The notes under the pieces were generated by a model that saw nothing but the letters and a program-made list of their open reading frames with translations, searched no databases and was not told the origin of the DNA. 64,000 bases of DNA from Macrostomum lignano. Its lineage: Eukaryota. The position numbers and the translations under genes were made by a program. The first letter of the stretch is position 1, and each line of letters opens with the position of its first letter. The stretch lies in assembly GCA_002269645.1 (NCBI GenBank), contig NIVC01001014.1, forward strand, positions 284,565 through 348,564, read 5' to 3'. Positions 1 through 64,000 of the stretch are shown piece after piece.

Positions 1-814
1 GGCTGACTTTCGTCCGTCTGACTTTGCCCTCTCTCCTTACTGCTCTCTCATTGGCTGAGCCAGATTGGGCCTGCCCTTCCCTTCCCCGAGGAAGGAAAAG
101 AAGTTTTAGCTGCCACATTAAATTTATGACACTGCGCAGACAAACTACTGAAATAAGAGTAGACGCTCTACTATTTCAGGCTTAGTTGCGAGTGAAATAT
201 CTAGTTATTTTAGTGTCTGTGACAAAAATACAAAAAAGGTTAGCTTATCACGTAACTTCACTCGCGCTAACAGAGACAAAGGTGTATTAAGCTGAAGGTT
301 AATATAAATTCCAAATAATGAGTCACTAAAAAAACGACATAACAAACAGCGTGAACGCATGATCTTCTTTATAACAATTTGTGAAAGCAATTTAGCGAAA
401 AAAACTTAAAATTAAAAACTATTTTTGTTTAAACGAGTCATTGACTGAGGAGATTCGCGGTTATTCCGTATAAAATATAAATAAGACGCTAAAATATAAC
501 ATTCTTCATAAAAATACATGTCCCATACGATGTTCAGAGCCAATGCCAATCTATTCTAACAACAAACAGAAAACAGCATAGCAAAATTACGAAACAAACT
601 AGCCACACTGAAATGAACAAGATATATAGAAAATACTAAAATAGAAAAATTAACAGTGGATAGTAAAAAATTAGGGCTTGAATATCAATGAGCTAAAACA
701 ATTTGCAGACTAACTAGTCAAATTTAAATTGTCCATAAAAACAATCAAAACTTTAGGTCGAATAATTTTATTGTCTCAGTTTGTGGAACAACAGTACTGC
801 GACAATATATTGAT

Positions 815-3800
815 TTATTGATTGCCGCCTTCCTTGGCCTCCGCGTCAGGCTCCTTCTCGTCTGAAAGTGGCATTTTGTTAGGGGAGCATTTTGATTGTG
901 CGATTGACAAATCAGGTTAAGGATTAGTGAGACCCCTCACTGAAGGATTAGTGAGACACCTATCTGAATTGAGAATACACTACACTGACTGACTTAGTTC
1001 TTAAATCCCATTGAATGACAGTAAAAATCGCATAAAAATCCCCAAAAAATAAACACGCAGCTCACCGTCTCCAGCTGGCTGCATATCCGAGGTCCACAGG
1101 GTGAGATTATCCCGCAGCAGTTGCATAATCAGGGTGCTGTCCTTGTACGACTCCTCGGACAGCGTGTCCAGCTCGGCGATGGCCTCATCAAAAGCGGTCT
1201 TGGCCAGTTTGCAGGCCCGATCAGCTGAGTTGAGAATCTCATAGTAGAACACGGAGAAGTTGAGAGCGAGGCCCAGCCTGATGGGGTGAGTTGGCTTCAA
1301 CTGGGTGTTGGCAATATCCGTGGCGGCCTTGTAGGCAGTCAGGCTGTTCTCGGCCGCCTCCTTGCGCTCGGCTCCAGTGGCGAATTCGGCCAGGTAGCGC
1401 AGGTAATCGCCCTTCATCTTGTAGTAGAACACTCGCGACTCGGCCACCGTGGCGCTAGGAATCAGGTGACTGTCCAGAACGTCAAGAATATCGTCGCAAA
1501 TCTTTTTGAGCTCCTGTTCAACCTGGGTACGGAACGTGCGAACAACATCGAGCTTTTCGCTGCCGGACTTGCTCTCCTCCTTCTGCTCGATGCTGCTCAC
1601 GATGCGCCAGGAGGCTCGCCTGGCTCCGATAACATTTTTATAAGCCACAGAGAGCAGGTTGCGCTCTTCGACTGTCAGTTCAACGTCCATGACAGCCACA
1701 GCCTTCATTGCGTCCACCATTTCTGCGTGTCATAGTGGGTTCAGCTTATTTTCAGTAAAAATGTAAAAAAAATCAATAGGGATAAATTTTGTTTTAACCT
1801 GATTACTGATTTTCTAATTCAAATTCAAAATTTAAAGAAGATGCATAGACTATACTAAGTCATATTCATCACTACCGTATATGCACAACCTGAATTTTAC
1901 CCAACCTAGTGCAAAATTGTTTTCTATTGTTATTTATATCAACATTCACCAAGGTTGTATATCAGTTATTCAGAGTTTAGAAGAGTTGTGTCTCTTATTA
2001 GCTACTTTCTCTTGAATAATCTATTCTCTTCTCCCTTTGTTGTTGTTCTTTCCTGCCTGACTCTTATCTCTGTTGCTCTCTTAATCTTTTTTCTTCCTGT
2101 ACTTCTCTTTTCTTCTATCTCTCTTCTCATCACAATTTTTTGAAATTTTGACCCTCTCCTTTTTTCACTCTTCTGTTTGCATTCATGCACTAGATGTTCA
2201 ATTTGGCTTTTGAAGTAAAAACATTTGCCAACCACTAACCTAATGCATACATTGACATACATTTATATGAAGGCAAGTTTTTTCTTTGGTGCTAAGATGC
2301 AAGAAAGCAACCAAGGTCTCATTTAAAAATGCACTTTTTGAACCTTGGATGCAATATTTCAATTTGCAAAGTTAGGATGCTATTTGTATCTCTTTTGCAT
2401 AAAAAACCTAGATGCTAAGTCATTTTAAAGCTTTGGTAAGTACAATATCTAATGCATATAAATATAATTATTTAAATACAGATTAAGCCTACAACCTATT
2501 TTAAAATATCAAGAATATTTTAGGTGATTAAAACTAAAAATAAATACATGTATTCCTATATACTAAAAATGAAATGTGTGTCTCTGTGAGATGGATTTCA
2601 GAAAAAATGGCTCAACCGATTTTCTTCAAACTTGCACCATTCGATCAGAAATTTTCCTGGGACGGTACATGCATCTTGGCTAAAAAATTGCTCAATTTTA
2701 AAGGGATTAAATATTCGAAAAACCTGCTTTTTTGCAAAGGTCAAGCAGCTCTTTCGACCTAAAATTCATTGTAAGAATGCTAGAGAAAAAACTGACTGGC
2801 TGAATTCCGATTGTGATAAAGATTGCATCACAACAAGTTGAAAACAGTGCCGAAGAAATGCACACACGACTTGATTTAAATTGCATAACAATATTGCTAA
2901 CTTAAATTGAGACTGATACTGGCTGACTGAGAAATTGATTATGTCATTACTTTTTACTTCAATTGACTTGATGTAAGAATTGAATTATAAGGGCCACAAT
3001 TCACATTCTCCAATTGAAAAGAGATAGCCAAGATGCGAACAGACTGGAATGCTAATGTAGCGACCTGGGTTCGAATCTTAGTAGTGCAAAAAGATTTTTT
3101 TATCAAAACACCTTAAAAACACAACAAAACTGCTAAACATAATAGAAGCGCAATGTCAAACATAGAAGAGCCACCATGTCGAACATTAAAGAGCCAACAT
3201 TTCGAATATAAAAGAGTTACCATGTCAAACATAAAATAAGCACTATGTCAAACATATACGTGACTCCATGTCAACGATTAAGAAGCCACCATTTCAAACA
3301 TAGAAGAGCCACTATGTCAAACCTAAACAAGCCACCACGTCAAACATTAAAGAGCCACCATGTCAAACCTAAACAAGCCACCACGTCTAACATTTAAGAG
3401 CCACCATGTCAAACATTTAAGAGCCACCATGTCAAACATATATGTGACTTTATGTCAAAATTTAAGGAGCCACCATTTCGAACATTAAATAGCCACTTTG
3501 TCAAACATTAAAGAGCCGCCGTGTCAAACATTTAAGAGCCACCAGGTTAAACATTAAAGAGCCACCATGTCAAACAATAAAGAGCCACCATGTCAAACAT
3601 AGAAGAGCCACCATGTAAAACATTTAGGAGTCACCATATCAAACATCAAATAGCCACTTTGTCGAACATTAAAGAGCCACCGTGTCAAACATAAAAGAGC
3701 CACCATGTTTAACATAGAAGAGCCACCATGTCAAACATAAAAGAGCCACCATGTCAGACATTAAAAAGCCACCGTATCAAACATAAAAGAGTTACCATGT

Positions 3801-6800
3801 AGAACATTAAAGAGCCACCATTTCAAACAGTAAAGAGCCACCATGTCAAACATAAAAGAGCCACCATGTCAAACATTAAAAAGCCACCACATCGAACATA
3901 AAAGAGCCACCATGTAGAATATTAAAGAGCCACCATGAAGAACATTAAAGAGCCACCATGTCAAACATTTAAGAGCCACCATGTCAAACATTTAAGAGCC
4001 ACCATCTCAAACATATATGTGACTTAATGTCAAACTTTAAAGAGCCACCATTTCGAACATTAAATAGCCACTTTGTCAAACACTAGAGAGCCGCCGTGTC
4101 AAACATAAAAGAGCCACCAGGTTAAACATAAAAGAGCCACCATGTCAAACAATAAAGAGCCACCATGTCGAACATAAAAGAGCTACCATGTCAAACATTT
4201 AAGAGCTACCATGTCAAAACATAAAAGTGCAATCATGTCAAACCTAAAAGAGCCACCATGTCAAACATAAAAGAGCCACCATTTCGAACATTAAAGAGCC
4301 ACCATTTCAAACAGTAAAGAGCCACCATGTATAAAATTTAAGAGTCACCATATCAAACATCAAATAGCCACTTTGTCGAACATTAAAGAGCCACCGTGTC
4401 AAACATAAAAGAGCCACCATGTTAAACATAGAAGAGCCACCATGTCAAACATAAAAGAGCCACCATGTCAGACATTAAAAAGCCACCGTATCAAACATAA
4501 AAGAGTTACCATGTAGAACATTAAAGAGCCACTATTTCACACAGTAAAGAGCCACCATGTCAAACATAAAAGAGCCACCATGTCAGACATTAAAAAGCCA
4601 CCATATCAAACATAAAAGAGCCACCATGTTAAACATAGAAGAGCCACCATGTCAAACATAAAAGAGCCACCATGTCAGACATTAAAAAGCCACCATATCA
4701 AACATAAAAGAGTTACCATGTAGAACATTAAAGAGCCACTATTTCACACAGTAAAGAGCCACCATGTCAAACATAAAAGAGCCACCATGTCAAACATTAA
4801 AAAGCCACCATGGCGAACATTAAAGAGCTACCATGTCAAACATTAAAGAGCTATCATGTCAAACACAAAATAGCCACCATGTCAAACATTGAAGAGACAC
4901 TATGTCAAACGTATACGTGACTCCATGTCAAACATAAAAGTGCCACCATGTCAAACATAAAAGTGCCACTATGTCAAAAATTAAAGAGCCACCATGTCGA
5001 ACATTAAAGGGCCACCATGTCAAATATAAAAGAGCCACCATGTCGAACATAAAAAAGCCACCATGTCGAACATAAAAGAGCCACCATGCCAAATATAAAA
5101 GAGCCACCATGTCGAACATTTAAGAGCCACCATGCCAAACATAAAAGAGCAACGATGTCAAACATAAAAGAGCCACCATGCCAAACATAAAAGAGCAACG
5201 ATGTCAAACATAAAAGAGCCACCATGTCAAACATAAAAGTGCCATTATGTCAAAAATAAACGGGACTCCATGTCAAACATTAAAGAGCCACCATGTCAAA
5301 CATTAAAGAGCTATCATGTCAAACACAGAATAGCCACCATGTAAAACATAGAAGAGACACTATGTCAAACATATACGTGACTCCATGTCAAACATAGAAG
5401 AGACACTATGTCAAACGTATACGTGACTCCATGTCAAACATAACAGAGCCTCCATGTCAAACATAAAAGAGCCACCATGTCAAACATTAAAGAGCCACCA
5501 TGTCGAACATTAAAGGGCCACCATGTCAACATTAAAGAGCCACCATGGCGAACATTAAAGAGCCACCTTGTCAAACATTAAAGAGCCATCATGTCAAACA
5601 TAAAAGAGCCATCATGTGAAACATATACGTGACTCAATGTCAAACATTAAAGAGCCACCATGTCAAACATCAAAGAGCTATCATGTCAAACACAAAGGAG
5701 CTACCATGTCAAACATAGAAGAGCCACCACGTCAAACATTAAAGAGCTATCATGTCAAACACAAAAGAGCTACCATGTCAAACATAGAAGAGCTACCATG
5801 TCAAACATTAAAGAGCCACCTTTTTAAACAAAAAAGAGACCCCATTTCAAACATAAAAGAAGTGTCATGCCAAACAAAATGGAACCATTATAAAGCTAAG
5901 GAAATTGTTGCACTAGCTACTTGTTCTCTGGTGGATGCTTGCTTTTTAAGGATGGATACTTGCTTACAGGGGGATGCTTGCTCTTGTGGGTGGAGGGTAC
6001 TTGCTATCTGAGAGGGGGTTGCTAGATATCTATAAGGTATCGTTGTATCCAGGTTATGCTTGCTATCAGGGGTTGCTTGCTGTCTGGGGGATGCTTGCAA
6101 TCTGGGGGATGCTTGCGAACTGGGGTTGCTTGCTATCGGGGGGATGCTTGCTACCTGGGGGATGCTTGCTACCTGGGGGATGCTTGCAGTCTGGGGGATG
6201 CTTGCTATTTGGGGATCGATGCTTGAATGCTGTCTGAGGATGCTTGCTGTCTTGGGATGTTTTGTTTTTAGAGGGAATGTCTGTTGTTGTTTTTTGAAGG
6301 TTTTATTTCGCTGTCTATTTGTTATTTGTAAAGAACAAGGATTCTATCCAGATGTCCCCCATCGGGGGGCGAAGATTGCTAGTTTAAAACTATTTATAGG
6401 AGCTATTAGTTTAGTATATAAAAAATGAAGTTTATATATTTTAATATTCAATTTCAATATATATATCTAGTCTATATCTATACACAGATATATACCAAAT
6501 AAATTATCTGACACAAAGCTTTATATATATCAATTTAAAAACATTATTATTAGACTAGTAATTTTGATATTTAATTTCAATTATCTGAAGTTAAAAACTT
6601 GAAGTATTAATTATATGTTTAAATTTTTATATATTTTTAATAAAGTTTTAAATTGTTACCTTAAAAACATGGAAAGCAGTACAACTACAATATATAGATA
6701 ACAATTGTGACTATACCTATTGGAATAAGTATAGAAAACCTATGGATGTGCAACACAGGGTCCAAAATTATGCATGATATAGATACAATACAGAATATAT

Positions 6801-9800
6801 TAACTTTTGCACTAAATATAGGTATAGTAATAGTATTAACTAGATGATAAGGCATTTAGCTTTAATAAAAGTCATGGTTACTCCTATTATTTACTGAAAA
6901 TCACACTGCTAGAACACCAATTTTTTTATGCCATGACTTAATTTTTATTTTTAGGAACTCAAAACTTTTAGTTAACTTTAAAACAGCTGTTTTTTGCTAA
7001 AAATGATATTTTTTGTTTTAATTTGATTTTCTTGTGATTGTGCCAATATTTTTTATTTTAGTTTCTGATTATTTTTAAAGAACTTTCAATGTTGGTTGAT
7101 ATATAACTATACAATTACATTAACCTAACCTTGAACTTGGAATTTTTTTGTACATTGACTGTGTACACTTTATATTGAACCTGAAAATTCTATACACCAA
7201 GTGTATGCCAAGATTGTCAGCAAGAGCAAAAATATGCCAGAAAATTCCGGCATTAAGGCACCTTCTGGACTATGGATTTTCATTCTAGCATATGCCTACC
7301 ATATCTGGACTATGGGATATAGATTATAGGTTTCATTTTCTGCAACAATTATTTGCTTCATTTACTGCTTGTTGCATTGGTTATGTGCTTATTAATTTTT
7401 AGTGGCATACAATTTACGTGAACACTTAATTGGTATAAATTAGGGTTGACGGTCATTTTGTCTGCCACCAGTTTGTCTGCCATTCTTTCGTCTGCAAAAA
7501 TACGATATAGTCATTTTGTCTACCACAAAACTTAAAGACTAAGTATGACGCCACTACATATAATATTGAAGATAAATATCTCTATATCTTAAAAGTTCTT
7601 ATAGGAAGATAAGAAACTCATTATGTTGGAAGCATCTAAAAAATATTTTCCTGATGGGACCTGTAGTATATACCATATACACATTTACTAAATTTTTGTT
7701 TGTTATATAAATTTTGTAAGCTGAATAATTGTTTATAATGAAAATGCATCATCATTGCATGGGGTCATAACAATGCTCATAACAGCTGGCCAATTATATT
7801 CAACAATGAACTCTGTCTCTGCCTTCAATATTCGTAATTGCAGCTTCTATCTGTGGTAGGGGGTAGGGCAAGCTACCACTTGGAACCAGTGAAGTTGCGA
7901 CATGTGGTGCAATTCTGTCTATGACCCTTTTTTGTCACCCAGTGTGCCACCCCTTGCCCTATCCTTCGCCCCATTGTTTGCCATGGTTTAATATTTTTGT
8001 TTTTTTCTGTTTGTGTTAATAGTTTTGTCTATTGCCCCATCTGTTGCCCCATCTTTTGCTTCATCCCTTGCCTTTCTGCCCCATCCCTTGCTGGATAGCA
8101 CAGTTTTACTATTATAAGGCTAATTTGAGCTGCCAATTTTCTTCATCCTGCTTGCTTATTTTGCTTGCTTATCTATTTTTCTTTGTGATTTTATTAAATT
8201 AGTTTAGTGTCTTTGTCTAAATAGTTGTTGTTGGCACCCAGCTTCGCCGCGATCTCTTGTTTGTAAAAATAATAATAACAATATAATAATAATTGCCTGC
8301 TATTAATTAATAAGTTCATTAATTAAACGAAGCCCTTAACAGTTATATCGAGTTATTTGCCTGTGGGGCTAAGCCTTTGTTATGCGCCGTGTGCCACTTC
8401 GTGCATATTTTTCATTGATGTGCGCTGGAATTTTCCGCCATAATGTGCACCTTCCTGAGTGTGGCCAAATTAGTCTCAACTCTGAACAAGCTCTGAGATC
8501 TATATGTTCTATAATATGAAATTACGGCAATGGCAACATGCATAAAACTGCTCGACTACAATTGCGACTACCCTCCCCAAGACTTGAGAACCCAACTGTT
8601 GGAGTAAACAGGAGGAAATAACTCATTGTGATTTGTCTACGCAATTTCTGGATTTATTTGTGCGAACTCAATGCCGGCAGTAATTCAGAACAGATGTGGA
8701 ATCTGCCCCACTCCATTGGTGTTAGCAACAAATTACAAATCCAAATCCAAAATCCAAAACTTCCAAAAAGAAAACTTCCTCTGGCCCACCTTATATCCTA
8801 CATTAAAGTTCTTTTTTTAATGGATATTTAAAATTGATAGATCTTTGAAATAGTGCCATAGTCAGGAAGGTGTCCCATACACCCTGGAATATATGCCGAG
8901 GAAAGGCTTTATGTGCAGGCTGATGTATACCGATCTTTTGGAACTCGATTTTCCAAACTCTATAGGTATGCCAAAAAATTACAATTAATATTTTTTTAAA
9001 CTGTAGCGGAAAATAAGTGTTGATAAACAAAGTAAAAATTGTACTAATTAAAAGTGAGGGGATTTTAGATTATATTTGCAAATTTACTTTATAAATAAGG
9101 CAGTGCTTATCCCCACGGTACCGTAGGAATAATTTCTGTCTTATTCCAACGGTACCGTGGGGATAATTTTCTGCTTATCCGCACGGCACACTGACGAGAT
9201 AGCTGCCTATCTTCTACATATGCCGTGGGTTCATAATTTAGTTTAGTACTTACGGTTTGAGTGCAATATAACAACATAACTTTGCTTGGCTATTATTTTG
9301 ATAGAAGTAAAGATTTAATGGCCTTTTTACGCAAAAAAAACACTTTTTTGTATTTATGACGTATGATTTAAGATGAATTGCTCTAGTAATTGTTTACAAT
9401 CTAAGAACTTTTAGCAACTAGTCTAATCCCGACATCCCCGAAAAGTCCATTGCCGCTGCTTCTGTAGACTTCTTACTAGACATGTAAATTCTCAATTTGT
9501 TTGTATAGATTATTGCATTGCTTCAACAATTCACCCGTGCGGATAAGCAGAAAATTATTCCCACGGCATATGTAGAAGATGGGGCAGCTATCTCGTCAAT
9601 GTGCCGTGCGGATAAGCAGAAAATTATCCCCACGGTACCGTTGGAATAAGACAGAAATTATTCCTACGGTACCGTGGGGATAAGCACTGCCTATAAATAA
9701 ATTTCCCCTTGAGCATAAATAAAATTCTAAAAAAGTAAGATAACTAAAAAAGATTTTTAATATCAATTTTTTTGACTTTATGTATTTTAGTATTGTATTA

Positions 9801-10433
9801 TCATGACACAACAAAGCAATTTGAACAATAACCCTTTGTACGGCATGCAAGGATGCTATCCAATAGGTACGCCAATCATTTTGGTATACCAAAATTTGCA
9901 CACCAATAATGTACGCCAAAATTTATCTAATGTAAATGCACGCTGAAATTTTCCAGCATATAGGACACCTTCCTGACTATGGAAATAGTGCAATAAACAA
10001 AATTACGCTTAGAAAACTGACAACCTACTTTATCTTTTTTTGCACGACTTGCAGTATTTAAACATAAAAACTTTGCTTTACTAGCTATGAAGCTATACCT
10101 TAACTTTTTTCTTTAAAAGTCGTTTCGTCTGCCAGCAGACGAAATGGCCGCGCACCTAAATTAGCCTACTGGCATGGCATACACTTCACTAGATAGGCCT
10201 AATACTTTACTTACTTACAGTGTGCATATACCACAATTGGCAATATGGCATGTGCCCTATTTATTGCATGCTATATATCAAAAATCAGGTAGGCCTATAT
10301 GAGTGCCATAAGATTCAAAATACAGAACAGAAGTAAAGGCAAAGCAGACTTTAATATACTCACCATCATAACGTTCTGCTTGTTCAGAAAGCTTAGCAAA
10401 ATAAACTTTGTCTTCACGATCTTCCTGAGACAT
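815..10433 (-). CDS. YWHAE: 14-3-3 protein, epsilon type; 3 coding exons (10433-10364, 1722-1066, 861-815), 257 aa
   Basis: Exon 1 [23 protein letters not shown] ends at a GTGAGT donor. Exon 2 carries [46 protein letters not shown] and [21 protein letters not shown]. Exon 3 ends GGNQ-TAA. All introns are GT-AG and in phase. Intron 1 is 8.6 kb. Confidence 0.96.
2555..2781. mobile_element. Possible Helitron-like non-autonomous fragment
   Basis: TCCTATATACTAAAAATGAAATGTGTG start and an ATGGCTCAACCGATTTTCTTCAAACTT motif resemble invertebrate non-autonomous Helitrons; weak hairpin (AGGTC/GACCT) before CTAG. Assignment is from recalled motif similarity only. Confidence 0.3.
3021..3087 (+). other. 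Degenerate tRNA-like / SINE head
   Basis: A-box-like TAGCCAAGATG and B-box GGTTCGAATC at tRNA-like spacing; no complete cloverleaf. Confidence 0.35.
3160..5880. repeat. 23-bp minisatellite (AAAGAGCCACCATGTCAAACATA/T), ~2.7 kb, in 14-3-3 intron 1
   Basis: Direct tandem periodicity of 23 nt with diverged units and duplicated multi-unit blocks. Confidence 0.95.
6040..6260. repeat. 18-bp minisatellite (GGGGGATGCTTGCTACCT)
   Basis: Visible tandem units. Confidence 0.85.
7180..7275. mobile_element. Solo right end of a CCATAG-type TIR element
   Basis: AAGGCACCTTCTGGACTATGG resembles the right end GGACACCTTCCTGACTATGG at 9963-9982; no matching left end found. Confidence 0.4.
8856..9982. mobile_element. 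Non-autonomous DNA transposon with CCATAG termini, copy A
   Basis: TIR CCATAGTCAGGAAGGTGTCC at both ends; 8-bp TSD AAATAGTG (8848-8855, 9983-9990); subterminal GTAYRCC motifs. Confidence 0.85.
9099..9691. mobile_element. MITE with ~130-bp TIRs and 9-bp TSD (MULE/Merlin-like), inserted in copy A
   Basis: 9099-9231 is a near-perfect reverse complement of 9561-9691 (GGCAGTGCTTATCCCCACGGTACCG...); TSD TATAAATAA (9090-9098, 9692-9700). Confidence 0.9.
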
Positions 10434-12648
10434 TTTGTTATTGCTAATCTGGAAATACAAAAAATAATATAAAAACAAGTCTGACAGCTAAAAATGCGAG
10501 ATCTTTCACTACACAAGCAGTAATATATCGCTTTGCAAGGATTTAGTCGCTTGAAGTGTTTATCAATTTTAAATCAATGCAATTGTAGTAATAATTAAAA
10601 CTTAGTAAAACAAAGTTTAAAAAGTTTTTATACGATACCTACCCACAGACAATTCATTTTTAGTATATAGCATAGATCAAAACTTTGTCAAAAACAAATT
10701 AATAACGAGGTTTGTTACTTCGAGGAATCTGTCAACACTTCAAAATAAATTAATTGGCCTTGCGACTAAAGGAGGAATCTAATTTTTGAGAAATGAGAAA
10801 TTTCTGAATCTAAACATTTATTAAAAAAAATTAACTAAATGTTCTGCATACCATGGCCATGACTAAGGAAGCTAAACGATCGATACACACACTAAACGGT
10901 TATAAATACTTTCGCTGGCTTAGAGTGTAAAGTGGTACTTTCTCTGTTAAAGGTTTGCGACAGTAGTTTGGCTCGAAACGACTATTGAAGCATCGGAGAT
11001 TTCAGCACCAGCAGATACTTAAAAATTCTAGCAACCTTAAACAAATTATTTTACGTCAGTACCTGATTTGAGTACAAAAAGCGCTATTTTTTGTTTATTT
11101 ATGGCGTAGACTCAAGTTGCTTTTAACATATAGTGTTATTCAAAAAATTACCAAACACTGCAAAATACAGTGAAATACGTACTAAAAGCTAATTATTTAA
11201 TTTTTACCGCTCGCTTAATTATATTACATTAGACTGTTTTATTTCTGATATGTGCAATTATTACCGCAGTCTGAATAAGACAAAAATACATAAAAAAAGT
11301 GTTAAAGTGCTTAACAACAAATAAAGAACAGTTGTGTGATACGAATGTACAAACCAAAATCGTTCGTAGAACGTATTTTAAAAGGCCCTGAAAATAAAAA
11401 AATGATAAAACAGTTGGATAACAGATGAGTTTATCGCTATTGGTTCTTTAGTTGATCTTTCATTGTCAGTTATATAGATTTTCTGCGCTTTCGAACATTT
11501 TCTTACGAATAAAAATGCAATATAAAATAAAATTTTAAGTAACATTCAATTTTCAAACCTGTTGTTGATGCTTAATTTTATGCGATTGATTGAAAACTAT
11601 TGACTTTAAAGTTAAACTTTAGCTTTAAAAGTTTTTAAAAGTTCGTGTGCATTATAAACGACCTCACAATGTAGTAGTTATTTTCCAAAGTAATATCCTA
11701 TTTTTGGCAACCAACAGAACAGAATGAATGTTACGCAATCCTTAGTGCTAAAAAAATCGTTTTTAAGAGAATAGAAATTTATGGAAAAAATTTAAAATAA
11801 AAAATGGCTTGTACAAGTAAAAAGTATCAGAACATATCCACATGAACATGCTTTGTACTCGACACAGAACAGTAATTTATTAATGATGGAATTTAGCTCT
11901 ACATGTAGTTACAATTTATTACTTAAGAAAGACAAGAAAATACAGAGGCAGCAAATATATGTACAGAAACAGGAAAAAAAACTAACTGAATAGACGTATA
12001 GCAGAAAAAACAAAAATCCTAACTAAACAACTTCAGGCAGCAGGCTTAAAGCCATTGATATTATCGGAAAATTATTATTTAACTAAGAAAATATTAATTA
12101 TTTCTTTATTTGATTTCAGTAGCGAAAAATGTTCTGTATATTTAAACTGCAGACTTTTGATACACTAGTGATGATACTACAGAATAAATTAGTATTCTAG
12201 TATACTTAGTTTATATTAGCAAAACCGAAAAGAATTCGCACCTGATACTACTCTATGACGCAACGGATTAGTAAGTAGCTGGATAAATATCAACAGCACA
12301 TAAAAATGCAGTAGCACGAAGTGTTGACAACAACTTGACATAGTCTATGTAAACAATTTTTTTTTGAAAAAAACTGCTTGAAAGTAATGAAGCGTGCTTA
12401 AAATTGATTTTTACACGCCTAGAAAAAAACAAGACGCTACTTGAATAAAACACGGCGTTTATACGCTAGTACAGTATATCGGATTCGGGATTTCCCGTCA
12501 CTGCTGCGCATAAGTGAAGAGGTACAGGCACTTTTTCAGCAAAAAAGCAACATTTTCAATACGCTAAAGACTGCCAATTGACTTGCATTGATTTTTTTAG
12601 CGTTTTTTCGGACCTCTTTTTCTCACAGAAGGTAGACCCAAGGACTTA

Positions 12649-12912
12649 CTCAAGTAGGACGGGGAAACTACGTAAGTTTCTTGGAAAGTTTTATGAAGCA
12701 GGTTTTACCGAAAAGACATTATGGAGCTGTAGAATTTCATTTTTCAGCACAACAATTGTTATTTACTTTTAATAGGAGACAGACCTAATGTTTATTGTTT
12801 ATATGACTTGCTTTTCTTGTAGCTCTATAGATATTCATAGAGCTTTTCGTTAATAAAATCAGGATTTCACAGTAGTTTCACAGAAACGTAGTTTCCTGCC
12901 CTTCTACTTGAG
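12649..12912. mobile_element. Tc1/mariner-type MITE (TA TSD)
   Basis: Imperfect TIRs CTCAAGTAGGACGGGGAAACTACGT / ACGTAGTTTCCTGCCCTTCTACTTGAG, each flanked by TA. Confidence 0.7.
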
Positions 12913-13192
12913 TAGCCTTTAATCAAACCTCTAAAATTGTTCTCTGTCCAAAGCTGCATCTGGTCACACTCTATACGTTGCTCTTTCTCAGCCTCATCAT
13001 TCGAGCTCAAGGATTAAAACGCAATATGGGTAAAAGGCAGGAGTAACTATCACTGCATTTTAATAAACAAATGACTCGCAATCTAACTAGTAAAATGCTA
13101 CTTTTAAAATTTACAAAACATTGAATTTTAAGTGAGAAAATGAGGTTTCACACAATTAATCCCACACCAAGTAGTTTTAAACAAGGTCTAGG

Positions 13193-16100
13193 CTACAATT
13201 CCATGTCTTCAGCTGGTTCGGCGTCACTAAACTCCGACATCGAGCTCTCGTCGTCGTCGTTGTTGCTTACTTGAGCAGTACCGTCAGCGGCGGCAGCTCC
13301 GTGAGCACCATTTGTTGATGAAGCTCCGCCAGCAGCTGCTGCAGCTGACGATGCAGAGGCGCCGCTATCGCCGCCAGCCCGACTGTCCTCACCTGGCAGG
13401 CGCTGCAGCGATCGCAGAGCGGCTTCTGTAGCGTACAGTTGAACATATTCGCGCACTTTGGCTCGATAATCCTCTGGCCGATGCAGATAGAGCGAAGCGG
13501 CAGCTCCATTTAGCGGATCCATTGGGTTTGGATAAGCCAGGAGCTGGGGCAGAAACGACTCGAATATGTTTGTCAGGTCTGCATTGGTTGTGTTTTTTAG
13601 CTTACATGTAGGCTGAGAATTGGCCTTGGGTACGTGTTGGTTTTATTGCGCTTATAGCATACGTGTGTTTGCTCAGACACTGACACATTCACTTAAAGAT
13701 CTGTGGTTAGTCACTATTTTGAGTAAGAGTAGGAATGCCAATACAAGAGTTCCACCTAGAGTCCTAGACTACTAGATTCTCAAAGTAAGATTCTAAGAGT
13801 GAAACTCCCAGGGTAAGATTCTTAAGAGTAAGACTCCCCGAGTAAGATACTAAAAGTGAGACTCCCCGAGTAAGATACTAAAAGTGAGACTCCCGAGTAA
13901 GATACTAAAAGTGAGACTCCCCGAGTAATAAGATACTAAAAGTGAGACTCCCCGAGTAAGATACTAAAAGTGAGACTCCCCGAGTAAGATACTAAAAGTG
14001 AGACTCCCCGAGTAATAAGATACTAAAAGTGAGACTCCCAGAGTAAGATACTAAAAGTGAGACTCCCAGAGTAAGATACTAAAAGTGAGACTCTCAGAGT
14101 AAGATACTAAAAGTGAGACTCCCAGAGTAAGATACTAAAAGTGAGACTCCCAGAGTAAGATACTAAAAGTGAGACTCTCAGAGTAAGATACTAAAAGTGA
14201 GACTCCCCGAGTAAGATACTAAAAGTGAGACTCCCAGAGTAAGATACTAAAAGTGAGACTCCCAGAGTAAGATACTAAAAGTGAGACTCCCCGAGTAAGA
14301 TACTAAAAGTGAGACTCCCAGAGTAAGATACTAAAAGTGAGACTCCCCGAGTAAGATACTAAAAGTGAGACTCCCAGAGTAAGATACTAAAAGTGAGACT
14401 CTCAGAGTAAGATACTAAAAGTGAGACTCCCCGAGTAAGATACTAAAAGTGAGACTCCCAGAGCAAGATACTAAGAGGGAGACTCATAGTAAGATTCTAA
14501 GAGTGAGACTCTCAGAGCAAGATACTAAGAGGGAGACTCCTAGTAAGATTCTAAGAGGGAGACTCCCCTAGTAAGATTCTAAGAGTGAGACTCTCAGAGT
14601 AAGATACTAAGAGTGAGACTCCCAGAGTAAGATACTAAGAGTGAGACTCCCAGAGTAAGATTCTAAGAGTGAGACTCCCAGAGTAAGATACTAAGAGGGA
14701 GACTCCTAGTAAGATTCTAAGAGGGAGACTCCCCTAGTAAGATTCTAAGAGTGAGATTATAAGAACAAATTTTCCCAGGTATGAATCATATATAGACATG
14801 CAAAATGCGCCAAAATCAATGATACAGTGAACTGGTTAAATTACTTAAACATCAATAATTCTATCTCTTGGTAGGGGGTTCGATTCTCGACCCACTCCCA
14901 CTCTCTTGTGTCATTGAGCAAGGTACTTAACTCTGCATTGCTTCAGTTCACCCAGCTCATACATGCGCAACAGTCGGCCGAGTCGGCCGATTCGGCCGAC
15001 CGATTTGGCGGCCAACCAAGGAAGTCGCAAAAATACCCACCCAAAAATTTACCTAAGTAGTAGTACTAAGTAGCTGACGAGGCATTTTGGCTTAATAAGA
15101 CAGTTATAGTTACTCCTGCCGTTTACCCAAAGTTGCGTTTATTTTGCTTTAGAGTTTTTTGATGTGTAAGTCGCATTTTTGGCCAAAAACTACGTCGCAT
15201 TTTTGTTAAAACTAAGTCGCATGGCCGACCGAATTTTGGAGGTTGCGCATGTATGACCCAGCTGTAAAGTGGGTGCCAGCATTAGCTGGGGTAATTGAGG
15301 GTGAGTGTGGTGACCCTCCAGTCCTTGGACTGAACAGCCATATGCAGTTTTCAGATGCATTACACAATAGCTGCAGCTGAGCTGTTGGTTCCACATCTGC
15401 CCATCAGGACAGGCTTAACCAATTGTTTTTAATAATTGCTTTAATTTGGATTGTGACAAAAAGATAAATAGATTATGGTTTACCATATAGAGCAGACCAG
15501 GTTTGGTTAATAACATCTAGACAAACAGAACCAGATCTGGAATAATAAAAAAATACATATTATTTAAATTAGTTAAAAGAAAATATGATTTACAAAAACT
15601 TTCATAACACAATTATACTTACGCTTCATCAATGTTAGGATGAAATATTCTGTTCATAAAGCCTAAAAATAATGAATCAAAGATTGAGCATTGAATATTT
15701 AGTTGTTGACAATCAATAATAATTACAACAAATACTTACCAATTGATGGGGACTTGAATGGATATCGATCAGGTAAATCTACTTGAACTTTCCAGACTCC
15801 GCCCTCATAAGGTGCTACAAATTTTTTGCATTTGAAAGTGTTTTAAATAACTCTATTATTGAATAAAATACACTTGAAAAAGAAAACCACTTACAGTCAG
15901 CTGGTCCATGGAACTTGACCACAAACTCATTCAGGCCACCTAGTATTGTTACTTCATGCTTGCTTTCAACACTTTTGAATGCAATTAAAGCAAATTGAAT
16001 TTAAGGAAAATAAATGCAATGGCAAAAACAATGCTTCTACAAATAAGATAAGTATATAAACTATTTAGTCATAAAATAAAAATATAAAAACTCAATCATA

Positions 16101-17131
16101 ATCTTATCAGTCAATAATTAAGTATCAAAATGACAATTTTGAAATTATTGGAATATTTCAAAGAAATAAAAACAAGTCAGAAAGTTTATATGATGGATTT
16201 CTAAACTCATTTAATGATTATCCCTATATGAATAGATTAGTCATTTCAGTGACAAGATGTTTTGGTGACAGTCCTTTTGGTGACAAGCAAAAGTCATTTC
16301 GGTGACAAGAAAAATACAATTTTAGTTATAGCCATAGCCATTCTGTTTTTTAACAGAAAATTACTTAGAAAATCTTAAGGTATATTGAGCATAATTTTTT
16401 TAGGCTTAAAGTATTTCTGTATTTAATTTTGTTTATTTACAATTATAGAGTTGCAGTCTTTTGAATTATGTTTTCTAATTTAAACATGCAAAAGCGTCAA
16501 TGAGTGAATATCTCCACTCTTGTGGTCTGCATTTCATGAGGATTCTCTATAGGTTTATGGTTTTTGTGTCTGAATACTTATGAAATCTTTGATTTTCATT
16601 GAAAATGAAGTGTGTGTGTATCACAATAGCAACTTGTCACCGAAACAACTATTTGTCACTGAAACGTCTGTCACCAAAACATCTTGTCACCAAAACGACT
16701 GGTACCTATATGAATGTATGGATTAGAAAAAAACCTTATGATATTCTAAAACAATGTTAAAGAGAATTGAAATCTAGGTCAAGGACCAAATGGAAAATTG
16801 TAGGCCTATAAAATAATACTTATTACTATATTTTAACTATTTTAGTTAAAATTATGATTTTGGTAACAAAGGCTTTATGCCTGGTCCTATAAATCTTCTG
16901 AATTGATATATGAAATTGATAGTAATAATTTAAATAATAAAGAATATAATTATTATTGTGGTTTCTTAGTTTCTAATGTGTATAATTTTTAAAAGAGTAA
17001 TGTACCAGCAGATTGTATGAAGTCTGCAAAAAGAACAGTTATAATAAAGAAAATCGATACAACTTTTGCAAAGGATACAGTTTAATTACGTCAGTGTCCA
17101 TTCGTCTCTTCCCGGGGCTAGGTGATGACAT
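13193..17131 (-). CDS. UBE2H: Ubiquitin-conjugating enzyme E2 H; 6 coding exons (17131-17079, 15971-15895, 15814-15740, 15662-15623, 15536-15484, 13578-13193), 227 aa
   Basis: [64 protein letters not shown] (catalytic Cys), [18 protein letters not shown] and an acidic ...EDMEL C-terminus. GT-AG introns in phase; exons of 53/77/75/40/53 nt match the conserved UBE2H structure as recalled. Confidence 0.96.
13790..14760. repeat. 28-bp minisatellite (GAGTAAGATACTAAAAGTGAGACTCCCC/A) in the last UBE2H intron
   Basis: About 34 tandem units. Confidence 0.95.
14870..15330 (+). mobile_element. CORE-SINE-like remnant interrupted by a MITE
   Basis: B-box GGTTCGATTC (14877-14886), then TGTGTCATTGAGCAAGGTACTTAACTCTGCATTGCTTCAGTTCACCCAGCT|GTAAAGTGGG, which aligns by eye with the MIR/CORE domain once the MITE is removed. 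Boundaries approximate. Confidence 0.6.
14958..15255. mobile_element. hAT-type MITE, 298 bp
   Basis: Perfect 14-bp TIR CATACATGCGCAAC / GTTGCGCATGTATG; 8-bp TSD ACCCAGCT (14950-14957, 15256-15263); subterminal TCGGCCGA and AGTCGCA repeats. Confidence 0.9.
16234..16706. mobile_element. MITE with repetitive TIRs (MULE/Merlin-like) in UBE2H intron 1
   Basis: TTTGGTGACA repeats on the left are mirrored by TGTCACCAAAA repeats on the right; direct repeat TATATGAAT (16225-16233, 16707-16715); left terminus degenerate. Confidence 0.7.
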
Positions 17132-17865
17132 TTTTAAAACCTTGTCTCACTTACTCGACAGAAACTTACTAATTACAAGATAAAGATTATTGTCAGAAAC
17201 TATTTTGCGTACAACGCAAGCTAAAAAATCGCAGCAAGCACAGGCAGATTTGCTATTAGAATTCCCTCAGTTCATTTATAGTTTAAGACAAGAATACGAA
17301 ATATGAAATTTACTCGCAGAGCTTCAAGGTGCTTCTCCGGTAATTGAAACTCGAAACTGAAAAGTTAAATTGCAATCAGCTGATATATACTTCAATTTTT
17401 ATAGTAGTTTATAAAATAAGAAACGCATATTCTAAGTAACTTTTAAATTTAAAGCGCTGATAAGAGTTAAATACCTACGCAGTAACGAGATTTACTAGAA
17501 CCAGTGTTAAACTTTGTGCTGTTTTAAATCACCTATTTTCTATGAAAGATCTGTCTATTTTTTCTGTTTTCATAACCCTTATCCGCGTTCGAGGGTACGA
17601 GAAAACTGTGTATCAATTTGACAATCAAATGTCGGTTAGCCAGCAGAAAGCGTCACCATTAGCATTATTGATTCGAAAATTTGTTCGGGTTTAATACTTC
17701 GATATAGAAACATTTTTAGTTGACCAATTTCTCCATTTTATCGTCTTGGACTTTTCAGAGCATTATCGAATCACACAATTATGCCAACCTGTTGATTACA
17801 TTGAACACAGAATCAGAATTGAAAGCCTAACGATAGCAATTAGGCTCTCCAGAAACATTTGATTT
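17132..17865. promoter_or_regulatory. Head-to-head intergenic region between UBE2H and paxillin (candidate bidirectional promoter)
   Basis: Divergent start codons at 17131 (-) and 17866 (+) with 734 bp between; TSS positions unknown. Confidence 0.6.
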
Positions 17866-20800
17866 ATGGATGAATTAGGTATGTCATAATCATAATTTAT
17901 ATTGAATTGATGACAGTTTATATTATAATCAGTTGTATACTAGGCCTATGAGTAGGCCTATGAATTTATAGTCTTAATCATAATCTAAAATTCTAATTCT
18001 ATATCAATAATTCTGGATAAGTTCATGGTAGTTTTTACAATTAATCTATTAGTATTAGGCCAAAGTTGAATATTTGTAGATTGTTCTGATATTCTATTTT
18101 TAGGCCTAAAAAATAAATGATCTATACTTTTGTTTAATGGCTGGCTATATATATGGCTTAAAGTATAGATTATAAAGTCAAACTTGGTAAGTTGATTTAT
18201 TCCTCAATATTTGACTCATTACAATTATAGGATTCAGTGTCCATAGTTATATAAGTGTGTTTGAAATAGAAGCACCTTATCTACCATAGTGCGGAAGGAT
18301 TTCTGTATACGACAGAAGGTAAATTTTCATTTCGGCCTGTTGTATGACAGTACGACAGGGATTAGAAAATGGTACTAGTGTTGTACGACAGAGTTAGAGT
18401 TTAAGGAAGTGCTGTACAACAAAAATAGTGGCACTTACATATGTGGGTAGGTGCGGGAAATTCTTGATATTGCGTTTTTTTAATATGCAAAGTAAAACAA
18501 CAGATATATTGTACTTTTCTGCTTGCAATGTCAAGTATAGTTTTGCGCCAATAAAATTGAATTTAAGAGTTTGTACGAATATAATACTGATAATTTAAAT
18601 AACCCTTTGAGTGGAAAAGTGCAACTATTGAATTTTTACTTCTTTGCTTCAACGCAATATGTTAACAACGACGTTATGAGTTAGTTACGAGACTATGAGT
18701 ATCTGGTACTGGTGTCCGATTGTCCATCAAAGGAATACTAACTATGTCTATACTTCACGTATGAGTCGTATGACATTGACAAGTGTATGACAGACAGACA
18801 TGTAACATTTTTACATGTACAACAGTGTACGACATAGTGCCCCCCAAAAATTAGCGATGTACGACATGTATGACAGGCGATCCCTGTATACGATGGAGAT
18901 TTCTGGCATATACCCGTCTTTCTGCACTATGGCTTATCTATAACAAAATACAACTATAATTGCAATATAATTAGTAATCTTAATCTACAATTAATAATCT
19001 TCTAAAAGTCAATTGCGACTCTGGAGCATCTCTTGTTCTTTCATACTTTGAAAATTAGCGACTCTGGAGTGTCTCTTGTGACATTTTAACAACTATAAAT
19101 AATTTTATAGTAAAAAAAATACATACTATACATTAACAGAAAAATTGAATACTAACATAGCATTCATTTACATGCTCATATAATAAATGAATTGATGGCC
19201 TTGACTTTCTAAATAATCACCAGAATGGGTTTTGGCCTTTATGTATATGAATTGCACAAAAACTTATTTCAGCTCAAGAGTATAGGTCTACTTAGTCCAT
19301 AAAGGTTTTTAAGCTTTTTATAATATTGACTAGAACCATAGACATGACTATTACTAATTATTATTAAAGTTATGCCTAAGCCTAAGTCTTAGGTCTTAAG
19401 TCTAGGTTTAATTGAAAAAAAACTTTATTAAATAAACAAATTGTTTAAATATTCTACTCCAACAGAAACCCTCATTGAGGAGTTGCAAGAATCTGTCAAG
19501 AAGGCAGTGAGCAGTCCCCCAGCCAACTATGTTCGAGTTCATGAATTTGTAAGTAAAAAGTCACTAGTGTTATTAATCTATCATTTGTAGACTGTACCAA
19601 CTAAAGTAAATTAATTAATGCCCTTTATGACAATTACCACTCCCACAACCAGTGCTAAGGCAATTCTGACCATTCTGCTGACTCCTAAGTCAATACTGTA
19701 CGCAGGCACGCACTCATACACATGTACACACAAGGTCTACAGTGGCCCTGACTTTCTAATTGTCAAGCATTTACACTCTCTTGATGGTTGGCCCTCGTGC
19801 CAATAATGTTTTATATACACATCAAACCCTAAACAATGTGGCCAAATGTAATGGAATCTGACAATTTGCAGACCGCAGACTATGCTGAAGCTGCTCAACA
19901 TTCCGGCTCTGTGTTTCGCGACAACATGAACGAAATCGAAAGAATGCTCGACCAGCTGGAGGAGTCTGGTTAGTAGTATAACATTGGTAGTACTGTATGT
20001 CATGACTCCTCCTGGAGAAGGAGCGCATGTCATGAGTCTTTCCCTATTTTTACCTGTGCTTCCTGCAACGACTGACGCTTCTTAGCCTGGGTACCGTTTT
20101 CATCAGACGCTGTGCATATTTTCAACAGTCCTTATCAGTTATCAGTGCTCATTCATTCTGCTAGACAGTTGTCAATCAATCAAATGCTCCTACGCTAGGT
20201 TTTTTGACTCATTAAATAGTTAAGATAATAGATTGAAAAATAATTCATTTCTTCTGACATGTTATTTGTGTTGTTAATCTTTCAGACTATCAGGCCAACG
20301 ATAAGAGCGCACCTCAGCGCAGGTGAGAATATGCTGACGCACAATCTTTATGAGATAATTATAGATTATTATGGTAACAGTTCGTGCTATTAAAGAGTAT
20401 TATTCATATTTACAATTTATCGACTGAGTTTTTTATTAAAAAAACTCTTTGACAGCAAGCCAAGCTATGCTTCATCAGATTCACTGATGCTTATAGTTTT
20501 ACAATTCCCCTAAGCTTCACAGTCACCTAAGCTTCACAAATCCTTTTAGAAGCTTCACAACTCCCTAAGTTTCACAAATACCTAAGCTTCACAAATCCCT
20601 AAGCTTCACAAATCGCCTAAGCTTCACAATCCCCTAAGCTTCACAATCCCAAAAGCTTCACAATCCCATAAGCTTCACAATCCCATAAGCTTCGCAATCC
20701 CCTGAGCTTCACAATCCCCTAAGCTTCACAAATCCGTAAGCTTCACAATCCCCTAAGCTTCATAAATCGCCTAAGCTTCACAATCCCCTAAGCTTCACAA

Positions 20801-23800
20801 ATCCGTAAGCTTCACAATCCCCTAAGCTTCACAATCCCATAAGCTTCTCAATCCCCCAAGCTTCACAAATCCCTAAGCTTCACAACCCTAAGCTTCACAA
20901 TCCCCTAAGCTTCACAACCCTAAGCTTCACAATCCCCCAAGCTTCACAAATCGCCTAAGCTTCACAATCCCTTAAGCTTCACAATCCCCTAAGCGTCACA
21001 ATCCCCTAAGCTTCACAAATCCCAAAGCTTCACAATCCCCTAAGCTTCACAAATCCCCTAAACTTCTTAATCCCCTAAGCTTCAGAGTCCCCTCAGCAGG
21101 TCTCGATAATATACTCGTATTTCTTTAGACTTTACAAGCCTGTTTCCTGGAACAGCTACGAGTATTTCCTAGAAAAAATTAATTTTAATGACTTCGTATG
21201 TGGAAATCATTTTCAGTCCAGCCAGTCCTTCATTCACGCTGGAGAGTCTGATGAACGATCTGAAGGAGTTTCAGGTTAGATGCGCCGTAGTTTACTCTTA
21301 TTTATATTATTTGTTTACTTATAAATTACATAACGGATTTTAAGAACATTTCATAATCATAACCTACAAACTGTGTATGAACAGGAATTGTCATTTTACC
21401 TGAAGACTTTGGAGCTGGAAGTGCGTCTGAAATCTCAGCGTTGTCTTCTATCTATATATTTGTTTTAAACAAGTTTTCATCTTTGTTAAGTTAAAAAGTT
21501 CTGTTCTTAATCTTTAGCATGCAAATGTGTACTACTGTTAGTAGCCAAAGCCTTACAATGCCTAGTAAGTAGAACAGGGGTTGGCAAGCTCCGGACCGCA
21601 AAGCCTCTCTATCTGGGCCTCGGGTCCTTTGATACTCTACAATAGCAATCCGTCCGCGCAAGGTTTGTGTCTCTTCTCAGCTCTCTTCTCTTTGATCTCA
21701 TTTTCTCTCCTCTCCTATCCTCTACTCTCTTCTCCTCTCCTCTCTTCTCTCCTCTCCTTTTTTCCTCTTCTCCTCGTCTCTACTCTCCTCTCCTCTCCTC
21801 CTCTCCTCTCCTTTTCTCTCCTCTCCTCTCCTCTCCTCTCCTCTTCTCTCCTCTCCTCTCCTTTTCTCTCCTCTCCTTTTCTCTCCTCTCCTCTTCTCTC
21901 TCCTCTCCTCTCCTCGCCTCTCCTTGCCTCTCACTTCTCTTCCTCCTCTCCTCCCCTCTCGTCTCCTCTCTTCTTCTTTATCCCCTCGCCGTTCCTTTCT
22001 CATATCTCTCCATCTGCCTCTTGTTGTAAAAAAGTGTGCCGACCCCTGAAGCAGAGAAAAGTGGTGACACATGTTCAATGTTCAGTTCGCATGAAATTTC
22101 TGTTGATAAACGTTCTCTTTCACACTTAAATGGTTTAGAAATCTTTCCTTGTGCACTACTTGTCAAGTATATATAGCGGGATATGCAAATCTAATTATAA
22201 AATCAAAACTGTCACCGCAGTTGGAGCACGAGCTGGCTTTGAGTCGGCTGTCTGCTCATCAGAGAACTCTGGCATCCCAGTCTCAGCAGGGGGCACCGGC
22301 TTCATCCCAGTCTCCTCGACCGCCGTCCACTAGACAGGCGATTTCGCAATCAGCCACGAATCACAGTCCGGGTGGCGGAGTTGGGCAGACATCTGGCACA
22401 GTGTGCGCTGCTTGTGGCGAACAGATTCACGGACAGGTTGGTGACAGTGCAGATTGACGATATTTTGCGGTCTAGTATGAGTGAGAAAATGTGTTTATTT
22501 ATAGCCTATGAGTGTTTATGTGTACCTTATATAAGTGCACGGGTGTGTCTGTGTTTATTTGGAGCCCGTAGGTGTTTATAATATGTTTATTGAAATTTAT
22601 TAGTGTGTTTGTGTGTTTATTGAATTTTATGAGTGTGTTTATGTGTTTATATTAGCCAATGGGTGTGTTTGTCTGTTTATTGAAGTATATGAGTGTGTTT
22701 ATGTGTTTATATTAGCCAATGGGTGTGTTTGTCTGTTTATTGAAGTATATGAGTGTGTTTATGTGTTAATTGAAGTATATGAGTGTGCTTATGTGTTTAT
22801 ATTAGCTAATGGGTGTGTTTGTGTGTTTATTGAAGTATATAAGTGTGTTTATGTGTTTATATAAGCCCATGGGCGTGTTTATGTGTTTATATAAGCCCAC
22901 GGGTATTTTGTGTTTATTTAGAGCCCATGTGTGTTTATGTGTTTTTTTATAAACTATGACTCTGAGTGTTTTTTGTGTTTATATAAGCCCATGGATGTGT
23001 TTATGTGCTTATTTATAGCCTATGACTATGAGTGTGTTTATGTCGGCCCATGGGTGTATTTATGTGTTTATTAGAGCCTATAAGTATGTTTGTGTTTATT
23101 AAAGCCTACGAGTGTTTCTATTCGATCAAATAAATTTGTTTATGAATAAATAAATATATGAATGCATAGGCAAATAAATCAGTGCGTTTATATATACGAG
23201 CCTATGAAATATGATTGTTTATATTATAACGTCTATAGATGTGAATTCATAGTGTGCTTAGTTGTTTACATTCGCAACCGGCTGCTCCCAGATGGTGCAA
23301 GCGCTCGGTCGGGCCTGGCACCTGCATCATTTCGTGTGCGCCGGCGGCTGCGGCTCCCAGCTTAGCCAGCAGACATTCTATGAAGTCTCAAATTCTCCCT
23401 ACTGTGAGCCCTGCTATCAGTTGGAATTCTCGCCGAAATGCGCCCAATGCGACGGCGCCATCTTGGACAGGTGTCTGACTGCCCTAGGCCGGCGCTGGCA
23501 TCCCGAGCACTTCTTCTGCCAGATGTGCACCGCGCCGTTTAGCGAGACCTCCGGTTTTCACGAGAAAGACGGCCGGCCCTATTGCCTAGACTGCTACAGC
23601 GATCAGTTTGCGCCGAAATGCCGGGGCTGCTCTGCTCCCATTACTGCTAATTATGTCACCGCCATGGCCAGCATGTGGCATCCTGAGTGCTTTGTGTGTC
23701 AGGTGAGTCACTGTGTCTTGTTATTGTCTTTGTCACTGTGTCTTTGTCACTGTGTCTTTGCCACTGTGTCTTTGTCACTGTGTCTTTGTTACTGTGTCTT

Positions 23801-25795
23801 TTGTTATTGTCTTTGTCACTGTGTCTTTGTCACTGTGTCTTTGTTACTGCTTCTTTGTTACTGTGTCTTTGTTACTGTGTCTGTCACTGTCTTGTCATTG
23901 TGTCTTTCACTGTGTCTTTTTACTGTGTCTTTCACTGTGTCTTAGTTACTGTGTCTTTTTACTGTCTTTGTTACTGTGACAGTCACAGTGTCTTCGCTGC
24001 AGTGTCAGTCACGCTGTCCTGGTGATAGTCACTAGGTGATTGGTGATGCAAGGAGCTAGATTATCAGTGGTGCAGGGAGCGAGTGATACAAGAAGTAGGA
24101 ATTTTTCAGATACTTTATCTTAATTTATGATAAAACTAGCAAAAATGTTGCAGAAAAAAAAGTGACTTTATATCGTGAACTTAAGTACAGACTCGGAAGC
24201 CTAATCCTCAAGTTCAGACGTGCCAGAGATGCCGCAGTATACGAGGCTGGAGACTCGCCGCCGCAGTGCACTGAGATAATGAGATTGCTAAGTCCCGGCC
24301 TAGCTTAGGAATACCACGCTGAGCCTCGTGACCTGGAATAATTTACTTTTTTATGCGCAACCCCGGCGGCCTCAGATGATCGAGTTTTGGCTGAAAAGTT
24401 ATCTCAAGTCATACCGCTTTGCTCATGGATGCTGACTTGGCTAAGTTAACACAGCTCCCTACCCACTCTACTGAGCCAGCATCCGCTCCCTCCCCACTCT
24501 ACTGAGCCAGCATCCGCTCCCTCCCCACTCTATCTAACCAGCATCCGCTCCCTCCCCACTCTATCCAACCAGCGTCCACTCCCTCCCCACTCTACCGAAC
24601 CAGCATCCGCTCCCTACCCACTCTGCCGAGCCAGCATCCGCTCCCTCCCCACTCTATCAAACCAGCATCCGCTCCCTCCCCACTCTACTGAGCCAGCATC
24701 CGCTCCCTCCCCACTCTGCCGAGCCAGCATCCGCTCCCTCCCCACTCTATCAAACCAGCATCCGCTCCCTCCCCACTCTACCGAGCCAGCATCCGCCCCT
24801 CCCCACTCTACCGAGCCAGCATCCGCTCTCCCCACTCTATCAAACCAGCATCCGCTCCCTCCCCACTCTACCGAGCCAGCATCCGCCCCTCCCCACTCTA
24901 CCGAGCCAGCATCCGCTCTCCCCACTCTATCAAACCAGCATCCGCTCCCTCCCCACTCTACCGAGCCAGCATCCGCTCTCCCCACTCTACCAAGCCAGCA
25001 TCCGCTCCCTACCTTCAATACAGGACTGCGGTCGCGACCTTGGCGGCGGCAACTTTTACGACCTGTCTGGGCGGCCGTACTGCGAGCAGCATTACCATAC
25101 CAGGCGGGGCACCCTGTGCGTGGCCTGCGAAAGAGCCATCACCAGCCGCTGCATCACCGCTATGGGGCGCAAATTTCATCCGGAATGCTTCAAGTGCGCC
25201 TTCTGCAACAAGCAGCTCAGCCAGGGAACTTTTAAGGTAATTCTTTCTTAACAGTGTTTGTGTCTTTGTGTACAAATGCACTACATGGTGTACAAATGCA
25301 CTACAGGTTGTATAAATGCAGTACAGGGTGTACAAATGCAGTAAAGAGTTTACAAATGCCGTACAGGGTGTACAAATGCAGTACAGGGTGTACAAATGCC
25401 GTACAGGGTGTACAAATGCAGTACAGGGTGTAAAAATTCAGTACAGGGTGTAAAAATGCAGTACAGGGTGTACAAATGCAGTACAGGGTGTACAAATGCA
25501 GTACAGGGTGTACAAATCCCGTACAGGGTGCGCAAATTCAGTGCAGCCTATTCCAAACACCATTGTGAAGAACTGCAATTGTTTATTGCCAGCCAAGCAA
25601 TTTCTCTCTTCTGTTGTGCCGTAACTCGTGACCTGTGCGTTTTGTTGCATCTCACAATATGCTGCATTTTGTTGCTGCTTCTGACATTCTCCAAGGTAAC
25701 TAACTCTGTACTACACCCACACTCCGCTATTGCAGGAAAAAGAGAGCAAGCCCTATTGCAGCGACTGCTACGGGAAATTGTTTAGCAAAAAGTGA
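17866..25795 (+). CDS. PXN: Paxillin-family protein (3 LD-like motifs + 4 LIM domains); exons 17866-17878, 19466-19548, 19872-19968, 20286-20322, 21217-21274, [21385-21420 optional], 22221-22436, 23292-23702, 25024-25236, 25736-25795; ~395-407 aa
   Basis: 13-nt first exon ATGGATGAATTAG as in paxillins; LD-like helices [16 protein letters not shown] and LESLMNDL; four double zinc fingers (e.g. [20 protein letters not shown]); ends [12 protein letters not shown]. All introns GT-AG with consistent phases. Paxillin versus leupaxin/Hic-5 cannot be resolved. Confidence 0.9.
18284..18932. mobile_element. Non-autonomous DNA transposon with CCATAG termini, copy B, in paxillin intron 1
   Basis: Ends CCATAGTGCGGAAGGA / TCTTTCTGCACTATGG; 8-bp TSD CTTATCTA (18276-18283, 18933-18940); many subterminal GTAYGACA motifs. 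Confidence 0.85.
20510..21090. repeat. 18-20-bp minisatellite (CTAAGCTTCACAATCCCC)
   Basis: Tandem units in a paxillin intron. Confidence 0.93.
21670..22020. repeat. (CTCCT/CTCTT)n polypyrimidine tract
   Basis: Low-complexity pentamer repeat. Confidence 0.9.
22480..23120. repeat. Degenerate GTGTTTAT-based minisatellite
   Basis: Recurrent GTGTTTATGTGTTTAT with ~60-bp duplicated blocks. Confidence 0.85.
23705..24010. repeat. 14-bp minisatellite (GTCACTGTGTCTTT) starting at the paxillin donor site
   Basis: Tandem units begin within GTGAGTCACTGTGTC. Confidence 0.9.
24455..25015. repeat. 31-bp minisatellite (GAGCCAGCATCCGCTCCCTCCCCACTCTACT)
   Basis: About 18 units ending just before the acceptor at 25023. 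Confidence 0.93.
25260..25540. repeat. 20-bp minisatellite (GTACAGGGTGTACAAATGCA)
   Basis: Tandem units in the last paxillin intron. Confidence 0.93.
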
Positions 25796-25959
25796 ACCAA
25801 TATTCAATATTCAACATTCTATGCCCTGCTTTGGTAATAAATAATGACACTTTTCTATTACTATATTATCTGTGTGTAAAAATTTGCCGGAAATTTATCA
25901 TATTCCTTATCGTCGCTGTTCTGTAAGTTTCCCTGCTTTTTAAACATTTATAGATTCTA

Positions 25960-26340
25960 AACTACTGCGGTAGAGTGGGTAGGGAGCGGATGCTGGCACA
26001 GCACAGAGTGGGTAGGGAGCGGATGCTGGGCACTGTACAGAGTGGGTAGGGAGCGGATGCTGGGCACTGTACAGAGTGGATAGGGAGCGGATGCTGGGCA
26101 CTGTACAGAGTGGGTAGGGAGCGGATGCTGGCACAGCACAGAGAAGGTAGGCAGCGGATGCTGTCACAACACAGAATGGTTAGGCAGCGGATGCTAGGCA
26201 CTGTACAGAGTGGGTAGGGAGCGGATGCTGGCACAGCACAGAGTGGGTAGGGAGCGGATGCTGGCACAGCACAGAGTGGGTAGGGAGCGGATGCTGGCAC
26301 AACACAGAGTGGGTAGGGAGCGGATGCTGGCACAGCACAG
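25960..26340. repeat. 33-34-bp minisatellite (AGAGTGGGTAGGGAGCGGATGCTGGGCACTGTAC)
   Basis: Tandem units; the core is the reverse complement of the 24455-25015 unit. Confidence 0.92.
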
Positions 26341-26829
26341 ATTTAGGAGGCAGCACTATTAATTTAACGACTCAGAAACATTTTGATTTAATCTATTCTG
26401 CCTAATATTGTTCTTGACACGCACTCAGTTTTTTTAAGGTAGCGTAATGGCTTTCAACAGTAATCAAATCACCTGATACTTCATGGAGGTAATTTTTCGT
26501 TAAAGCAGCTTCTCATTGTGAAGAAGTATGTCAACTTGACTAAATATCAACTGACAGAGCCGGAAGCGAACGATAATCTGTCATTTTCTGGCATTGAAAT
26601 TTTAACTTTTGTGTCCTTTTATGGTCGCTAAATATGAAAATCAAGCATATCAATAAAATTTGGATCGTCTTTGTATCCATCTGCAGATTCATTTTTACTG
26701 TTTGCTGTTTTCTTTTTTTCTAACTGCGTCTGTTTTGGCATTGTGTCTACTGTTATTTATTTCAATGTTAACAGACAGGCTGATTAGTTCAATCAGTGCG
26801 TGAAATCCAGCATTTCATTCGGTACGGGC

Positions 26830-27000
26830 TTGGCAGACTGACAGACAGACAGACAGACAGACAGACACTAAGACAGACACACAGACAGACACACAGACAG
26901 ACAGACACACAGACACACAGACAGACAGACACACAGACACACAGACAGACAGGAAGACAGACAGACAGACACACAGACAGACAGACAGACAGACACAGGC
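26830..27000. repeat. (CAGA)n microsatellite
   Basis: Direct reading. Confidence 0.95.
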
Positions 27001-27589
27001 AGTCAGATCGAGAGAGAAACTGGCAGGCAGGCAGGCGTGCACTCTGGCATCAGTTTGGCTCTAATTGGAAGCAGAGAAAGAGCAGTCTGCACTCTGCAGC
27101 ATGCAAATGGCGTCACAGCAAGTGCTCTCATCTCCCCATACCGTATGTTGTCAACTTATTCTCGTGGCGACTGCGAAATTCTGTTAAACCCTCCAGATCG
27201 CGGACTTCTCTAAGCTTCACTTGGTGCCCTCTAGTCTTATCAGTTTGCGGACTCTCCCTCTCTCTCCATGGGTCTTGCCGAGGTTGCTAATTAATTATGG
27301 GCCAAGCTAATTATGGGAACAGGACCCTGCAGTAGCGTCTTTTCGCTGCCAAGTCCCCTAGCGGTCTCCTACTGTCTCTTTCTGTCTCTAATCCCTACAT
27401 TTCTCCATTCACCCCGTGATCGGATCGGTGTTAATCCCCTAGAGACTTTAGAGAAAGAGAGAAGCTGGATTGATGAAGCTTCTGGGATACTGAGAACAGA
27501 CTGGCAGCTGTGAGATGCACATCTGTAGGTACAGTTTCTAATTTAGATTGTGAGACCTAGTTAATTTCTCAAGTTGCCTTTGAGATTCA

Positions 27590-28520
27590 TGGGCTAGTAT
27601 GCTGTCTATGGGCTGGTGTTTATATGCTGTCTATGGGCTGGTGTTTATATGCTGTCTATGGGCTGGTGTTTATGCTGTCTGGGCTGGTGTTTAAATATGT
27701 TATCTATGGGCTGGTGCTTATATGCTGTCTATGGGCTGGTGTTTATATGCTGTCTATGGGCTGGTGTTTATATGCTGTCTATGGGCTAGTGCGTTTATGC
27801 TGTCTATGGGCTGGTGTTTATATGCTGTCTATGGGCTGGTGTTTATGCTGTCTATGGGCTGGTGTTTATATGTTATCTATGGGCTGGTGCTTATATGCTG
27901 TCTATGGGCTGGTGTTTATATGCTGTCTATGGGCTGGTGTTTATATGCTGTCTATGGGCTGGTGTTTATGCTGTCTATGGGCTGGTGCTATTATATGCTG
28001 TCTATGGGCTAGTGCGTATATGCTGTCTATGGGCTGGTGTTTATATGCTGTCTATGGGCTGGTGTTTATGCTGTCTATGGGCTGGTGTTTATGCTGTCTA
28101 TGGGCTGGTGTTTATGCTGTCTATGGGCTGGTGTTTATATGCTGTCTATGGGCTGGTGTTTATGCTGTCTGGGCTGGTGTTTAAATATGTTATCTATGGG
28201 CTGGTGCTTATATGCTGTCTATGGGCTAGTGCGTTTATGCTGTCTATGGGCTGGTGTTTATATGCTGTCTATGGGCTGGTGTTTATGCTGTCTATGGGCT
28301 GGTGTTTATGCTGTCTATGGGCTGGTGTTTATGCTGTCTATGGGCTGGTGTTTATATGTTGTCTATGGGCTGGTGTTTATGCTGTCTATGGGCTGGTGTT
28401 TATGCTGTCTATGGGCTGGTGTTTATGCTGTCTATGGGCTGGTGTTTATGCTGTCTATGGGCTGGTGTTTATGCTGTCTATTGGCTGGTGCTTATATGCT
28501 GTCTAAAGGCTAGTGTTTAT
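27590..28520. repeat. 23/25-bp minisatellite (ATGCTGTCTATGGGCTGGTGTTT[AT])
   Basis: About 38 units. Confidence 0.95.
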
Positions 28521-28969
28521 GCTGTCGAAGCCAAAACCACCGAGAGCTTTTCTCAAAAAGAACATTTTGACACTGAAAAAATAACTGACTTTTCTCTCCG
28601 CAGCTAAAGCACACCAATTGGGCGTATTTTAAGAAGATGCAGGAAATCGAGAAAATTAATTTTCAACCATTTTTTATTAAATTAATCAACCCCTTGATAA
28701 CTGTAGGCTGCAGCTGAGCTCTCTGCGTCTGTCAGATTAATCTGCGAATTGCGCTGAACCAAGTGCTGGTGCTGACACGAATGCGAAATCGGATTGCGTG
28801 TCCTGAGGGATAAAAAACTGCTAGCAGTTTGAAGCTCCTTGGGCGCTACTTAGTGGGAGAAAATCCCTTTTCGGGTAAGGGACAGCAGGCGGCTGAAATG
28901 CTGCGCAGGTGGCACAAAATGCGATTCTGCTGATGCAATTCCATGGCTTGAGACGGGAGCTCTCATACA

Positions 28970-29945
<976 letters not shown>

Positions 29946-30448
29946 AGTTTTCCAAAACGCAGAATTAAATTTTTATCGCTTTGCACCTAACGAAGCATTG
30001 GATTTCATACACTGGTTAAACTGATGGATCAGATGAAGATGCGGCAAGTCAGCATTGAATTGGATCGCGGATTTCGTGATGGCGAGTAGCTTCACTTGCT
30101 GCCTGTCTGCGATGTCTTGTAACAAAACCAATTAAAAGAGAAAAGTACAAACAGTTTGCTGGCGAGCCAACGAATATATAAATTTACAATCGCGAGAATA
30201 CGGGAGCTGGTTAAATTGAGGAATTTCAATCGGAGCAGCAATAAGGATGTGGGTTGGCGGAGAACTCAGGAAATGGGAATAAACCAGAGTAGTTCCTGTC
30301 TTAGCGCAAGAATCCGCAAGTCCCAGTTAACGGCCGCCGCAAGCAGCCTCCTTCCTCTTTGAGCCGCCGCCGCCGTGGGTGTCCAGTTTCCGTTTTTTTC
30401 TTTGCTTTGCTCTTTCTCTCTCTTCATTTCTGTTTCTGTCTCCGGTTC

Positions 30449-30666
30449 TCACTGGAGCAGCAGACTGTCTTCTTGCTCTCCCATACCGACAGATTTCTCC
30501 TGTTGCAGAAGTGGCAGAATTTGCTGCTGCTGCTCCCGGCAACCGGAGATGTTCGGGTCGGAGCGATAGCAGAACACTGAGCCGCAGAGCAGAGCGGAAG
30601 AGTCTGACGCACTGCTGGGTGCTGCGGCACAATTTTCCTGCTGCTGTTGCTGTTGTTGTTTCTGCG

Positions 30667-30710
<44 letters not shown>

Positions 30711-31282
30711 GCCGCCTGACTGGAGGCACAGTACTGCGAGCTCAGACGGCAGTTCTCAAGTCTGCTTCCTCCGTCATTGGCGTCGACAAGAACGCAGGAC
30801 TCTCGTTCGGATTCGTTCTCGTTGTCGTCATCGGAGGCGGCTTCAATGATGCGAATTGGCACCGGGCACTGCACGGCCGTTTGCAGGGTTGCCGTGACTA
30901 CTGGCTTGTGAACCGTCAGCGCTGGCGTTCTGACAGCAGGCTCCTGCAGCGGCGGCGGCGGCGGCTTCGGCGCTTCAGCTGAAACTGCCGACTGACCTGT
31001 CAGCCTTGACCATCGAATTCGCCTTAGCAGCTGACAGCATCCGCTGCCTCCAGTGACTAGCGGCAGCAGCATGCTGCAGATCATGAGGAACAGGATGCAG
31101 CTGAGCACTGTCACCAACACGTTGAGCACAGTGCTATTGTTGGCAGGAGATTTCGACGACTGGTTCGCCATCGACCTGCTGTTCGTGGCGTTTTTGTTCG
31201 AGTTTACATGCAGTTGCGGCTCGCCGTGTTGCAGCAGCTGGGCTTTGACCAGGCCGAACAGCAGGAATATAATAAAGTGCAT
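30449..31282 (-). CDS. Putative intronless type I single-pass membrane protein, 277 aa, unknown family
   Basis: Signal-peptide-like MHFIIFLLFGLVKA; short Asn/Ser-rich ectodomain with N-x-S/T sites; hydrophobic VLNVLVTVLSCILFLMICSMLLPLV followed by RRIR; Pro-rich, acidic and poly-Q cytoplasmic tail. GC-rich like other exons here. Confidence 0.6.
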
Positions 31283-31843
31283 CCTTATTAATGGCCTGTT
31301 TGTGGCTTTTGAAAGTTCTGCGCTGATGCTATGGGGTATTTCCGCCCTAATCTGGCCACCCCAGGCAAAGTGATTCTATTTATTTCTCTGCAGTCAGCTT
31401 CTACCCAGCTCTAGCGCAGCCAATCACGTTCCAGTGGTTGCACTGGTTGTTCGATTGGATTTTGGGCATATCCAAGTATCCAAGTGGGAGCGAGGGAGAG
31501 AGGGAGAGAGAGAAGGGGCTTCTTGAGCTCCGAGAGTGACAAGAAGGATTCTCATCAAGAGTTGAGGGTGCAAAATTTCTGTTTCTCTTAGTCGAAAAAT
31601 CGAGATTGAACGCAGCGGGCGGTAAGGGGTGTCGAGAATGCTTTTAGTGCGTGTAATAACAGAAATATTCAGGACTATGCATTGCTACGTTAACACGATG
31701 CTGCATATGCTACTAAACTGCTAAAATTGTGCTCACTCATAAAGTGCCATCTTTATACGTTAGTTTACCTGCGAGCTACATACTGGGACAAGGGGAGTGA
31801 GCTAGGGGAACCTATGGGACTTAAGGGAAGAGGGGAGAGAAAT

Positions 31844-31849
<6 letters not shown>

Positions 31850-31928
<79 letters not shown>

Positions 31929-32240
31929 ACAGGAAGAGAGTGGAAGAGAGGGGAAGAGAGACAGGAAGAGAGGGGAAGAGAGACAGGAAGAGAGGGGAAG
32001 AGAGACAGGAAGAGAGGGGAAGAGAGACAGGAAGAGAGGGGAAGAGAGACAGGAAGAGAGGGAAGAGAGACAGGAAGAGAGGGGAAGAGAGACAGGAAGA
32101 GAGGGGAAGAGAGACAGGAAGAGAGGGGAAGAGAGACAGGAAGAGAGGGGAAGAGAGACAGGAAGAGAGGGGAAGAGAGACAGGAAGAGAGGGGAAGAGA
32201 GACAGGAAGAGAGGGGAAGAGAGGGGAAGAGAGACAGAAA
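31850..32240. repeat. (GA)n followed by a 22-bp purine repeat (GAGAGGGGAAGAGAGACAGGAA)
   Basis: Direct reading. Confidence 0.95.
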
Positions 32241-32939
32241 GCGATGCAGCAAACAGAAATTCTATATTTTTCTCTTACCTGTTTCCTATTTACCTATATT
32301 GCTTCTAATTTTCAGAGAACTCGTAAAAAATCTACCATTTAGGTTCGCAAGCTAGGTAGTGTTAAAAAGTTCTCAAGTCATATCCTTGCAACATGTCATT
32401 AGCGAATAAGTACAACCCCTGGTTTGCCGCGTCTAGCATATGCACTCATATCGCTCGTACTAGAGCAGATTGAGTGAATAATTAATAATGAACCATGCGG
32501 TATCACACGCTCGTTAAGAAAGCATGATTACTTTGGGTGGCTCAGTGAGATCAGCTCGGCTTGCACTTCATGCTTAGTAGCTTGTAGCATCTTTTTTTTA
32601 GCAACCGTTGCACCTAAATCGATCTGCTTGCTAATCGGAGGCTGCACTTAGACTAGCTCCATCATCGAAGTCCTCATCAGAGCCGAGTGGACCAGTTAAA
32701 CAAAGCAAGACAGCTAGGGGTATTTTCGCTTAGCTTATAAAAGTGCAAGCGATGAAGCTCTTCCTGTTCGCTTGGCCTTTACTTTCGTAGAACTATATTT
32801 TGGTATGTTTAAAAATTTTCAAGTCCTAAGTGCGGCTTTGGGTTTTTGCGACACATTCCCTCACGATTCCGTAAACAGCAATGGCACTGCGAGCATCGCA
32901 TACGCATAATACAGTAGTGCAAGATTCTATGGATTTGAA

Positions 32940-35235
32940 AACTAAGACACTTGGAAACTAAGACACTTGGACACTAAGACACTTGGAAACTAAGACACTT
33001 GGAAACTAAGACACTTGGACACTAAGACACTTGGAAACTAAGACACTTGGACACTAAGACACTTGGAAACTAAGACACTTGGACACTAAGACACTTGGAC
33101 ACTAAGACACTTGCACACTAAGACACTTGCACACTAAGACACTTGGACACTAAGACACTTGGACACTAAGACACTTGGACACTAAGACACTTGCACACTA
33201 AGACACTTGGACACTAAGACACTTGGACACTAAGACACTTGGACACTAAGACACTTGGACACTAAGACACTTGCACACTAAGACACTTGCACACTAAGAC
33301 ACTTGCACACTAAGACACTTGCACACTAAGACACTTGCACACTAAGACACTTGGACACTAAGACACTTGGACACTAAGACACTTGGACACTAAGACACTT
33401 GGACACAGAGAAACTTGGACACTAAGACACTTGGACACTAAGATACTTGGACACTAAGACACTTGGACACTAAGACACTTGCACACTAAGACACTTGGAC
33501 ACTAAGACACTTGGACACTAAGACACTTGGACACTAAGACACTTGGACACTAAGACACTTGGACACTAAGACACTTGGACACTAAGACACTTGGACACAG
33601 AGAAACTTGCACACTAAGACACTTGGACACTAAGATACTTGGACACTAAGACACTTGGACACTAAGACACTTGCACACTAAGACACTTGCACACTAAGAC
33701 ACTTGGACACTAAGACACTTGGACACTAAGACACTTGGACACTAGGACACTTGGACACTAAGACACTTAGACACTTGGACACTAGGACACTTGGACACTA
33801 AGACACTTGGACACTTGGACACTAGGACACTAAGATACTTGGACACTAAGATACTTGGACACTTGGACACTTGGGCACTTGGACACTAAGACACTTGGAC
33901 ACTAAGATACTTGGACACTTGGACACTTGGACACTAAGACACTTGGACACTAAGACACTTAGACACTTGGACACTTAGACACTTGGACACTTGGACACTA
34001 AGACACTTAGACACTTGGACACTAAGACACTTGGACACTTGGACACTAAGACACTTGGACACTTGGACACTAAGACACTTGGACACTTGGACACTTGGAC
34101 ACTAAGACACTTGGACACTTGGACACTAAGACACTTGGACACTTGGACACTAGGACACTAAGATACTTGGACACTTGGACACTTGGACACTAGGACACTT
34201 GGACACTAGGACACTTGGACACTTGGACACTTGGACACTTGGACACTAGGACACTTGGACACTAGAACACTTGGACACAGAGAAACTTGGACACTAAGAC
34301 ACTTGGACACTAAGACACTAAGACACTAAGACACTTGGACACTAAGACACTTGGACACTTGGACACTTGGACACTAAGACACTTGGACACTAAGACACTT
34401 GGACACTAAGACACTTAGACACTTGGACACTTAGACACTTGGACACTTGGACACTAAGACACTTAGACACTTGGACACTAAGACACTTGGACACTTGGAC
34501 ACTTGGACACTAAGACACTTGGACACTTGGACACTAAGACACTTGGACACTTGGACACTTGGACACTAAGACACTTGGACACTTGGACACTAAGACACTT
34601 GGACACTTGGACACTAGGACACTAAGATACTTGGACACTTGGACACTTGGACACTAGGACACTTGGACACTAGGACACTTGGACACTTGGACACTTGGAC
34701 ACTTGGACACTAGGACACTTGGACACTAGAACACTTGGACACAGAGAAACTTGGACACTAAGACACTTGGACACTTGGACACTAAGACACTTGGACACTT
34801 GGACACTAAGACACTTGGACACTTGGACACTTGGACACTAAGACACTTGGACACTTGGACACTAAGACACTTGGACACTTGGACACTAGGACACTAAGAT
34901 ACTTGGACACTTGGACACTTGGACACTAGGACACTTGGACACTAGGACACTTGGACACTTGGACACTTGGACACTTGGACACTAGGACACTTGGACACTA
35001 GAACACTTGGACACAGAGAAACTTGGACACTAAGACACTTGGACACTAAGACACTAAGACACTAAGACACTTGGACACTAAGACACTTGGACACTTGGAC
35101 ACTTAGACACTTGGACACTTGGACACTAGGACACTTGGACACTAAGACACTTGGACACTAAGACACTTGGACACTAGACACTTTGACACTAAGACACTTG
35201 GACACTAAGACACTTGGACACTAGGACACTTGGAC
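32940..35235. repeat. 16-bp satellite (GGACACTAAGACACTT) built from 8-bp subunits, ~2.3 kb
   Basis: Regular 16-mers at left become mixtures of GGACACTT / AAGACACT 8-mers at right. Confidence 0.97.
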
Positions 35236-35879
35236 AGTAAAACATTTACAAGCGTCGACACAGAGACACTGTGACCCTAAGCCAATAAATGCAATAGTAC
35301 AAGTATGTGTAAAACCATTTGAAGCAGCCTTTGCTGCGCAAAAGAGAAGAGAAAAGTTAAAATGGAAGCAGAGCATTTTAAACATCGGTTGGTGGGGTTC
35401 TTTTAATAGCATGAGGGGAAAGAGAAAGAAGCTGAAGACCCGAGAGCACGCCGAGATTGAGGATGTGAAATCGAGCGTAAGAGAGCTGTCCCACTCGCTG
35501 ACAGGACGGCACGGCTATACGAGAATTCAGATAAGGAAGCTGGGATGAAGGGGGTTGATGAAGCGACGGGAAAGATTGTGTTCGCAAAGCTTGCAGCTCG
35601 GGCAGTGGGGTATCGGAGCTAGGTCAGAAGAAGCACTGACAAAACGGTGTTCGATCTATAGAATGCATACAACTTGGCATTTAGCCAGGAAAACATCGAA
35701 GTACAAGGAAAATGTCATCGGCAGTGTAAATAAGGAATACAGTTTTCTCGCCCGAGAATTTGTTTTGCTACTTAATTCTTATTCATATTTCTAGTCTAGC
35801 ACAAGTTAAGCACAGTTGGTATCGGTTAGTATGCAGTCTTTCGATTGGCAAGAACCGGGAGAGCGAGCTGCGCCTCCCC

Positions 35880-36320
35880 CCATAGCGCGCCCCTCCGATG
35901 GCGCCCCCTGATAGCGCCCCCTCCGATGGCGCCCTCCCCCTGATAGTACCCTCCCCCTGATAGCGCCCTCCCCCTGATAGCGCCCTCCCCCTGATAGCGC
36001 CCTCCCCCTGATAGCACCCTCCCCCTGATAGCGCCCTCCCCCTGATAGCACCCTGCCCTTGATAGCACCCTCCCCCATGATAGCACCCTCCCCTGATAGC
36101 GCCCTCCCCCTGATAGCACCCTGCCCCTGATAGCACCCTCCCCATGATAGCACCCTCCCCTGATAGCGCCCTCCCCCTGATAGCGCCCTCCCCCTGATAG
36201 CGCCCTCCCCCTGATAGCGCCCTCCCCCCTGATAGCGCCCTCCCCCTGATAGCACCCTCCCTCTGATAGCGCCCTCCCCCTGATAGCACCCTCCCCCTGA
36301 TAGCGCCCCCTCAGATGGAG
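35880..36320. repeat. 17-bp C-rich minisatellite (TAGCGCCCTCCCCCTGA)
   Basis: Tandem units; G-runs on the minus strand. Confidence 0.93.
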
Positions 36321-36729
36321 CCCCCAACCCTATACTATATTTTTAAAATGAATTTGTAAACCCGGCACGACGATCCATCATCATTTTGGGGATATTCTAA
36401 AGTTTTTTTCTGTATTAATCTGATAATTTTTAGATTAACAGCTGCAGCAATTTTTCCATTTAGAATGCACTTGAGCACTCAGCGGCCCTGCAGCTCTCTC
36501 TCTCTCTTCATTGATTCTATAGCAGGTAGGCCTCAGGCATGCGAGCCCATTCAAGCGTGAACAATGCCGAAGCTTGATGCTCAGACTGTAGCGGGCATGG
36601 AGCTCAAATATACGGCATCTGGATATCTGGGAGCAGCAATATTAGCTCTGCGAACAGAACGGAGAGTGTGCACTGCCTGACAATGGGAGAGGCTGGGGCG
36701 CTGTACATCCTGCGTGAGTGTGTGTCTAT

Positions 36730-37620
<891 letters not shown>

Positions 37621-38499
37621 AATAACTACTTAAATAACCAATTAAAATTCCCGATGAACTTATACAGTCACTAAATCAGTCCAGATATTGCATCTCGTAC
37701 TCCATGGAGCACAGCGCGGGTAGATAAGGATTCCGAGAGTCGCTAATGCGCTGCTGATAATAGATTGAGGATTTCAAAGGGAAAAGAGGGGGATGCAGTG
37801 CTTCCTTACCAACGGGTGCTTCGAGTAAATAGCTCTGATCTGTTGCTAGAATGCTACAGTTGCAATGTGAAATGCGCTTGAAGAAGAGAGATCGTATCCC
37901 TGTATTAGTAAAGAGCAGGCCACCAACCCCTGCAAGACTATTAAGGTGTTTAGAAAGCAGAGCTCAACAGATGATTTAATAATGCAGCGATTAACTAACT
38001 TCAGGTAGCTCGTGTTGCTGTGAAATCTTTTTCTTTACATGGTAAATTTGATTTTAAGAATCTAGAATGGCTTTCTTAGTCGTTGATAGGACTAGAGAAA
38101 ATTAGGAGAGGAGAGGGGTAGAGAGAGGTAAATAGAGAAGAGCAAGAAGATGAGAGAAGGGCAACTCCTTTCTAAAAAAGCGCAGTTAAAGTGCATCCAA
38201 AATTAATTCGATCAAGTGTTTATAAAATTCCACAAGGATGAGAAGAGGAGTAAAAAAGTCACTGCAACAATAGTCGCACGCATTGAAATGCAAAAATACT
38301 AAGATAGAAAGAGCCTGCTAGATGCCGTTCTTACTGAATGTGCATAAATTTAGTCGCTGGGAAAGAGGGACAGAGGAGGAGGGAAAGCGAGAGAGGAGGG
38401 GCAGAGATAGGAGAGACGTAGAGAGAGAGGGAGGGGACTCCTAGATTCTCCTATATTCTTCATCGACTCCTAAAAGAGTGCTTAAATAAAGTCGTCCAT

Positions 38500-38920
38500 G
38501 GAGAGAGAGGGGGGGAGGGAGGGAAATAGAGGGAGACAGGGAGATAGGAAAGAGAGGGAGATAGATAGAGAGGGAGAGAGGGAGAGAGGGAGAGAGACAG
38601 AGAGGGGGAGAGATAGAGAGGGGGAGAGGGAGAGAGGCAGAGAGGGAGAGAGGGAGAGAGACAGAGAGGGGGAGAGACAGAGAGGGAGAGAGGGAGAGAG
38701 GGAGAGAGGGAGAGAGGGAGAGAGGGAGAGAGGGAGAGAGGGAGAGAGGGAGAGAGATACAGAGGGAGAGAGGGAGAGAGATACAGAGGGAGAGAGGGAG
38801 AGAGATACAGAGGGAGAGAGGGAGAGAGATACAGAGGGAGAGAGGGAGAGAGGGAGAGAGGGAGATAGGGAGAAAGATACAGAGGGAGAGAGGGAGAGAG
38901 GGGGAGTGGAGGGGAGGGGA
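38500..38920. repeat. Polypurine (GAGAGGGA)n tract
   Basis: Direct reading. Confidence 0.93.
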
Positions 38921-39679
38921 AGTAGACAGATCTCGTTCAAAGCGGTTGCCTTTTCAAAATGTCCCTCATGCAGGGCCCACCAGAAGCAGAAAAAATGCCC
39001 CTATCCTTTCAAGTAAATTGCCTGGCTTTCAGTGATGCCTCCAATCAAGACGCGGCTGCTGGATTCACATGAAGCTGCAAAAGACCGGCTAGAAAAAAAC
39101 AAAAATATAAATTAATTGAAGCCGGGCAATGCTCATCGAAGTGGAACGCGAGGACAGAAGCAAAAAAACATTTTAAAAATCGCGCGTGCTCAGATGCAGC
39201 TCCACGGGAGGCTGAGGTCGGCCCATAAATTTTGCAGATCCTATCGGTGTGTTTCTGTGCGGCTTCCCAAGAGACGTTTCTTGGGCGTGGGTCTTCTCTC
39301 CGAGTATGTTTGTTAAACATTCGAAGATGGGAGATAAAAAATTAAGCAAAATTCTTACTTCGCGTCTCACATCGCGAATAAAAATGCTTTAATTTTCGAT
39401 TTTTATGTCGAAATTTAATTTGAAATCTGTTTACGCACAATGTATATGCACTTCGGGTTTGTTGTCCACAATGTGTCCGGGGAAGGCTGGGTAAGTGCAC
39501 TTGGTCCTTTTTAGTTATATTTTTATCCTTAGGAGAGGTCATGAGGGTCAGATGCCCTCCCTCTGACATTTGAGATTCACTGCTTTGCTAGCAATATGGT
39601 ACCATTCAGGAGAGGTCAAAGGGGTCATATGCCCTCTTATTGATATTGTAGGAGGTCATGTTCTCTAAAAAAATCCTAA

Positions 39680-41480
39680 TCATGCATTTAAACACCTGAG
39701 CTCTTATTCTGAATCATGCATTTAAACATCTGAGCTCTTATTCTGAATCATGCATTTAAACACCTGAGCTATTATTCTGAATCATGCATTTAAACACCTG
39801 AGCTCTTATTCTGAATCATGCATTTAAACACCTGAGCTATTATTCTGAATCATGCATTTAAACACCTGAGCTCTTATTCTGAATCATGCATTTAAACACC
39901 TGAGCTCTTATTCTGAATCATGCATTTAAACACCTGAGCTCTTATTCTGAATCATGCATTTAAACACCTGAGCTATTATTCTGAATCATGCATTTAAACA
40001 CCTGAGCTCTTATTCTGAATCATGCATTTAAACACCTGAGCTCTTATTCTGAATCATGCATTTAAACACCTGAGCTCTTATTCTGAATCATGCATTTAAA
40101 CACCTGAGCTATTATTCTGAATCATGCATTTAAACACCTGAGCTCTTATTCTGAATCATGCATTTAAACACCTGAGCTCTTATTCTGAATCATGCATTTA
40201 AACACCTGAGCTATTATTCTGAATCATGCATTTAAACACCTGAGCTCTTATTCTGAATCATGCATTTAAACACCTGAGCTATTATTCTGAATCATGCATT
40301 TAAACACCTGAGCTATTATTCTGAATCATGCATTTAAACACCTGAGCTATTATTCTGAATCATGCATTTAAACACCTGAGCTCTTATTCTGAATCATGCA
40401 TTTAAACACCTGAGCTCTTATTCTGAATCATGCATTTAAACACCTGAGCTATTATTCTGAATCATGCATTTAAACACCTGAGCTATTATTCTGAATCATG
40501 CATTTAAACACCTGAGCTCTTATTCTGAATCATGCATTTAAACACCTGAGCTCTTATTCTGAATCATGCATTTAAACACCTGAGCTCTTATTCTGAATCA
40601 TGCATTTAAACACCTGAGCTATTATTCTGAATCATGCATTTAAACACCTGAGCTATTATTCTGAATCATGCATTTAAACACCTGAGCTCTTATTCTGAAT
40701 CATGCATTTAAACACCTGAGCTCTTATTCTGAATCATGCATTTAAACACCTGAGCTATTATTCTGAATCATGCATTTAAACACCTGAGCTCTTATTCTGA
40801 ATCATGCATTTAAACACCTGAGCTATTATTCTGAATCATGCATTTAAACACCTGAGCTATTATTCTGAATCATGCATTTAAACACCTGAGCTATTCTGAA
40901 TCATGCATTTAAACACCTGAGCTATTCTGAATCATGCATTTAAACACCTGAGCTCTTATTCTGAATCATGCATTTAAACACCTGAGCTATTCTGAATCAT
41001 GCATTTAAACACCTGAGCTATTCTGAATCATGCATTTAAACACCTGAGCTCTTATTCTGAATCATGCATTTAAACACCTGAGCTCTTATTCTGAATCATG
41101 CATTTAAACACCTGAGCTATTATTCTGAATCATGCATTTAAACACCTGAGCTCTTATTCTGAATCATGCATTTAAACACCTGAGCTCTTATTCTGAATCA
41201 TGCATTTAAACACCTGAGCTATTATTCTGAATCATGCATTTAAACACCTGAGCTCTTATTCTGAATCATGCATTTAAACACCTGAGCTATTATTCTGAAT
41301 CATGCATTTAAACACCTGAGCTATTATTCTGAATCATGCATTTAAACACCTGAGCTATTCTGAATCATGCATTTAAACACCTGAGCTATTCTGAATCATG
41401 CATTTAAACACCTGAGCTCTTATTCTGAATCATGCATTTAAACACCTGAGCTCTTATTCTGAATCATGCATTTAAACAAC
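39680..41480. repeat. 34-bp satellite (TATTCTGAATCATGCATTTAAACACCTGAGCT[C/A]T), ~53 units
   Basis: Highly homogeneous; two single-base variants plus a 31-bp deletion variant; no unique spacers. Confidence 0.97.
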
Positions 41481-41909
41481 TGAGCGCCTATTGGCAGTCT
41501 GAGTTCACACGACCTTGCGTTGCGTCTTATCTTTGCCTCTCCCACCCTAGACGAAGTTTCGTTGCTGAGACTATTTGAATATCGCCTAATAAAACTTATT
41601 AAGCATAACCCCGAAAAGTCTGCTCCAATTCTCTTCAAATAGTGCTGCGCGTATTTGAGGAACCAAGGGACAACACGGAGCAGTCACGATCGGCAAATAT
41701 TCGCATTGCTATGGGATTTAACTGCTCTAAGAATAATATTAGTGTCAAACGCATAAGGAAAAGTCACACACTGGTTTTGATAATTTAGTTTCAAGTCACC
41801 TGACAATTTTTAGAAAGTTCAAAGCTTCGGATCTGAAGTTTGTAAAATTTATCTTTAAAAATACTTCATTGCATCCACTAAGTACGAAATGATAAGGTGT
41901 CACCTAAGA

Positions 41910-42630
41910 TGTGTCCACTAATAAACGGGTTGATTCAAGGTTGTGTCCACTTGTGATCAGGTTGATTCAAGGTTGTGTCCACTGGTGATCAGGTTGATTT
42001 AAGGTTGTGTCCACTGGTGATCAGGTTGATTTAAGGTTGTGTCCACTGGTGATCAGGTTGATTTAAGGTTGTGTCCACTGGTGATCAGGTTGATTCAAGG
42101 TTGTGTCCACTGGTGATCAGGTTGATTTAAGGTTGTGTCCACTGGTGATCAGGTTGATTTAAGGTTGTGTCCACTGGTGATCAGGTTGATTTAAGGTTGT
42201 GTCCGCTGGTGATCTGGTTGGTTCAAGGTTGTGTCCGCTGGTGATCTGGTTGGTTCAAGGTTGTGTCCACTGGTGATCAGGTTGATTTAAGGTTGTGTCC
42301 GCTGGTGATCTGGTTGATTTAAGGTTGTGTCCACTGGTGATCAGGTTGATTTAAGGTTGTGTCCACTGGTGATCAGGTTGATTTAAGGTTGTGTCCACTG
42401 GTGATCAGGTTGATTCAAGGTTGTGTCCACTGGTGATCAGGTTGATTTAAGGTTGTGTCCACTGGTGATCAGGTTGATTTAAGGTTGTGTCCGCTGGTGA
42501 TCTGGTTGGTTCAAGGTTGTGTCCGCTGGTGATCTGGTTGGTTCAAGGTTGTGTCCACTGGTGATCAGGTTGATTTAAGGTTGTGTCCGCTGGTGATCTG
42601 GTTGATTCAAGCTCAAGGTTGTGTCCGCTG
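41910..42630. repeat. 32-bp minisatellite (GGTTGTGTCCACTGGTGATCAGGTTGATTTAA)
   Basis: About 22 units with a duplicated run of variants. Confidence 0.95.
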
Positions 42631-42833
42631 TTGAACGGGGTGTTTCAGAATTGTGTTCGTTGACGCAATGAAATGGTAAAAGTTCTAAATAGCCAAAAAT
42701 ATTAATTTGCAAGAGCCATTTTATTTATACGATTTGCGCAGATTACAAAAACGATCAACTTTGAACTGCACAAAAAATTCAGTCCTCACTAATCCCAGAC
42801 AGTTGACTCAGTCACTCCGTGCTCCATGCCAGC

Positions 42834-43112
42834 TCACTGCTCACCCGAGATGGACACTGCAGCAATACGTCCAAACAGTTCCTTGTCGGGCTTGAGCAGC
42901 AACAGTTTCTCTTCGTGCGAGAACAATCTGGTGTCGTTAACAACTTCGTTTAATGCCCGTCTGAGTTGGTTGATGCGTCTGCGCAGATTTGATACCAGCA
43001 CAGCGTAGCAGAACCCGGCTACGAGACGGAACAGCAGAAGAAGAGCTATCAGCCAAGTGAGCGCCTTGGCCAGCACAGACACCAGAGTGACTAATTGCAT
43101 AGGTAGCATCAT
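42834..43112 (-). CDS. Possible small single-pass membrane protein (92 aa) or first exon
   Basis: Long hydrophobic N-terminal half, then basic NLRRRINQLRRAL helix; possible GTGAGC donor near the end. No family recognised. Confidence 0.3.
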   Translation of the reverse strand: MMLPMQLVTLVSVLAKALTWLIALLLLFRLVAGFCYAVLVSNLRRRINQLRRALNEVVNDTRLFSHEEKLLLLKPDKELFGRIAAVSISGEQ

Positions 43113-43205
43113 ATATAGCTTTTTATATAGGCTTGAGTTTCTTCTCTCTGCTGTTCTATTGCAATTTCGGGGCTGCAGCTTGCAACGTTTTTACCATAGA
43201 CAACT

Positions 43206-43556
43206 CAGGGGGCCGTAGCCCAGCGGTAGCGCAGCTGCTCCGGTGTGCCAGCGACCCAGGCTCGATTCCAAGTGCAGTCACATTAATTTGGGGCTGAATT
43301 GGAATCTCGGCTTGGCTCTGCTCGTGCAATTAGCGGCCTTGAGAGCCAACCCCCCCCCAAGGCGCAGTGAAGTGTACATCCCTAACGATAATATAAAGTT
43401 AAGGCCGCTATGCACTCCTGTGTGAGTGTGTGCGCGCTTGTATGCCTGCTCAGGGGAGTCGGCGGAATGGGCAGTAATGCCTCTCGCCGGTTGTGTGCCT
43501 ATGTCGCTTAAAGTGCGCCAGGGTGCACACAACCCCCCTGCCTCTAATAAAAAAAA
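43206..43556 (+). mobile_element. tRNA-derived SINE, copy 1
   Basis: tRNA-like head GGGGCCGTAGCCCAGCGG...GGCTCGATTCC (A and B boxes), AATAAAAAAAA tail, 14-bp TSD TACCATAGACAACT (43192-43205, 43557-43570); second copy at 57475. Confidence 0.9.
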
Positions 43557-43854
43557 TACCATAGACAACTAAGGAATCTTCAGTATATAGCCAATCGATG
43601 CGAACGGGAGCTTCACAGGGCAAAATTACATATTGGCTTTATAATGCGCATTCTATGGTCAGAATAATGGTCTCGAGGCGAGCAAAGCAAAAGCTCGTTA
43701 ACAAAACATTATTGATCTTAGAGAGAATTGTCCTGCGATTTACACCAATCAATGCAAATCTCCAAGGCACAGAGAGTGTACATGCCTGAAAATTAGAAAG
43801 TTATTACCCTGTGTGAGCGTGTGTATGAGTGCGTTCCTGCGTACAGTATAAGAC

Positions 43855-44529
43855 AGCACCACCATCAGACAGCCACCCCATCAGACAGCCACCCCCATCA
43901 GACAGCCATCCCCACCAGACAGCCACCCCATCAGCCAGCCACCCCATCAGACAGCCACCCCATCAGACAGCCACCCCATCAGACAGCCACCCCATCAGCC
44001 AGCCACCCCATCAGACAGTCACCCCATCAGACAGCCACCCCATCAGACAGCCACCCCATCAGACAGCCACCCCATCAGACAGCCACCCCCAGACAGCCAC
44101 CCCATCAGACAACCACCCCCACCAGACAGCCACCCCATCAGCCAGCCACCCCATCAGACAGCCACCCCATCAGACAGCCACCCCATCAGACAGCCACCCC
44201 ATCAGACAACCACCCCCACCAGACAGCCACCCCATCAGCCAGCCACCCCATCAGACAGCCACCCCATCAGACAGGCACCCCATCAGACAGGCACCCCATC
44301 AGACAGGCACCCCATCAGACAGCCACCCCATCAGACAGCCACCCCCCAGACAGCCACCCCATCAGACAACCACCCCCACCAGACAGCCACCCCCACCAGA
44401 CAGCCATCCCCACCAGCAGACAGCCACTCCATCAGACAGCCACCCCATCAGACAGCCACCCCCATCAGCCAGCCACCCCCATCAGACAGCCATCCCCACC
44501 AGACAGCCACCCCATCAGACAGCCACCCC
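43855..44529. repeat. 16-bp minisatellite (ATCAGACAGCCACCCC) abutting the LINE 3' end
   Basis: About 42 units. Confidence 0.95.
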
Positions 44530-47108
44530 TTTGACTTACTTGACTTAGCTGCAGGGCAGTCCGAAGACGCAGCGGGGAGGCGAGAGTCGCCCATTCCGCT
44601 AAACCCTGGTGACCCGCTTCGGCAATGGTGCGGGGCCAGTCAGGGCGGTCCGCCAGTACGTCCTGCAGCGTTCTCTTCGTTTAGGAAGAAAGAGGCTCGT
44701 CTAGTTGCCCGAAGGAACCGGACGAGCCGTGAGATGTTCTCAGGTCTACAAAAGTCATCGATAGATGGGTTTGGACCGAGGTGGTTAAGCCGCTCCCTGG
44801 TGAAGAACGGGCATTGACAAACGAAATGCTGAGCATCTTCGTTGTCGTACTCGCAAAATGGGCACAGTTCATTCCGGATGTCGCCCCGGAGAAAGCAGTG
44901 CCTAGCGAAGCAACCATGCCCCGTGAGGGTCATAGCAAGAGCCCGGATGTCCTTCCTGCTTTGGTTCAGGAGGACAGTTCGGAGCTTTCGGGATGGACAA
45001 GGGACCGCCGCGCGCGATTGGCGGCAGGTGGTCAGGTTCATCCATCTGTCCCTGTGCAGGGCGGAGGCCCAGGCATCAATGCTGCGATTGATGATGGCCG
45101 CAGGGATTGGAGTCAAGGGCAGAGGTCCCTGAAGGGAGTCGCCGCTCCCTTGCTTTGCTAGCGAATCGGCCAGCTCGTTTCCAGGGAAACCCGCGTGGCC
45201 TGGGATCCATTTGAGCTGGACAGAATTTTTGCGTCCCAGCGTATTGAGCATCCGGACGCAGTCAGAGACCGACCGGGAGGCCGTAGTGGTGTGACAGAGG
45301 GCTAGCAGAGCCGCCTGGCTGTCGAAGTGAAAAACGATAGTTTTACCGGAGGTGTTTTTGCTGCAAAGCTCTGCAGCGCAAGAGCTAATAGCAAGGACCT
45401 CGTTCTGGAAGACAGTAGAGAGTCTTCCAGTGTGCTGGGCACGCGGCCATTGATGAGAATGCAGACCCCAAAGCCGGAGAGACAGCCTTTTAGGGATCCG
45501 TCTGTGTAGCAGTGGACCTCCTGCGGATTCCAGTGGTCGTTAGCCTCCTCTCGAGGAGGAAGAATGACCTTGAATCGAAGACAGAGGTTGAGCGTGCGAG
45601 GTTCCCCGTCCGAAAGGACGTTGAGGCCGCCACTCTCCTGCAGATCTTTGAGACAGAGGTCGGAATGATGCAAAAGCTTGCGCTTAGCCATTGCCCTATG
45701 GGGCTTGAGAGTAATGCCGGTGTCGATGAGACGCTGGGCTGCTGGCTGCCTCACTGCGGACGAAAATGTCCAGTGGAGGCAAATCGAGGAAGGCGTTGAG
45801 GCTGTCGAAGGGAGCAGAGGGCGGGGCGCCCATTATCATTCGACATGAACGCCCCTGCACTCGTTTAAGAGCCTCGAAGCAGGTCTTAATCTGCAGGGCA
45901 CTCGCCCAGATCAGTCCGGCATAGGAGATCGCCGGCCTGACCATAGCAGTGTAGATCCACCAGAGGCGTTTGGGGGTAAGGCCCCAAGTAGTGCCAACCG
46001 CCCTGCGCAGTTGCGCCAGGATCGCGAAGGCCTTTTTAGTCTTGGCATGAACATGCGGGGACCAGTTCAGCCTGTGATCAAGGGTGACCCCAAGACACTT
46101 GACTTGCTTACGGAAGGGGATTTCCTGTCCGTAGAGCGTGAGATGGCGGGATTGCCACTTCGTCCTGCTGGTGAACATGACCACAGCGGTCTTAGTCCCG
46201 GAGAGCTTCAGACCGCATCGGTCCGCCCAACGTTCAGCAGTGTTGATGAAGTTCTGAAGGAGATCACGCAGGGTGTCCGGCGATGGCTCAGAGGCTACCG
46301 CCGTGACATCGTCCGCATAACCGACCTTCAGAATAGGGTTAGGACAGGCGTCCCGTAGGAGCTCGTCGATAACCATGTTCCAGAGAATTGGAGAGAGGAC
46401 ACCACCCTGCGGACAGCCTTTGCAGACAGGAACCGTCCGTTCATGACCTAGCAGGTGTGCCGTAGCAGATCTGTGGCTAATCATGTACATTATCCATCGC
46501 GTGAGATGAGAATGTGTCATTCTCGTTTGTAGAGCCCTTCGAAACGCATCGAAAAGGACGTTGTCAAAGGCTCCCACGATATCCAGGAAGACCGCTAGGG
46601 CATAGCCGTTGCCAAGCACAGCTTTCTCCAGCGTGTCCCGCCCGAAAAGCATGCTGGTTTTTGCTAAGCGGCATGTTCTTTAGTTCCACGGACTGCAGGC
46701 GCCAGAGCACCAGCAGTTCCATCAGTTTGACCATCGAGGAGGTCAAGCTGATTGGTCTAAAGGATTCAACAGAATGGTAGTCCGGGCGGCCGGGCTTAGG
46801 AATGAAAATCACCCTCGCCTCAGTCCACGGCTTCGGGACATAACCAAACGTAATGCAGGCTTTAAGAAGCTTGCACAGGTGCGTAAGGAACCTCTTGCAT
46901 TGGACCGCCTCTCTGATTAGGGCTGGTACAATGCCGTCGGGTCCAGGCGCCTTGTAAGGCTTGAAGGAGTTTGCAGCTTTGATGATGCGCTCCTTCGTGA
47001 TAAAGGAGGAGGCAAGAAACGAACCGCCTTCGGCATGGTCCGAAGGGTCATTTGTGAGAGCCTCGTTGGGGAAGGAGGCTGAAAGCATAAGCTCTAGCGT
47101 CTCCCCAG
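44530..47108 (-). mobile_element. 5'-truncated non-LTR retrotransposon with RT, RNase H and C-terminal CCHC (Loa/R1/I-group-like), frameshifted
   Basis: KAPGPDGI, RPISL, NQHAFRAG, FLDIVGAFD, GCPQGGVLSP, YADD; RNase H YTDGS and WIPGH...GNELADSLAK; CPFC...HFVCQC. At least three frameshifts; (AAGTC)-type tail; 9-bp TSD AGCCACCCC (44521-44529, 47109-47117). No endonuclease or ORF1. Confidence 0.93.
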
Positions 47109-47424
47109 AGCCACCCCACAAGATAGCACCCATTAAAACAAAAGCAAAGTTTTGATTCTAAGCACATATATTATGACCAAAAGTGCATAGTTTCTTTACG
47201 AGTAATTGGTAATTAATATTTGTTTCAGTAAAACTCATTTCTAGAGATATATTTCCAAAACAAAATGCCTATCATTTAAGCGTTGAAGCAAAGAAAGTGA
47301 TGTAATAATAAGAGTAATAAGAGTAATGAAATCCCCTAAATAAATAAGTCTATTTCTGCAAGCGCACCTGCAGCAACTCTATAGGTATAAGTTAGTAAAT
47401 AACGGAATTAATAATTTACTATGG

Positions 47425-49024
47425 CTAATATACGTCGTTACAGAAGTCGGTTTTGCAGCGAATGCAACTGGAAAAAGTGCAGGTTGGACATTTCGGCTCG
47501 CAGTCGCCGCAGCCAGCGCTGACTGTCTGAAAAAAGAATTGAAATTTTGAAATTTGTAGCATTCTACTACTTGTAGTAAAAATGCTAGAAACTTATCTGT
47601 ATATTGTAAGTTACTGAAACATACATGTATAATCATTTTTGTAGCTGATTTTATACATGTACCAAAGATAAGAGAAGTGAGACAGAGAGACTAGAGAGAT
47701 GCCCATTAGAGACAGAGAGATACGTACCCATTAGAGAGACACAGATACCCATTAGAGAGACACAAAGATAATTCAATAGAGAGACGGAGATACCCATTAG
47801 GGAGATAAAGGGATATGCATTAGCGAGACAAAGAGATATACCCATTAGAAAGACAGAGATACCCGAGAGACAGAGAGATACCCATTGGGGAGACAGAGAG
47901 ATACCCATTAGAGAGACAGAGATACCTATTAGAAAGACAGAGAGACCCATTAGATAGACAGAGAAATACCCATTAGAGAGGCGCTCTATCTAATGTTAGA
48001 TTACCCAGCCTTCAATCGTCAGATCAGTACAAAACCCCTGCAGAAGAAGGAGTTCTGTTTTAGCAGAACAAATTTCCTGCTAAGGGAAATTACTCACAGA
48101 GTAGTGCTCCTTCTTGGGATCGAAGAATTGTCCAGAATTCGAATTCGAGGTATGGGTGTAGGTCACCTCGACTTTAACGTGGCATTCGAAAAATTTCCTG
48201 TGACATTCGCCGCGTATAGGCATGGCAGAGGTTGGCCAAATGCCCTGCCGCTTGTAATAGACGCATTTTATCGCCTTAGTCGGCTGCTCTGCGGGCGCGG
48301 GTTCGAGTTCGAGTTTCCTCTTCACTACACTCTACTCCTCCCAGCTACACTCTACTCCTCCTAACTACACTCTACTCCTCCCAACTACACTCTACTCCTA
48401 CCAGCTACACTCTACTCCTCCCAACTACACTGTACTCCTGCCAACTACACTCTACTCCTCCCAACTACACTCTACTCCTCCCAACTACACTCTACTCCTC
48501 CCAACTACACTCTACTCCTCCCAGCTACACTCTACTCCTCCCAACTACACTCTACTCCTCCCAACTACACTCTACTCCTGCCAACTACACTCTACTCCTG
48601 CCAACTACACTCTACTCCTGCCAACTACACTCTACTCCCCCCAGCTACAGTCTACTCCTCTTAACTACACTCTACTCCTCCCAACTACACTCTACTCCTA
48701 CCAGCTACACTCTACTCCTCCCAACTACACTCTACTCCTCCCAACTACACTCTACTCCTACCAGCTACACTCTACTCCTCCCAACTACACTCTACTCCTC
48801 CCAACTACACTCTACTCCTGCCAACTACACTCTACTCCCCCCAGCTACAGTCTACTCCTCTTAACTACACTCTACTCCTCCCAACTGCACCCTTACTTTC
48901 CTCTCAACCACACTCTACTACTCTCAACTATATTTTACTCAAAGCAACTTTAATAATATTCATACTTACGATTGAACAGTAAAAATAATACAGTTATCAC
49001 AACCGTAAACGCTGGTCTGGGCAT
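47425..49024 (-). CDS. Secreted 10-Cys Ly6/uPAR (three-finger)-like protein; exons 49024-48970, 48324-48098, 47526-47425; 127 aa
   Basis: Signal-peptide exon MPRPAFTVVITVLFLLFN with GTAAGT donor (phase 1); exon 2 ...KAIKCVYY...GECHRKFFECHVK... with GTGAGT donor (phase 0); exon 3 TVSAGCGDCEPKCPTCTFSSCIRCKTDFCNDVY-TAG. Ten Cys and the terminal CxxxxCN motif of LU domains. Confidence 0.8.
47650..47985. repeat. ~21-23-bp minisatellite (GAGATACCCATTAGAGAGACA) in intron 2 of the Ly6-like gene
   Basis: Tandem diverged units. Confidence 0.88.
48325..48920. repeat. 20-bp minisatellite (CCAACTACACTCTACTCCTC) filling intron 1 of the Ly6-like gene
   Basis: About 29 units, abutting the splice acceptor. 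Confidence 0.95.
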
Positions 49025-49235
49025 CTGTTGCCAATTAGCTTCTTTTATTAGGCAAAATTTTCTTCTTCCACCCAAGTCAAGATGAAAAGAGCCTTTTCGC
49101 TTTGTTGCTACAAGCTGTAGTTTAACAGCAAAAATGTTAATATTGAGATTTTTTAGACTTTTAGACATTTAGTGTTTTGCAATATTCTATGGTTAAAACC
49201 AAGGTGCTTTATTTTTATCACATCGTATCCTTGGT

Positions 49236-49728
49236 ACTGGCGCCCCTTGGTGCTGGCGCCCCTTGGTGCTGGCGCCCCTTGGTGCTGGCGCCCCTTGGTG
49301 CTGGCGCCCCTTGGTGCTGGCGCCCCTTGGTGCTGGCGCCCCTTGGTGCTGGCGCCCCTTGGTGCTGGCGCCCCTTGGTGCTGGCGCCCCTTGGTGCTGG
49401 CGCCCCTTGGTGCTGGCGCCCCTTGGTGCTGGCGCCCCTTGGTGCTGGCGCCCCTTGGTGCTGGCGCCCCTTGGTGCTGGCGCCCCTTGGTGCTGGCGCC
49501 CCTTGGTGCTGGCGCCCCTTGGTGCTGGCGCCCCTTGGTGCTGGCGCCCCTTGGTGCTGGCGCCCCTTGGTGCTGGCGCCCCTTGGTGCTGGCGCCCCTT
49601 GGTGCTGGCGCCCCTTGGTGCTGGCGCCCCTTGGTGCTGGCGCCCCTTGGTGCTGGCGCCCCTTGGTGCTGGCGCCCCTTGGTGCTGGCGCCCCTTGTTG
49701 CTGGCGCCCCTTGGTGCTTGCGCCCCTT
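49236..49728. repeat. 16-bp GC-rich minisatellite (GGCGCCCCTTGGTGCT), ~30 near-perfect units
   Basis: Direct reading; ~210 bp upstream of the Ly6-like ATG. Confidence 0.97.
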
Positions 49729-51001
49729 GATTAATATTGCATTGCACGACAGGAGTATAATATATATTCAGCCTAGTGACAGTAAGTAAGGGATAATTGC
49801 TACGTCGAATCCCCGATAATTAGAAGTTTTTGTAACTATCATTTTTTACGAATCGGTGATTTTTGATGTACTTTTCACATGACCGAAGCCAAAAGTTAGT
49901 CAGTCAGACAGTCACTGGCACTGCTCAGCAACTTCCTGACTGACAAGGGAGCTTGGAGCATTGTGCAGAGCATGCCAGAGTAAACCCTAATTACATGGTC
50001 GAAAAGAAACGCTCCCTGTCTTGCCCTAACCACGACTAATTCTAAAGTTAGCGAAACAAATATAAAAACGACTTTATACTGCATTAATCGAATTATAAAC
50101 ATTGCGCTTATATCTCGCAAAGAGAGTTTCCAAAAATTCTGGCGGCACAGCACAAGACAAGGCAATAATAAGTCATGGCAAGCAGCAAAAGGAAAAAGGC
50201 ACCCTTGGGCTGCGGCCTAGATGCCTCTTTGGATTGGACCGAGGGCCCGAATCGTGCGCGTGTGCCGTGCGTTTTCTGTCTGTGAGGAGAGGACGGGAGA
50301 GGAGGAAAGGAAAAAAAACTGGGCCGCCTGGCTGCCAGTCAACCCACGGCCCAAGCTTTACTTCAGGTTCAACTGTTCAGGGAGCAGAACACAATCCAGT
50401 CGGCAAAGCCTGTCCAAAAATATTGTGTGTTGTGCAAAAGTTAAAACTCTCCACCTCCTCTCCCTCTCCCCTCAGCATGGATTGGATTGAAACCGGCGCT
50501 TCCCTGGCGCGTATGTACATTCTAGCGGTGGGGAATCACGTGATCAAATTGTACACTAATCCATTGTACAGTGTCAGATAGAGTTTGGAAAAGGGAGAGA
50601 GGGAAAGAGAGAAAAGAGGGGGTGGCGGGGCGCAGTGCTAGCAGGCAACATACACATAACAGATTCTACTTGCCCTTAGTCCACTATCTCACACACGAAC
50701 ACTCCGCCTGCCGACTGAATATATTTTGGCACTGCATTTAAAACACAGAAACTCTTAAATTCATTGGGTTGGCAAAGAAGGCCGCCCCTCGGGCAAGATA
50801 TAATAAATAAAGCGCTTTACTTTTTCAAAGCACATCAAACGAAGTTCTGTGCATTTGTCTGCTTACTCTTCTTTTGTGTTCAGACAAATTTTCGACTAGT
50901 AAGAGTGAAGGAAACGAGAACAGCACTGAAGATTGAAGTTTTAACAATTCTGTCGTTGACTTTAGACATATAGCTTTATTTTAATATTATTAATTATTAC
51001 A

Positions 51002-53751
51002 ATGACGCTAGCAACAACTTGTCGTCGACTGCTGACTCCGGCGGCAACCGCCTTGCGTCGTTACTATTCGCCAATTTCTGATTCGCCTCGCAATCGAGTC
51101 GCTATTCTGGGCGCCTGCGGCGGCCTCGGCCAGCCATTGTCACTAATAATGAAGCGCTCGGAATATATTGCCGAATTGGCGCTATACGACAAAGTGGACA
51201 CCGCCGGCTTGTGCGCCGACCTTAGTCACATCTCGACTAAGGCGGCAATCAAGGGCTACCAGGGTAGCGATCAGCTAGGCGACTGCCTGACTGGCTGCAG
51301 CGTGGTGCTCATGATTGCTGGGATTCGGAGGTGAGGTCGACTAGATTTATATAATTGTTATTGTTACCATAGCTCGTCTATGAACCATCCCTCCAAATAA
51401 TCGGCCTTGCCGCCTCGGCCTCTATATGATTAGTCTATGACCGATTAATCAAACGCCCCAATCTCCCTCTATGACCCACTAATCAAACAGCCCAATCTTC
51501 CTTTCTATGACCTGACTGATTTAGCCAACACCCCAATCTCTATGACCCATTTAACCAACACCCAATCTCCCTCTATAACCCATTAATCAAACAGCCCATG
51601 CAATCTCCCTCTATGACCCACTTAGCCAACACCCCAATCCCTCTATGACCCATTCCTATTTAGCCAACACCCCAATCTCCCTCTATGACCCTTTAGCCAA
51701 CACCCCAATCTCCCTCTATGATCCACTTAGCAACACCCCAATCTCCCTCTATGACCCACTTAGCAAATAGCAACACCCCAATCTCCCTCTATGACCCACT
51801 TAGCCAACACCCCAATCCCTCTATGACCCATTCCTATTTAGCCAACACCCCAATCTCCCTCTATGACCCTTTAGCCAACACCCCAATCTCCCTCTATGAT
51901 CCACTTAGCAACACCCCAATCTCCCTCTATGACCCTTTAGCCAACACCCCAATCTCCCTCTATGACCCACTTAGCCAACACCCCAATCTCCCTCTATGAC
52001 CCACTTAGCCAATACCCCAATCTCCATCTATGACCCATTTAGCCAACACCCCGATCTCCTTTTATGACCCCTTCCACAAAAATCGCAATCTAGCACGCGT
52101 AAATGATAATTATTGAAATGTGAAATCCTAACTCTACCACCTACACCTAATATCTATCAATCACATCATACCCCTGTCAGGCAGCCGGGCATGCACCGTG
52201 ACAGCCTATTCCAACAGAACGCCACCATTGTTGCCGAGCTAACAGACGCCGTTGCTAAGCACTGCCCGAAGGCCCAGCTGTGCATACTCACCAATCCTAT
52301 TAATAGCAACGTGCCCCTAGCTGCTGAGATTCTCAAGCACCGAGGGGTGCACGATCCGCGTCGCTTGTACGGCATCACTACTGTTGACTCTGTGCGAGCT
52401 GACGTAGTCTATGCCAAGTTAACTGGTCACCCGCTTGACAAGGTTTGAGCATGGGAATTTATTAGGGATCTATCATCTTCATCAATGTCCTCTGAAGCTT
52501 CCTCTAGGAGCAGTGAAATCCCATTCCTAATTTCACTATCTTCATCTCGACCCAGCTTCCTGCTGTGAGCAGTTGAGATCCCATCTATCTACCTCATTTT
52601 CATCTCGATCAATTTCAGCTTCCTCTGTGAGCAGTTGAAATCCATCTATCTGCCTCATCTTTGTCTCAATCCCTTCAGCTTCCTCTGTGAGCAACTGAAA
52701 TCCCATTTATCTGCCTCATCTTTATCTCGATCCCTTCAGCTTCCTCTGTGAGCAACTGAAATCCCGTCTATCTGCCTCATCTTTATCTCGATCCATTTCA
52801 GCTTCCTCTGTGAGCAGTTGAAATCCCATCTATCTGCCTCATCTTTATCTCGATCCCTTCAGCTTCCTCTGTGAGCAGTTGAAATCCCATCTATCTGCCT
52901 CATCTTTATCTCGATCCCTTCAGCTTCCTCTGTGAGCAGTTGAAATCCTATCTATCTGCCTCATCTTTATCGCGATCCATTCCAGCTTCCTCTAATCCTC
53001 TGTGAGCAGTTGAAATCCCATCTATCTGCCTCATCTTCATTCTAATCCCTTCCCAGCTTCCTCTGTGAGCAGTTGAGATCCCATCTATCTGCCTCATCTT
53101 CATCTCGATTCCTTTCAGCTTCCCCTGTGAGCAGTTAATATCCCATCTATCTGCCTCATCTTCATCTCGATTCCTTTCAGCTTCCTCTGTAAGCAATTGA
53201 ATTCCCATCCCCCTTATCTTCATCTCAATCCAGCTTCCTGTGTTCCGGGAGATCTCATCTACATCATTCAATTCAGAGATCCCTAACCTCCAATCCAGGT
53301 GAGCGTGCCCGTACTAGGCGGTCACAGCGGCCACAGTCTGGTGCCGGCCTTCAGCCAGGCCCAGCCACATAGCCGCCTGTCACCCGAGGATGTCCGCCGC
53401 CTCACTGAATCCGTACGCGGCGCCGCCGACGCCATCGTCGCTGTGAAAGCCGGCGGCGGTTCGGCGACGCTCTCCGTAGCCGCCGCCGCTCATCGTTTCG
53501 TCAACTCGGTGCTGCTAGCCCTGGACGGCCGGCAGAACATTATTGAATCGGCTTTTGTCGAGTCCGACGCCATGCCCGATCTGCCATTCTTCTCCTGCCC
53601 GTTGCTGCTTGGCCAGAACGGCGTCGAACGAAATTTAGGCGTCGGCCAACTGTCCGAGTACGAGGCCGAACTGATGAAAGCAGCCGTGGCCGAGCTTCGA
53701 GTCCAGATTGAAAAGGGCCAGGAATTTGGCTTGGCCTGGGCAAAGCGATGA
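51002..53751 (+). CDS. MDH2: Mitochondrial-type malate dehydrogenase, divergent paralog; exons 51002-51330, 52181-52442, 53299-53751; 347 aa
   Basis: Arg-rich transit peptide; VAILGACGGLGQPLSL, ADLSHI, RRQPGMHRDSLF, TNPINS, DSVRA, LGGHSG, KAGGGSATLS. GT-AG introns in phase. Confidence 0.92.
51440..52080. repeat. ~34-bp minisatellite (TAGCCAACACCCCAATCTCCCTCTATGACCCACT) in MDH intron 1
   Basis: Tandem units. Confidence 0.92.
52500..53250. repeat. ~61-bp minisatellite (CAGCTTCCTCTGTGAGCAGTTGAAATCCCATCTATCTGCCTCATCTTTATCTCGATCCCTT) in MDH intron 2
   Basis: About 12 units. Confidence 0.92.
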
Positions 53752-53929
53752 TTTATTTATGTATTTATGAATATACATATTGATTTAGTTTAGATCTAAT
53801 TTTCATAGTCTAGCGGGTGCGGTGATTGAACTAATAAATCCATACATTCGCCCGTGTGAACTGCTGGACTGAATGAACTGAGCTAGACCGACTCCTGCTC
53901 TCATTCTGCCCAATCTCTCCCTTACCCTC

Positions 53930-54320
53930 ACCCACTGTCTCCCTTGCCCCTCACCCCCACTCTGTCTCCCATACCCCTCACCCCCACTCTGTCCCCCTTA
54001 CCCCTCACCCCCACTCTGTCCCCCTTACCCCTCACCCCCACTCTGTCTCCCTTACCCCTCACCCCCACTGTCTCCCTTACCCCTCACCCCCACTCTGTCC
54101 CCCTTACCCCTCACCCCCACTCTGTCCCCCTTACCCCTCACCCCCACTCTGTCTCCCTTACCCCTCACCCCCACTGTCTCCCTTACCCCTCACCCCCACT
54201 CTGTCCCCTTACCCCTCACCCCCACTCTGTCTCCCTTACCCCTCACCCCCACTGTCTCCCTTACCCCTCACCCCCACTCTGTCTCCCTTACCCCTCACCC
54301 CACTCCGTCTCCCTTACGCC
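53930..54320. repeat. 27-bp C-rich minisatellite (CCCCACTCTGTCTCCCTTACCCCTCAC)
   Basis: Tandem units. Confidence 0.93.
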
Positions 54321-55149
54321 TCAATCTGGCACCAATATCATCCCAGTGTCGCTATTTAGAATTAAATTACGTGCTTGAACAGAATTTGTCAATGAAGCCA
54401 ACGACTTATTTTTCTTTGAAGCTTTTCAACACGAATTAATCCGATTGGGTAAAGAATTTCTTAAATTATAGCAGTTATTTTAACTCAAAAACCAATTCGT
54501 ACAAGTTTTTTTGCTGCTTTGAAATCGTCGGCCCCTTTTATTTTCTCAGTTGTTCGATTCAAAAATGTTTTTACTTTATCTCACTTCTCCCTTATCTAAC
54601 TACCTAGCTACTGCAGTGACTCATAATAATGCAGCCTTTATCTGTTATAATCAACTATATTCTCAAACTGCTAACAGTGGTATGTGTGTGTGTTTGTGTG
54701 TGTGTATCCACCGTCAAAAAAATCTTTTTATGGGGCTAAATCGTGTGATCTGTGAACATTAAAAACTCAACTGTTTACTATTTTATAAGGTTTTCATGTT
54801 CTGCGACTTACTACTAACTTGATAAAACCGTAGTAAGTAGCAAGCTTCGCTTCAGGGTTACGTCTTCTGCAAGTCTAAAAAACACGGCATTAGTAGCAAC
54901 TACAATTTTGAATCAATCTACGAGTATCTTTGAACAGCCTGGCAACGAGTTTGTTTATCTTAGATACGGTGCATTTTTAAATCAGTCTAAAATGTACCAG
55001 CTTGTTCAAGGTATTGTGACCCAAACAGTCGGCCCCAAATACACATGTAATGAATTGTATTAGAAACATTGAGAGATGTAATGTCTCTCCGTTGCAGTAC
55101 CAACTCAATTTTTGTCTATTTTTATTTTTATTTTTCTCAATTCACCAGC

Positions 55150-55720
55150 GCGATAAGCCGACAGTATCAATTAAAATTCTCCTTCTACCAGTTAAAAATC
55201 TCCCTCATTCAATTAAGAATCTCCCACTGCCAGTTAAAATTCTCCCTCTGCCAGTTAAGAATCTCCCTGTCAATTAAGAATCTCCCTCTGCCAATTAAAA
55301 TTCTCCCTCTGCCAATTAAGAATCTCCCTCTGATAGTTAAGAAGCTCTCTATACTGATCAATATACTTATCCAAGAATCGCCCCCAACGCCAGTCCAAGC
55401 ATCGCCCCAATGCCAGTCCAAGCATCGCCCCAATGCCTTTCATAGAATCATCCCAATGCCATTCATAGAATCGCCCCAGTGCCAGTCAAAGAATCGCCCC
55501 AATGCCATTCATAGAATCGCCCCAATGCCAGTCAAAGAATCGCCCCAATGCCTTTCATATAATCGCCCTAATGCCATTCATATTATCGCCCCAATGCCAG
55601 TCCAAGAATCGCCCCAATGCCAGTCCAAGAATCGCTCCAATGCCATTCATAGAATCGCCGCAATGCCTTTCATAGAATCGCCGCAATGCCAGTCATAGAA
55701 TCGCCCCAATGCCAGTCCAA
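55150..55720. repeat. Two adjacent minisatellites (21-bp AATTAAGAATCTCCCTCTGCC; 20-23-bp ATAGAATCGCCCCAATGCC)
   Basis: Tandem units; explains ORF 55069-55698. Confidence 0.88.
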
Positions 55721-55966
55721 GTTTCGGTTCAATGTATTTTTTTCAATTATATGCATAGCTCGTTTAGTCGGAAAAGCTGTGAAAAAGTACGAGTTTTTTT
55801 TAATTCGTTACAAAAAAACACTTAATTTTGAGCGCTAAATATAATAACGGTCAGCTTAAGATGTGTAAAATCATTTGTTTCTTTTTTCCAGGTATAATTT
55901 TTTTTGGTGATTAGGCAATGCACTTTAACGCGCGGTTGCCTAGCTCTCCCACGTCCGAAATTCGAG

Positions 55967-56791
55967 CTAAACGAGCGGGTCGGAGCACTGGCAGACCACC
56001 GGGAAGCTGTCCGTGTCCGGATAGTCGGACAGCTTGCGCTGAAGCAGCACGCCGGCATTCTCGGCGGCCAAATTGTTGTTCGGCTGGTCGGCGTCCCACA
56101 CGGCCGACCGAACTGGCAGCCGCGGCGGGCTGGGACCAGCGCAGGGATGCCAGTGCCAGCCGCCGGCAGGCTCCGAGGAGTTTGGCAGCTGGACGGCGCC
56201 AGTCCAAACCGGGTTGCCGATGGCGCCGCCGTAGATGACCAACGCCGATTCGATGTCGTCGTCGTTGTCCAGCTGGGCCGGTCTGGTCAACTCGCCGTCA
56301 GCTAAGCACCTGGCCGCCTGCGTGGACCAGTTTCCAACGGAGGTGTATAGTTTGTACTTGTAGCCATGGTAACCGCCGGTCGTGTTAGCGGCTACTCGAT
56401 AATCAGGCGGGCAGGTCGCGCCGGCTCGAATGTACACGGTGACGTTGATGGCGTCAGTGGGCACCTCACCGACTGTGCAGTTTGATCTGCGGACTGCGGC
56501 GCTGCAGCGGCTCCACGCGTAGAGGCTGCACCGACCGCGGGCGGCATCGAAACTGAACGCCCTACAATCGGCCTGCGCTGAGCAGGCCACGGCGCAGGGT
56601 CGCTCGTCGGAGTAGACAGCCGCCAGCCGTCTGATGTACTCGGAGGCCACGCACAGCAGCGGCAGACGGACGGGGCTGTAGATTTTGCCGCCGGCATCGC
56701 GGCTGTTGCAGCTGCTGGCTGTTTCCATGGCAACTAGAGTCGCTAGTAGAGCGGTAAGCATTAGCGACATTTTTAACGATGACGCTCTCAT
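55967..56791 (-). CDS. Secreted PAN/apple + C-type lectin domain protein, intronless, 274 aa
   Basis: Signal peptide; PAN motif CAVACSAQADCRAFSF...CSLY; CTLD motifs CP, W..Q..RC, VWTG, WHW, WDADQPNN and terminal VVCQ. Confidence 0.85.
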   Translation of the reverse strand: MRASSLKMSLMLTALLATLVAMETASSCNSRDAGGKIYSPVRLPLLCVASEYIRRLAAVYSDERPCAVACSAQADCRAFSFDAARGRCSLYAWSRCSAAVRRSNCTVGEVPTDAINVTVYIRAGATCPPDYRVAANTTGGYHGYKYKLYTSVGNWSTQAARCLADGELTRPAQLDNDDDIESALVIYGGAIGNPVWTGAVQLPNSSEPAGGWHWHPCAGPSPPRLPVRSAVWDADQPNNNLAAENAGVLLQRKLSDYPDTDSFPVVCQCSDPLV

Positions 56792-57474
56792 TTTCGACGT
56801 GTCAACTTTACAAGAATAAACGTCGTCTTTGCGTTTTATTGCTTTAGCTTAGCTACCATTTAGTTAGATGTTTGCCCAGACCCAGCAGCTTTTATAGTAT
56901 TGCGGAACTAAACTGAGTGTGAACAGGAGACGCTAGTGACATGCAAGGGGATATTGTCTCTGAGAAGCTCTCCTATATTACATTGTAATTGTTGGCACTG
57001 CTGTAGTTTAGCTTTGGTAAAGAGAGAACCGGGGTAGCTGTATAAAGAATAGAAGCTTCTGAGTAGCGTTCGATAAGTTTTAAGCAAGCAACGAATGCAT
57101 GCAAGTTGTTTGCCCAGCTTGCCTGCTAATGTGTGTGCAGTCCGTGTGTAGTATACCGCGAGCTGCCTAACAAACAGTTGAGGATCCAGAGCCCTGCATG
57201 TGTTGCACGTGAAACTCTGTATGCCCAAGCTGAGTGCCTCATGCTAATTGTATTTGTGAAACTGAGGAAGACTTACTTACAGTGTATAGTCAATAAACAG
57301 GTGTATAATGATACATGTACATGTGTATTTATGGGTAGCATTATCAGGTGGAGCTTCTATCAATATGCGTATTGAAATATAGCAGAGGTAGTTAACAACT
57401 ATACATCAAATGGTACACCTTAATTTTACCTCTTATTTTGAACAAACTCCCTTATTATTCAAACCAAGCATGTC

Positions 57475-57844
57475 GGGGGCCGTAGCCCAGCGGTCTAGCG
57501 CAACTGCTCTGGTGTGCCAGCGACCCAGGCTCGATTCCAAGTGCAGTCACATTAATTTGGGGCTGAATTGGAATCTTGGCTTGGCTCTGCTCGTGCAATT
57601 AACGGCCTTGAGAGCCAACCCCCCAAGGCGCAGTGAAATGTACATGCCTAACGATAAAATAAAGTTAGGGCCGCTGTACACTCCTGTGTGAGTGTGTGCC
57701 TGCGTACGTATCCGCGCGCTTGTATGCCTGCTCAGGGGAGTCGGCGGAATGGGCAGTAATGCCTCTCGCCGGTTGTGTGCCTATGTCGCTTAAAGTGCGC
57801 CAGGGTGCACACAACCCCCCTGCCTCTAATAAAAAAAGATGGAT
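57475..57844 (+). mobile_element. tRNA-derived SINE, copy 2
   Basis: Colinear with 43206-43556 apart from scattered substitutions and a ~16-nt insertion; possible 7-bp TSD GCATGTC (57468-57474, 57845-57851). Confidence 0.88.
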
Positions 57845-58186
57845 GCATGTCCATGTTGCATTGTGCTTGCAGAAATTCAATTATGACAAACACCCTTAAG
57901 TCTTTATCAGTGTCTGATTTTGATGTTCCGCTTGTTTGAATGCAAAGGAAGTTTGTTCAAAATAGGAGGAAAAGGGTGTCGAATTACACTAATATACTTC
58001 TAGACTAGACTGTTAAGCTAATTAGATTATTTAACTACCTATAAATAGAATCCGCTCAAGATCAATTTCGATTGGGAGTGCTTACAAAAATAAACAAAAT
58101 TCTAAAAAAAACAGTTAAAATTGTAACATGTCACGCCTGATTGGTTTCACGCCGTGTTCACAGTTAAACAAGCGCAGGCAGCAGCA

Positions 58187-59647
58187 TCAACAGCAGCTGT
58201 ACAGCAGCGAGCATGATCGACAGTTGCCCAGCTGATGCGGACATGACGAACTTGGAGGCCAATGCCACAGCGCCGCTGCCATTAGCCTGGCAGGCCATGG
58301 CTTCGCAGGCCCGCAGCACCGCTTCTGCTGCTGTTGCTCCATCAGCTGCGGCTGCAACCCCAAGCTGGGCATCAGAAAGTCCACGAACAGCTGAAACGAA
58401 GCTTCCGGCTTCTCAATCGGGGTGCTGTGACCCGCGCCAGACACCGACCTGTACCGAATGGTGAAGGCGTTCAAGGACGTCTCAGAGCCGCCCACCTGAA
58501 CGGAAGCGGCGCCGAACATGCACTGGCAGTAGTACCAGGAGTAGCGGTTGCCCTGTAGCGGCCAGGTCATATTGTCGACGAAGCCCGCCGTGGCCAGGTA
58601 AGGCAACAGGTAGTCTAGGTTGCCATTGTACAGCAGTACATCAATTTTGCTCCTGTTGAGCAGCAGTAGCTGATGGGTCAGGGCCTCATTGCGGAAATCG
58701 TAGCTTGTGAAGATGCGGCCGCTGCAGATGTGGTAGCGCTTGGCCTGAGGCGACACGCCCAAAGCGCGACGCACGTCCGGCCTCTGCAGGTAGTGCTCCA
58801 TGGCGGTGGTGTTCAAACACCTGTACGAGTCGTTGTAGCCCAGGATGTTGTGATGGCAGAGGCTCTCAACGTTGTACTCATTGAAAGTCGGATCGGGATC
58901 TTTGAACTGTTTCTCAGTCACGGGCATCAGACCCATGAAGTAGGCGAACTCGGCCCTGGCTGCTAGCATCGCCTCCCGACCCATAAAGTAGCCGTTGCCA
59001 ATGGCGACGCCTCGAAGTCGAAGGCCGTCTGGTCTTGACAACCGTTCATCTGCCAGAAGCGCCTCGGCCAGCAGCGGCAGGTAGACTCCGGCGTAGCTCT
59101 CGCCGGTCAGGTAGAAGTTCCTGGCCCGATACTCTGGGAACAGCAGCAGGAACTGACGCAGCGCAAGGATGTTGTCGCGAGTGGTGCTCCCATCGTTCCA
59201 GCGAAATTTGCTGGACGTCCGGGCCTTGCCGTAGCTAAAGCCGACACCTGCCGGCGATTCCAGGTAGAGCATGTTGGCCACACGGTTCCAGGCCCAGGGA
59301 TTGTGCACCAGCTGGGCCCGGTCGTTCACCAGGAACGGCCCATTGGTGGTCAGCAGGCCGCCGATGGACGAGCAACCGGGGCCGCCGTTCAACCACAGGA
59401 CCAGCGGCGCCTCTTCCGGCGGCTTCTCCGAGCTCTCCACCAGCCAGTAGAACAGGCGGCTGTTCGACTGCTCAGCCGCCTGCAGGTAGCCGGAGTATTG
59501 GCCAAATCGTGGACCCATCGTCGGCTGGCCTGGCAGGTTGACGATGCGGTGCCTCTGAGCACTGAACGGTTGCGACATCAGCGATAGCGACATCGTCAAC
59601 CACAGCAACAGCAGCTGGAGATTGTGGTGGCTCAGATGAAGTGCCAT
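58187..59647 (-). CDS. Serine carboxypeptidase, family S10 (cathepsin A-like), intronless; true C-terminus probably in another frame ending at 58164
   Basis: Signal peptide; QYSGYL, LFYW, PLVLWLNGGPGCSS, NMLYLESPAGVGFSY, GESYAG (Ser), YNGNLD (Asp), GAGH (His). Confidence 0.92.
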   Translation of the reverse strand: MALHLSHHNLQLLLLWLTMSLSLMSQPFSAQRHRIVNLPGQPTMGPRFGQYSGYLQAAEQSNSRLFYWLVESSEKPPEEAPLVLWLNGGPGCSSIGGLLTTNGPFLVNDRAQLVHNPWAWNRVANMLYLESPAGVGFSYGKARTSSKFRWNDGSTTRDNILALRQFLLLFPEYRARNFYLTGESYAGVYLPLLAEALLADERLSRPDGLRLRGVAIGNGYFMGREAMLAARAEFAYFMGLMPVTEKQFKDPDPTFNEYNVESLCHHNILGYNDSYRCLNTTAMEHYLQRPDVRRALGVSPQAKRYHICSGRIFTSYDFRNEALTHQLLLLNRSKIDVLLYNGNLDYLLPYLATAGFVDNMTWPLQGNRYSWYYCQCMFGAASVQVGGSETSLNAFTIRYRSVSGAGHSTPIEKPEASFQLFVDFLMPSLGLQPQLMEQQQQKRCCGPAKPWPARLMAAALWHWPPSSSCPHQLGNCRSCSLLYSCC

Positions 59648-61554
59648 CTGTTCCTCTGGGAGATTTGGTTGATCTCGAGTCGTCCTCGTCTTCTTCTTAA
59701 GTCGATGTTTTTGCGTATTGGCGAATCAGGCAGCTTTTTTTAAATTGATGTATCCGTGTATGTTCGCTGGCCTAGTTTCTTCGAACTTTCGAACTTGTTT
59801 GGTAGCGGGGTTGCAGGCCGGAACGAGGAGGCGAGGGAAGGCAGTAAATTCTGGCAGTTTTTCAAGAGCCAACCCGAAATCTCGAAGGTTTTTATTGCGC
59901 CGCGCGATCAACTCCCCTCGAGGAGAGGAGAAGAAGGAAAAAATTATAGAAGAAATAGAGCGGCAGAAGATGCGGATGTCATTCTCCTCCGCTTTTTATA
60001 CGGACTGCAGCTTCGCCTGGGTCTGCTTCTCGCATTGGAATCGAATAGCGGAGAGAACCTGGGGCGAGTCTCCCGGGTGTCCAAATAATGTGCTGCTTCC
60101 TGCTTGTGTTGCTGCTTGCTGGCCAGCTTCTTGAAGACTAGCCGACTGTGGGAAGGGGGGCGACTTCACATCCCGATCCCGTTGTTGGCGCAATAAAATA
60201 TGATGGGGAAATTTGAGGGGGGGGGTAGAGTTATCCACCCTCTACAAGAACGAATCCTGACCCCGGCGCGCTTCTCGCTCACTGCGCGGTCGAGTGCACG
60301 CTTGAATGGCTCTTCATCCAGAGTTTTGGAGTGCCGCTCCGGGAGCTAGCGAAGTCCAGGGAGTCGGGCCGCTGCGAAATCCGAGAATAGGGAGGGCATA
60401 TAGCGAGAGATGGAAGGCCTCCAGGGGCGCCCCCCCCCCCCCCCCGATTTTTCGATTGGCACACGCGCGCAGCAAGATTGGAACAGGGGCGATGAAGACT
60501 CTCTCTACCAAAGGCGAGCCCAACCTGCCTAGTTGCTGCGGCCCCTGCGTCAGCCGCCCTGCCAATTCTCTGTCATCACTTTGCCCCGAGGGCCGCTTGG
60601 GAATAAGGGAATTAATCGTTCCGCGTCCCAGCAGGGGTGCGGCCGCCAAACTTGGTTGATGATCCCAATTTTTCTCAGCAACCCAATCGCCTCAGGCCGG
60701 TGCGCGCAGGTTAGCCCATTTTTTTCTTGTAATAATTCGATCGTCTGGCATCAAGAAGAGACCGTGCGGCAGCCGTTAGTTGATTTTCGCCCAACACCAG
60801 GGCGGGTTGGGGGGAAACATTGCGCCAGACTGGCCGCAACACAAATCCTAGCTATGCAATCGGGGAAAAGTGCAACGAGAACAAGCCCTGGCGCACACTT
60901 CCACCATCGGAGGACGTCACCGCGATTGTCTGTGAACGCCCGAAGACTCAGCTGAGTGCGCTTATAAAACAGCCACTATTTATATGTAGGTGCAGGACGG
61001 CCCCAGAAACCGGTCACGCCCAGCAACTAAAGGAGACATCTATCGGTGTAATTTACAATTGTTCTTTGCTCCGCGATCTGTGCACTTGTACGGCCCCTTA
61101 CGCTTGATTGACTTGCTTATTTTAATTTTGTGGTTCTCTCTCTCTCTAGCACAGATTTTGAATCGTGAAACGTGTAGCCCTGCTCAGTCAGCCAAGCAGC
61201 CCGCTTTACCTTGTCAATTATGCATTGCAGGTTGAAGTTCTTGAGCTGCTTGCAACTAGTAACAAAGAATGGATGATCTTTAATGTTTAATTAAACATCG
61301 ATGTTTTTATATTGATCTCAGCTCCGTATAGCTGCGGTTTCGTTAGGCCTGAGTGATTTTTACAATGTGAGCGTGTCGAGACGGCGAGTTGTGCCCCGTA
61401 AAACATTCTCTCATTAAAAAACAGTCTGGATCTGGAATCTTGATCTTGGCTATATATATCTGGCACTATCGTTAAGAAGATACAACGCTGTGTAGAGCTG
61501 TGTTTGACTCTGTCTAAAGCTTATATAGTTTAGTTATACTCATAGTGCCCTACA

Positions 61555-62420
61555 ATGGCCCTGACTCTGCCTCTGGCGTCAGATCCGGCGTCAGATCCGG
61601 CTGTCAAGTCACCTTCTAGTCCAGCGACAACGCCGCACCACCAGCCGCAGCAGCAGCAGCCTCCGCCGTCGCCAGCAAAGTTGACGTCTCAACCCGAAGA
61701 GATTGGTTCCAACCCTTTCTTAGACGCATTCTTTGCGGTTGACAAAGACCATAGCGAGTCCATCACATCCGAGGAACTGTCGGATTACATGTCCAATTCT
61801 CAGTTTGAGAACAACTTTGGAGAGGTAAATGTATACGCTTATTAAAGTTGTAAAATTACTTTACTGAGGTTACACTAAGAAGCTACATGAATGTAACGCC
61901 TAAATTCGACGTCACTCTTTCGCTCAGAAATGGATGAAGCTCTTTGACGAAGACGCTGACGGTACGATCACTCTGGAAGAGTACTGCAACGTACTTGGTC
62001 TCAACCCGAAACAGGCGTAAGTCAACTTGGTTTGCTAACGTGCTACATCTGATGTTGGGTTTTGAATATATTAAAATGAATGCATCACTTAGGAGACTCT
62101 ATCGCGACAAGAAAGTCAGAGCCGTCTGCTTAAAAGAGAACCGATTGACCGAAGACGTCGCCTGCATTTCGGCCAGTATGGAGTTGGAGACGCAGTTAGA
62201 CGTAATTGAAGTATTTCGCGAGGCTCAGCGTCGCAGTCAGCAGGCCAGAGACATTGCGGCCTACATGAAAACCCAGCTGGATCAGCAGTTTGGTCGCCTG
62301 TGGCATATTGTGCTGCTGACTGGACAGTACTGGGCCAGCTACAGTCACGAGCCGGGGATGGCGCTATTCTTCAAATCCAACAAGTTCATCGTGATGGCCT
62401 GGCGAACGCCCGGCATTTAG
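61555..62420 (+). CDS. Tegument allergen-like (TAL) protein: two EF-hands + dynein light chain-like domain; exons 61555-61824, 61928-62016, 62093-62420; 228 aa
   Basis: EF loops DKDHSESITSEE and DEDADGTITLEE; DLC-like IAAYMKTQLDQQFGRLWHIV...YWASYSHEPG...VMAWRTP. GT-AG introns in phase (0, 2). Confidence 0.9.
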
Positions 62421-62479
62421 GGGCTGTTGTTTCAGTAAGAGTGAGTCAGGATGGATTGGGGCTGAGTCAGGGTGTATTA

Positions 62480-63150
62480 AGTGAAGGTTGAAGGTAAGGT
62501 AAAGGTGAATGTTAAGGTGAGTCAGGATGAGTTAAGGTGAGTCAAGAGGAGTTAAGGTGAGTCAGAATGGGTTAAGGTGAGTCAGAATGGGTTAAGGTGA
62601 TTCAGGATGATTTAAAGTGAGTCAGGATGCGTTAAGGTGATTCAGGATGATTTAAGGTGAGTCAGGATGGGTTAAGGTGAGTCAGGATGGGTTAAGGTGA
62701 GTCAGAGTGAGTTAAGGTGAGTCAGGATGAGTTAAGGTGAGTCAGAGTGAGTTAAGGTGAGTCAGGATGAGTTAAGGTGAGTCAGGATGGGTTAAGGTGA
62801 GTCAGGATGAGTTAAGGTGAGTCAGGATGGGTTAAGGTGAGTCAGGATGAGTTAAGGTGAGTCAGGATGGGTTAAGGTGAGTCAGGATGAGTTAAGGTGA
62901 GTCAGAGTGAGTTAAGGTGAGTCAGGATGAGTTAAGGTGAGTCAGGATGGGTTAAGGTGAGTCAGGATGAGTTAAGGTGAGTCAGGATGGGTTAAGGTGA
63001 GTCAGGATGAGTTAAGGTGAGTCAGGATGGGTTAAGGTGAGTCAGGATGAGTTAAGGTGAGTCAGAGTGAGTTAAGGTGAGTCAGGATGAGTTAAGGTGA
63101 GTCAGGATGGGTTAAGGTGAGTCAGGATGGGTTAAGGTGAGTCAGGATGA
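62480..63150. repeat. 20-bp minisatellite (GTTAAGGTGAGTCAGGATG[A/G]) directly after the TAL stop codon
   Basis: About 30 units. Confidence 0.96.
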
Positions 63151-64000
63151 GTCCGACTGAGTCTATGTGAGGGTGTTCACTCTAATGCAACAGAAGAGTA
63201 TAGTCACTTTAGGCAGCCACAATACTGTAAATAAATTTTTATACACAAGTTTTATCCAAAGCTTTACGAGCTACCTGCACCAATTAAAGCGCACTGATAA
63301 GCAACCAAATTTTTTAATTTTTAATTAAAGCCATAATCTTAAACTTCCTGTACATGCCAACATCTTGAAAAAAAGAATTTTGCAATAATTCTTTTCTTGT
63401 AAATAAAAGTAAACTAAGGCGGCTCTGTGCTTATTGATGTTTGTCTGGAGTCCAGAGGTTTATTATTTTGCTCTTAGCTAATCTGGCATCTTACCAAACA
63501 GTTTCTTAAACCGATTCCTTTAATCGATTGTTTTGAGTAAGTTGGTGATAAAATTTAAAACTGCGATTGTCAAAGCAACCAATCTAAAATCAGTTAATTA
63601 TATGAAGCAGAAAAATCATCACATCGATAAAAAATTAGGATTTACAAAATTTAGCCAGGAAACAGTAAGTAGGTAGCATTAATATTGTAGTTGCAACTAT
63701 TTAAATTAATGATAACATTACAATAGGAAAATCATATAAATGACTAATTATAAATACCGCAAGCAGACGGTCGGAAGTTAACATTAACGTCGTTTGTAGC
63801 GACGCAACAAAATTTTAGTTGGTGTCTTTCCTGGTTAAATTCACCCAATTTTTTGTGAAGATTTTGTACAAACTAGCACCAATGGGGAGGGATTTTCGGT
63901 CGGGTCCAGGGGTGGGTCAGAAGCAGGTCAAGGCAGGTCACAAGTCAGAAGTCACGCGTAGGGGTTCAGGTCAGTCACACTCGTCGCTTGATGCCGAAAT

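What the first reader, a model, noticed from the sequence alone, without database searches (positions are those of the whole stretch)
47425..49024. Cryptic secreted three-finger (Ly6/uPAR-like) gene invisible to the ORF track
Three small exons separated by minisatellite-filled introns splice in phase into a 127-aa protein: signal peptide, short pro-like segment with KRK, then ten Cys ending CIRCKTDFCNDVY-stop. It stops right after the CN motif with no GPI signal, so it is soluble like SLURP/toxin-type three-finger proteins rather than membrane-bound like CD59/Ly6. Cys spacing is atypical (long loop after Cys3; C-xx-C-xxx-C-xx-C cluster). Candidate secreted modulator, toxin or mucus protein.
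Basis: partly seen in the sequence, partly recalled or inferred. Interest (0 to 1): 0.72.

Follow-up and report, generated by a model that had tools for sequence, protein, structure and literature searches.

The report
Small secreted cysteine-rich flatworm gene

Summary
The window is Macrostomum lignano DNA. Window 41425-55138 is 100% identical to GenBank contig NIVC01001014.1 of assembly Mlig_3_7. The gene is real and already annotated from RNA-seq-derived transcripts as BOX15_Mlig003445g1 (PAA73392.1). UniProt holds it as A0A1I8GI60. Both public proteins join ...LLFN to QQPTK, so exon 2 starts at 48288, not 48324. The protein is therefore 115 aa, not 127, and the 'KRK pro-segment' is intron.

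The product has a signal peptide and a roughly 91-aa basic mature chain with ten Cys. It ends CKTDFCNDVY with no GPI tail. Across three genomic copies, 7 of 9 coding differences are synonymous, which indicates purifying selection.

The three-finger (LU) assignment is unproven:
- Pfam gives no LU match.
- hhalign against a CD59 profile pairs only the 7-residue C-terminal motif (probability 1.5%).
- Two AlphaFold2 runs failed (pLDDT 43 and 40), and Foldseek found nothing.

Several LU hallmarks are present: Cys at mature position 3, C-x6-C, C-x4-C-N and a phase-1 signal-peptide exon. Others are not: CxxC at the N-terminus, adjacent CC, and an intron at the loop-2 tip. No homologues were found outside M. 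lignano, and no expression data were found. Interest is low to moderate.

The parts
49025..49138 (-). 5' UTR as far as the annotated transcript reaches. It is open in frame, which is why GenBank gives a 153-aa 5'-partial ORF. It contains no upstream ATG.
   Evidence: P0003 begins NIFAVKLQ..., which translates window 49138 downward. No ATG lies in 49138-49025.
48970..49024 (-). Coding exon 1, 55 nt, ending in phase 1. It holds the start codon and most of the signal peptide (MPRPAFTVVITVLFLLFN + 1 nt). The donor is GTAAGT.
   Evidence: The same residues are found in P0001 and P0003.
48289..48969 (-). Intron 1, 681 nt. It is mostly a 20-bp minisatellite (48324-48930, about 30 copies, 89% matches).
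   Evidence: TRF. Junction FN|QQPTK in P0001 and P0003. Acceptor context CCCGCGCCCGCAG|AG. Copy L002 has a 6-nt indel inside these 36 nt.
48098..48288 (-). Coding exon 2, 191 nt. It holds the end of the signal peptide and mature residues 1-58, including Cys 3, 23 and 30. The donor is GTGAGT, phase 0.
47527..48097 (-). Intron 2, 571 nt, with a degenerate 21-23-bp minisatellite (47684-47980). The acceptor is TTCTTTTTTCAG.
   Evidence: The YS|TVS junction appears in all annotated proteins, including the 75-aa models of the other two copies.
47425..47526 (-). Coding exon 3, 102 nt including the TAG stop. It holds mature residues 59-91 with seven Cys (C-x2-C-x3-C-x2-C-x4-C-x2-C-x4-C-N-D-V-Y). It is 100% identical in all three genomic copies.

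Best explanation
This is a genuine, transcribed, three-exon Macrostomum lignano gene on the minus strand. Its coding sequence is 49024-48970, 48288-48098 and 47526-47425. It is already public as BOX15_Mlig003445g1 / A0A1I8GI60.

It encodes a 115-aa precursor. An N-terminal signal peptide (hydrophobic core at residues 5-17, likely cleavage after Ala24) would send it into the ER. The roughly 91-aa, 10.4-kDa, mildly basic chain would then fold around five disulfides and be released as a soluble extracellular protein, because it has no membrane anchor or GPI signal. The most likely mode of action is that of a small disulfide-stabilised extracellular binding protein: a ligand, modulator or defence/gland product.

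A divergent three-finger (LU-like) topology is the leading structural model. I put it at about 40%, and it is not demonstrated.

Shown: the exons, the junctions as given by RNA-derived public models, the three conserved copies, and the excess of synonymous changes. Inferred: signal-peptide cleavage, secretion, disulfide formation, fold and function.
For: - Window 41425-55138 is 100% identical over 13,714 nt to NIVC01001014.1. The annotated gene maps to 49138-47425.
- The Mlig_3_7 annotation was built from RNA-seq (StringTie/TACO/TBONE/TransDecoder), according to PMC5730564.
- An independent UniProt model gives the same 115-aa protein.
- Three genomic copies (window, L001, L002) differ at 9 CDS sites. 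Seven are synonymous. The 2 replacements (V9L, L13F) are hydrophobic-for-hydrophobic in the signal-peptide core. The mature part has 3 differences, all synonymous.
- The binomial P for 7 or more synonymous out of 9 is 4e-4 to 4e-3.
- A hydrophobic N-terminus, a -3/-1 site after A24, 10 Cys, pI 8.4 and the tail NDVY. AF2 is confident only for the N-terminal helix.
Against: - I could inspect no RNA-seq reads directly. The junction evidence comes only through the public protein models.
- Signal-peptide cleavage comes from a hand rule, not from SignalP.
- No expression site or function is known. Seven papers' supplements were checked, three of which held no supplementary text, and the gene ID was not found.
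- The fold is unresolved.
Confidence: 0.8

Rival explanations
1. One reading: the mature protein is a bona fide Ly6/uPAR (three-finger) domain, soluble like SLURP-type proteins. Cys3-Cys30, Cys23-Cys64, Cys67-Cys79 and Cys82-Cys87 would be the four core bridges, with an extra Cys71-Cys74 bridge in loop 3.
For: - The mature N-terminus is I-K-C, with Cys at position 3.
- The C-x6-C spacing between Cys23 and Cys30, C-x4-C-N at the end, a 91-residue length and ten Cys.
- CKTDFCN aligns with CD59 CKKDLCN, 5 of 7 identical.
- The gene has three coding exons, with the signal peptide on its own exon ending in phase 1, as in archetypal LU genes (PMC6600238).
- Extra loop-3 disulfides have precedent in the TGF-beta receptor 2 ectodomain.
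- The low-confidence AF2 model places strands at mature residues 2-6, 18-24 and 29-32.
Against: - No Pfam LU-type family is reported at E<=10.
- hhalign probability is 1.5% over 7 columns only.
- N-terminal LxCxxC is absent (IKCVYY), and CC is replaced by C-x2-C (against the motif definitions).
- Loop 2 would be 33 residues long.
- Intron 2 is phase 0 and lies 6 residues before the Cys that would close loop 2, not at its tip.
- AF2 pLDDT is 40-43, and the best Foldseek E-value is 6.5.
Confidence: 0.4
2. A secreted cysteine-rich protein with a different, possibly novel fold: a beta-rich N-terminal half carrying three Cys, followed by a compact C-terminal knot built from three CxxC pairs. The C-x4-C-N ending would then be coincidental.
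For: - Seven of the ten Cys are packed into the last 24 residues as C-x2-C-x3-C-x2-C-x4-C-x2-C-x4-C, which is unlike the LU consensus.
- There is no detectable similarity to any family or solved structure.
- Apart from the 7-residue C-terminal motif, the only similarity signal from any search is a sub-threshold 11-residue match caused by CxxC spacing.
Against: The same data cannot exclude LU. The position-3 Cys, the C-x6-C spacing, the terminal CN and the exon layout would all have to be coincidence.
Confidence: 0.4
3. A 4Fe-4S ferredoxin-type metal-binding protein, as in the automatic UniProt name.
For: UniRef names it '4Fe-4S ferredoxin-type domain-containing protein'. There are weak Fer4 hits on CGDCEPKCPTC.
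Against: - The Fer4 hits have E-values of 0.19-0.68 and scores of 10-12 bits, against cut-offs of 21-25. They cover only 11 residues.
- The spacing is C-x2-C-x3-C-x2-C rather than the ferredoxin C-x2-C-x2-C-x3-C-P (my own knowledge).
- A signal peptide and an even count of ten Cys point to an oxidised extracellular protein.
Confidence: 0.03
4. The reader's 127-aa form exists as a minor isoform through the alternative acceptor at 48324.
For: 48324 is one of only two in-frame acceptors that keep the frame open. The 36 nt stay in frame in all three copies, because the L002 indel is 6 nt.
Against: Neither public model uses it. Its upstream tract is purine-rich, with pyrimidine fraction 0.30, and it is simply the last unit of the minisatellite.
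Confidence: 0.1
5. The locus is transcribed but not translated, so the ORF is an annotation artefact.
For: It is short and has no homologues outside the species.
Against: The excess of synonymous changes across three copies. The first AUG of the transcript opens the ORF. The protein has a signal peptide and an even Cys count.
Confidence: 0.05

Closest known systems
Ly6/uPAR (LU, three-finger) domain proteins, soluble single-domain type (SLURP-like). CD59 was the reference actually compared here. SmLy6B of Schistosoma mansoni is the flatworm example named in PMC6600238.
   Same: - Signal peptide plus one domain of about 90 residues with ten Cys.
- Cys at mature position 3.
- C-x6-C spacing.
- Terminal C-K-x-D-x-C-N followed by only three residues, so a soluble form.
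- A three-coding-exon gene whose signal-peptide exon ends in phase 1.
   Different: - No second Cys of LxCxxC.
- C-x2-C where LU has CC.
- Two extra Cys in what would be loop 3.
- A very long loop 2.
- Intron 2 is not at the loop-2 tip and is phase 0.
- No Pfam or HH similarity beyond 7 residues, and the fold is not confirmed.
TGF-beta receptor type 2 ectodomain (a divergent LU fold)
   Same: It shows that LU folds tolerate extra, non-consensus disulfides in loop 3 (PMC6600238).
   Different: It is the extracellular part of a transmembrane kinase. No sequence similarity was detected here.
4Fe-4S ferredoxin-type domain (the automatic UniProt label)
   Same: A run of closely spaced CxxC motifs.
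   Different: The match is below every Pfam cut-off and covers only 11 residues. The protein has a signal peptide and an extracellular character.
Lineage-restricted small secreted cysteine-rich proteins of flatworm gland cells, for example prostate/seminal-fluid and adhesive-gland transcripts described in M. lignano (my own knowledge, not tested)
   Same: Small, with a signal peptide, cysteine-rich, no homologues outside the genus, and present in several near-identical copies.
   Different: No expression data link this gene to any gland. The gene ID was not found in the supplements I could read.

Membership tests
Ly6/uPAR (LU) three-finger domain | Significant match to an LU-type profile (Pfam UPAR_LY6, Toxin_TOLIP, QVR and similar) | tested here: not met
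   hmmscan of the 127-aa protein, the mature 91-aa chain and the C-terminal 31 aa at E<=10 gave no LU family. hhalign against a primate CD59 profile gave probability 1.5% over 7 columns. LU domains are short and divergent, so a miss does not exclude the fold.
Ly6/uPAR (LU) three-finger domain | 60-90 residues with the consensus Cys pattern (10 plesiotypic Cys bonded 1-5, 2-3, 4-6, 7-8, 9-10; N-terminal LxCxxC; C-terminal CCxxxxCN), as given in PMC6600238 and PMC6893729 | tested here: not met
   The mature chain is 91 aa with Cys at 3, 23, 30, 64, 67, 71, 74, 79, 82 and 87. It has I-x-C but no CxxC at the N-terminus. It has C-x2-C-x4-C-N instead of CC-x4-C-N. Two extra Cys lie in the would-be loop 3. 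The pattern can be mapped onto the 8-Cys core plus one extra bridge, but it is not the consensus.
Ly6/uPAR (LU) three-finger domain | Asn immediately after the last Cys | tested here: met
   ...DFC87-N88-DVY-stop. Feature definition.
Ly6/uPAR (LU) three-finger domain | Gene layout: one signal-peptide exon plus two exons for the domain, phase-1 boundaries, and the internal intron at the tip of loop 2 (PMC6600238) | tested here: inconclusive
   There are three coding exons, and exon 1 (55 nt) ends in phase 1, so that part is met. Intron 2 is phase 0 and falls between mature residues 58 and 59, six residues before Cys64 rather than at the middle of the 33-residue loop, so that part is not met. 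Signal-peptide exons ending in phase 1 are common in secreted proteins generally.
Ly6/uPAR (LU) three-finger domain | Three-finger beta-sheet fold | tested here: inconclusive
   AlphaFold2 without an alignment gave pLDDT 43.0 / pTM 0.23 for the 115-aa precursor and 40.4 / 0.21 for the mature chain. Foldseek against PDB gave a best E-value of 6.5. No homologues were available to build an alignment.
Ly6/uPAR (LU) three-finger domain | Disulfide connectivity of the LU core | not testable with these tools
   This needs mass-spectrometric disulfide mapping or a solved structure.
Soluble (non-GPI) subclass of LU proteins | No C-terminal hydrophobic GPI-attachment signal after the CN motif | tested here: met
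   The stop comes three codons after Asn88. It is the same in all annotated proteins and in all three genomic copies.
4Fe-4S ferredoxin-type domain | Match to Fer4 profiles above threshold | tested here: not met
   Fer4 scored 10.3-12 bits (cut-off 21.1) and Fer4_2 scored 11.2 bits (cut-off 24.5), over 11 residues only.

The most novel reading that the evidence does not exclude
The protein is a flatworm-specific, soluble three-finger protein of an undescribed subtype. The canonical CC would be split into C-x2-C, the loop-1 bridge lost, an extra bridge gained at the tip of loop 3, and loop 2 unusually long. It would be made by a gland cell type as a secreted modulator, for example of mating partners, prey or microbes.
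Probability: 0.3. Interest if true: 0.4.

Novelty: new member of a known kind. Interest (0 to 1): 0.2.

Why it matters
If the three-finger reading were confirmed, it would add a divergent soluble LU variant from a free-living, genetically tractable flatworm. It would also extend the known tolerance of that fold: a split CC motif and an extra loop-3 bridge.

The practical results as they stand are modest:
- The gene is already public.
- The UniProt name ('4Fe-4S ferredoxin-type') is almost certainly a pattern artefact.
- The two 75-aa GenBank models of the sister copies are 5'-truncated, because an intact signal-peptide exon lies upstream of both.
- The first-stage model needs a 36-nt correction.

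Tried and rejected
- **Pfam** on the full, mature and C-terminal sequences gave nothing except sub-threshold Fer4.
- **PDB sequence search** at E<=10 gave nothing.
- **Paralogue search** by tblastn in the window gave only the three exons themselves.
- **Word-indexed search** of 5.8 billion proteins found only the M. lignano cluster.
- **Exhaustive HMMER** against 1.84 billion representatives found only the protein itself. The four other hits are translated tandem repeats and were rejected.
- **AlphaFold2** was run twice, on the precursor and on the mature chain. Both runs had low confidence. Foldseek on the model found nothing, as expected from such a model.
- **A broad LU profile** could not be built. 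A CD59 query returned only 13 primate clusters. This shows that the protein collection is thin for animals, so 'no homologues' is weak evidence. hhalign against that narrow profile matched only the CKxDxCN motif.
- **Direct RNA contig evidence**: an exact look-up of the 115-aa protein found nothing on record.
- **Expression data**: the gene ID was absent from the full text of the library and from the supplements of PMC5816591, PMC12896417, PMC5730564 and PMC12732829. No supplement text is held for PMC12435804, PMC11398382 or PMC8629364.
- **The ferredoxin label** was considered and rejected.

Full report
**Observation**

An ATG lies at 49024, and a 55-nt first exon ends at a GTAAGT donor. A second exon ends at 48098 before GTGAGT. 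A third exon, 47526-47425, follows TTTTTTCAG and ends TGT AAC GAC GTA TAT TAG.

Tandem Repeats Finder confirms that both introns are largely minisatellite. Intron 1 has a 20-bp unit in about 30 copies at 48324-48930. Intron 2 has a degenerate 21-23-bp unit at 47684-47980. No ORF of 100 aa or more on that strand covers the gene.

**Identity of the DNA and public annotation**

A search of 5.8 billion proteins returned one cluster, from Macrostomum lignano. Its members are:
- UniRef A0A1I8GI60, 115 aa, automatically named '4Fe-4S ferredoxin-type domain-containing protein'
- GenBank PAA73392.1, BOX15_Mlig003445g1, a 153-aa 5'-partial ORF
- GenBank PAA83186.1 and PAA92775.1, genes g2 and g3, 75 aa each

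The contig that carries g1 is 100% identical over 13,714 nt to window 41425-55138. The window is therefore part of NIVC01001014.1 of assembly Mlig_3_7. By the coordinate offset it is probably the last 64 kb of that contig, though only the 13.7 kb were checked. The annotated gene spans window 49138-47425.

According to the genome paper, the GenBank annotation was derived from RNA-seq and a de novo transcriptome. The pipeline was StringTie, TACO, TBONE and TransDecoder (PMC5730564). The gene is therefore not cryptic in the public record.

**Corrected gene model**

Both the UniProt and the GenBank g1 proteins read ...VLFLLFN-QQPTKAIKC.... Exon 1 therefore joins to 48288 (acceptor CCCGCGCCCGCAG|AG), not to 48324.

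These are the only two in-frame acceptors that keep the frame open. The annotated one has a pyrimidine fraction of 0.61 upstream. In copy L002 the 36 nt in question carry a 6-nt unit-number change.

The precursor is thus 115 aa, and the 'pro-like segment with KRK' is intronic. A minor 127-aa isoform cannot be excluded without reads. The start codon is the first ATG of the annotated transcript. The YS|TVS junction and the stop are confirmed by all the models.

**Evidence that it is a functional coding gene**

Two further copies, L001 and L002, lie on other contigs and have the same neighbour, an Ldh/Mdh-family gene. Exon 1 with its signal peptide is intact upstream of both. The 75-aa GenBank models that start at the internal Met are therefore truncated.

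Over the 348-nt CDS the three copies differ at nine sites. Seven are synonymous. The two replacements (V9L, L13F) are hydrophobic swaps inside the signal-peptide core. The mature part has three differences, all synonymous. With about 21% of sites synonymous, P for 7 or more of 9 is 4e-4. Allowing 30% gives 4e-3. Non-repeat flanking and intronic pieces differ by about 3-9%.

**The protein**

- Residues 5-17 form a strongly hydrophobic core, preceded by Arg.
- The only good -3/-1 site in range is after Ala24, which gives a mature N-terminus of IKC.
- The mature chain is 91 aa and 10.4 kDa, with pI 8.4.
- Cys lie at positions 3, 23, 30, 64, 67, 71, 74, 79, 82 and 87. The spacings are 19, 6, 33, 2, 3, 2, 4, 2 and 4.
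- The chain ends C-N-D-V-Y, with no hydrophobic tail.

Secretion as a soluble, disulfide-bonded protein is therefore the natural inference. It remains an inference.

**Is it a three-finger protein?**

The LU criteria were taken from the literature (PMC6600238; PMC6893729):
- 60-90 residues
- ten consensus Cys, bonded 1-5, 2-3, 4-6, 7-8 and 9-10
- N-terminal LxCxxC
- C-terminal CCxxxxCN with an invariant Asn
- a three-exon gene with phase-1 boundaries, the internal intron at the tip of loop 2

Features that are met:
- the size and the Cys number
- I-x-C at the N-terminus
- a C-x6-C pair
- C-x4-C-N at the end
- a soluble C-terminus
- a separate signal-peptide exon ending in phase 1

CD59's CKKDLCN aligns with CKTDFCN.

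Features that are not met:
- the second Cys of CxxC is absent
- CC is replaced by C-x2-C
- two Cys are extra, in what would be loop 3
- loop 2 would be 33 residues long
- intron 2 is phase 0 and lies six residues before Cys64, not at the loop tip

Sequence tests fail. Pfam gives no LU family at E<=10. The PDB sequence search gives nothing. hhalign probability is 1.5%.

Fold tests are uninformative. AF2 gave pLDDT 43.0 and 40.4, and the best Foldseek E-value was 6.5. The low-confidence mature model does place beta strands at residues 2-6, 18-24 and 29-32, but that carries little weight.

I put the three-finger fold at roughly 40%. A different fold with a CxxC-rich C-terminal knot is about equally likely.

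**The ferredoxin label**

The label comes from an 11-residue, sub-threshold resemblance of CGDCEPKCPTC to Fer4 profiles (10-12 bits against cut-offs of 21-25). It sits badly with a signal peptide, and I reject it.

**Taxonomic spread**

An exhaustive HMMER scan of 1.84 billion representatives found only the protein itself. The four other hits are translated tandem repeats.

A control query with human CD59 returned only 13 primate clusters. The collection is therefore sparse for animals. 'Orphan' here means only 'no relative in these libraries'.

**Context**

- Downstream on the same strand (44640-47133) lie frame-broken reverse-transcriptase and RNase H ORFs of a non-LTR retrotransposon.
- Upstream, a very regular 16-bp minisatellite (49229-49729, 31 copies, 99% matches) sits between this gene and a divergently oriented Ldh/Mdh-family gene (about 51002-53751, + strand). 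That gene's span also holds minisatellites.
- Elsewhere the window carries 14-3-3, LIM, PAN-domain and S10 carboxypeptidase ORFs.

No paralogue of the gene is in the window. This is unlike the clustered arrangement that PMC6600238 describes as common for LU genes.

**Mechanism, novelty and score**

The best-supported account is a small secreted, disulfide-rich, soluble extracellular protein under purifying selection. It probably acts by binding a partner. Its fold is possibly a divergent three-finger, and its site of expression is unknown.

The gene model is already public. Any novelty would lie only in recognising a divergent LU variant, which remains unproven. LU proteins are already known from flatworms (SmLy6B), so even a confirmed assignment would be a modest addition. 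Interest is 0.2.

Noticed in passing
window 44640-47133 (- strand): Three consecutive ORFs with Pfam RVT_1 (two ORFs) and RNase_H matches, interrupted by frame breaks. This is a decayed non-LTR retrotransposon that begins about 290 nt downstream of the gene's stop codon.
   Followed up: partly
window 49229-49729: A very regular 16-bp minisatellite (CCTTGGTGCTGGCGCC, 31 copies, 99% matches) about 90 nt upstream of the 5' end of the annotated transcript. It lies in the intergenic space shared with the divergent Ldh/Mdh-family gene, and it creates several spurious ORFs of 150-200 aa on both strands.
   Followed up: no
window about 51002-53751 (+ strand): An annotated 347-aa Ldh_1_N/Ldh_1_C (lactate/malate dehydrogenase family) gene. 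Its span contains 33-bp and 61-bp minisatellite arrays (51434-52070, 52496-52993). It is the conserved neighbour of all three copies of the gene.
   Followed up: partly
L001 5101-5155 and L002 5333-5387: The two sister copies are annotated in GenBank as 75-aa proteins that start at an internal Met (PAA83186.1, PAA92775.1). An intact exon 1 with start codon and signal peptide lies upstream of both, so those models look 5'-truncated.
   Followed up: yes
window 48289-48324, compared with L002 about 5906-5935: The AACTCG unit just upstream of the true acceptor is present twice in the window and in L001, but once in L002 (a 6-nt indel).
   Followed up: partly
window 42834-43136 (- strand): An annotated 100-aa product with a hydrophobic, transmembrane-like stretch (…LTWLIALLLLFRLVAGFCYAVLV…) and no Pfam hit on record. 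Counterparts lie beside the other two copies.
   Followed up: no
window 1001-1720 (-), 23262-23945 (+), 55967-56791 (-), 58187-59647 (-): Long ORFs or exons with clear Pfam matches: 14-3-3 (E 1e-99), LIM (E 7e-30), a PAN domain (E 7e-7) and serine carboxypeptidase S10 (E 3e-96). These are ordinary animal genes.
   Followed up: partly
window 47993-48364 (+ strand): A 123-aa ATG ORF runs antisense to exon 2. There is no evidence that it is anything but a by-product of the coding strand.
   Followed up: no
protein databases: A human CD59 query retrieved only 13 primate clusters from the 5.8-billion-protein collection. Negative homology results for animal genes from this tool should therefore be read cautiously.
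   Followed up: yes
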